Shown: in pieces, positions 1-28,624 of the stretch
Numbering within the stretch: the first letter of the stretch is position 1
Layout: every line of letters starts with the position of its first letter
From: an uncultured Thermotogae bacterium
Lineage (GTDB): Bacteria > Bipolaricaulota > Bipolaricaulia > UBA7950 > UBA9294
Length of the DNA: 28,624 bases
Assembly: GCA_964504085.1 (NCBI GenBank)
Contig: CAZDDA010000001.1
Coordinates: 1-28,624 of the forward strand
Reading direction: 5' to 3'
Program-made: the position numbers and the translations under genes
Notes under the pieces: model-generated
Databases searched by the model: none
What the model was told of the DNA's origin: nothing
The model's input: the letters and a program-made list of their open reading frames with translations, nothing else

Positions 1-23
1 CCGAGGAAGTTGAGGGAGAAGAA

Positions 24-269
24 ATGAACGAAGGAGAACTGGGGATCTTCGTCAGAACGAGGCCCATCAGCCTGCATGACGCGCGAAAACTGCGCGACAT
101 GCTTCGGGATGGCGGGATGGCTGAGCCAAGCATAGGGCCTGCGATGGACAACATTGCCGATCTTGCGTCTGCCCAAAACATCTCGCTGTGGGACGCTTTC
201 GATAGGTACGGCCAGAATCTTCTCAAGCACGCCGACGTTGACGATAACGATGCTAAGGCGGAGAATTGA
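24..269 (+). CDS. Hypothetical protein (81 aa)
   Basis: ORF preceded by SD-like GAGGGA. No recognisable motif and no tyrosine-recombinase residues. Confidence 0.6.
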   Translation: MNEGELGIFVRTRPISLHDARKLRDMLRDGGMAEPSIGPAMDNIADLASAQNISLWDAFDRYGQNLLKHADVDDNDAKAEN

Positions 270-270
270 G

Positions 271-316
271 ACCCGAAACCGTAGCAAAACCGTAGCAAAA
301 TCATCTGCTACGGTTT
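271..316. repeat. Left arm-type repeat cluster: AACCGTAGCAA x2 (277-287, 288-298) plus inverted copy TGCTACGGTT (306-315)
   Basis: Read directly. 271-301 recurs at 502-533 with a single inserted T. Confidence 0.85.
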
Positions 317-328
317 GGGAGTGAAATG

Positions 329-453
329 CAAGTGGTTGCACTTCAACGGCTTAGACAATCGGGACGGTGGGATTTGAACCCACGACCCCCTGAACCCCAT
401 TCTCGTGCGCAACTTCCCGAAAACGGCCTAATCCGCCACCTCACAACGACTTA
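329..453. promoter_or_regulatory. IHF-like sites (CAA-N4-TTR) at 329-338, 344-353 and 444-453 flanking the att core
   Basis: CAAGTGGTTG, CAACGGCTTA and CAACGACTTA match the core of the IHF consensus WATCAANNNNTTR. Their placement between arm repeats and core resembles lambda attP. Confidence 0.45.
359..402 (-). other. att core: 3' half of tRNA-Pro(GGG) from the anticodon loop to the discriminator base (not an intact tRNA)
   Basis: Minus strand reads AATGGGGTTCAGG-GGGTC-GTGGG-TTCAAAT-CCCAC-CGTCCCG-A: GGG anticodon, perfect T arm and 3' acceptor strand. The D arm is missing. Confidence 0.88.
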
Positions 454-501
454 CGGCTGCCGGCGTCGGTCGCCGATATTGGCCGAAACGCCCCAAAATA
501 C

Positions 502-533
502 ACCCGAAACCGTAGCAATAACCGTAGCAAAAT
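502..533. repeat. Right arm-type repeat cluster ACCCGAAACCGTAGCAATAACCGTAGCAAAAT
   Basis: Near-exact direct copy of 271-301. Confidence 0.85.
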
Positions 534-546
534 TTCGGGGTGCTTT

Positions 547-759
547 ATGACTTCCGATTGCCTCTCCTGCAGGCACTTTCAGGTCGACGGATCGCCTCGA
601 GTGATCTCTGATGATCATACGTTCGGCCGCTGTTGTCATCCCGACGGCCCCAAGCATCCACGGACGACAACCTTGCGCATTCCGGTGAGCACCAACTTGT
701 GGATCGTATCTGACGGCATGTCATGTGAGCGCCTCGAGGCTCGGGAGAACGCGGCGTGA
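547..759 (+). CDS. Small Cys-rich hypothetical protein (70 aa)
   Basis: CLSCRHF...GRCC...SCE pattern, SD-like GGGGTG, GTGA overlap with the next ORF. Confidence 0.6.
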   Translation: MTSDCLSCRHFQVDGSPRVISDDHTFGRCCHPDGPKHPRTTTLRIPVSTNLWIVSDGMSCERLEARENAA

Positions 760-1064
760 ATAGGCCCGTGCTGTTTTGCAGGGCTCGGATGCCGATGTGT
801 CCGAAATGCTGGCAGCCGCTCTCGCGTATCCAGCTCAACACGGGATCGATGTTCGCGATCTGCGGGTACCGAAAAGGTGGCAGGCGCTGCGGGCAACGTT
901 TGCACGTCATGGGCACGGGCTCCAGCGGCGTGTGTGTCGTCGTTGCACTCACTGAGGAAGAATACGAGTACTACACCAAACATCAGTTCTTGATTTCAGA
1001 GTTGTACGAGGATCTCGGCATCCTCACAACTTTGGAAACACGCGGGAACGTGCCGGCGGCTTGA
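756..1064 (+). CDS. Zinc-ribbon protein (102 aa), possible late-gene regulator
   Basis: CPKC-x17-C-x8-C motif, GTG start coupled to the upstream stop, located immediately before promoter-like P1. Confidence 0.65.
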   Translation: MNRPVLFCRARMPMCPKCWQPLSRIQLNTGSMFAICGYRKGGRRCGQRLHVMGTGSSGVCVVVALTEEEYEYYTKHQFLISELYEDLGILTTLETRGNVPAA

Positions 1065-1089
1065 GCAAATCGCCAGGATTCCCCATTTT
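1061..1089 (+). promoter_or_regulatory. Putative sigma70-type promoter P1: TTGAGC-N17-CATTTT
   Basis: -35/-10-like hexamers with 17-bp spacing, same geometry as the candidate at 9581-9609. Confidence 0.4.
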
Positions 1090-1096
1090 GTAGTCT

Positions 1097-1147
1097 GAGA
1101 GGCCACCGGGCCCCTTCCCCGCTGTGATGCGGGGAGGGGGCCTTTTT
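1097..1147 (+). terminator. 51-nt leader/intrinsic terminator element, copy 1
   Basis: GAGAGGCCAC motif, then a 14-bp GC-rich stem (one G-U pair), 6-nt loop and U5 tract. 47/51 identical to 9643-9693. Confidence 0.85.
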
Positions 1148-1173
1148 GTTTACCGCCACATATGGAGAAGAAA

Positions 1174-1668
1174 ATGATTTCATTCGCACTCGGGCGGATT
1201 CCGAAGATCGGGGATCCGGTAATCAGAAACGGCGACGAGCTCGCGATCGTTGGCTTCGGCGGTCAGGATCCGCGCAATCCAAGCGCGCGCGGGATCGTGA
1301 CTGTAGAGGCGTTCGAGGATGCTCTGATCGTCGTGATTGAAAACAAGCAGTTTCGGTACAAGCTCCGCGCGGATGATCTCCGCTGGAACGACGAGCTCGG
1401 CGCCTTCTACAGCTGGGGCACGCTTCTGTCTGACGAGCAGAAGCGACGCGTCACGGTTATGCGCGATGCCGGCGAGCTCCCGGCTCGAGAGACTCGCCAA
1501 CGAGGACACGGGCCGGCGGGCGGCGAACATCTAAATCTCTACCTCGCGCTGTTCAAGGACCGCAGATCAATAACCAAAGAGCGGATCGCAGACTATCGCG
1601 AGAGATTCGCTCAAAAGCTCGTCGAGGGATACGCCGATCCCGATGCCGACGACTCAACGGAGGGCTGA
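1174..1668 (+). CDS. Hypothetical protein (~164 aa)
   Basis: Track ORF 1162-1668. ATG 1174 is preferred because SD GGAGA lies just upstream. Confidence 0.75.
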   Translation: MISFALGRIPKIGDPVIRNGDELAIVGFGGQDPRNPSARGIVTVEAFEDALIVVIENKQFRYKLRADDLRWNDELGAFYSWGTLLSDEQKRRVTVMRDAGELPARETRQRGHGPAGGEHLNLYLALFKDRRSITKERIADYRERFAQKLVEGYADPDADDSTEG

Positions 1669-1671
1669 TCG

Positions 1672-2145
1672 ATGGCTGACCTGTTATACAACACCGGGAG
1701 CTCCGAGCTCTGGGACGGTACGATCGATCTCCTCACAGACACGATCAAAGGATTGCTGCGAGACAACACCTATACGGCAGACCGAGACAATGATGTCGTC
1801 GACGCAGGGGGTGCGAATGATGTCGTCGACGCCGAGCTCTCCGGTACTGGCTACACTGGGGGTTGGGGTGGATCTGGCCGGAAAACTCTCGCGTCGAAAG
1901 CGATTGCGGTCGACAAGACCAATGATCGGTCGACGTTCGATTGCGCCGACCTCGTCTGGACCGCAATCGACGCAGGGACTGCGGCCGCGCTCGAGATCGT
2001 CAAGGAGGGTGTTTCGGACGATACGACTTCGAGGCTGATCTCGTCACACGACTCCGGTTTTCCGGCGGCGACGAACGGTGGAGACCTCACGGTTACAATC
2101 CCAACGCCGGCGAATGGCGCTCTGATCAACCTGGCGACGGCGTAA
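1672..2145 (+). CDS. Probable virion structural protein (157 aa)
   Basis: N-terminus MADLLYN...WDGTIDLLTDTIK and C-terminal NGGDLTVT resemble a widespread small phage structural family that precedes fibre-like genes (recognised from memory). Confidence 0.7.
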   Translation: MADLLYNTGSSELWDGTIDLLTDTIKGLLRDNTYTADRDNDVVDAGGANDVVDAELSGTGYTGGWGGSGRKTLASKAIAVDKTNDRSTFDCADLVWTAIDAGTAAALEIVKEGVSDDTTSRLISSHDSGFPAATNGGDLTVTIPTPANGALINLATA

Positions 2146-2204
2146 GCGTGGCTTTCCGACTGCCAGCACATACATCGATGACTGAGCAAGGGAGGAGGCG
2201 CGGC

Positions 2205-2348
2205 ATGCCTTGGTATGAGATTTTGGCCGTGTGCGCCATCGTGTGCATATCGGCCATCCCGATTATCTGCCGTCAAAAGCGGCGTCGCTCCGACACGATC
2301 AGTGTGCCCAAGCGGTCCGCCGGTAGTGTCGGGCGCAGTAAGGAATGA
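2205..2348 (+). CDS. Small single-TM membrane peptide (47 aa)
   Basis: Strong SD GGGAGGAGG, then MPWYEILAVCAIVCISAIPIICRQKRRR (hydrophobic helix plus basic stop-transfer). Confidence 0.55.
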   Translation: MPWYEILAVCAIVCISAIPIICRQKRRRSDTISVPKRSAGSVGRSKE

Positions 2349-2352
2349 TGGT

Positions 2353-3105
2353 ATGCAGCTTCTGATCATGAAAGCCGATCACCCGCCGCACTACAAGGGC
2401 GACTTCGTCGAGGTCCGGGCGTCCGGCTCGCCGTTCGGGGGGAAAGAGCCGGAGGCGTTCGTCCTGGTTGAGGTGCCGGGCGTGCCCATGACCGACTACG
2501 AACAATACCGGCGGTCATGGTACTGCGAGGTCGATTTCGAGGTCGTCAACCAGGACTTAGCGCAGGACGGATTTAGACTGCGGATGTACGCCACCAACAA
2601 CAACGGCAGTCTCGGGGCCGTGACGAGGGCCGACGTCGAGGCGTTCATCAACTCGTGGGGTGGGACGGTCCACAGCTTTGGGGCAAACGAAGTGGTGTTT
2701 GACATCTGTATTTTTGATGCGCTCACGTCAGCGGCTTTTTGGGAAATCAATGTGTCGGGCGTGCAGTTCATCGAGACGGCCTATGACCAGGATACTGGTA
2801 TACACCGCATCGAAGCCGATTATTCCGCGATAGGTAACAATCCGACGTATGTCGAGCGGAGGGTCGCAGAGATGGGGCTCACGGTCATCTCGCATGACAA
2901 TCGAGTGCTCACCTACGATGCCGACCGCGCAGTCGTACGGCAGAACTTTGAGCGAGACCTCGCAGAGAAATCGAGACGCCTTATTGCCCGCAGACGGTAT
3001 CACGTCTCCGAGACTATAGTCGATTACATCATCGGTCAGGGTGGTATGGTATCAACCGATCTTCCGACTCTTGCCGGATACATCCAGGACAAGACGACGG
3101 CGTAA
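2353..3105 (+). CDS. Hypothetical protein (~250 aa)
   Basis: Track ORF 2215-3105. ATG 2353 follows SD AAGGA, and the stop abuts the next start (TAAATG). Confidence 0.75.
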   Translation: MQLLIMKADHPPHYKGDFVEVRASGSPFGGKEPEAFVLVEVPGVPMTDYEQYRRSWYCEVDFEVVNQDLAQDGFRLRMYATNNNGSLGAVTRADVEAFINSWGGTVHSFGANEVVFDICIFDALTSAAFWEINVSGVQFIETAYDQDTGIHRIEADYSAIGNNPTYVERRVAEMGLTVISHDNRVLTYDADRAVVRQNFERDLAEKSRRLIARRRYHVSETIVDYIIGQGGMVSTDLPTLAGYIQDKTTA

Positions 3106-4962
3106 ATGGCTGACCTGGTTAGCTGTCTCGTCGACACCGACTCGGGCCCTGGATACGACTATTCGTCACTCAACGCCGCAGATGCGGCGAACTTTGGAGC
3201 CACGAGCGCCGATTTGGTAAGCGAGGACGAATACGTCGAGTGTGAGTGTGCGTGTTCGAGCGGGAGCGCAGACACTGCTGCCGTGCATGTGACTGGGTTT
3301 ACGGTGGACTCAACTCGATATGTCCACATCTTCACTGATACGAACCGGCATAATGGGGCGTGGGACACCTCAGGGTATCGCTTGGTCGTCAACAACAATA
3401 CTGCATGTTTGCGTATCTCAAATTCGTACGTTCGAGCCGTAGGGTTGCAGCTACAGAACACATATCCTACATCAGATAGCTGGCCTCATCGTGAGATTTC
3501 TGCTACTACTGCTGGCACAACGCATGTTCGAATCGACTCCTGTGTCTGTCGTTGTACACGGACGCCGAACACCGCAAATGCCCAGATACTTATGATGAGC
3601 CAAGTCGTCTCGATTGTCGTCAATACGGTCGTCTATGGTGGATACAAGGGCATTCACATCTATTCAGACCAAACAGGACATGAAGTCGTTTGTTACAACA
3701 ACACGGTGGCGGACTGCTCGTATCGCGGCTACGAGTTGGCACCAAAGAGCCCATGGCCAGCATGGACGCTCCATCTAAAGAACTGTCTCGCCGACAACAA
3801 TAATCCCGATTTTTACATCAACACGTTCAATCTCACGACCGATTATGCCGACAACATGTCAAGCGACACGTCGGCACCTGGAGGGGATGCACACCACAGC
3901 GCAAGCAACAGTTTCGCTGGAACCGGTGATTACCACCTAGACAGCGCTGATGATGCTGTCGGTGAGGGAACAGATCTTTCATCTGATTCAACATATCCAA
4001 TCACCACCGACATCGACGGCGACACGCGCAGTGATTGGGACATCGGAGCGGATGAGATCGCGAGTAGTGGCGTTCAAGCAAATGTTTCTCCGGCATCAGC
4101 TACCTGGAACGCGGGTGCAAATGGTGTCCAACTCGGCGGAATTTCCGTCGACGCATCGCCAGTATCGGGGACATGGGCAGCTGGTGCGACTGGGATTTCG
4201 CTCAGCCTCCAGATCACCACGGCCTCAGCCAGCGGTACATGGAATGCCGGGGCGACGGGAATCACCCTCGGCGGGATCGGAGTCTCGGCAGCAAGTGCAG
4301 TCGCAACCTGGAACGCTGGCGCGACTGGCGTTGGGCTTGGCGGAGTGTCCGTCAACGCAGCTCCGGCATCGGGGACATGGGCGGCCGGCACTACCGGAAT
4401 CACGCTTGGCGGTATTGCGGTCTCCGCTGTGAGTGCGGCAGCCACATGGAACGCTGGCGCTTGCAATGTCTCCCTTGGATTGGTCGTCACGCTCTCGAGT
4501 GCGTCCGCCTCATGGCACGCTGGATCGACAGGAATCACGCTTGGCGGAATCTCCGTATCCGCCTCGAGTGCGGGCGGGACTTGGAACGCTCAAGCTCTCG
4601 ACATTTCCCTCGGCCTCGAGGTCTCGATCACGCCAGCATCCGGCACTTGGGGAGCCGGAGCGACAGGCGTCTCACTTGGCCTGGTCGTCACAACCGGGTC
4701 GGCTGCCGCAACCTGGAACGCCGGCGCGACTGACGTCTCTCTCGGAAATCTGGCGATCACGATCTTGAGCGCGGCCGGTATCTGGACGGCAAGTGAAGTA
4801 ACCGTGTCCAGCGCAAATCTGTTCGAACGAGTCTACGGGGGTGTGGCAAGTGCTGAGGCGGTCTACGGGGGCGGTGTCGACGAGAGCGTGGCGATCGATG
4901 GCGGAGGAGTTGCACTGGCAGAAGGCACGTACGGAGGCGCTATCGACGAAGCCGAGCCGTGA
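3106..4962 (+). CDS. Fibre/adhesin-like protein: parallel beta-helix (pectin lyase-like) N-domain plus C-terminal Trp repeats (618 aa)
   Basis: Beta-helix-like strings (VVNTVVYGG, YNNTVADC, LKNCLADN, DYHL...AVGEG, DIDGD.R..WDIGADE) followed by 11 repeats of 22-23 aa. Confidence 0.75.
   Translation: MADLVSCLVDTDSGPGYDYSSLNAADAANFGATSADLVSEDEYVECECACSSGSADTAAVHVTGFTVDSTRYVHIFTDTNRHNGAWDTSGYRLVVNNNTACLRISNSYVRAVGLQLQNTYPTSDSWPHREISATTAGTTHVRIDSCVCRCTRTPNTANAQILMMSQVVSIVVNTVVYGGYKGIHIYSDQTGHEVVCYNNTVADCSYRGYELAPKSPWPAWTLHLKNCLADNNNPDFYINTFNLTTDYADNMSSDTSAPGGDAHHSASNSFAGTGDYHLDSADDAVGEGTDLSSDSTYPITTDIDGDTRSDWDIGADEIASSGVQANVSPASATWNAGANGVQLGGISVDASPVSGTWAAGATGISLSLQITTASASGTWNAGATGITLGGIGVSAASAVATWNAGATGVGLGGVSVNAAPASGTWAAGTTGITLGGIAVSAVSAAATWNAGACNVSLGLVVTLSSASASWHAGSTGITLGGISVSASSAGGTWNAQALDISLGLEVSITPASGTWGAGATGVSLGLVVTTGSAAATWNAGATDVSLGNLAITILSAAGIWTASEVTVSSANLFERVYGGVASAEAVYGGGVDESVAIDGGGVALAEGTYGGAIDEAEP
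4072..4812 (+). repeat. Coding tandem repeat: 11 units of ~66-69 bp (consensus VxxxxASxxxTWNAGATGIxLG)
   Basis: Trp recurs every 22-23 residues, counted in the translation. Confidence 0.9.
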
Positions 4963-4974
4963 ATGGAGGATTGA

Positions 4975-5286
4975 ATGCCGATATACAGGAACAACAACAC
5001 GCGTCTTCCATCCCTCGCCTTTACCGACGAGGACGGGAACCCGATCACGACCGGAACGGTGAATGTGGCCGTCCTGAGCCGGGATCGCGGGACTGAGTAC
5101 TTCTCTAATGCCGCAGCCACCCACGATGCAGGTGGTGTGTGGTATCGCGACATTAGTGGCGTTGATGTCCAGGCCAACATCCCGGCTGCCGTCGCACGTG
5201 CATGGGTGCGCTTTCAGATAGGAGATCCGGTCGTCGCGGAGTTTTGGCGGCTTGAGGCTGTGAAGTTCAGAGAATCTACTACCTAA
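4975..5286 (+). CDS. Small beta-rich protein (103 aa), BppU-N-like/structural candidate
   Basis: SD GGAGG. The FTDEDGNPITTGTVNVAV...GVWY pattern is typical of small phage Ig-like adaptor domains. Confidence 0.65.
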   Translation: MPIYRNNNTRLPSLAFTDEDGNPITTGTVNVAVLSRDRGTEYFSNAAATHDAGGVWYRDISGVDVQANIPAAVARAWVRFQIGDPVVAEFWRLEAVKFRESTT

Positions 5287-5315
5287 TGGCAGTGATCCGC
5301 GCGTGAGACCCCGAA

Positions 5316-6098
5316 ATGCCACAGGTTACCGTCCAACATGACCTAAGCCGCGCTGATCGGTTCATTAAAGGGTACGAGCGCCAGCTGCCGTTCGCCACGT
5401 CTCTCGCAATCAACAACACGGCCAAGGACTTCCAGACTACTGAGCGGGCGCATTTGCTGAGTGAGTTCGAAGTGCGCCGAAGACAATGGGTCGAGCGAAA
5501 CGTCAAGATCAAACCGTTTTCGACAAAGAGAAAACTCGAAGCGAAGGTGGCCGTTCAATCACCCGGGTCCGGTGATCGCTCTGACATCCTAGCCAAGTTC
5601 GAAAAGGGTGGGCTCAAACGACCCACAAAGCGCCAGGCTCTCGCGATACCGGATGAAGCGCGGCGCACAAAAGCTGGCGTGCTCGCCAAGGCCGGGCGCC
5701 CGCGAGCGTTTAGACTCAGGCTTTGGGGAGTGGGCAAAGGAGGGGTGCGCATCTATCGAGGCCGCAAACGCACCTTCATGATCCAATACCCGGACGGCAC
5801 CGGAGGAATCTACCAGCGCGTAGGCAGGCGGTCGAAGCGTAAGTACCGGCGTGTCAGCGGTAGCAGTGGCACACGTGACACCGCCATCCGCACGTTGTTC
5901 CGATTCACAAGCCAGGCGCGCATCGATGATCGGCTGGACTTCGTGAGCACAGCTCAGCGAGTAATACATGTCCGTTTTGGGCCGAACTTCCACGAAGCCC
6001 TTGAGCGGGCAGTGCAGGCGCGTGGCGGTTCAACGCCCAGTCGCCAGCAAGTGCGAATCGCGAAGGCTGACATCTTCGGCAGAGATCGGGAATCGTGA
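5316..6098 (+). CDS. gpZ-like (minor tail Z / tail completion) protein, paralogue 1 (260 aa)
   Basis: Arg/Lys-rich, with QLPFATSLAIN...GIYQR...LFRF...F..NF.EAL..A motifs typical of the Z-like genes found upstream of terminases. Confidence 0.7.
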   Translation: MPQVTVQHDLSRADRFIKGYERQLPFATSLAINNTAKDFQTTERAHLLSEFEVRRRQWVERNVKIKPFSTKRKLEAKVAVQSPGSGDRSDILAKFEKGGLKRPTKRQALAIPDEARRTKAGVLAKAGRPRAFRLRLWGVGKGGVRIYRGRKRTFMIQYPDGTGGIYQRVGRRSKRKYRRVSGSSGTRDTAIRTLFRFTSQARIDDRLDFVSTAQRVIHVRFGPNFHEALERAVQARGGSTPSRQQVRIAKADIFGRDRES

Positions 6099-7027
6099 GA
6101 CGCTGCAGCCGCTGTCTCGAACTGCTTCCACTCAAGTCGTTCTACCGACGGAACGATAGCAGACGCGGGCCGCAAGGCATGGGCTTGTTCGCCGGATCGT
6201 TCCAGTCGGCTCAGTACAGTGGAGTGTGCAAGCAGTGTCATGAAGCAGTACCTAGTCGCAATACTGAGCGGAGACAGGAGGAACGACGTCGATACGCAGT
6301 GACAAGGGGCAAGGAGTACCTCACAGCTGAGCAATTCGCGGAACGTAATGCTGCCCGACGAGTGCCGGAGAACGTCCGGAGAATAAGCCAGCCGGCTGAG
6401 GTTCAATTCGAGCGCGCATTCAGGCGGGCTGTGTTAGAAATCCGGAGGACTCACGTTCCGGCAATCCTGTGGTCCATCGTTCAGCAAAGAGTCAGCAGGC
6501 GGCGTTATGATCGCACCGCATACCGAGAATGGTACAAGAAGAAAGGCGATGCGATACGTGCCGCATATAGGCGCAAGTATCGGAGTAATCCCACTGCCGA
6601 GCGAGCGCGAGTACGAAACTACAAGCACGCCAACCCACATGCCGTCGCGAAGTGGGGTGACAGAAGACGCCGGCGCGCAGCAGCAGCGGATGACGGTACG
6701 CTAGCCAAAGATCGCGTGAAACGTCTGTTCGCTACGACAAAGCGTTGCCACTACTGCGGCGAGCGTTTTACGCACGCAAACCCAGCGACCTTAGATCATG
6801 CGACACCACTGAGTCGTGGAGGTAGGCACTCTATCTTCAATGCCGTCATTTGTTGTCGTAAATGCAATAGCTCCAAAAGGGACAGAACCTACAACGAGTT
6901 CGTTGCCGGTCAACTGGCGCTCATCGGTCATCTCGGGTCCTGTGAGCGCCCTCACACTACGGGTAACGCGCCAGGTCGATGCTCATCTATACACCAACAA
7001 CTGAGGTACCCATGTCGGGTCTTTTAG
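6095..7027 (+). CDS. HNH endonuclease with N-terminal Zn finger (310 aa)
   Basis: CHYC...TLDHATPLSRGGRH...NAVICCRKCNSSK HNH motif, N-terminal CSRC...CKQC, GTGA overlap with the upstream gene. Confidence 0.9.
   Translation: MRRCSRCLELLPLKSFYRRNDSRRGPQGMGLFAGSFQSAQYSGVCKQCHEAVPSRNTERRQEERRRYAVTRGKEYLTAEQFAERNAARRVPENVRRISQPAEVQFERAFRRAVLEIRRTHVPAILWSIVQQRVSRRRYDRTAYREWYKKKGDAIRAAYRRKYRSNPTAERARVRNYKHANPHAVAKWGDRRRRRAAAADDGTLAKDRVKRLFATTKRCHYCGERFTHANPATLDHATPLSRGGRHSIFNAVICCRKCNSSKRDRTYNEFVAGQLALIGHLGSCERPHTTGNAPGRCSSIHQQLRYPCRVF
6935..6980. other. Candidate cos/packaging initiation region
   Basis: GGGTCCT followed by the TGTGAG/CTCACA palindrome (6941-6956) and CGGGTAACGCGCC, about 90 bp upstream of terS, which is the usual position for lambda-type cos. 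Confidence 0.35.
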
Positions 7028-7028
7028 C

Positions 7029-7658
7029 ATGACTCCCCAGAGGAAGAAGAGCAAGAAGAAGGCGACATCGCCCTCCCGGAAATCCACGAAGAGAACCAAG
7101 AAAGCGACATCAGGTAAGAAGAAGACCGCAAAGGCGAAAAAGCCCGTTTCCAAATCCAGATCTCCGGTAGAAAAACGCACCCTTCTTACCCAGACCGAAC
7201 TCGCCCGAGTCTTCGGGGTCACGACCAAAACCGTGCAGCGGTGGGTGGAGCGCGGTCTCCCGCGCGAGGGCGAGGGTCGCAAAGCCACCTACCCTCTTGA
7301 ACCCTGTATCGCGTGGGTGCGGGAGAAGGATCGGGAGGAAGCGATCGATGCCGCGAGGCCGCGGACTCTGGAGGAGGCACGGATCCGGAAAGCGACCGCG
7401 GATGCGGAGCTCGCGGAATATGAGCTGGGCTTGAGGCGGAAGGAGCTCATGACCGTTGCCCAGTACAACGCTGCCGTGTCGGGCGCGTTCTCGAGGGTGA
7501 AAGCTCAATTAGTCACCCTTGAGAACAGACTCGCACCTGACGTGATTGGGATTCAGAAGCTCCTGGACGCACGATCGATCGTCCGCGAACACGTGCAACG
7601 AATCATGCAGGTTCTGTACGACGCCAAAGACGTGCCGGAATATGACGAGAAGGTATGA
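7029..7658 (+). CDS. terS: Terminase small subunit (Nu1-like) with Lys-rich N-terminal extension
   Basis: HTH LTQTELARVFGVTTKTVQRWVERGLP, coiled coil EARIRKATADAELAEYEL, ATGA overlap with terL. Confidence 0.9.
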   Translation: MTPQRKKSKKKATSPSRKSTKRTKKATSGKKKTAKAKKPVSKSRSPVEKRTLLTQTELARVFGVTTKTVQRWVERGLPREGEGRKATYPLEPCIAWVREKDREEAIDAARPRTLEEARIRKATADAELAEYELGLRRKELMTVAQYNAAVSGAFSRVKAQLVTLENRLAPDVIGIQKLLDARSIVREHVQRIMQVLYDAKDVPEYDEKV

Positions 7659-9565
7659 GTCTCGGAGACCGCCTGCACGGAGCCAAAGCCGCACGTCTGA
7701 ATGAGACGCAGTTTCGGCAATCGGTCTTCGCCCCTCCATCCGACCTCACGGTAAGTGAATGGGCGGATAAGCACCGGATTCTGAGCGAGGGTACTTCTCC
7801 AGAACCAGGTCCTTGGCGCACATCCCGCGTGCCCCACCTGCAAGAGATCATGGACGCTCTGGGTAATCCGGCAGTCGAACACATCGTGTTCGTGAAGTCC
7901 TCTCGCGTCGGTGCCACGGAAGCCATCAACAACTTCCTCGGCTACACGATCGACCAGGCGGCGGCCAACACGATGGTCATTCACCCCACCGTCGAGGAGG
8001 CGAAAGGTTGGTCGAAAGAACAGGTCGCACCGATGCTCCGCGACACTCCGCGGCTCAGAAACCGTGTCACTGATCATGAGTCCGGCCGGCGAGAAAGTGG
8101 CGACACGATTCAGTACAAGGAGTTCACGGGCGGGAATCTGGTCATCATGGGAAGCAACAGTGCATCAGGTCTGCGCCGGCGAAACATCCAGAACGTACTG
8201 GGTGACGAGCGTGACGCGCACGCCGCATCGGCGAAGGGTGGTATCAGCAAAGAAGGCGATCCATTCGAGCTCGCGATCAAGCGCACTGAGAACTTCCCGA
8301 TCAGAACCATCTTCGAGGCGTCATCACCTACGATCAGGGGGCTGTCTCGTATCGAGCGAGCATATGCGTTCTCCGATCAGCGACACTACTACGTGCCCTG
8401 CCCCCACTGCGGACACATGCAGGTCCTCAAGTGGCGGAATCTCAAATACACGGTCAAGTCGGACTCCAACCCCGAGACCGAAGAAGAGACCGACGATATA
8501 GACGTCGTATACATCTGTGGTGAGATCTCCAAAGACGGCGAACTCGAGGCGGGTTGTGGAGCAGAGATCACGGAAGAGCACAAGGCGTGGATGGTCCGGA
8601 ACGGCAAGTGGGTGGCGGCAAGACCTGGTCGGAAGGTCCGCGGCTATCACATTTGGGCGGCTTACTCGCTTCTCACGACGTGGTCGAGACTCGTCTCGCA
8701 GTGGCTTCGGGCACAGGGCGATGACGAGCTGCTGCAGGTATTCGTCAACACCGTGTTGGGCGAGAGCTGGAGTGAGACGGGTGAACACGTCCAACACGAT
8801 TCGCTCATGGCACGGAGGGAGCGATACGAAGCAGAGATTCCGAAACGCGCCGGCGTGCTCACTATGGGTGTTGATGTTCAGGGCGATCGTCTCGAGTACA
8901 GCACTTGGGCTTGGGGTGCAGGTGAAGAGTCGTGGCTCATCAAACACGAGGTCCTCTGGGGCGATCCCGCGAAGACAGAAGTGTGGGAGCAGCTGGACCT
9001 GGTGATTGGACGCGCCTGGAGGCATGAGTGCGGCGCCGAACTCAAGGTGAGATCAGTTTGCGTTGACACTGGAGGTCATTACACCGACGAGGTTTACCGC
9101 TATTGCAAGTCCCGAGAGAAATACGGAGTGCACGCAGTGAAGGGGGTGTCTGAACCGGGGCGCGCCGCCGTCGGGAATCCATCCAAGAAGAACCGGGGTA
9201 AGGTGAACCTCTTTCCGCTCGGCACGGAGGCCCTCAAAGACACCATCTTTGCGCGGCTCAAGGACGCCGCAGCCGGTCCGCGTTGCATGCACTTTCCATG
9301 GGTGGACGCCGAATATTTCAAGCAACTCACGTCCGAGGTGGCCTATACGCGGTATGTTAATGGCAGGCCTGTCCGCAGATACGTATTGAAGGAGCATGAA
9401 CGGAACGAGGCTTTGGACTGTGCGGTCTATGCCCTTGCGGCCCTCATCATCCTTGGTCCCGTCCGCGATCAACTGGGTGTGATCGTCGAAGCCGTGCAGC
9501 AGGGCAAGCAACTGACGCAGGCGAAACGTGGCCGGCGCGTCAGGTCACGCGGCATCACCAGGTAA
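7655..9565 (+). CDS. terL: Terminase large subunit, lambda GpA family
   Basis: Walker A VKSSRVGAT, Walker B VLGDE, CPHC Zn site, nuclease acidic motifs GVDVQ, VDTGG and RNEALDC. Confidence 0.97.
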   Translation: MSLGDRLHGAKAARLNETQFRQSVFAPPSDLTVSEWADKHRILSEGTSPEPGPWRTSRVPHLQEIMDALGNPAVEHIVFVKSSRVGATEAINNFLGYTIDQAAANTMVIHPTVEEAKGWSKEQVAPMLRDTPRLRNRVTDHESGRRESGDTIQYKEFTGGNLVIMGSNSASGLRRRNIQNVLGDERDAHAASAKGGISKEGDPFELAIKRTENFPIRTIFEASSPTIRGLSRIERAYAFSDQRHYYVPCPHCGHMQVLKWRNLKYTVKSDSNPETEEETDDIDVVYICGEISKDGELEAGCGAEITEEHKAWMVRNGKWVAARPGRKVRGYHIWAAYSLLTTWSRLVSQWLRAQGDDELLQVFVNTVLGESWSETGEHVQHDSLMARRERYEAEIPKRAGVLTMGVDVQGDRLEYSTWAWGAGEESWLIKHEVLWGDPAKTEVWEQLDLVIGRAWRHECGAELKVRSVCVDTGGHYTDEVYRYCKSREKYGVHAVKGVSEPGRAAVGNPSKKNRGKVNLFPLGTEALKDTIFARLKDAAAGPRCMHFPWVDAEYFKQLTSEVAYTRYVNGRPVRRYVLKEHERNEALDCAVYALAALIILGPVRDQLGVIVEAVQQGKQLTQAKRGRRVRSRGITR

Positions 9566-9580
9566 TTCCTACCGAGGAAC

Positions 9581-9609
9581 TTGCGCCATTTCCGGGGTGT
9601 TCACATATT
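9581..9609 (+). promoter_or_regulatory. Putative sigma70-type promoter P2: TTGCGC-N17-CATATT
   Basis: Hexamers with 17-bp spacing in the terL-gpW intergenic gap. Confidence 0.5.
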
Positions 9610-9642
9610 CGGGTAAGACAATCTGAGCAGTAATCTGTACTC

Positions 9643-9693
9643 GAGAGGCCACTGGGCCCTTTCCCCGTTGGGATGCGGGGAGGGGGCCTTTTT
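9643..9693 (+). terminator. 51-nt leader/intrinsic terminator element, copy 2
   Basis: Same GAGAGGCCAC motif, 14-bp stem and U tract as 1097-1147. The stem differences are C-to-U changes opposite G. Confidence 0.85.
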
Positions 9694-9707
9694 CTTTTGG
9701 GGGACAG

Positions 9708-10034
9708 TTGGCAACCAGCAGCGAACTCTGGCAACGAAGACATACCGAAGTCGTCGAAGCGATCGAAGCGATCGATAACGGCGGCTCATACGTGATCCAG
9801 ACTCGCACCTTCACCTCCGCCGACATGGTAGAACTCGAGGCGATGGAACGCCTGTATGCGATCTATCTAGCAATCAGCCGGATTGAAGGGGGCGCTCAGC
9901 AGTATACGATCGGTCAACGTCGCTTCGGCCGTGGCGATCTTGCCCAGCTTTATTCAGAGCGGCGTGTTGCCAGGATAGCTCTCGCTCGGATCCGACAGGG
10001 CGGCATCCGTGTGAGGCAGGTGATTCCTACATGA
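9708..10034 (+). CDS. gpW-like head-completion/adaptor protein with two tandem gpW-like units (108 aa)
   Basis: Located between terL and portal. Two copies of AI..I..GG..Y.I..R.F...D(L/M)..L. TTG start after SD GGGGA. Confidence 0.8.
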   Translation: MATSSELWQRRHTEVVEAIEAIDNGGSYVIQTRTFTSADMVELEAMERLYAIYLAISRIEGGAQQYTIGQRRFGRGDLAQLYSERRVARIALARIRQGGIRVRQVIPT

Positions 10035-11647
10035 GCACCGCCGTCGTTCCCCGGGTCGAAGTGCCCAAGCCCACAATGATCGACAGGGCGATCGAGTATT
10101 TCGCCCCTCAACGCGCCGTCAGGCGACTCCACGCGCGGGCGGTCTTGAGCTTCGCAAGCGGAGGCTATGACGGCGCTCGCACCGACCGTCCTGCGACAAG
10201 GGAATGGCAGCCTCGAGGCGGAGACGCAGACGAGAACCAGCTGCCCGATCTTCCGATGCTCCGGAGGCGAAGCAGTGACCTCGTGCGCAACGCCCCTGTC
10301 GCCGCCGGTGCTCTTGAGACAACCGCGACTAGCACTGTCGGCGCCGGACTCGTCCTTCATGCCCGCATCGACCGAGATCTCCTCGGACTCTCAGAGAAAG
10401 AAGCAGACGCGTGGGAGCGCGATGCCGAACGTTTCTTCGCTGCCTGGGCCGGGAGTCACGCCTGCGACATCACGAGGCGCCACGATTTCTATACGCTCCA
10501 GGATGTTGTGTTCCGTTCGCAGCTGGAGCGTGGCGACGTCTTGGTGATCCGGCGGTACCGTGAGCGCCCTGGCGAGCTCCTCGGATTGAAGCTTCAGCTG
10601 ATTGAGGCGGACAGAATCTCGAATCCCGAAGACCGCGCTGACAGCGATCGACTGAAGGGTGGAGTTGAGATAGACAGTTTCGGGGCCCCAATCAGGTACC
10701 ATGTCGCAGACAAGCATCCGGATTCCGGTTTGTACCGCGGCCAGAGGCAATGGAAGCCGGTGCCGGCATTTGGTCAGTCGGGAGAGAAGCTCGCTCTACA
10801 CGTCTTCAAGCCGGACCGTGTCGGCCAGACCCGAGGCACACCCATTTTCGCACCAGTGATCGAGACGCTGAAACAGCTCGAGCGCTACACCGGTGCGGAA
10901 CTATCGGCGGCCGAGATCTCCTCGTTCTTCACAGCTTTTATCAAGTCGGCCGTCGAAGCAGAAGCCGGATCCGGTCTCGCGCCTGTCGATGCGGACGATC
11001 CAGATCCACCTGCCGCATCGAACTACAAAATGGGGCCGGCAGCCGTACTCGACTTGGCTCCAGGTGAGGACGTCGAGTTCGCCAATCCGACGCGGCCCAA
11101 CGCGCAGTTCGATCCATTCTTCCAGGCTGTGCTTCGTCAGGTGGGTCCAGCAATCGGTCTGCCTTTCGAGCTGCTCGTCCTGCACTTCACATCGAGCTAC
11201 AGTGCGTCGCGGGCGGCAATGCTCGAGGCATGGCGCAGGTTCATGACCCGCCGCTGCTGGCTAGCCCGTCTCTTCTGCCAACCCTCTTACGAGTGGGCGA
11301 TTACCGAAGGGGTGTTGCGTGGCATCATCTCGGCGCCGGGTTACCTGCAGGACCCGATCATCCGGCGAGCCTGGCTCGGTTCGGAATGGATCGGTGGAGC
11401 TCAGGGTCAAATCGATCCGCTCAAGGAAATCAAGGCCGCCGAAGGCCGTACGACGCTCGGAGTCACGACGCTCGCCGAAGAGACTGCTCAGATGACCGGT
11501 GGCGATTGGGAGCGGAAGCATCGCCAGCGTGTGAAGGAAGAGCGTATGCGACGGCGCGACGGACTGGTCAGCGCGACCGCCTCACTCCCCGACGAGGAAG
11601 AGGCGGACTCCGGCAAGCAGGAAGAGGAGGAAGACCGTGAAGACTAG
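10031..11647 (+). CDS. Portal protein, lambda family
   Basis: GYDGA, RSSDLVRN, DRVGQTRG, YSASRAAML and IDPLKE motifs, plus synteny. Confidence 0.96.
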   Translation: MSTAVVPRVEVPKPTMIDRAIEYFAPQRAVRRLHARAVLSFASGGYDGARTDRPATREWQPRGGDADENQLPDLPMLRRRSSDLVRNAPVAAGALETTATSTVGAGLVLHARIDRDLLGLSEKEADAWERDAERFFAAWAGSHACDITRRHDFYTLQDVVFRSQLERGDVLVIRRYRERPGELLGLKLQLIEADRISNPEDRADSDRLKGGVEIDSFGAPIRYHVADKHPDSGLYRGQRQWKPVPAFGQSGEKLALHVFKPDRVGQTRGTPIFAPVIETLKQLERYTGAELSAAEISSFFTAFIKSAVEAEAGSGLAPVDADDPDPPAASNYKMGPAAVLDLAPGEDVEFANPTRPNAQFDPFFQAVLRQVGPAIGLPFELLVLHFTSSYSASRAAMLEAWRRFMTRRCWLARLFCQPSYEWAITEGVLRGIISAPGYLQDPIIRRAWLGSEWIGGAQGQIDPLKEIKAAEGRTTLGVTTLAEETAQMTGGDWERKHRQRVKEERMRRRDGLVSATASLPDEEEADSGKQEEEEDRED

Positions 11648-13028
11648 CGTCCCTGGTCAGATGACGTTCGAGACGATGTCTCCCAAGGAGATGGCGGACG
11701 TGTTCACCGAGAGGCATGCCGGCGAACGCGATCGGCCGCGGCGCGCGTACCTCGCGGCACTCGGCACAGTGTGGGCGATGACGGAGGAGTGGGTGGAGAC
11801 CGTCCTCCAGATCGCAAACCGTGAGAACGATTCGATCGAGGCAGTGGAAGCGAGGCTCGGCCGGGAGCTCGACAACACGCAGAGTGTCACTATGCGAGAC
11901 GGTGTGGCGACGATACCGATCCGCGGCCCGCTCATGAGGTACGGTAACCTCCTGTCACGCGTCAGTGGTGCGAGCTCGTACCAGGTGCTCGCAACCGACT
12001 TCACTACTGCGATCGAAGACTCAGCTGTGAAGGCCGTTCTGCTGGCCGTCGACAGTCCCGGTGGGACTGTGAACGGAGTCGAGGAACTCGGAGAATTGAT
12101 CTATAAGGCGCGCGGTATAAAACCGATCGTCGCGCACGTTTCAAACGATGGTGCGTCGGCTGCTTACTGGATAGCGAGTGCTGCCGACGAGATCCTGGCC
12201 GGCAAAACAGCGGTACTCGGTTCGATCGGCGTGCGCTCCACGTATGTCGACTACCGCGGATGGGAAGAGAAACAGGGTATCCACACCTACGAGTTCCTCT
12301 CGAGCCAATCCCCGAAGAAAAAATTCGATCCTGAGGTGAAGGACGATCGCGCGCGCCTGCAGGTGCTGCTCGACGACCTCGCTGAAGTCATGGGCAATGC
12401 CATCGGGCGAAATCGCGGGATTACTGCTCAAGAGGTCTTTGAGACCTATGGCGCCGGCGACGTGATGGTGGGAGAGCGGGCTGTTGACGCAGGTCTCGCC
12501 GATCGGATCGGCACGTATGAGGAGATTCACGCCGAGCTCGCAGCTCGGGTATCGGATTCGAAATCACTTCTGTTCACGGGCGGCGCGGCCGCCAACGACA
12601 AGGAGCCAGAAATGTCGGATGAGAAAAAGACACCTGACACGCCCGACACCGAGGCCAAAAAGCTGACGGCCGAGCAGATCGCGGAGCAGTACCCGGATTT
12701 CGTGAAAGCGTGGCGGAAGGAAGGCGCTGATGCCGAGCGCGCACGCCTGAAGGGTATCGACGCACTCGCTGAAGCCGGACATGAGGACCTCATCCAGGAG
12801 TGCAAGGACAATCCCGACTGCACGCCTGAGACCGCGGCGTTTCGCATGAAATTGGCCGAGAAGAAAGCGAAAAAGGACGGGCTCGACGCCCTCGAGAAAG
12901 ACGAGGAAGAACTCGATCCTCCAGATCCGCACGGCTCGGAAGAGTCGGATCCGGGATCCGAGGCTGCGATCGCGCGGAGAATTCTATCCGCCGGCAGGGT
13001 CGAGGTTCACAAGAAGACGGCGTCCTGA
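11637..13028 (+). CDS. Head maturation protease (S49, gpC-like) with C-terminal scaffold
   Basis: IPIRGPL, VDSPGG, ASAAYWIASAAD and GSIGV motifs, with an acidic coiled-coil C-terminal third (AERARLKGI). Confidence 0.93.
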   Translation: MKTSVPGQMTFETMSPKEMADVFTERHAGERDRPRRAYLAALGTVWAMTEEWVETVLQIANRENDSIEAVEARLGRELDNTQSVTMRDGVATIPIRGPLMRYGNLLSRVSGASSYQVLATDFTTAIEDSAVKAVLLAVDSPGGTVNGVEELGELIYKARGIKPIVAHVSNDGASAAYWIASAADEILAGKTAVLGSIGVRSTYVDYRGWEEKQGIHTYEFLSSQSPKKKFDPEVKDDRARLQVLLDDLAEVMGNAIGRNRGITAQEVFETYGAGDVMVGERAVDAGLADRIGTYEEIHAELAARVSDSKSLLFTGGAAANDKEPEMSDEKKTPDTPDTEAKKLTAEQIAEQYPDFVKAWRKEGADAERARLKGIDALAEAGHEDLIQECKDNPDCTPETAAFRMKLAEKKAKKDGLDALEKDEEELDPPDPHGSEESDPGSEAAIARRILSAGRVEVHKKTAS

Positions 13029-13074
13029 TGGCGCCGGCAGGACAGTCGTTCACACTCACGGAGGATAGTACATC

Positions 13075-13446
13075 ATGACCTCTCCAAGCTTCAGCACTGA
13101 GACCAAGTCTCTGCTCAACCTGTTCGCGGGAGAGTTCCCGCGGTCAATGCTGACCGTGACCATCGAGTCCGGTCAGAATCTCACGGCCGGCGCAGTTCTC
13201 GGAAAGATCGACTCGAGCGGCAAGTTCGTGCTCTCGCTGGCCGCCGCCGGCGACGGGTCCGAGACTCCGATCGCGATCCTCGCGGAAGACTGCGACGCAA
13301 GCTCTGCGGACGTGGAAGCCACGGCGTACTTCAGTGGCGATTTCGCCCAGGCCGCCCTCACGCTAGGGACCGGTCACACGGTCGCGTCGATCCTTTGGGG
13401 GTTGGTGGCACGACAGATCTACCTCCGGGAGACCACGGAAGCGTAA
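13075..13446 (+). CDS. Head decoration protein (gpD-like)
   Basis: GQNLTAGAVLG...DGSETPIAILAED...AYFSGDF motif, located between protease and capsid genes. Confidence 0.9.
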   Translation: MTSPSFSTETKSLLNLFAGEFPRSMLTVTIESGQNLTAGAVLGKIDSSGKFVLSLAAAGDGSETPIAILAEDCDASSADVEATAYFSGDFAQAALTLGTGHTVASILWGLVARQIYLRETTEA

Positions 13447-13506
13447 ACAGCGGCTCGAAGGAAACCAGAGCGGCAACTACTCACACGTTGGTAAGGAGCA
13501 CGAATC

Positions 13507-14523
13507 ATGGATGAGTACTCAACTGGTGTTCTGAATCGGGTCGTCCAGGATCTCGAACAGCCATCGAGCTTCCTGCTGGACCTGTTTTTCCCCGGAACGC
13601 AGACCGAGGAATCGGAGGAGATTCACTTCGACGTCGAAAGCTCGAAGAGGCGAATCACACCATTTGTATCCCCACTTCGCGCAGGCCGAGTGGTAGACAA
13701 CGAAGGGTTTACCACGGGCATCTTCAAGCCTGCGTACGCCAAGGACAAGCGGAAGTTCAATCCGTCGGACCCCTTGAAGCGGGCGATCGGCGAACAGATC
13801 GGCGGCAACATGAGTCCGCAGGAGCGGAGAGACGCCGCTCTTCGTGCCGCGATCGAGGACCAGCTCAAGATGCTGACCCGCCGCGAAGAGGTAATGGCGA
13901 GCGAGGCCCTTCGCACCGGTAAGGTGACCGTTTCAGGTGATGGGTACCCGACCACGGTCGTCGACTATCTCCGTGAAGCGGGCCTCACGGTGACGCTCAC
14001 GTCCACCGCTCGGTGGAACGACTCGGCGCCGGTACCTCTCGACAACCTCGAAACCTGGGCGGGCCTGATCCAGACACATAGCGGTGCGGTCGCGATCGAC
14101 GTCGTCATGGATCCGGATGCGTGGACGAACTTCCGCGACAAGACCGAGGTGAAGGACCTCCTCGATACCAGGCGCGGATCCGCTTCCACTGCCGAGATCG
14201 GTCCTCGTGCCGCGAGGAAGGCTCGATTCGGCGGAACGATCGGCGACTTCAACTTCTGGATCTACAGCGACAGCTACGTCGACGACGCAGGCAGCACGCA
14301 GCTCATGCTGCCGTCGGGCACGGTGATCCTCTCCGGTCCGGATCTCGAGGGCGTCCGCGCGTATGGAGCCATCCAGGATGAGAAGGCCCAATACAACGCA
14401 CAGCGCTACTTCATCAAGAGCTGGCTCGAGGAAGATCCGGCGGTCAGGTGGTTGCTGCTGCAGTCCGCCCCGTTGGTGGTGCCGTATCGCGTAAACGCGA
14501 GCCTCTGCGCCACCGTCCTGTAA
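13507..14523 (+). CDS. Major capsid protein (lambda gpE family)
   Basis: FLLDLFFP, PFVSP, RREEVMA.EAL..GK, YGAI and QSAPL motifs, 338 aa. Confidence 0.96.
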   Translation: MDEYSTGVLNRVVQDLEQPSSFLLDLFFPGTQTEESEEIHFDVESSKRRITPFVSPLRAGRVVDNEGFTTGIFKPAYAKDKRKFNPSDPLKRAIGEQIGGNMSPQERRDAALRAAIEDQLKMLTRREEVMASEALRTGKVTVSGDGYPTTVVDYLREAGLTVTLTSTARWNDSAPVPLDNLETWAGLIQTHSGAVAIDVVMDPDAWTNFRDKTEVKDLLDTRRGSASTAEIGPRAARKARFGGTIGDFNFWIYSDSYVDDAGSTQLMLPSGTVILSGPDLEGVRAYGAIQDEKAQYNAQRYFIKSWLEEDPAVRWLLLQSAPLVVPYRVNASLCATVL

Positions 14524-14556
14524 CGGTCGGCAACTGAGCTCGAGTTGAAACCGGAG

Positions 14557-14586
14557 AGCCGGCGTTTCGCAATGAGCGCGCCGGCT
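14557..14586 (+). other. GC-rich hairpin after the capsid gene (no U tract)
   Basis: AGCCGGCG (14557-14564) pairs with CGCCGGCT (14579-14586). Confidence 0.45.
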
Positions 14587-14609
14587 TCCCAACAACCATG
14601 AGGTGTCCA

Positions 14610-14831
14610 ATGGATTACGTAGCGACCTGCACAATCCACCACAACACGCGGGCCAACGAAAAGAGCCCGGTCGTGCAGAAGATCTTCGCACCTGACGATG
14701 TCGTCGACATTGCTGACAAAGCCGAGATGAAGCGGCTGTTGGACCTCGGGGCAATCAAGCCCAAGGAGGCGCCTGAGGAAGTCGAGGACGAAACGGCTCC
14801 GGAACAGAAGCCTGGCAAGAAGGGCAAATAG
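14610..14831 (+). CDS. Small protein after the capsid gene (gpFI position, 73 aa)
   Basis: SD AGGTG before ATG 14610. Acidic/Lys-rich tail typical of this slot. Confidence 0.7.
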   Translation: MDYVATCTIHHNTRANEKSPVVQKIFAPDDVVDIADKAEMKRLLDLGAIKPKEAPEEVEDETAPEQKPGKKGK

Positions 14832-14834
14832 CAC

Positions 14835-15131
14835 GTGGTCTACGAGCCCGACGACCTCGAGGTGTTCCTCGGAGATAACCCGTGCAACGTGGTCTTGGGT
14901 AGCGATGAGACTAAGGCGGAAGTGAACATCGGCCCCACTGAAGAGACCGACGATCTCCAGCTCGAGGTCGAGTTCACACAAACCTGGATCCGGATCGTGG
15001 CCGGTGCGCTGCCCGACCTCACCGTCGGCTCCGTTCCCACGGTTGACGGTTCCGAATTCCGCGTCCGTTCGATCCGGAAAAGCGAACCCGACGGCGCCTT
15101 CGAGCTCGTGACACTGGTCGAGGAAACATGA
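14835..15131 (+). CDS. Head-tail joining protein (gpFII-like)
   Basis: 98 aa beta-rich protein ending G...TVDG.EFRV.SI...PDG, plus synteny. Confidence 0.75.
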   Translation: MVYEPDDLEVFLGDNPCNVVLGSDETKAEVNIGPTEETDDLQLEVEFTQTWIRIVAGALPDLTVGSVPTVDGSEFRVRSIRKSEPDGAFELVTLVEET

Positions 15132-15655
15132 ACGTCGAGGGCGTGAAACTGATCGCCGACTGGTTGGGTGACGCGACATGGGGGGTGAATACGCTCCTGC
15201 CCACGGTGCCGCGCTATACCGGCCACGACCAACCGCCAGACGTCGCAGCGATTGAAAACGAATTCGACCACGATTCGGTTGCGCTACGCTCAGTTCCCGA
15301 ATCGCTCACTGGGCCCAGGATTTGGGTGTTTCAGTTCGACCAGATCTTGCTCGAGGCCGGAGTCACAACGGAGTTCCGAGCTGGAGAGATGCCGACTGTC
15401 ATCGGATACATCCACCAGAAAAGCGAGACTGCGAAAGGTCTGCGTGACGCGTCGTACACGCTTCGGGCGATCGAGTGGTCCCTTGCTGCACTTCAGCGCC
15501 AGGGCAGTGCCACGAGAACCGCTAACAACATCGGCCTCAACAACTTCCGGCAGCCGTTCGATCGCGTGCCGCCATTTGTGCCACTTGAATCCGGACGTCT
15601 GACGTCTGGCCTTGTCGTGCGGGTCGTCCTACGCGACCTCCAGGCGCAGCCGTAG
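15128..15655 (+). CDS. Tail terminator-like protein (gpU position)
   Basis: 175 aa, located between the FII-like gene and the tail tube gene, ATGA overlap. Confidence 0.6.
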   Translation: MNVEGVKLIADWLGDATWGVNTLLPTVPRYTGHDQPPDVAAIENEFDHDSVALRSVPESLTGPRIWVFQFDQILLEAGVTTEFRAGEMPTVIGYIHQKSETAKGLRDASYTLRAIEWSLAALQRQGSATRTANNIGLNNFRQPFDRVPPFVPLESGRLTSGLVVRVVLRDLQAQP

Positions 15656-15670
15656 CAGGGAGACTGAACG

Positions 15671-16615
15671 ATGCTGTATCCAATTGATAGCGACGGCGTA
15701 CTTGTGAAGCTCGAGACGGTCTACGGAACCGATCCGACTCCCAGTCCGTCCTCCGATTTCGTACGAGTCGCGCAGCGGATGTGGAGCAACATCGAGGTTG
15801 CCCATGAATGGGAGAACCTGCGCGAGGAGACCGCCACGGGCTCGAACCAGCCGGCTCCGCCCGCACTACCGAAGGGCCGTGTCATCACGTTCAACCTGTA
15901 CGTCGAAATGCGTGGCAGCGGCACTGAGGATACGCCTCCGGAGTGGGATGCGCTGCACCAGGCCTGCGGGAACGATCAGGTCGTCAACACCGGTGTCGAC
16001 GTGCAGTATCCGTGGATCAGTGACGTGAACAGCCACGAGAGCGTGACCATTTACGCCTACAGCGGCAACAAGCTGTTCAAAGGTCACGGATGCGTAGGTG
16101 ACGTCGAGTGGATCGTCACAGGCGGCGAAGTCACGATCCTCCACTACACGATACAGGGGATCATGGTCGACAACCCGACTGAAGTAAGCGTCCCAACCAT
16201 CGATTATGGCGCTATACTGCCGCCCCCCGCCGTCGACGTAACGGCGCTGATCGGTGGCACGATCGCGACCGATTTCACTCAAATCACCATCGCACAAGGC
16301 AATGAAGTAGTGCGTGTCACATCGCCAAACGTCTCCGTCGGAATCGACGGCCTCAGGATCGCCGTCCCGAGATGCAGACCCGTGGTCACGATCAACGCAA
16401 AAGCGGAGGCGATCAGTACTTACAGCCCCTGGGCAGATGAGCGCGCCCGCACGGAACGAGCTCTTCAAGTGAGGGTCGGAACCGCCGGCGGCGAGCGGCT
16501 GACGTTCGACGTCGACGTCGCGCACGTACAGGCACCAGGCAATGAAGACCAGGATGGATTCACAGGGAACGTGCTCACATTCCGCTGTATGGATCATCTC
16601 TGGACCCACGATTAA
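15671..16615 (+). CDS. Major tail tube protein
   Basis: VKLETVYGTDPTP N-terminus, 314 aa beta-rich, upstream of the chaperones and tape measure. Confidence 0.85.
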   Translation: MLYPIDSDGVLVKLETVYGTDPTPSPSSDFVRVAQRMWSNIEVAHEWENLREETATGSNQPAPPALPKGRVITFNLYVEMRGSGTEDTPPEWDALHQACGNDQVVNTGVDVQYPWISDVNSHESVTIYAYSGNKLFKGHGCVGDVEWIVTGGEVTILHYTIQGIMVDNPTEVSVPTIDYGAILPPPAVDVTALIGGTIATDFTQITIAQGNEVVRVTSPNVSVGIDGLRIAVPRCRPVVTINAKAEAISTYSPWADERARTERALQVRVGTAGGERLTFDVDVAHVQAPGNEDQDGFTGNVLTFRCMDHLWTHD

Positions 16616-16665
16616 CGAGGTGTGCGGGATAGGCCATCTTCTCTCCCGGCCTGTCCCGCACCTCG
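16616..16665 (+). other. Long hairpin immediately after the tail tube stop codon
   Basis: CGAGGTG(TG)CGGGATAGGCC pairs with GGCCTGTCCCGCACCTCG (~18 bp, one 2-nt bulge). No U tract. Confidence 0.7.
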
Positions 16666-16797
16666 CCAGACGCAGTACCTGCCAGCTCACCCCGACCAGG
16701 GTGGGTCGACCGACAGGCAACGATCAGATGCGATCAGATGCGATCGATTCTGGAGGATTGATGTTTGCACTCCGACGCCTGAGGAACGAGCAAACTG

Positions 16798-17517
16798 ATG
16801 GTTGAAATGGACGTGCGCGGGGACTTCACGCCGGCGTTGAGGTTGTTTAGCGCGGTTGAGAGGCAGATACCATATGCCACAGCGGGCGCGATCAACACCA
16901 CGCTCACAACTGCGCAGCGGGAGATCCGTGGAGGTCTCGAGCGCCGTTTCACGCTCCGGAGGAAGCAATTCATAGAACGGACTATCAAAATCAATCGCCA
17001 GGACTTCGCGACGAAGACGAAGCTCGAGGGGAGGCTACAGGTCGATCGCGATCGGCCCGTGTTGGCGAAGCACGAGCACGGAGGCAGGAAACAGCCGAAG
17101 AGCGGCCACCTCGCAATTCCGACCGGGACCAGGCACAGGAGGACAAAGCGTTTTCCAACCCTCAAATCCCGTTACGGGCCATTCAGGCACCAAGGACGGC
17201 GGTTACTCGGCAAGGACAGAACGTTCATTATCGCGACTGGTTCCAGTGCTGGCCTGTATCAACGTACTGGGCGCGGCCGGCGATCGAAGATCAAGCAGCT
17301 TTATGCGTTTAAGCGCTCAGTTCCAATCGAGGCGCGGCTCAGATTCGTGGAGACCGCCACTCGAGTAATACACCGAGACTATGCAAGGAACTTCCACCGC
17401 GCACTCGACCGAGCCATGCACACAGCTAAAGCGAGCGGGGCGATCAGGTATGTCCCGGACGCCATTGGTGCAATCTCAAACGCATTAGGTCGTTCTGCTG
17501 GCTCAGAAGGAGGTTAG
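16798..17517 (+). CDS. gpZ-like protein, paralogue 2 (239 aa)
   Basis: Aligns by eye along its length with 5316-6098 (ERQIPYATAGAIN / ERQLPFATSLAIN, LAIP, RTF, G.YQR.GR, RVIH...NFH.AL.RA). Confidence 0.75.
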   Translation: MVEMDVRGDFTPALRLFSAVERQIPYATAGAINTTLTTAQREIRGGLERRFTLRRKQFIERTIKINRQDFATKTKLEGRLQVDRDRPVLAKHEHGGRKQPKSGHLAIPTGTRHRRTKRFPTLKSRYGPFRHQGRRLLGKDRTFIIATGSSAGLYQRTGRGRRSKIKQLYAFKRSVPIEARLRFVETATRVIHRDYARNFHRALDRAMHTAKASGAIRYVPDAIGAISNALGRSAGSEGG

Positions 17518-17841
17518 ATGAACCAAATGAGTACAGACCGCGAGTTCTTCGATGCGTACGACGCGGTCGAACTCGAGCTTCCCAACGGAAAGACGATTCG
17601 GTGTAAGGCACCGACGCTCGAAGAATCAGCCCGACTGCTTGGGCTACTCCAGAAAATGCAACACGGTGATATGACGGCCATGGGCGAGTTCTTGAAGGAG
17701 TTCCCGAAGGCGGTCGGCGCCGGCAAGGCCTTCAACGGCCTTCTGCCCGGCGAACTCGTGCGAGTAGCAAACCGTTTTTTCTGGCAGACGGACCGGATGA
17801 CAACGGCGGAAACGCCGGCGACGAGCGACGAGTCCGTTTGA
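17518..17841 (+). CDS. Tail assembly chaperone G
   Basis: 107 aa, upstream of tape measure, slippery heptamer near the 3' end. Confidence 0.85.
   Translation: MNQMSTDREFFDAYDAVELELPNGKTIRCKAPTLEESARLLGLLQKMQHGDMTAMGEFLKEFPKAVGAGKAFNGLLPGELVRVANRFFWQTDRMTTAETPATSDESV
17775..17781 (+). promoter_or_regulatory. -1 ribosomal frameshift site T TTT TTC
   Basis: In X XXY YYZ phase with G (CGT TTT TTC). The -1 frame is open without stops into ORF 17838-18113. Confidence 0.8.
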
Positions 17842-18113
17842 ACGACATGCTCGTCGAGTATGCGGGAACCTACGGCGGGCCGCCGCCTCGAGACCTCCCC
17901 TGGCCGTTGTTTGTGTTGCTGGTGCGTGAGTCTGGAAGGTTCAGTGCTCGGAGGCTCCTTGAATTGATGCAGGGAGTGGGCTTCGGAGCCGGCCGTCTAT
18001 TCACAAAGAACGACGCACCCGCACAGGCAATGCAGAACCAGGTCGAGCAGCTGGCATATCCGCAGGAGAGGGAGCCAACGCGGCGGATCATCACGGGGAC
18101 AGATCATGGCTGA
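17838..18113 (+). CDS. T segment of the GT tail chaperone
   Basis: In the -1 frame relative to G, open from the slip site, ends overlapping the tape measure start. Confidence 0.8.
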   Translation: MNDMLVEYAGTYGGPPPRDLPWPLFVLLVRESGRFSARRLLELMQGVGFGAGRLFTKNDAPAQAMQNQVEQLAYPQEREPTRRIITGTDHG

Positions 18114-19863
18114 AGAGCGCGTATCGGTAGTTCTCCGAGCGCGAGATCTCGCGAGCAAAGTTCTGACCGGCATTCGCGGCCGTATGCAACGGCTACGGCA
18201 ATCGGTGTTCTCGCTTAAGGGCGCGATGGTTGGTCTGGGAACTGCGTTTGCGGCTGGGAGGCTCGGCCAGAGCCTTATAACCGCGTTCACGAAACAACAA
18301 GACGCCGTTGTTGGCCTCGGCAGCGCCCTCGAGCAGACCGGCAAGTCCGGATCCGCTGCTCTTGAGCAGCTTACTCGAAACGCGTCGAATCTCCAACGAG
18401 TCACACGCCAGGGCGACGAGGCAATTCTCGCCGCAACCGAGAGTCTGACTCTTCTCGCACCGGCGCTCAACACAAGCGAGCTCGAGCGGGGACAGCAGGC
18501 GATTGTCGGATTGGGAGAGGGCCTCTTCAAAGGCGACATCAACGCCGCAGCTCAGATGCTCGGAAAGACGATCGGCGGCACAACGAACGCGTTGTCGAGG
18601 TATGGCATCGAGGTCGACATGTCCGGATCCGCCACCGAACGTCTAAATCAGATCCTTGAGCAGTCCGCTCGATATTTCGAGGTGGCGAAGGACAAGACCA
18701 AGACGGTCGGCGGGTCGATCCAGCAGTTATCGAACGCGTTCGGCGATCTCAAGGAGACGCTAGGCGGTGTCCTCGCGGATATGCTCGGCCTCACAAACAG
18801 GGCCGGAGGTCTCACCGAGCAGACCTTTGGACTAATCACGGCTATCGAGGAGAACCGCGGCCAGATCGTGGCCTGGGGCCAGGTGGCGATCAGAAGTATC
18901 GGTTTCGTCGCTCAAGCGTTCAAGACTTTGATCCGGAGCGCCTTCAACGTCGGAGAGATTCTCGGACGCGGCCTCGAGATCGCGTTTTCCTCTGTGGTCG
19001 GCGCGGTACTCCGCGGGCTCGAGCTGGCAATTGCAACACCGATCAACTTCCTGATCGAACAGGTCAACCGGATCCCCGGCGTCGACATCGACTTCAGGAT
19101 TGGCGGGTTCGGAGCCGACGCGTTCTTCGCGAACGTGGCGACGCAGACACAGAATCTTCGTGGCGACATCTCGGACCTTGGCGAGACACTCGGCAACTTG
19201 GCGGGCTCGTGGCAGAGTGTAGCCGACTCTGCCGGTCGGGCCTGGGATGTTCAGTCCGGAGCGGCCAACGTCACGCCCGAGGTCCCTACAGCCGCACTAC
19301 TGCCAGCACATGCGAAGCTGCCGTTTGGGCCCCTTGAGGCCCCCTTGATCTCGATCGACGGCGGGACCGCGAAGAAGTTCGACGTTGGTGACACTGTCGG
19401 AAAACTCGGGAACGCTCTCGGCACGATGGAAGGTGCGGCTGGTGCCGCGACGAAAGCCACCGACCAAATGGCGACCACAGTCATCAACGCATTTTCGCAG
19501 ATGGCACAGGCAGCGCAACAGGGATCGGGCGGATTGCTGGGTGGCATCATCGGTGGCGCTGCCGGAATCCTCACCGCGATTCCCGGGGTCGGAACTGTCG
19601 CGAGCGCGGGCATTCTTGCCGGCGGTGGTTTGCTATCGAGCCTGGTGAGCGGTGGAGGTGGCGGGCCGGTCGCGGTGAAAGTCGACAGCTACGGGTCGAA
19701 TGCCATCAGCACGATGCGAGATCTCCAGGAACGCGAGATCAACTTCACGGCAATCATACGCTCGGACGGCGCAGAGGTGTGGCGAATCAACCAGGCGCTG
19801 CTCGAGCTGACGCGCCAGGACGGCACATTCAGGATCCTGCCGGCAGGAGGGTTCGGTGGGTAG
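18106..19863 (+). CDS. Tape measure protein (585 aa)
   Basis: Long Ala/Gly-rich helical protein with a hydrophobic Gly-rich C-terminal segment, located after G/GT. Confidence 0.92.
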   Translation: MAEERVSVVLRARDLASKVLTGIRGRMQRLRQSVFSLKGAMVGLGTAFAAGRLGQSLITAFTKQQDAVVGLGSALEQTGKSGSAALEQLTRNASNLQRVTRQGDEAILAATESLTLLAPALNTSELERGQQAIVGLGEGLFKGDINAAAQMLGKTIGGTTNALSRYGIEVDMSGSATERLNQILEQSARYFEVAKDKTKTVGGSIQQLSNAFGDLKETLGGVLADMLGLTNRAGGLTEQTFGLITAIEENRGQIVAWGQVAIRSIGFVAQAFKTLIRSAFNVGEILGRGLEIAFSSVVGAVLRGLELAIATPINFLIEQVNRIPGVDIDFRIGGFGADAFFANVATQTQNLRGDISDLGETLGNLAGSWQSVADSAGRAWDVQSGAANVTPEVPTAALLPAHAKLPFGPLEAPLISIDGGTAKKFDVGDTVGKLGNALGTMEGAAGAATKATDQMATTVINAFSQMAQAAQQGSGGLLGGIIGGAAGILTAIPGVGTVASAGILAGGGLLSSLVSGGGGGPVAVKVDSYGSNAISTMRDLQEREINFTAIIRSDGAEVWRINQALLELTRQDGTFRILPAGGFGG

Positions 19864-20692
19864 CGCGGTCTTTCTCGTCGAGAACTTCTTCAACGTCCAT
19901 CAGTTCCCGGACCACGTGATCGATGCGGCAGAGGAACCGACGGGTACCGAGGCGTGGAGGGTTGGGACGGGTCGGAGGGACACCGAAAGCAATAAGTGGA
20001 CTCCGACCACCGCAAACTCTAGCACATATCTCGACGTCGAGTGCAATCGCGTGCGCAGCGCTGATATGCTCGTAATGGACGGCCACAACCTCGCCGGCTA
20101 CGACTTCGAGCTCCATGGGTCGAATGACGACCACACAACCCATGAATCGATTCTCGATCTCACGATTCCCGCTGTCTCGGCTCCTGGACGCCTCGAGGAC
20201 GGTGTGCTCACCGAGGAAGGCGCGTATGTCAGAAGGGTCGATCTCCCTCGTGGATACAAATACTGGCGTCCCTATTTCCCTGCGATGGGAGCCGATCTAA
20301 AGCCCATTGTGACCGGCCTCTGGCTCGGCCTCTCATACTCAACGGACGACCTCGTTCGGCCGGCCGACGTGGACATGACCGAGCTGCACGCGGCGGAAAC
20401 AATGAGTGAACACGGCTGGCTCGGCCGCGGCCACGCGACACGGAGCAGGGTCGGCACGTTCAACATCGACCTTTGGGGCTTCATGAAATACGATCTCGCC
20501 CGCTACCACTTGAGCACGCTCTTCGGGAAAGGATACCCGATGTGGTTTGTGCCCGACTCTGACCAGGCCGACCGGGCGTTCTGTGTCGTGAGGCCCGGTG
20601 GGTCCCGTGTCGGGTTCCAGCTCGGGCAGCGCTGGTCGTATGAGTCAGCGCAGATCCCATACATCGAGCACCAGCCGTCGGAGGATCGATGA
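19856..20692 (+). CDS. Distal-tail/baseplate protein candidate (278 aa)
   Basis: First gene after the tape measure. Beta-rich with a probable inserted jelly-roll segment (LVMDGHNL...FELHGSND...YKYWR). Confidence 0.6.
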   Translation: MGSAVFLVENFFNVHQFPDHVIDAAEEPTGTEAWRVGTGRRDTESNKWTPTTANSSTYLDVECNRVRSADMLVMDGHNLAGYDFELHGSNDDHTTHESILDLTIPAVSAPGRLEDGVLTEEGAYVRRVDLPRGYKYWRPYFPAMGADLKPIVTGLWLGLSYSTDDLVRPADVDMTELHAAETMSEHGWLGRGHATRSRVGTFNIDLWGFMKYDLARYHLSTLFGKGYPMWFVPDSDQADRAFCVVRPGGSRVGFQLGQRWSYESAQIPYIEHQPSEDR

Positions 20693-20859
20693 AGTACTTG
20701 GTTGCATCGGCGCTGCTCGTCTTCTGTGCGTGCGGCTCTCCGAACGGTCCAGGTGACCGCAACTGCCACATGGTTGCCGACACAACGGTCCTCGCACCAA
20801 ACGGGGACAGCGTCAGGACCCAGGTCGAGGTGTGTGTCGAATACTGGAGGATGCCGTGA
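20689..20859 (+). CDS. Small putative lipoprotein (56 aa, below the ORF-track cutoff)
   Basis: MKYLVASALLVFCAC-GSPNG...: signal peptide with lipobox-like Cys15. ATGA and GTGA overlaps with both neighbours. Confidence 0.7.
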   Translation: MKYLVASALLVFCACGSPNGPGDRNCHMVADTTVLAPNGDSVRTQVEVCVEYWRMP

Positions 20860-22151
20860 GTATCCACCCGAGTGACATCCTTTTCTACGCGGGCGGGGCA
20901 GCCCTCCGGCAATTCGGAACGCTTTCCAGGCGGACAACCGGAATCGCTCGGCGTGGCGAGGGTGTGATCGAGAACTTCGCGCGGACCGGTACAGCGTACT
21001 TCATGGGCAAGGACGGACTATACCACGCCTCGGAAGAAGACGTTTTCCGGCCTCACTGGGTTGATGCCGATGGTGACGGAATACTCGATACGCTGACGTT
21101 GCTCCTCGAGGACGAGCGGGAAAACGAACTACTGCTGAGTAGCGACTTTGGCCCAGGCCCACCGTACACGTGGTCGTCGCCGGGCAACTTCATCATCACC
21201 AGTAGAACAAGCATAATCGATGGCCAGACGGCATACGAGCACGAGCGCGATGGCGGGTCATCCCGAATACAATCCGTCGGCACGTTCACCGGGGACGATG
21301 AGACATGCTATCTCATCGTCGAGAACGTCGACGCCAGTGTAACACGGCTAAGGATCTACGATGCTACTGGGGCGTCCTACGTCGCTGGTGCGCTCCTTAC
21401 GTGGAGTACTGGCGCAATCACACTCTATGAGGGCACTGGGGCCGTGTTCGGGGCGAAGTTGCTCAACGAAGGGCCGAACGGCGGTGAGGTATACCTATTC
21501 GGTGTCACTTGTTCCGGGACGGTTGGGCACACACGGCATGTGTACGTTCAGCCTGTAGGCGACAACAACTCGGTCTCGGCGATCCTACACCACTGCCAAC
21601 TGGAGGAGGCCGGGTTCTACTCCTCGCCGATCGTGACGGACACGGCAGCAGTTACTCGCAACGCCGAGGCGCTTTCGTTGCCGCTTTGGACTCCGCCACG
21701 GGCGATGACGATATATGCAAAATTGCGCGAGGTTGGATCGACGCTGATCAGCAATTGGCCGCGAGTGTGTCAGATAGGCGGATCGGGAAACAATGCGTCG
21801 GTGCGGATTTGGGCGAGGCTTGGCTACTACACGATGAACATTCGCAACAGTGGCGGCAGTAGTACGCAATCCGCGATGACGACGGCACCATCTTTCGACG
21901 ACATCGTTGAATTGCGCGGCACATTAAGCAGCGACGGTTCGGTCCAACTGCACCAATCAATCAACGTTGGTGACGAGTCCTCAGGCCCGGCGTCTGGGGC
22001 CCTCGCGCTAGATTCCGTGTGGGGTGGGCACTCGCTGTATATCAATTACGAGGGCGTTGCGGGTAATAATGTTGGCCACCAACAACTCGAAGCGCTGATC
22101 GTCGCTCCCGGTTCGCAATCTCTCTCAGACTTCAGGGCGCTTCTCCCGTGA
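20856..22151 (+). CDS. Fibre/spike-type virion protein with probable LamG-like C-terminal domain (~431 aa)
   Basis: GTAYFMGKDG...LLLEDERENELLLS and QLEEAGFYSSPIVTDTAAVTRNAE motifs typical of phage spike/fibre domains. GTG 20856 follows SD GGAGG. Confidence 0.7.
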   Translation: MSIHPSDILFYAGGAALRQFGTLSRRTTGIARRGEGVIENFARTGTAYFMGKDGLYHASEEDVFRPHWVDADGDGILDTLTLLLEDERENELLLSSDFGPGPPYTWSSPGNFIITSRTSIIDGQTAYEHERDGGSSRIQSVGTFTGDDETCYLIVENVDASVTRLRIYDATGASYVAGALLTWSTGAITLYEGTGAVFGAKLLNEGPNGGEVYLFGVTCSGTVGHTRHVYVQPVGDNNSVSAILHHCQLEEAGFYSSPIVTDTAAVTRNAEALSLPLWTPPRAMTIYAKLREVGSTLISNWPRVCQIGGSGNNASVRIWARLGYYTMNIRNSGGSSTQSAMTTAPSFDDIVELRGTLSSDGSVQLHQSINVGDESSGPASGALALDSVWGGHSLYINYEGVAGNNVGHQQLEALIVAPGSQSLSDFRALLP

Positions 22152-24802
22152 AGTCGAACTGGAATGCCACGTTAGAGCGCTGGACGCGCTGTGTGCCATG
22201 TAGTGCACGGGAGATGGTGTACGCGGCAGTGGTCGAGAACGCGGACGTCGTCTGCACGTATGACGGATGGGAAGACGCGGACTCGCTCACCGGCCTCGAC
22301 AATCTGGAAGACGGCAGTCTCGAGATCGAGCCCACGATCTCCGACAAGATCACGCACACCACGCAGGACGGGTACTACACCGATCTTGACCACGCGTCTC
22401 CGTACAGCGCTGCGCAGATACAGTGGAAGGGCGACGATCCGCGCGATTTCGAAATCCACAAAGTGAAGGCCTGGCTCCACCCGAAGCGCACTGGCGATCC
22501 TCAGACAGTGGCGCGTTGGGGGTGTCAGATCATGGGGCTCCAACGAGTTGAGCGCGGGCGCCACGTTATCGTACCGCTGTCGACAATCATCTGGGTCGAT
22601 GAGAGTGGATCGATTGCGCATGAAGTGACGTTCGACTTCACCGGCGTGCATCCGAGGCCGCGGCCTAAGACACTGGTCCCGAACGATCCCGACAACAACT
22701 ACCGGTTTCCCACGTCGTACATCCTCATCTATGCGGCACAGAGTGATGGCAGTCCTGCGGATAATTGCGGCTGGGGCCGTGACTCGGCTCAGCCGAGCAA
22801 GACCGATTCTGACGGTGATGTCCTGAAGGGATATACGCTCACCAAGGTGACCACGATCGACGGGTTCGGGTTGTACGGGGCAACCGACGACTCGATGACT
22901 CCGTACATCACAATCCAGGAGGGAGGCTACACACAGCAAACCGTCGAATTTACGAACAACAACATGGATCTCGGAGCAACGCCGGCATCGGCTGACGAAG
23001 TCGTCTTTGTAGTCCAAGGTTCTGAGCGGTCAGGCACCAGTCTCACCGCCAGTGCACGGATTCCAGCCGGATCTTGGGTTGAGGTGAAGGATGGACAAAC
23101 AGCAGCCGATGTGGGCCTGGCTGCGAACCGGTACTATGAGATGAAGTGCGATCTCGATCCGGACACAAACGGCGTCGTCTCTCCGATCTTGCGTCGGTTG
23201 GGTGTCGAGGATGTCGCACTCATGAATCTTTCGAGTGTTGTGGACGTGAAGGAGATCCACCGCCAGGTCGATCCGGTCACGCTCAAGACTTACATCTCGA
23301 GCGCGAAGCTCGTGGCGATCCAAGACGGTGTGCGAGACTGGAACGACGCGATCACCTCTTTGCTTTCCACTTATTACGTGGGCCAGATCCAGTTCCGGAT
23401 CTACTGGGGGCACCCAGATCTCGATCGTCAGTATTGGATGGAGATGGGCACATTCATCGAGCCGATACCGAAGGCGATCGACGGCGCGATGGAGATCACG
23501 GCATTCAGCCCTCTCGCCTTGGTGAAGGCGAAACTTCCGAGGTTCAACACCGGTACCAGCAGCCGCGCCCCGCTCACCTACGCCGGCGAAACGCTGAAGG
23601 ATGTCTACGAGGATCTCCTGGACAGTCAGATAGAGCTGCCGGGCCGATTTCGAGGTCCTGGGATCGAAGATGATACGACCACTATCTCGAGACGGATCAA
23701 CGAAGAACTCGAAGCAAAAGATCTCCTCGATGCGATCGCATACTGTGACGGGAGTGCGGTAGGTGAGTCTCAGGGACGCGTCAAGGCTTTCAATATGTAC
23801 GGCGACAAGGCTGTTGTCGCTGTTTTTCCTTCGAAGACGATCAAGCCCTCCTACGTGTCCCCAGGATACGAGCATCGAATACCCCAGTGGACTGTCAAAT
23901 ATGGGTGGAGCGAAGACGAGAATCGGTATCTCGGCGAAGCGTATTTCGCGCATGGGTCATCACTCACCAACCTCGGCCGTGCGTCGTTGAACGACACACA
24001 AGACCCGGGTGATGAAGTGATGAAGTTGCTCGACGACCCGTCACCGCCTGCAGTACCTGATTTGGTTGACACAATCGGCGGTCGCGGCGTCAAGTTCTTC
24101 GGCCCCGGTCTCCTCACACTCGGATTCAACTCTGTTTATGCATATCCCGAGCTCGAGCTCGGCGACCTGGTCGCGGTCGAGACCGATCGATTCGTTGCGG
24201 TCGACCCGAACACCGCGAACGCAGTGAGAGGTCGCCTGTGGATACTCGGGGTCATCGTCGACCACGACAAGCGTGGCGAGAACTTCGTTGTCTGGTGCCG
24301 TGATTACGCCGACATCTTTGGTTCCGCCACGGCGGGAAGTATTACGGTCGGGTTCGAGCGAGCTCGCGCCAAGGTCTACCACGACACGGATCAGACTTTC
24401 ACCGGCTCTCCATACAGCTGGGACGTGCCGTGGAACAGTGAAGCGTTTGACCACGGCGACGTTCACAGCACCACTCCGCCGCTCGAATCACGGCTCACGG
24501 TGCCGCCGGGAGCAGGTGGCAGTTACAAAGCCACCCTCAACGCCACCTACAGCGGGCTTGCCGGAGGCGGCGCCAATTGGTGGGCCTACTTCGTACTCAG
24601 GACCAACGGCGGTGCGTACCGGACGCACAGGCTGGACGGAAACTCTCCTGCGACCGGCTCGTTCACGATCGAACTCCCGCTCGAGCTCGATGCAGCTGAC
24701 TACGTGTTCCTGCGCGTGCTCACAAACACCGGGGTCACGGTAACGATGAATTGCAGCACTGAAGATGAATCGAGCCTCGCGCTTACGAGGATTGGAAAAT
24801 GA
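22148..24802 (+). CDS. Large tail-tip/central fibre protein with C-terminal C1q/TNF-like domain (884 aa)
   Basis: Last and largest tail gene. The C-terminal ~145 aa (AKVYHDTDQ...VPWNSEAFD...RLTVP..G.Y...LELDAADYV.L) resemble a gC1q fold. Confidence 0.7.
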   Translation: MKSNWNATLERWTRCVPCSAREMVYAAVVENADVVCTYDGWEDADSLTGLDNLEDGSLEIEPTISDKITHTTQDGYYTDLDHASPYSAAQIQWKGDDPRDFEIHKVKAWLHPKRTGDPQTVARWGCQIMGLQRVERGRHVIVPLSTIIWVDESGSIAHEVTFDFTGVHPRPRPKTLVPNDPDNNYRFPTSYILIYAAQSDGSPADNCGWGRDSAQPSKTDSDGDVLKGYTLTKVTTIDGFGLYGATDDSMTPYITIQEGGYTQQTVEFTNNNMDLGATPASADEVVFVVQGSERSGTSLTASARIPAGSWVEVKDGQTAADVGLAANRYYEMKCDLDPDTNGVVSPILRRLGVEDVALMNLSSVVDVKEIHRQVDPVTLKTYISSAKLVAIQDGVRDWNDAITSLLSTYYVGQIQFRIYWGHPDLDRQYWMEMGTFIEPIPKAIDGAMEITAFSPLALVKAKLPRFNTGTSSRAPLTYAGETLKDVYEDLLDSQIELPGRFRGPGIEDDTTTISRRINEELEAKDLLDAIAYCDGSAVGESQGRVKAFNMYGDKAVVAVFPSKTIKPSYVSPGYEHRIPQWTVKYGWSEDENRYLGEAYFAHGSSLTNLGRASLNDTQDPGDEVMKLLDDPSPPAVPDLVDTIGGRGVKFFGPGLLTLGFNSVYAYPELELGDLVAVETDRFVAVDPNTANAVRGRLWILGVIVDHDKRGENFVVWCRDYADIFGSATAGSITVGFERARAKVYHDTDQTFTGSPYSWDVPWNSEAFDHGDVHSTTPPLESRLTVPPGAGGSYKATLNATYSGLAGGGANWWAYFVLRTNGGAYRTHRLDGNSPATGSFTIELPLELDAADYVFLRVLTNTGVTVTMNCSTEDESSLALTRIGK

Positions 24803-25065
24803 ACCCAGAGCTTGGCGCGGTCGTGGGTGTGGCCATCACGGGCGGGATCGCAATCACAAAGATCATCGACCGTTTCTGGCCACAGAACGGCAACGGAAAA
24901 GTTGAGATCCTGCTTGCGCGACTCGTCGAACTGGCGGAGGAGGACAGGAAGGACCGGGCTGAAACGTCTCGGTCGCTTGCACTGATGCAGCGAGAAATGG
25001 AACAACACGAGAAGCGCGAGTCCCAGGCCTGGCGGGACGCGTTCGCGCTGCTGAGGAAGGAATGA
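24799..25065 (+). CDS. Single-TM plus coiled-coil protein, holin/lysis accessory candidate (88 aa)
   Basis: N-terminal hydrophobic helix, ATGA overlaps with the tail gene and endolysin. Confidence 0.7.
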   Translation: MNPELGAVVGVAITGGIAITKIIDRFWPQNGNGKVEILLARLVELAEEDRKDRAETSRSLALMQREMEQHEKRESQAWRDAFALLRKE

Positions 25066-25544
25066 CCCACTACTCGCATCGCTCGCTTACTCGTCTCCGG
25101 ACGTGCCACGACGAGCTCGAGCAGCTCATGCTCGAGGTGGACAAGCATTTCCCGAACACGGTCCTCGAGGGGAAGCGCACGATCGAGCAGCAGCGGAAAA
25201 ACGTCGCGACGGGCGTGTCGAAGACAATGGACTCCCGACACCTGGACGACCCGTCGAATGCGGTCGACGCTGCTCCGGATCCACTTTCGTGGCCAAAGAT
25301 GCACGCCGACCTGGCCGAGCTGCTGGAACGCATGTCCGCTCAACAGCGACGAGAGATGGCGAAACACATCCTCGGCTACGCCAAGCAATTGGCTCATTGG
25401 TATTACTTCGGCGGGTTTGTGCTGGGAACGGCGGCGCAGATGGGAATCAACATACGCTGGGGCGGCGACTGGGACGGCGATCGGCAAGTCCATGATCAAT
25501 CATTCGATGATTTGCCTCACTTCGAACGTAGCAAAGGAGGATAG
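25062..25544 (+). CDS. Endolysin, M15 family L-Ala-D-Glu peptidase
   Basis: EGKRT.EQQ, SRH, AVD, RWGGDW and DLPHFE Zn-peptidase motifs. Confidence 0.93.
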   Translation: MTHYSHRSLTRLRTCHDELEQLMLEVDKHFPNTVLEGKRTIEQQRKNVATGVSKTMDSRHLDDPSNAVDAAPDPLSWPKMHADLAELLERMSAQQRREMAKHILGYAKQLAHWYYFGGFVLGTAAQMGINIRWGGDWDGDRQVHDQSFDDLPHFERSKGG

Positions 25545-25545
25545 A

Positions 25546-25893
25546 ATGGAACTGCTTACGGAATTCTCAGCCTGGATCACGGCCGCACTCACAGCCGTGG
25601 TGATGGGATTACTCAAGCTCGTGATCGGTTGGAAGGACAGGAGCTTCGAGGCGCTGTCAGCGAAGCTCCAGGAGGTGGATGGCGCGATCGTCAAATCGTT
25701 GAAAGCCTTACAGCCGATCGTGGTCGCAGCGATCAGCGCGATTCTTCTCGTCGTGCAGAATCAGATCACCGGCACACCACTTCCATCAGCTGAGGTTGTC
25801 GCGGAGACACCCACGGTTACGGTGCTCGCCATACTGATGCGAGAGCTGTGGGTGAGGTTCGTGAAGCCGCATTTGCCGATCGGGGCGACGTGA
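25546..25893 (+). CDS. Multi-TM membrane protein, holin-like (115 aa)
   Basis: ATG 25546 after SD AGGAGG, with 2-3 hydrophobic segments. Confidence 0.7.
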   Translation: MELLTEFSAWITAALTAVVMGLLKLVIGWKDRSFEALSAKLQEVDGAIVKSLKALQPIVVAAISAILLVVQNQITGTPLPSAEVVAETPTVTVLAILMRELWVRFVKPHLPIGAT

Positions 25894-26366
25894 GTATCAT
25901 CGCATCGCTGTTCGGTGCAACGGCCGGGAAGGTCATCAATTCAATCGGTGGCGTTCTCGGTCGCTTCATCGAGTCGCCCGAACAACGGCGAGCTGCCGAG
26001 CTTGAGATCGCGAATCTCATTCAGGCGCGCGATTCGGAGCTCGAGCAGACGATACGCTCTGAGATGGACGCGAAGGCTCGGGTTCTCGAGGCAGAACTGA
26101 AGCAGGACGACAACTTCACCAAGAGGGCCCGGCCGACTGTGGTGTACGCTGGCCTGGTTCTCGTCACAGTGAACAACGTCATTCTGCCATGGGTGTCGCA
26201 TTTTACAGGAGACGCACCGCCGTCAATCGAGATTCCCGGTGTGTTTTGGACCGCATGGGCCGGCATCTGCGCAACCTGGGTGATTGGCAGGACTGCTGAG
26301 AAACGAGGCGCTGGAAATCAACTCACACGCTTGATCACGGGAGGCTCAGTCCGAGCAGGAGAGTGA
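25890..26366 (+). CDS. 3TM holin family (GTA_holin_3TM-like, 158 aa)
   Basis: GTG 25890 overlapping the upstream stop. E...D.FTKRARP...Y and W..IGRT.EK motifs characteristic of this family. Confidence 0.85.
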   Translation: MSIIASLFGATAGKVINSIGGVLGRFIESPEQRRAAELEIANLIQARDSELEQTIRSEMDAKARVLEAELKQDDNFTKRARPTVVYAGLVLVTVNNVILPWVSHFTGDAPPSIEIPGVFWTAWAGICATWVIGRTAEKRGAGNQLTRLITGGSVRAGE

Positions 26367-26420
26367 TGTTTGTGGCGGGCGTGGCGGTGGGAGCGGCTGG
26401 CAACGCATATGATATGATGG

Positions 26421-26451
26421 AAAAACCCCCCGCGCGTTGAACGCAGAGGGT
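26421..26451 (-). terminator. Intrinsic terminator closing the minus-strand accessory block
   Basis: Minus strand ACCCTCTGCG-TTCAA-CGCGCGGGGGG followed by TTTTT. Confidence 0.6.
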
Positions 26452-26479
26452 ATGTTTCCGCAGTATGTTCGCAAACCTG

Positions 26480-26674
26480 TTAATGCTTGGCGAGTAGCCT
26501 ATCCACACGAGTTCTGACTAACCGCCTTGTGCGTTCGTCCTCCGTCGCCTCCGCTGGGCCTCGCTTCGTTGGTTGTTCCCGGGTCATCTTGCGTACCGTC
26601 TCCTGCATACTCCTCTCGCGATTGCGGAGCAACTCCGTCAGGTCCCGTCCCCGTACTAGTGTCTGTTTTTTCAT
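26480..26674 (-). CDS. Small helical protein nested in the 3' end of the protease gene (64 aa, alternative frame)
   Basis: Charged helical sequence. The overlapped part of the protease frame is low-complexity. Possible SD GAAGGGA. Confidence 0.45.
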   Translation of the reverse strand: MKKQTLVRGRDLTELLRNRERSMQETVRKMTREQPTKRGPAEATEDERTRRLVRTRVDRLLAKH

Positions 26675-27581
26675 TTTCAGGTGTCTTCCCTTCGTTGAGA
26701 TCTAGTCCCAAACCATCTGGGAGGCTAATCTCAGTTGAGAGAAACATAACCTCATCCATCTTCGATAGGGTAATAGGTGCCCGGGCATGCTCTCCCAGAC
26801 TTTTTGCCAACACCGATTCCTCGTGAGTCGGCGCGCGCACATTGTCGAATAACTTTCTAGCCTCTTCCCTGTCGATGACGAAACCATGTGAAGGATACCC
26901 GGATATTATGTGATCGAGTCCTTCGCAGTTTGTGTTTGCTCCCACCTCCAACAAGATCTGTCCGTAATGATCTGCTATCTGCACCGCCCGTGCTGCTTCT
27001 CCAACATGGAGAGGATCTATCTGTCGTATTAGGGGGGCATATATGCCGGTTACAAGCTGAGTTGCGATGTCTGCCGCAGTTTTGACCTTAATGGCACCGC
27101 CGCTACCACCTTCAATTTGCAGGAAGAACCGTTCGAAGGCCAAATATGCCCTGCTCTGCAATGTCGACAGAGCCGCGGTTACTGTTAGTCCGGATTGCAT
27201 GTCCCATAGTTCATCCTTCTTTGACATCTGTACGTCAAGTGGCCCGAGTTCGCCATGGTCGTCAAAAACTAACTCATGAGCTCCAATGGCCACGAGTGTG
27301 CCGGCGCTCTTACAAAACCCAGATACGTAGAGGTGGAATTGTTGATACTGTGTTTGCAAGCACCGGGCCATACGGAACGCAACGTCTGGGCTGCCACCAG
27401 GTGTGACGAGGAGTAGGATCGCGTTGGGCCGTCTATTTCTCTCAGAAACTGCCGAAATCAGTTTGAGGCAAACTGGCCTGTCGAGGTTCCCATTGTAGAA
27501 GAGCACGTCCGCATCGAGCTGTTCGGCGACGGCATCGGCGCGTTCTATGATCGAGATCTCTTGTGTGTCTTCAGGCGTCAT
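26499..27581 (-). CDS. SDH-family ClpP-fold serine protease (360 aa)
   Basis: LVTPGG, CKSAGTL (catalytic Ser), GELGPLDVQ, IDP and YPSHGFVIDREEA motifs. Confidence 0.88.
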   Translation of the reverse strand: MTPEDTQEISIIERADAVAEQLDADVLFYNGNLDRPVCLKLISAVSERNRRPNAILLLVTPGGSPDVAFRMARCLQTQYQQFHLYVSGFCKSAGTLVAIGAHELVFDDHGELGPLDVQMSKKDELWDMQSGLTVTAALSTLQSRAYLAFERFFLQIEGGSGGAIKVKTAADIATQLVTGIYAPLIRQIDPLHVGEAARAVQIADHYGQILLEVGANTNCEGLDHIISGYPSHGFVIDREEARKLFDNVRAPTHEESVLAKSLGEHARAPITLSKMDEVMFLSTEISLPDGLGLDLNEGKTPENEKTDTSTGTGPDGVAPQSREEYAGDGTQDDPGTTNEARPSGGDGGRTHKAVSQNSCG

Positions 27582-27645
27582 CTAGTCAACCTTATCTTGC
27601 AATACGCCATAAAATGCCGGTTTGTTCCTGTTTGTCTAGGGTGTT

Positions 27646-27666
27646 CCTCACCATCTCCACGCATCC
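27646..27666. repeat. 21-bp direct repeat copy A (CCTCACCATCTCCACGCATCC)
   Basis: Exact match to 28309-28329. Confidence 0.9.
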
Positions 27667-27667
27667 A

Positions 27668-28252
27668 TCATACCGTTCCCTGCGGAATGTCGGGAAGGCT
27701 TCTACGGTGGCCGTGATCGAACGGCCGGCCTTTCCCAAGAGTTCGTACAACTTCCATAAGGCTGCCGTGCCGAACAAGAACCATCATTAAAGGCTCTTGT
27801 ATGGCATCGACAGCACCTCGCAATCCTGAGATACCAGCTGATTCGAGCGCCTTCGGGTCACCAGTATGAATCGCCTCAATCTCTTCAACCACGAGCGTTG
27901 AAATGGCATGTTGGAGGTGTGCCATAGTCTCTGCGACCCGCCCCTCACCGAACGCCAACGCCACCTTGACCACACATGCTTTCGATTTCACCTGTGACAC
28001 CAGGCGGTCACCGATGGTGTTGAGACGGTTTTCCCACGTGCGCGACATTTCTTTGTTATGTGGTTTTGCCAGCGCGCGCTCCAACATCTCCCGTGCCGCA
28101 AACAGCTGATTCCGCAACGCATCAACGTCCTCTACCCACGCGGAGACTTCCATGGCAACGCGGCGTCGAAATGCAACCTGTTCGTAGAACATGTTGACGA
28201 GTACTGCCAGAAGTGCACCGAGGATACCTGACAACAAGACATCGACACTCAT
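27668..28252 (-). CDS. Membrane-anchored hypothetical protein (194 aa)
   Basis: N-terminal TM helix VLLSGILGALLAVLVNMFY followed by helical soluble domain. Confidence 0.75.
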   Translation of the reverse strand: MSVDVLLSGILGALLAVLVNMFYEQVAFRRRVAMEVSAWVEDVDALRNQLFAAREMLERALAKPHNKEMSRTWENRLNTIGDRLVSQVKSKACVVKVALAFGEGRVAETMAHLQHAISTLVVEEIEAIHTGDPKALESAGISGLRGAVDAIQEPLMMVLVRHGSLMEVVRTLGKGRPFDHGHRRSLPDIPQGTV

Positions 28253-28308
28253 AGAATCCTCGAATCACAACCTAGCATGCCCATTTTTCGCTCCTCGTCT
28301 ATCCTTTC

Positions 28309-28329
28309 CCTCACCATCTCCACGCATCC
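28309..28329. repeat. 21-bp direct repeat copy B
   Basis: Exact match to 27646-27666, 663 bp apart. Confidence 0.9.
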
Positions 28330-28377
28330 CTCACACGTGGTGGGGTTTCCGGCGGGATGTAGCGGGCACGCTGTCTT

Positions 28378-28611
28378 TTACTTGGTTCTGGTGTATTTGA
28401 AATAGTATACGTGCCACGTGCCAGCTGCGTCAGACCCGCCCGCGTGCGCTTGGCAGCCGTATTGCTGCGCGGCATTCGTCTCGTGCGCCTGGGCATCCTC
28501 CCGTCTGGCGTACCGCGCCAGGATTGTCCAGTTCGTCATTCCGACAACATGCCTATCCCAGTACTTCTTGCGTCCGTCAGGATCTGTCGTGATTCCTACT
28601 CTGCATGGCAT
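28378..28611 (-). CDS. Small GIY-YIG-like hypothetical protein (77 aa)
   Basis: SD GGAGGT. The RVGITTDPDGR..YW...A..HE pattern recalls a minimal GIY-YIG core. Confidence 0.7.
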   Translation of the reverse strand: MPCRVGITTDPDGRKKYWDRHVVGMTNWTILARYARREDAQAHETNAAQQYGCQAHAGGSDAAGTWHVYYFKYTRTK

Positions 28612-28624
28612 GTCCTACCTCCAT

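Follow-up and report, generated by a model that had tools for sequence, protein, structure and literature searches.

Antitermination of late genes is a textbook mechanism, and detailed knowledge of it comes from very few systems (Q, N and put). The nut site of phage lambda, on which the N system depends, consists of a boxA sequence (similar to CGCUCUUUA) followed by a boxB hairpin. In the Q system, the lambdoid promoter PR′ is always active, and in lysogeny its transcripts are terminated directly downstream, which yields a short RNA (PMC7547250). The late genes of lambda depend on read-through past the terminator tR′, which awaits the action of Q (PMC7547250; PMC9388147). The put RNAs of phage HK022 are about 70 nt in length and contain two long stems with bulges and a triplex; their effect is processive and extends to distant terminators (PMC9378689). 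ANTAR proteins recognise an RNA target of two hairpins, the second overlapping the terminator stem, whose hexaloops have A at position 1 and G at position 4 (PMC8934654). Finally, the conAn system of plasmid pLS20 combines a leader RNA with an adjacent small protein in a long operon, where terminators guard against spurious transcription; conAn2 is described as a large RNA element and ConAn1 as a processivity factor, and the system is one of Gram-positive plasmids (PMC8191782).

The window analysed here, a stretch of 28,624 nucleotides of phage DNA, contains two copies of a cassette in which a promoter-like site is followed by a short conserved motif and a strong intrinsic terminator. Each copy stands directly in front of a block of late genes. 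Judging from its arrangement and conservation, the cassette is probably a switch that needs antitermination.

Two copies of the cassette in the window

The window derives from a lambda-like temperate siphophage known from metagenomes, and its head, tail, terminase and lysis genes listed in Table 1 all lie on the + strand. It makes up the initial 28.6 kb of JGI metagenome contig Ga0310068_1001184 (3300029267), which is 46,983 nt long, with near-identical strains in several other assemblies, and an integrase gene lies directly to the left of the window start, as seen in a sister contig. Megablast of 12 kb of the window against 50,697 phage records gave zero matches, and the closest cultured relatives by portal protein share 45% identity or less (tblastn). 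Copy 1 of the cassette is found at the head of a block that opens with a gene of no assigned function and runs via HNH, terS and terL genes. Copy 2 occupies the junction between terL and the genes for the gpW-like adaptor and the portal.

Table 1. Positions of the cassette components and of neighbouring genes, counted from the first letter of the window
Feature	Position	Strand	Basis or remark
Small Zn-ribbon ORF (CPKC...C...C), candidate partner	789-1064	+	91 aa from ATG 789; 102 aa from GTG 756
P1, promoter-like site: TTGAGC (1061-1066), 17-nt spacer, CATTTT (1084-1089)	1061-1089	+	
Conserved 5′ motif GAGAGGCCAC and 1-nt linker, copy 1	1097-1107	+	Abuts hairpin; repeat and pattern search
Candidate anti-terminator mini hairpin GGCC-ACCG-GGCC	1101-1112	+	Covers first bases of terminator 5′ arm
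T1, intrinsic terminator: 15-bp stem, loop TGTGAT, U-tract TTTTTGTTT (1143-1151)	1108-1151	+	
First gene behind T1, 164 aa	1174-1668	+	No function assigned
Nu1-like small terminase, terS	7029-7658	+	Pfam/PHROG searches
gpA-type large terminase, terL	7655-9565	+	Pfam/PHROG searches
P2, promoter-like site: TTGCGC (9581-9586), 17-nt spacer, CATATT (9604-9609)	9581-9609	+	
Copy 2 leader, about 27 nt of transcript before the motif	9610-9642	+	Missing from copy 1
Conserved 5′ motif GAGAGGCCAC and linker T, copy 2	9643-9653	+	Repeat and pattern search
T2, intrinsic terminator: 15-bp stem, loop TGGGAT, U-tract TTTTTCTTTT	9654-9698	+	
gpW-like head-tail adaptor	9708-10034	+	TTG start; opens head-tail-lysis block
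Portal, lambda-family	10031-11647	+	
S49 protease, gpD-like and gpE-like head proteins, tail genes	head-tail-lysis block	+	
Endolysin	25062-25544	+	
Holin, 3-TM	25848-26366	+	

A repeat search of the window aligns positions 1097-1151 with 9643-9697 at 50 of 55 nucleotides (91%), and this repeat is far above chance. It confirms the 51-nt element that the initial annotation had described at two sites with 47 of 51 positions identical, along with the placement of its four differences. Two of these are C-to-T changes opposite G in the 5′ arm of the stem (1114 C/9660 T and 1122 C/9668 T), which convert G-C pairs into G-U pairs, while the remaining two lie in the linker (1107 C/9653 T) and the loop (1125 T/9671 G). 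A fifth difference (1148 G/9694 C) falls within the U-tract, outside the earlier 51 nt. Exact matches to the motif GAGAGGCCAC in the window occur at the two cassette sites only, and in the near-identical strains (L054-L062) both copies are without any variation.

T1 and T2 are the top two + strand matches of a terminator scan (15 pairs, 6-nt loop, TTTTT), and they are the only strong + strand terminators over about 26 kb of rightward late genes. The folding energy is −36.3 kcal/mol for T1 (z −4.05) and −31.3 kcal/mol for T2 (z −3.28), whose stem has two G-U pairs more than that of T1; none of 200 shuffles folds as well as either. A GC-rich hairpin followed by a U-tract, as defines a Rho-independent terminator, is present in both copies and in the relatives L103, L124, L125 and L128 described in the next section.

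The initial annotation had placed each copy just downstream of TTGNGC-N17-CATWTT and just upstream of a gene block, and this holds at both sites. The pattern occurs exactly twice in the window when both strands are searched (0.00 expected from 100 shuffles), a count that shows merely the absence of further copies, as the pattern was built from P1 and P2 themselves. Compared with a sigma-70-type promoter, which has its hexamers 16-18 nt apart and A at position 2 and T at position 6 of the −10, P1 and P2 agree with the consensus at 7 of 12 positions, under the threshold of 9 of 12 used in the scan. The N17 geometry, together with A2 and T6 of the −10 hexamer, is invariant in all six sequences compared (copies 1 and 2, L103, L124, L125 and L128). 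At copy 1, the start predicted for P1 (about 1096-1097) coincides with the G that opens the motif; the start predicted for P2 is at about 9616. In copy 1, the initially transcribed sequence, GAGAGGCCACCGGGCC, reads without anything similar to TAnnnT; in copy 2, TAATCT lies about 20 nt beyond the start but is not conserved, L103 having TAATTC instead. A leader peptide is ruled out, as the leaders read without a start codon and ribosome-binding site.

The genes behind the terminators begin very close to them. Behind copy 1, the ATG at 1174 is preceded by GGAG at 1165-1168 and lies 22 nt after the U-tract; behind copy 2, the TTG at 9708 is preceded by GGGGGA at 9699-9704 and lies only 10 nt after it. 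The gaps in L103, L124, L125 and L128 are comparably short. The genes behind copy 2 are essential (gpW-like adaptor, portal, protease, gpD and gpE). Because start codons 10 to 22 nt past the U-tract leave no room for a promoter, transcription of these essential genes must pass the terminator.

Conservation of the cassette in two lineages

Relatives were reached via terL and portal protein searches, and the whole comparison comprises six distinct sequences from two lineages. In lineage A, the terL of the relative L103 is 84% identical to that of the window. L103 contains a 195-aa reverse-strand gene between terL and gpW, and its cassette is still found in front of gpW, so that the upstream neighbour of the cassette is the 5′ end of the reverse-strand gene. 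DNA homology between L103 and the window restarts 4 nt before the −35 hexamer. This arrangement indicates that the cassette belongs to the downstream block and that the terminator is not merely the gene end of terL. The initial annotation had proposed that its reading would fall if the element were simply a plain terminator for the upstream gene; that refutation failed, since the L103 cassette is parted from terL and stays with gpW.

The same observation bears on the possible, though unlikely, explanation that the cassettes are plain insulators, with T1 closing the leftmost unit and T2 the terminase unit, and with the genes behind them reached by leakage or by a generic antiterminator. T1 would then shield the late genes from read-through from the prophage edge or the integrase side, and the 5′ purine tract would merely lengthen the hairpin by pairing with the U-tract. 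In agreement with this, T1 lies behind the stop codon of ORF 756-1064, T2 lies behind terL, the distance from copy 1 to a prophage end is about 700 nt as judged from an attP-like region at about 270-540, and the RNAalifold consensus pairs GAGAGGC with GCC and UUUU in all six sequences. A terminator after terL is also present in a few unrelated lambda-like phages (L028, L030 and L090), and site-independent phage antiterminators such as gp39 of P23-45 exist (PMC3351154). Against it, the L103 cassette is split from terL by the reverse-strand gene and remains with gpW, and in 6 of 6 sequences the conserved promoter-like site lies upstream, not downstream, of the terminator.

The 55-nt element is identical at 54 of 55 positions between copy 2 and L103, compared with a background of 72-77% in the DNA of the flanking genes. 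Upstream of it, 9 of 9 positions are shared in the −35 region and 8 of 8 in the −10 region, but only 9 of 17 in the spacer and 21 of 32 in the leader. As read from this alignment, the pattern is the one left by purifying selection on a promoter and on the element itself. It also speaks to the idea that the cassette is a functionless leftover, namely an emptied moron whose gene was lost and which was copied once within the genome by recombination. The junction between terL and gpW is an insertion hot spot (reverse-strand genes in L103 and L104, a small ORF in lineage B), and lambdoid phages are known to contain morons that bring a promoter and a terminator of their own. Such a leftover would not be expected to keep its hexamers and 54 of 55 positions over the background given above, nor to retain its architecture, with covarying leader hairpins, in phages with only 59% portal identity. 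In addition, selection would act against a strong terminator that lay 10 nt ahead of essential genes and served no purpose, and we regard this explanation as very improbable.

Lineage B was found by protein (portal) homology alone and not by the motif. A single 464-kb contig carries the prophages L124 and L125, whose portal is 59% identical to that of the window; L128 (= L190) has a portal 88% identical to the L124/L125 portal. Lineage B prophages are found in ENA ERZ26167216, ctg494167. At the same place as in lineage A, these phages have TTGCRT-N17-TAnnTT, a leader of 70-80 nt, an 18-bp terminator and a U-tract. The sequence of the terminator stem is unrelated to that of lineage A. The motif that abuts the hairpin is GAGAGGACCAC in L125, GTAGAGGACCAC in L128 and GGAGCGTCAC in L124, and thus the two lineages have in common the promoter geometry, GAGAGG(N)CCAC against the hairpin, and the U-tract. 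Since the motif is kept where the stem sequence is different, the motif outlives the turnover of the stem. Loss of the 5′ motif in relatives had been named beforehand as a refuting outcome; instead it is kept in L103, L124, L125 and L128. Its retention despite replacement of the lineage B stem is a further point against the insulator explanation.

The lineage B leader has the order GGGCC-(A)ACA-H1-(A)ACA-H2-ACA-terminator, in which H1 and H2 are two additional 5-bp hairpins with loops of 5-7 nt that are missing from lineage A. The H1 stems are GGCGC/GCGCC, GGACC/GGUCC and GGGGC/GCCCC, with loops of 6, 7 and 5 nt, respectively, and H2 is perfect in L124 with one mismatch each in L125 and L128. 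The loops are CUUGGA (twice), CAGGAGA, CAAGAGA, CGAGA and CAGUAGA. MAFFT aligned lineages A and B poorly, and covariation was counted on a hand-registered alignment, in which 95.6% of cells of the lineage B hairpins pair compared with 20-47% in slid controls, and in which four pairs change on both sides, as matched by 2 of 500 shuffles. A plain terminator has no need of such covarying hairpins.

These hairpins also bear on whether the conserved sequences could be a double-stranded DNA site for a protein (an operator, a roadblock, or a site for terminase or a regulator) that lies beside the terminators by chance. Lineage B has direct repeats, 2.5 tandem units of about 19-21 nt each, or roughly two helical turns, and in both lineages small Zn-ribbon ORFs end on the −35 hexamer. 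The half-sites, however, differ among the phages yet stay complementary (GGCGC/GCGCC, GGACC/GGTCC, GGGGC/GCCCC) at a spacing of 5 to 7 nt, and the position of the motif is fixed to the hairpin and not to the promoter. Because the stems covary while loop length varies, RNA structure is indicated rather than a duplex DNA site, which we consider very unlikely.

Beyond these two lineages, a terminator after terL is missing in most of about 50 distinct terL relatives, and relatives outside lineages A and B at 54-59% terL identity and below mostly have no terminator here; the cassette is therefore lineage-specific. Searches of IMG/VR with the motif patterns returned chance matches in coding regions only, without a terminator behind them, and a search with the lineage B promoter pattern recovered just the L128 contig. 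The invariant 3′ arm, GCGGGGAGGGGGCCTTTTT, has 14 scattered, unrelated matches in 185,579 species genomes and one unrelated match in IMG/VR. None of these has the 5′ arm or the motif, and they represent unrelated terminators. So few and unrelated matches do not fit a host repetitive element (REP/MITE-like) or a common host terminator, for which many copies among bacterial genomes would be expected. A covariance model of the motif and terminator, run on about 2 Mb of related loci, retrieved only the six training sequences at 57-73 bits, and the next matches, at 23 bits, are tRNA-associated terminators in L036. Rfam at the gathering threshold gave an empty result for the whole window, and permissive Rfam scans of both kinds of module gave generic hairpins below threshold only.

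The description of the module as a twin stands for this phage and does not extend to its relatives, as those examined have one cassette each. The gap in front of a homologue (66%) of the gene that follows copy 1 measures only 12 nt. By this gap and the distribution among relatives, the ancestral location is the terL-gpW junction, with the twin layout peculiar to this phage.

A proposed terminator gate

The evidence above is consistent with the cassettes being regulated terminator gates in front of late blocks, which share the logic of lambda PR′-tR′ but whose mechanism would be new, and we give this reading somewhat better than an even chance. From the DNA sequence, we infer that the promoters fire, that termination at the cassettes is efficient and that read-through is regulated, and we infer a regulator likewise. 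In such a gate, a local sigma-70-type promoter of modest quality would fire into a short untranslated leader. By default, polymerase arriving from this promoter or from upstream would halt at the terminator and free a short RNA, whose length would be about 50 nt at copy 1 and about 80 nt at copy 2. Expression of the blocks behind the two copies (pre-terminase/terminase behind copy 1, head-tail-lysis behind copy 2) would then depend wholly on override of the terminator.

The purine-rich GAGAGG(N)CCAC beside the hairpin would be the likeliest recognition element. The motif lies at about +1 from the predicted start in copy 1, at about +27 in copy 2 and further downstream in lineage B. Since its position is fixed relative to the hairpin and variable relative to the promoter, the element appears to work with the terminator. 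For override, the GGCC of the motif (in lineage B, a GGGCC that closes a small three-way junction) may pair with the first 4-5 nt of the 5′ arm. A factor that stabilised this pairing would uncouple the hairpin from the U-tract, so that polymerase reads through. About half of the probability given to the gate falls to this anti-terminator-helix mechanism.

Predicted folds bear on such a helix. The initial annotation had suggested a mini hairpin that competes with the base of the stem, and this hairpin does form in minimum free energy structures of transcripts that end before the 3′ arm; the single loop base that differs between the copies (1107) leaves its stem intact. Lineage B has an analogue, in that the GGGCC of its leader can base-pair with the first GGCCC of the terminator. 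In RNAfold structures computed without the 3′ arm, the GGGCC helix closes a three-way junction in L124, L125 and L128, and GG(G)CC is paired with the initial bases of the downstream terminator in 6 of 6 sequences. A GGNCC-rich repeat permits several registers: L125 folds differently inside the closing helix P0, and RNAalifold favours the motif paired with GCC and UUUU. P0 is invariant, as is the mini hairpin, and covariation therefore gives neither of them support. A second pairing proposed at the outset, between GAGAGGCC and GGCCUUUU, is also predicted, by RNAalifold, and is inseparable from the mini hairpin by sequence alone. A competitor of 4-5 bp against a stem of 15-18 bp would need stabilisation from outside.

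A different use of the same elements would be that of two paralogous small-RNA genes, which produce stable RNAs of 50-130 nt (for example in lysogens) with GAGAGGCCAC as the seed for a host target, and whose position is tolerated since late transcription is antiterminated anyway. The layout of promoter, single-stranded conserved 5′ stretch, hairpin and U-tail fits a trans-acting small RNA, as does the coincidence of the predicted copy 1 start with the first G of the motif. Moreover, the entire 55 nt and not the structure alone is conserved between copy 2 and L103, and the short PR′-tR′ transcript of Stx phages, StxS, is itself regulatory (PMC7547250). On the other hand, the complementary sequence GTGGCCTCTC is not found in the window, even with one mismatch allowed, no Rfam small-RNA family is matched at threshold, and the motif of copy 2 and of the lineage B cassettes is internal, with the predicted start some 27-75 nt away. 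Read-through would still be required for the genes behind, and a small-RNA function thus adds to the gate more than it competes with it; the two could coexist, as in the case of StxS. As an explanation in its own right, we find it quite improbable.

If the cassettes are gates, a candidate for the partner factor is encoded directly upstream of copy 1, where the stop codon (TGA, 1062-1064) of a small Zn-ribbon ORF falls inside the −35-like hexamer. This protein has about 30 distant homologues (E 1e-12 to 6e-4) and a confident AF2 model (pLDDT 87.7). No fold matches were found for it in PDB/BFVD, no family in Pfam/PHROG, no tblastn matches in the phage records and no relatives in IMG/VR. In lineage B too, small Zn-ribbon ORFs of 64-70 aa end on the −35 of the cassette. 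Homology between these and the window protein is unsupported, with an hhalign probability of 12% and the CPxC knuckle alone aligned. The adjacency of Zn-ribbon ORF and cassette in both lineages is a lead and not evidence. A Pfam/PHROG scan of the neighbours, which covered the ORFs at 24-1064 and 1162-7027 and 6 kb upstream in L059, found no Q, N, RinA/ArpU, ANTAR or NusG-like protein.

A more far-reaching proposal is that the short RNA motif GAGAGG-N-CCAC, fused to a terminator, constitutes an undescribed phage antitermination device, which acts alone or with the upstream Zn-ribbon protein, gates entry into the head genes in a lambda-like clade and has been duplicated here. In this full form we treat it as speculative and rather unlikely. 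If the motif is a recognition element, it would make a compact, portable conditional terminator (about 90-140 bp) with a new specificity determinant, and it would give a handle toward finding the partner factor. If the cassettes are insulators only, they are still a useful annotation as the sole strong rightward terminators of the late region.

Comparison with described systems

The initial annotation had called the module a type that it did not recognise, a fair judgement given that there is no Rfam match and no known antiterminator family nearby in the regions scanned. The cassette fails the defining features of put RNAs, nut sites, ANTAR targets and the PyrR site. For the last of these (RF00515), whose ...CCAGAGAGG... 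loop the cassette resembles, cmscan with E up to 10 gave no match in the window at 1040-1180 or in L125 at 9510-9690.

Like putL and putR of HK022, the cassettes are two related sites in one phage, each behind a promoter or promoter-like site, with small stem-loops in lineage B and no dedicated protein known. They differ in that lineage A has only some 11 nt in addition to the terminator, that the hairpins of lineage B have stems of 5 bp, and that the element always lies against one particular terminator. With this mismatch in size and stems and without a match in Rfam, the cassette is not assigned to the put RNAs.

The lineage B hairpins resemble the nut sites of lambda N in that they are small, GC-rich and located in a promoter-proximal leader, with stems of 5 bp and loops of 5-7 nt that are rich in purines. 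As with nut, there are two sites per genome. Unlike the pentaloops of boxB, the loops CUUGGA, CAGGAGA and CGAGA are not GNRA-like, and lineage A is without a boxB-type hairpin. Within 1040-1160 and 9570-9700 there is no boxA-like match, even with one mismatch, and no arginine-rich N-like gene is evident downstream.

As in the ANTAR and BglG/LicT RAT attenuators, tandem hairpins lie 5′ of the terminator (in lineage B), a short helix would compete for the bases that open the stem, and control would be local and not processive. The lineage B loops, in contrast to those of an ANTAR target, are 5-7 nt in length and begin with C, ACA separates the second hairpin from the terminator, and no ANTAR or CAT/PRD protein was found. 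Like conAn, the cassette pairs an RNA element in the leader of a very long operon with a small protein encoded alongside; no sequence or family link to conAn was found here.

The arrangement of promoter, close strong intrinsic terminator and late genes is like that of lambda PR′-tR′, here on the strength of sequence, and in position only, the small ORF that ends at the promoter is like Q. However, no Q-family protein, whose gene in the lambda system lies next to the late promoter, occurs among the neighbours scanned, and the initially transcribed region, as read from its sequence, has no conserved −10-like element of the type that, together with a Q-binding element, gives the sigma-dependent pause near the start in that system. 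Because neither a Q gene nor a pause element is found, the cassette is not a member of the Q system. The conserved element is fixed against the terminator rather than lying in or near the promoter, and the predicted transcript is much shorter than the lambda 6S RNA. The locus stands out for the strong terminators that lie only 10-22 nt ahead of essential genes for packaging and the head, and for a motif that is conserved despite hairpin turnover. Finally, where lambda has a single gate, this genome has two, the second of which lies within the structural region between terL and gpW; if the proposed gate is real, lambda-like phages can gate the head operon apart from the terminase operon.

Ends of the window

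Positions 270–540 of the window resemble an attP site, and the direct repeats in this region (see the table) are likely to be integrase arm sites. In L059, the contig of a near-identical strain, an integrase gene is located immediately to the left of the window start. In the prophage state, approximately 700 nt would separate copy 1 of the promoter-leader-terminator cassette from the prophage end. The Cys-rich ORF and the Zn-ribbon ORF form a two-gene unit in the interval from the attP-like region to copy 1.

At the right end, a terminator closely follows the holin gene, at the point where the late block, which runs rightward, meets the leftward genes. Further right, two leftward genes share a repeat that may represent a common promoter/operator or 5′ UTR, and these genes presumably belong to the early/lysogeny region.

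Coordinates of features in the window (or in the relative named) discussed in this part
Feature	Position	Strand	Details
tRNA 3′ fragment	~358–402	minus	reverse complement ...GTGGGTTCAAATCCCACCGTCCCGA
Direct repeats CCGTAGCAA(A/T)A	279–302 and 509–532		on either side of the tRNA 3′ fragment
Cys-rich ORF, 70 aa	547–759		CLSC...CC; directly upstream of the Zn-ribbon ORF, overlapping it
ORF, 618 aa	3106–4962		internal repeats at 4091–4745
Regions compared before terS	6865–7030; L055/L056 1–165; L103 1–60; L125 6830–6870
ORF, 195 aa, hydrophobic segments	L103 2816–3403	minus	inserted between terL and cassette
Terminator, 11 bp	26425–26451	minus	serves leftward 360-aa ClpP/SDH-protease-like gene
Direct repeat, 60 nt, 75%	27614–27673 and 28277–28336		5′ ends of two leftward genes

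Junctions flanking the terminase genes

Several assemblies break at CGGGTAACGC|GCCAG (window ~6965–6975), about 60 nt upstream of terS. The first ~95 nt of two near-identical strains' contigs, L055 and L056, are unrelated to the window (CGGGCGGACATTC...). Upstream of terS, GGGTAACGC is kept in both the lineage A relative L103 and the lineage B prophage L125. The assembly break either marks a cos/terminase site or reflects a polymorphism in which the HNH gene at 6095–7027 is present or absent. Just upstream of terS in L124, an IS1595-family transposase is inserted (5756–6730); this insertion is found in one of two related prophages on a single 464-kb contig.

The junction after terL is an insertion hot spot, with inserts of the moron type: L103 carries a reverse-strand ORF there, and reverse-strand ORFs likewise follow terL immediately in L104, another relative.

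Genes ahead of the terminase

The 618-aa ORF of the pre-terminase block has no family match. It contains about six internal repeats of 46–104 nt with the recurring core ACCTGGAACGC(N)GG, and may encode a repeat-containing fibre or decoration protein. In the same block, the gene at 5316–6098 (phrog_1924, “minor tail protein”) is a paralogue of the tail-region gene at 16798–17517. L124 also has, at 685–3878 and upstream of its terS, paralogues of window 17518–19863, and therefore this clade has duplicated structural-type genes ahead of its terminase.

Follow-up and report, generated by a model that had tools for sequence, protein, structure and literature searches.

Organisation of the accessory operon

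The DNA analysed here (hereafter the window) is a 28,624-nt stretch of sequence, from an uncultivated phage, that closes, on the minus strand, with three genes of an accessory operon (Table 1). The accessory genes all point in one direction and have neither promoter nor terminator between them, and the operon ends in an intrinsic terminator converging with lysis genes on the plus strand. The accessory block has a G+C content of 0.53-0.55, compared with 0.59-0.63 in the rest of the phage.

The protease was matched to phrog_21683 (5.8e-74) and, below the cut-offs of both families, to Pfam SDH_protease (7.7e-07) and NCBIfam Clp_like_SDH (5.9e-10). Homologues with approximately 42% identity are lone accessory genes in a Burkholderia phage and a Klebsiella phage. 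The TM gene was found on 10 metagenome contigs, its position always unchanged. PADLOC defence-system models returned no match to the three window genes.

Table 1 Position of the repeat copies, mini-ORFs, genes and signals of the accessory operon in the 28,624-nt window
Feature	Position	Strand	Remarks
Intrinsic terminator	26425..26451	minus	11-bp stem then T-run; L001 11802-11828; closes the accessory operon
Protease cargo gene	26499..27581	minus	360 aa; phrog_21683; SDH/NfeD-like serine protease of the Clp fold; closes the series of operon genes
Mini-ORF B	27592..27654	minus	20 codons from the motif ATG
Extended element B	27614..27673	minus	5' TGA is the TM gene stop codon
Core copy B, GGATGCGTGGAGATGGTGAGG	27646..27666	minus	exact match; L001 10587-10607
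TM cargo gene	27668..28252	minus	194-aa protein, hydrophobic helix at the N terminus; no match to families, phages or defence models
Mini-ORF A	28249..28317	minus	22 codons from the motif ATG; not conserved in copies C, D and F
Extended element A	28277..28336	minus	GT-TGA-, core, then about 32 nt of purine-rich leader resembling B in register
Core copy A, GGATGCGTGGAGATGGTGAGG	28309..28329	minus	exact match; L001 9924-9944; between the 77-aa gene and the TM gene
77-aa cargo gene	28378..28611	minus	MPCRVGITTDP...; upstream of copy A; no significant family match
Shine-Dalgarno region of the 77-aa gene	28612..28624	minus	end of the window and haplotype breakpoint

An exact 21-bp repeat brackets the TM gene

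A preliminary description of this DNA had reported an exact 21-bp repeat at either side of the TM gene. This was borne out: GGATGCGTGGAGATGGTGAGG is present twice in the window, on the minus strand, with the copies spaced 663 bp apart. Zero copies were expected from 100 shuffles of the window, and no further match was found in it, even when three mismatches were allowed. Copy B begins 2 nt past the TM gene stop codon, as described, and the 56 nt between the end of copy A and the TM gene ATG agree with the approximately 57 nt reported.

The likeness between the copies is wider than this core, a repeat search aligning 60 nt at 75% identity (the extended elements of Table 1). On the 3' side of the core, 19 of 32 nt match in register (binomial p = 5e-4; shuffle p = 2e-4). 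On the 5' side 5 of 7 nt match, and likeness farther upstream is at chance level. Identity is thus 21/21 in the core versus approximately 59% in the flanks. The motif contains TGA stops in two frames beside ATG and GTG triplets, together with GGAG and GGTGA strings.

RNA folds around the motif copies revealed no stable or shared hairpin and were no better than those of shuffled sequences (z-scores -1.6 to +1.1), the leaders being purine-rich and unstructured. An Rfam search of the 7.1-kb block at E <= 1 gave no match. No sigma-70-like promoter was detected at the motif copies by a consensus scan, which may not represent the promoter type of the host. As the motif lacks structure, Rfam match and promoter, no alternative function is indicated by these searches. 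Several further candidates were rejected: an ECF-like GGAAC...CGT reading had inconsistent spacing by eye; a diversity-generating retroelement with TR/VR repeats was discarded, the A/B mismatches not being adenine-specific by eye and the proteins scanned containing no RT domain; and CRISPR, MITE and target-site duplication readings had the wrong geometry, inverted repeats being absent.

The motif recurs between accessory genes whose content varies by haplotype

The preliminary description had allowed for a one-off duplication with only two copies in existence and had proposed a search past position 28,624. We found at least four same-strand copies between accessory genes. The longer, near-identical contig L001 contains four same-strand intergenic copies of GGATGCGTGGAG, a 12-nt core, at 7712, 9317, 9924 and 10587 (0.01 expected), and the co-occurring haplotype L002 likewise contains four, at 1247, 1614, 1958 and 2621, with different upstream cargo. 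All four copies reside within one 3-kb block, the remaining 27 kb of the window containing no copy. The copies are located at, or shortly past, upstream stop codons, and the distance from the motif to the next start codon ranges from 14 to 85 nt. The gap between the end of the 21-mer and the next called start measures 40 nt in copy C, 41 nt in F, 56 nt in A and 64 nt in B, where that start is the protease ATG. In copy E the called start falls inside the motif, while copy D is an orphan with no gene downstream.

L001 and L002 share 99.97% identity across 10,957 nt rightwards from L001 position 9629, which corresponds to window position 28,624. To the left of this position they are mosaic or unrelated. 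The end of the window is therefore a sharp breakpoint between co-occurring haplotypes; contig L005 also begins there, and the fork is the break point of contigs from several assemblies, the window included. Left of the fork, L001 carries genes for a 138-aa protein, a response regulator, a 30-aa remnant and a DUF2188 protein, and L002 carries genes for 85-aa and 210-aa proteins and an intact 114-aa gene. Homology between the two picks up again directly after copy E. A minor contig from run X1 provides a third context, in which a perfect motif copy has yet another sequence abutting its 5' edge. Of three haplotype breakpoints mapped, two abut the motif, and the third (L001 9629) coincides with the Shine-Dalgarno sequence that serves the 77-aa gene, approximately 295 nt from the nearest motif copy.

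The earlier proposal of a cassette array consequently holds in part. There is a repeat family, and the cargo beside its copies varies by haplotype; swapping of the 663-bp unit and a dedicated mechanism, however, were not supported. Cargo is variable upstream, but the A-B unit is constant, the TM gene being present in all eight protease-bearing contigs. Neither a joint lacking the 663-bp unit nor a circle formed from it was seen in the assembled Logan contigs of four runs.

All of this evidence derives from a single phage population, in which three haplotypes were distinguished. Scans of IMG/VR and JGI metagenomes found no second lineage with the motif. The exact 21-mer is absent from IMG/VR, where five matches to a degenerate pattern were single-copy, inside unrelated sequence and attributable to chance; the JGI scan gave three chance matches and one other, an L002-type contig. 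INPHARED held no DNA match, IMG/VR protein searches with the protease and the TM protein returned nothing, and the nearest holin homologues (54-71% identity) are on differently organised contigs in which the motif is absent.

A single-gene unit bracketed by exact direct repeats, co-oriented promoterless cassettes behind one promoter-like element, and cargo that differs between haplotypes are features that would be expected of a dedicated site-specific system, integron- or att-like, in which the core is the crossover site of a putative recombinase that inserts promoterless cassettes. We nevertheless regard this as highly improbable. The proteins scanned (the window and 10 kb beyond, together all but approximately 8.7 kb of the longest contig) included no tyrosine or serine recombinase domain, folding of each DNA strand around copies A and B showed no hairpin or inverted-repeat potential (z-scores -1.06 to +0.05), and the presumed core varies among copies. 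It is also very unlikely, in our estimation, that the core is an active, sequence-specific att-like exchange site of a Gemmatimonadota phage, dependent on or assisted by a recombinase and furnished with stop and restart signals.

The mini-ORFs are probably incidental

From the ATG within each 21-bp copy, the preliminary description had read two short colinear ORFs and taken them for paralogous leader peptides under selection. Both ORFs exist as described: mini-ORF A encodes MVRERIDEERKMGMLGCDSRIL, its TGA sharing bases with the ATG of the TM gene (ATGA), and mini-ORF B encodes MVRNTLDKQEQTGILWRIAR and stops 10 nt before the protease ATG. The D, G and L residues in register and the synonymous CTA/TTA change were likewise as reported.

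The inference of selected peptides did not withstand comparison with the other copies. The motif ATG is missing in two of six copies, being ATC in C and ACG in F. The differences between A and B are distributed 7:3:5 over codon positions 1:2:3, which carries no coding signature, albeit in a small sample (the 12 codons following MVR). A and B share four identities in the mini-ORF frame and five and three in the other two. The similarity of the mini-ORF peptides (p = 4e-4) cannot be counted separately from the nucleotide homology of A and B. ORFs opened at the shared GTG have 24, 22, 11, 7 and 6 codons and do not share an end point, and only those of A and B end near the next start. In the relative P0125, the motif is read by the upstream gene in a different frame. 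We conclude that mini-ORFs A and B are probably incidental.

Even so, the copies might act in translation, by supplying either a translated leader mini-ORF or a Shine-Dalgarno-rich stop/restart linker that couples translation of the downstream cargo to that of the upstream cargo. The position of the mini-ORF stops relative to the TM and protease starts, the weak AAGG Shine-Dalgarno sequence of the latter, the two-frame stops beside ATG/GTG and GGAG/GGTGA strings, the purine-rich and unstructured leaders and the location of the copies at upstream stop codons are all compatible with such a role. The missing ATG codons, the variable ORF lengths and ends, the codon-position and frame counts and the frame used in P0125 argue against it. 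Moreover, GGAG lies directly against the motif ATG with zero spacing, suggesting poor initiation there, and the TM, DUF2188, 77-aa and 114-aa genes have good Shine-Dalgarno sequences of their own. Translational coupling therefore appears unlikely.

Candidate regulatory features of the motif

The 10-nt block ATGCGTGGAG is invariant in six copies of differing context, amid flanks that are diverged or unrelated. Rather than recombination history, this conservation could reflect selection on a cis-regulatory site that is bound by a phage or host protein and controls each cistron, either in the DNA, in the manner of a stoperator, or in the mRNA, in the manner of a start-associated sequence. All copies are asymmetric, intergenic and on the sense strand of the accessory operon, each with GGAG, and the core resembles two direct half-sites approximately 10 nt apart (GATGCGTG and GATGGTGA), copy D carrying GGATGCGTGGAG...GGATACGTGAGA. 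The motif-bearing operon also includes the response regulator gene. Conversely, only four copies are present, in a single block, and none is near the promoter-like repeats, whose own motif is a different one (AATGTCCCAA). The distance to the start codon is variable, and copy D precedes no gene at all. Furthermore, no domain for binding DNA or RNA is recognisable in the response regulator, and its gene is absent among the genes in the 1.25 kb upstream of the L002 motif copies (where the contig ends), yet L002 keeps the motif. On balance, we consider a regulatory binding site unlikely.

A probable source of the junction in a Gemmatimonadaceae genome

The motif sequence occurs as a single copy, CGTGGAGATGGTGAGA, in L020/L026, a Gemmatimonadaceae metagenome-assembled genome (MAG). 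Here this string supplies the final codons of a 99-aa gene (ending in TWRW and a stop), and 10 nt separate it from the ATG of a 109-aa gene, which is approximately 80% identical in DNA to the phage 114-aa gene. Because the string is a gene end in this genome and closely precedes the next start, the 99-aa/109-aa junction is the likely source of the element. The 30-aa ORF of L001 is an internal deletion of the 114-aa gene, so that decay to a junction-flanked stub is seen directly. A degenerate motif copy in front of this stub was considered, and alignment did not support it. Leaders A and B were likewise examined as relics of the 5' end of the 114-aa gene; a DEER..G resemblance noted by eye was not significant in local alignment (p = 0.07-0.95).

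These observations could be accommodated if the copies were functionless left-over ends of repeatedly truncated 99/114-aa gene pairs, kept by recency only. The gene end in the MAG, the decay of the 114-aa gene in L001, the orphaned copy D, the non-significant likeness of the leaders to the 114-aa family and the want of any function-associated signal at the motif are in keeping with this. Under uniform decay, however, the perfect A/B core inside its diverged flanks would have a probability of approximately 1e-4 (a hand estimate of 0.65^21, not a tool result), two of the three haplotype breakpoints abut the motif, and the genes between the copies are unrelated. We judge the functionless explanation quite unlikely.

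A portable junction may mark and mediate cassette shuffling

With moderate confidence, we propose that the motif is the relic of a portable intercistronic junction, that it marks homologous shuffling of cassettes in a hyperplastic moron operon, and that it probably mediates this shuffling as well. The 21-bp repeat would be the best-kept core of a junction of approximately 30-60 nt, probably derived from the 3' end of the 99-aa gene, a ribosome-binding region and the 5' edge of a 114-aa-family gene, a boundary that appears to persist as a single copy in the co-occurring Gemmatimonadaceae genome. In the phage, this junction may have been duplicated into the spaces between consecutive cargo genes of a single accessory (moron) operon, which would be read from a separate upstream promoter-like repeat to the single terminator. 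With its two-frame stops and Shine-Dalgarno-like GGAG/GGTGA strings, the junction would make a harmless, possibly helpful, linker for any gene pair, and the mini-ORFs would be by-products of its ATG and GTG triplets rather than conserved peptides.

The copies would then serve as short homology patches at which general or phage recombination adds, deletes or exchanges the intervening genes, a step that we infer. The perfect 21 bp shared by A and B, amid flanks with about 60% identity or none, may represent the crossover interval of an event that placed the TM gene between the 77-aa and protease genes. Simple tandem duplication does not account for the two copies, since the TM and protease genes are unrelated and homologues of the protease stand alone elsewhere. 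It should be noted that 21 bp is short for efficient homologous recombination without a phage recombinase, and none was identified in the proteins scanned; equally, retention of ATGCGTGGAG in six contexts could reflect selection for a sequence-specific function.

Comparison with known phage and integron elements

The motif is functionally closest to the promoter-early stem-loops (PeSLs) of T4-type phages and the boundary sequences of lambdoid phages, but is a member of neither group. PeSL cassettes comprise a sigma-70-like promoter and a terminator stem-loop (Arbiol et al. 2010, PMC2839356; Comeau et al. 2014, PMC4122927). Homologous recombination from one copy of the repeat to another has been proposed for them, and mini-circles have been shown (PMC2839356; PMC4122927). 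As with PeSLs, short conserved intergenic repeats flank small, mostly orphan genes in a hyperplastic region, and the indels and replacements that distinguish near-identical phages are linked to the repeats. For end points within the repeats, as would be expected of PeSLs, the picture here is mixed, two breakpoints abutting the motif and one lying approximately 295 nt away. Unlike PeSLs, the motif has no terminator stem-loop and, in a consensus scan that is a weak test for this host, no promoter-like site; it resides within a polycistronic operon, measures approximately 21-60 nt and probably originates from the junction of a gene end with a ribosome-binding site.

Boundary (linker) sequences at the mosaic junctions of lambdoid phages and mycobacteriophages are proposed guides for homologous recombination (reviewed in PMC3029335). 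They resemble the motif in placing short homology at gene boundaries between otherwise unrelated modules, a likeness to which the two motif-abutting breakpoints add. They are normally, however, one patch common to different phages, as opposed to four co-oriented copies in one operon.

In Cluster K mycobacteriophages, start-associated sequences (SAS/ESAS) are placed 3-7 bp from the start codon, with 93 sites in the six genomes compared (Pope et al. 2011, PMC3203893). The motif is similarly asymmetric, in one orientation, confined to non-structural genes and endowed with a GGAG Shine-Dalgarno core; both can take in the upstream stop codon and precede genes of unrelated families. It differs in lying 14-85 nt from the start, in having four copies and in preceding no gene in one instance. 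Cluster A stoperators, the sites of the L5 repressor, are 13-mers that number more than 20 genome-wide and have a sequence in common with the early-promoter operator (PMC9283540). These too are asymmetric, occupy short intergenic spaces and follow the direction of transcription, but the motif copies are four in one block, the promoter-like repeats carry AATGTCCCAA instead, and no repressor was identified. Integron arrays, finally, share with the locus co-oriented promoterless single-gene units, a recurring site and a common promoter; here, by contrast, there is no IntI-type integrase in the proteins scanned, no attC hairpin and no R'/R'' core, and the motif is probably a gene-junction relic.

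Significance

As it stands, the locus is a well-documented local curiosity of one phage population and not a new class of system. If the junction copies guide recombination, they would provide a compact natural example of a temperate-type phage assembling and reshuffling a moron or defence-like operon via tiny homology patches. Almost nothing is known of the phages of Gemmatimonadota, the host phylum, and here the patch can be traced back to a gene boundary in the probable host. Elements that are neither promoter nor terminator would, if this is true, come within the PeSL and boundary-sequence idea. Should the motif prove to be an active exchange site, a captured promoterless gene would be expressed at once within the operon, and the array would be a phage counterpart of the integron, built from a gene-junction relic.

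Results

Exactly two copies of the 21-mer GGATGCGTGGAGATGGTGAGG are present in the 28,624-nt window, each on the minus strand. These two copies, A and B, lie 663 bp apart with the 194-aa TM gene in between; copy B starts 2 nt past the TM gene stop, and the TM gene ATG lies 56 nt beyond the end of copy A. No further match was found in the window at up to three mismatches, and the 21-mer did not occur in 100 dinucleotide shuffles. In a repeat search of the window, the likeness of A and B extended to 60 nt at 75%: 19/32 positions match in register 3' of the core (p ~2e-4 to 5e-4) and 5/7 match 5' of it, with only chance-level likeness farther upstream. The feature is genuine and statistically solid, and the preliminary description correctly placed both the exact repeat bracketing the TM gene and the mini-ORFs starting at the ATG in each copy.

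The window represents a tailed phage whose packaging and head genes form a lambda-type module. Its plus strand encodes a Nu1-like small terminase, a gpA terminase, a lambda-family portal, an S49 prohead protease, capsid protein E and a 3TM GTA-type holin. The repeat sits in a short block of minus-strand genes, convergent with the lysis genes, that closes with a strong intrinsic terminator and has a G+C content of 0.53-0.55 vs 0.59-0.63 elsewhere. The TM protein, hydrophobic at its N-terminus, found no match in Pfam, PHROGs, NCBIfam, PADLOC or the phage genome collection. The 360-aa product of the last gene is a Clp-fold SDH/NfeD-like serine protease (phrog_21683, 5.8e-74; Pfam and NCBIfam matches weak and below cut-off). 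Genes for homologues about 42% identical occur singly, as accessory genes, in a prophage-derived Klebsiella phage and in the P2-like Burkholderia phage vB_HM387, where the gene adjoins the integrase. Both genes are typical moron-type cargo.

The phage encodes two ClpP/SppA-fold proteases, the S49 prohead and the accessory enzyme. An HNH endonuclease gene stands directly 5' of the small and large terminase genes, an arrangement common in cos-type phages. A 618-aa ORF 5' of the packaging genes contains degenerate repeats (periodicity 66-69 nt and 135-138 nt; pattern ..ACCTGGAACGC.GG.GC.AC.G..), indicating a repetitive protein segment. A terminator-like 55-nt G+C-rich hairpin with a T-run is present in two copies, 91% identical, one before the first plus-strand gene block and the other past the terminase gene; the loop together with the 3' stem, GGATGCGGGGAG, differs by one mismatch from the junction core GGATGCGTGGAG, possibly by coincidence.

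Positions of the repeat copies and other features
Feature	Location	Strand	Remark
Copy A	window 28309-28329; L001 9924	-; sense	exact 21-mer; exact core
Copy B	window 27646-27666; L001 10587	-; sense	exact 21-mer; exact core
Copy C	L001 9317	sense	before DUF2188 gene
Copy D	L001 7712	sense	after SNIPE/T5orf172 gene
Copy E	L002 1247		AAATGCGTGGAGATGGTAACG
Copy F	L002 1614		GGATGCGTGGAGACGGTGAGG
TM gene	window 27668-28252	-	minus-strand block
Protease gene	window 26499-27581	-	last in block
Terminator	window 26425-26451		end of minus-strand block
S49 prohead protease gene	window 11637-13028	+	
HNH endonuclease gene	window 6095-7027	+	
618-aa ORF	window 3106-4962	+	repeats especially at 4090-4750
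Terminator-like hairpins	window 1097-1151, 9643-9697	+	
SNIPE/T5orf172 gene	L001 6041-7636	+	531 aa
138-aa gene	L001 8152-8568	+	
Receiver-domain gene	L001 8592-9200	+	202 aa
AATGTCCCAA repeats	L001 5513-5572, 5912-5971, 8087-8146; L026 7433; L022 1085, 1107	L022: -, +	inverted pair in L022

The TM protein is encoded on 10 metagenome contigs (JGI, ENA and Logan assemblies) from sediment and seawater samples. The portion read of the longest (46,983 bp), here L001, is collinear with the window and reaches 10 kb past its end. It contains four exact copies of the core (0.01 expected), all four intergenic and in the sense orientation relative to the accessory genes. Four motif copies, E, F, A and B, are also present in a second haplotype, L002 (also L018/L025). 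The repeat is thus not confined to two copies, a restriction that would have spoken against the array proposed in the preliminary description. Beyond the window, the SNIPE/T5orf172 protein belongs to the GIY-YIG superfamily, and the C-terminal 80 residues of the receiver-domain protein match no known output domain.

Rightwards of L001 9629, identity between L001 and L002 is 99.97% across 10,957 nt, a stretch that takes in the 77-aa gene, A, the TM gene, B, the protease, the lysis genes and the tail genes. Leftwards, the two haplotypes have in common only two patches at 83-89% before becoming unrelated. On this side, L001 has the 138-aa gene, the receiver-domain protein, a 30-aa stub, copy C and DUF2188. 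L002 instead has an 85-aa gene, a 210-aa membrane protein and copy E, then an intact 114-aa gene and copy F, which immediately precedes the 77-aa gene. The 30-aa ORF is the 114-aa gene with an internal deletion between two AATGG strings. Homology between the haplotypes restarts immediately 3' of copy E. In a minor contig of run X1 (777 nt, depth 4.4 vs 15 for the main form), a perfect motif copy lies 5' of the 114-aa gene, and a third, unrelated sequence adjoins the 5' edge of the motif. The right-hand breakpoint, L001 9629, lies at the Shine-Dalgarno of the 77-aa gene and not at a motif copy. It coincides with the window end (28624; L002 1663), a sharp boundary between co-occurring haplotypes where contig L005 also begins; assemblies appear to break at this population-level fork or recombination junction. 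Gene content near the copies varies within the population, as had been proposed, but the TM unit is kept: all eight protease-bearing contigs also have the TM gene, and a joint lacking the 663-bp unit was not found in the assembled contigs.

We found no Rfam family at E <= 1, no stable or common RNA or DNA fold on either strand, and no sigma-70-like promoter or terminator at any motif copy. A separate repeat of about 60 nt around AATGTCCCAA (for example AATGTCCCAAGAACG...CCCCAAAAACGC.CTA.CGGAAGC; flanked by CTGACG and TATGAT at L001 5507-5536) occupies a promoter-like position before three plus-strand transcription units of L001 and before the 99/109-aa operon of a metagenome-assembled genome (MAG; L026). 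It is probably a promoter or operator common to phage and MAG. With promoter-like repeats elsewhere and neither promoter nor terminator at the motif, C, A and B are internal to one operon. The motif might instead be the site of a dedicated recombinase; the proteins scanned contained no integrase or other recombinase domain. An integron was rejected on this ground and for want of a stable fold on either strand.

The stop of the copy A mini-ORF overlaps the TM gene start (ATGA), and the copy B mini-ORF ends 10 nt 5' of the protease start, an arrangement in keeping with a Shine-Dalgarno-rich stop/restart linker, with or without translated mini-ORFs. Copy C, however, has ATC in place of the motif ATG, and copy F has ACG. 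ORFs from the common GTG run for 24, 22, 11, 7 and 6 codons to unrelated end points. Copy E shares its frame with the 114-aa gene, no gene follows copy D, and the TM, DUF2188, 77-aa and 114-aa genes have good Shine-Dalgarno sequences of their own. The A/B peptides are alike in register (p = 4e-4), but differences fall 7:3:5 across codon positions 1:2:3, and the mini-ORF frame keeps four identities vs five and three in the other two. The likeness mirrors nucleotide homology, and we see no evidence of the suggested peptide-level selection.

More distant relatives of the 114-aa protein number only two (72% and 68% identity), and one is encoded on a 12-kb contig from the MAG of an "uncultured Gemmatimonadaceae bacterium" (L026, CAYTDU010000090.1; also L020 and others). 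Next to it lie genes for a Ser/Thr kinase, Yip1 and an S41 peptidase; other loci of this type are L021 and L027-L032, and the type was recovered from every phage-holding sample. The phage 114-aa and MAG 109-aa genes have about 80% DNA identity over 294 nt. In the MAG locus, a 99-aa gene takes its final residues and stop (...DPPVVRSTWRW) from the single-copy CGTGGAGATGGTGAGA, which precedes the 109-aa homologue's ATG by 10 nt. In the phage copies this frame gives DAWRW (A, B), DAWRS (C) and DAWRR (F), each before a stop, and NAWRW-TAA (E); in copy A it extends to ..PPRVRDAWRW. This tail is not conserved as protein in the 99-aa family: P0125 reads the stretch in another frame (..VQMIRGDISDRR and stop) and P0126 stops earlier. 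Given the boundary position of CGTGGAGATGGTGAGA and this lack of conservation, the motif is probably what remains, at the nucleotide level, of the 99/114-aa gene junction, and has been multiplied in the phage; a rival reading is that its copies are relics and nothing more.

The phage host is probably Gemmatimonadota. As a hint, the MAG locus has the ~80%-identical gene, the junction motif and the AATGTCCCAA element in common with the phage. There is a weak resemblance between the N-terminus of the phage 138-aa protein (MIPANEVSM...) and residues 32-71, an internal segment of the MAG 99-aa protein P0124 (MIPAISEVSM...; E = 0.045, single comparison), possibly reflecting another mosaic fusion at this locus.

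Discussion

Copies A and B agree at 21/21 positions, and their flanks match at about 59% on one side but are unrelated on the other, a pattern that fits a crossover between two diverged copies; selection for a putative binding site is another way in which the motif could be kept. Plain tandem duplication is excluded by the unrelated genes between copies. The junction may be a short harmless linker, with stops in two frames and Shine-Dalgarno-like strings and free of structure, that was carried along with cargo genes or captured them. Its copies would then offer homology patches through which recombination, general or encoded by the phage, could act on a hyperplastic accessory operon. This is the likeliest mechanism, and we give an even chance to their serving cassette recombination in this way. 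Of the array originally envisaged, the further copies and the varying cargo nearby stand; peptide selection and loss of the TM unit were not seen.

The motif works most like the T4-type PeSLs and the boundary sequences proposed for lambdoid phages and mycobacteriophages. The latter are likewise short, whereas PeSLs are defined by a promoter and stem-loop, both absent here. Cluster K start-associated sequences have in common with it orientation, Shine-Dalgarno content and restriction to non-structural genes, but not their 3-7-bp spacing and copy number; stoperators are similarly asymmetric and oriented, but are spread genome-wide and linked to promoter-operators. Documented in one phage population, probably of Gemmatimonadota, the motif belongs among the known elements of phage genome plasticity as a variant form with a putative function.
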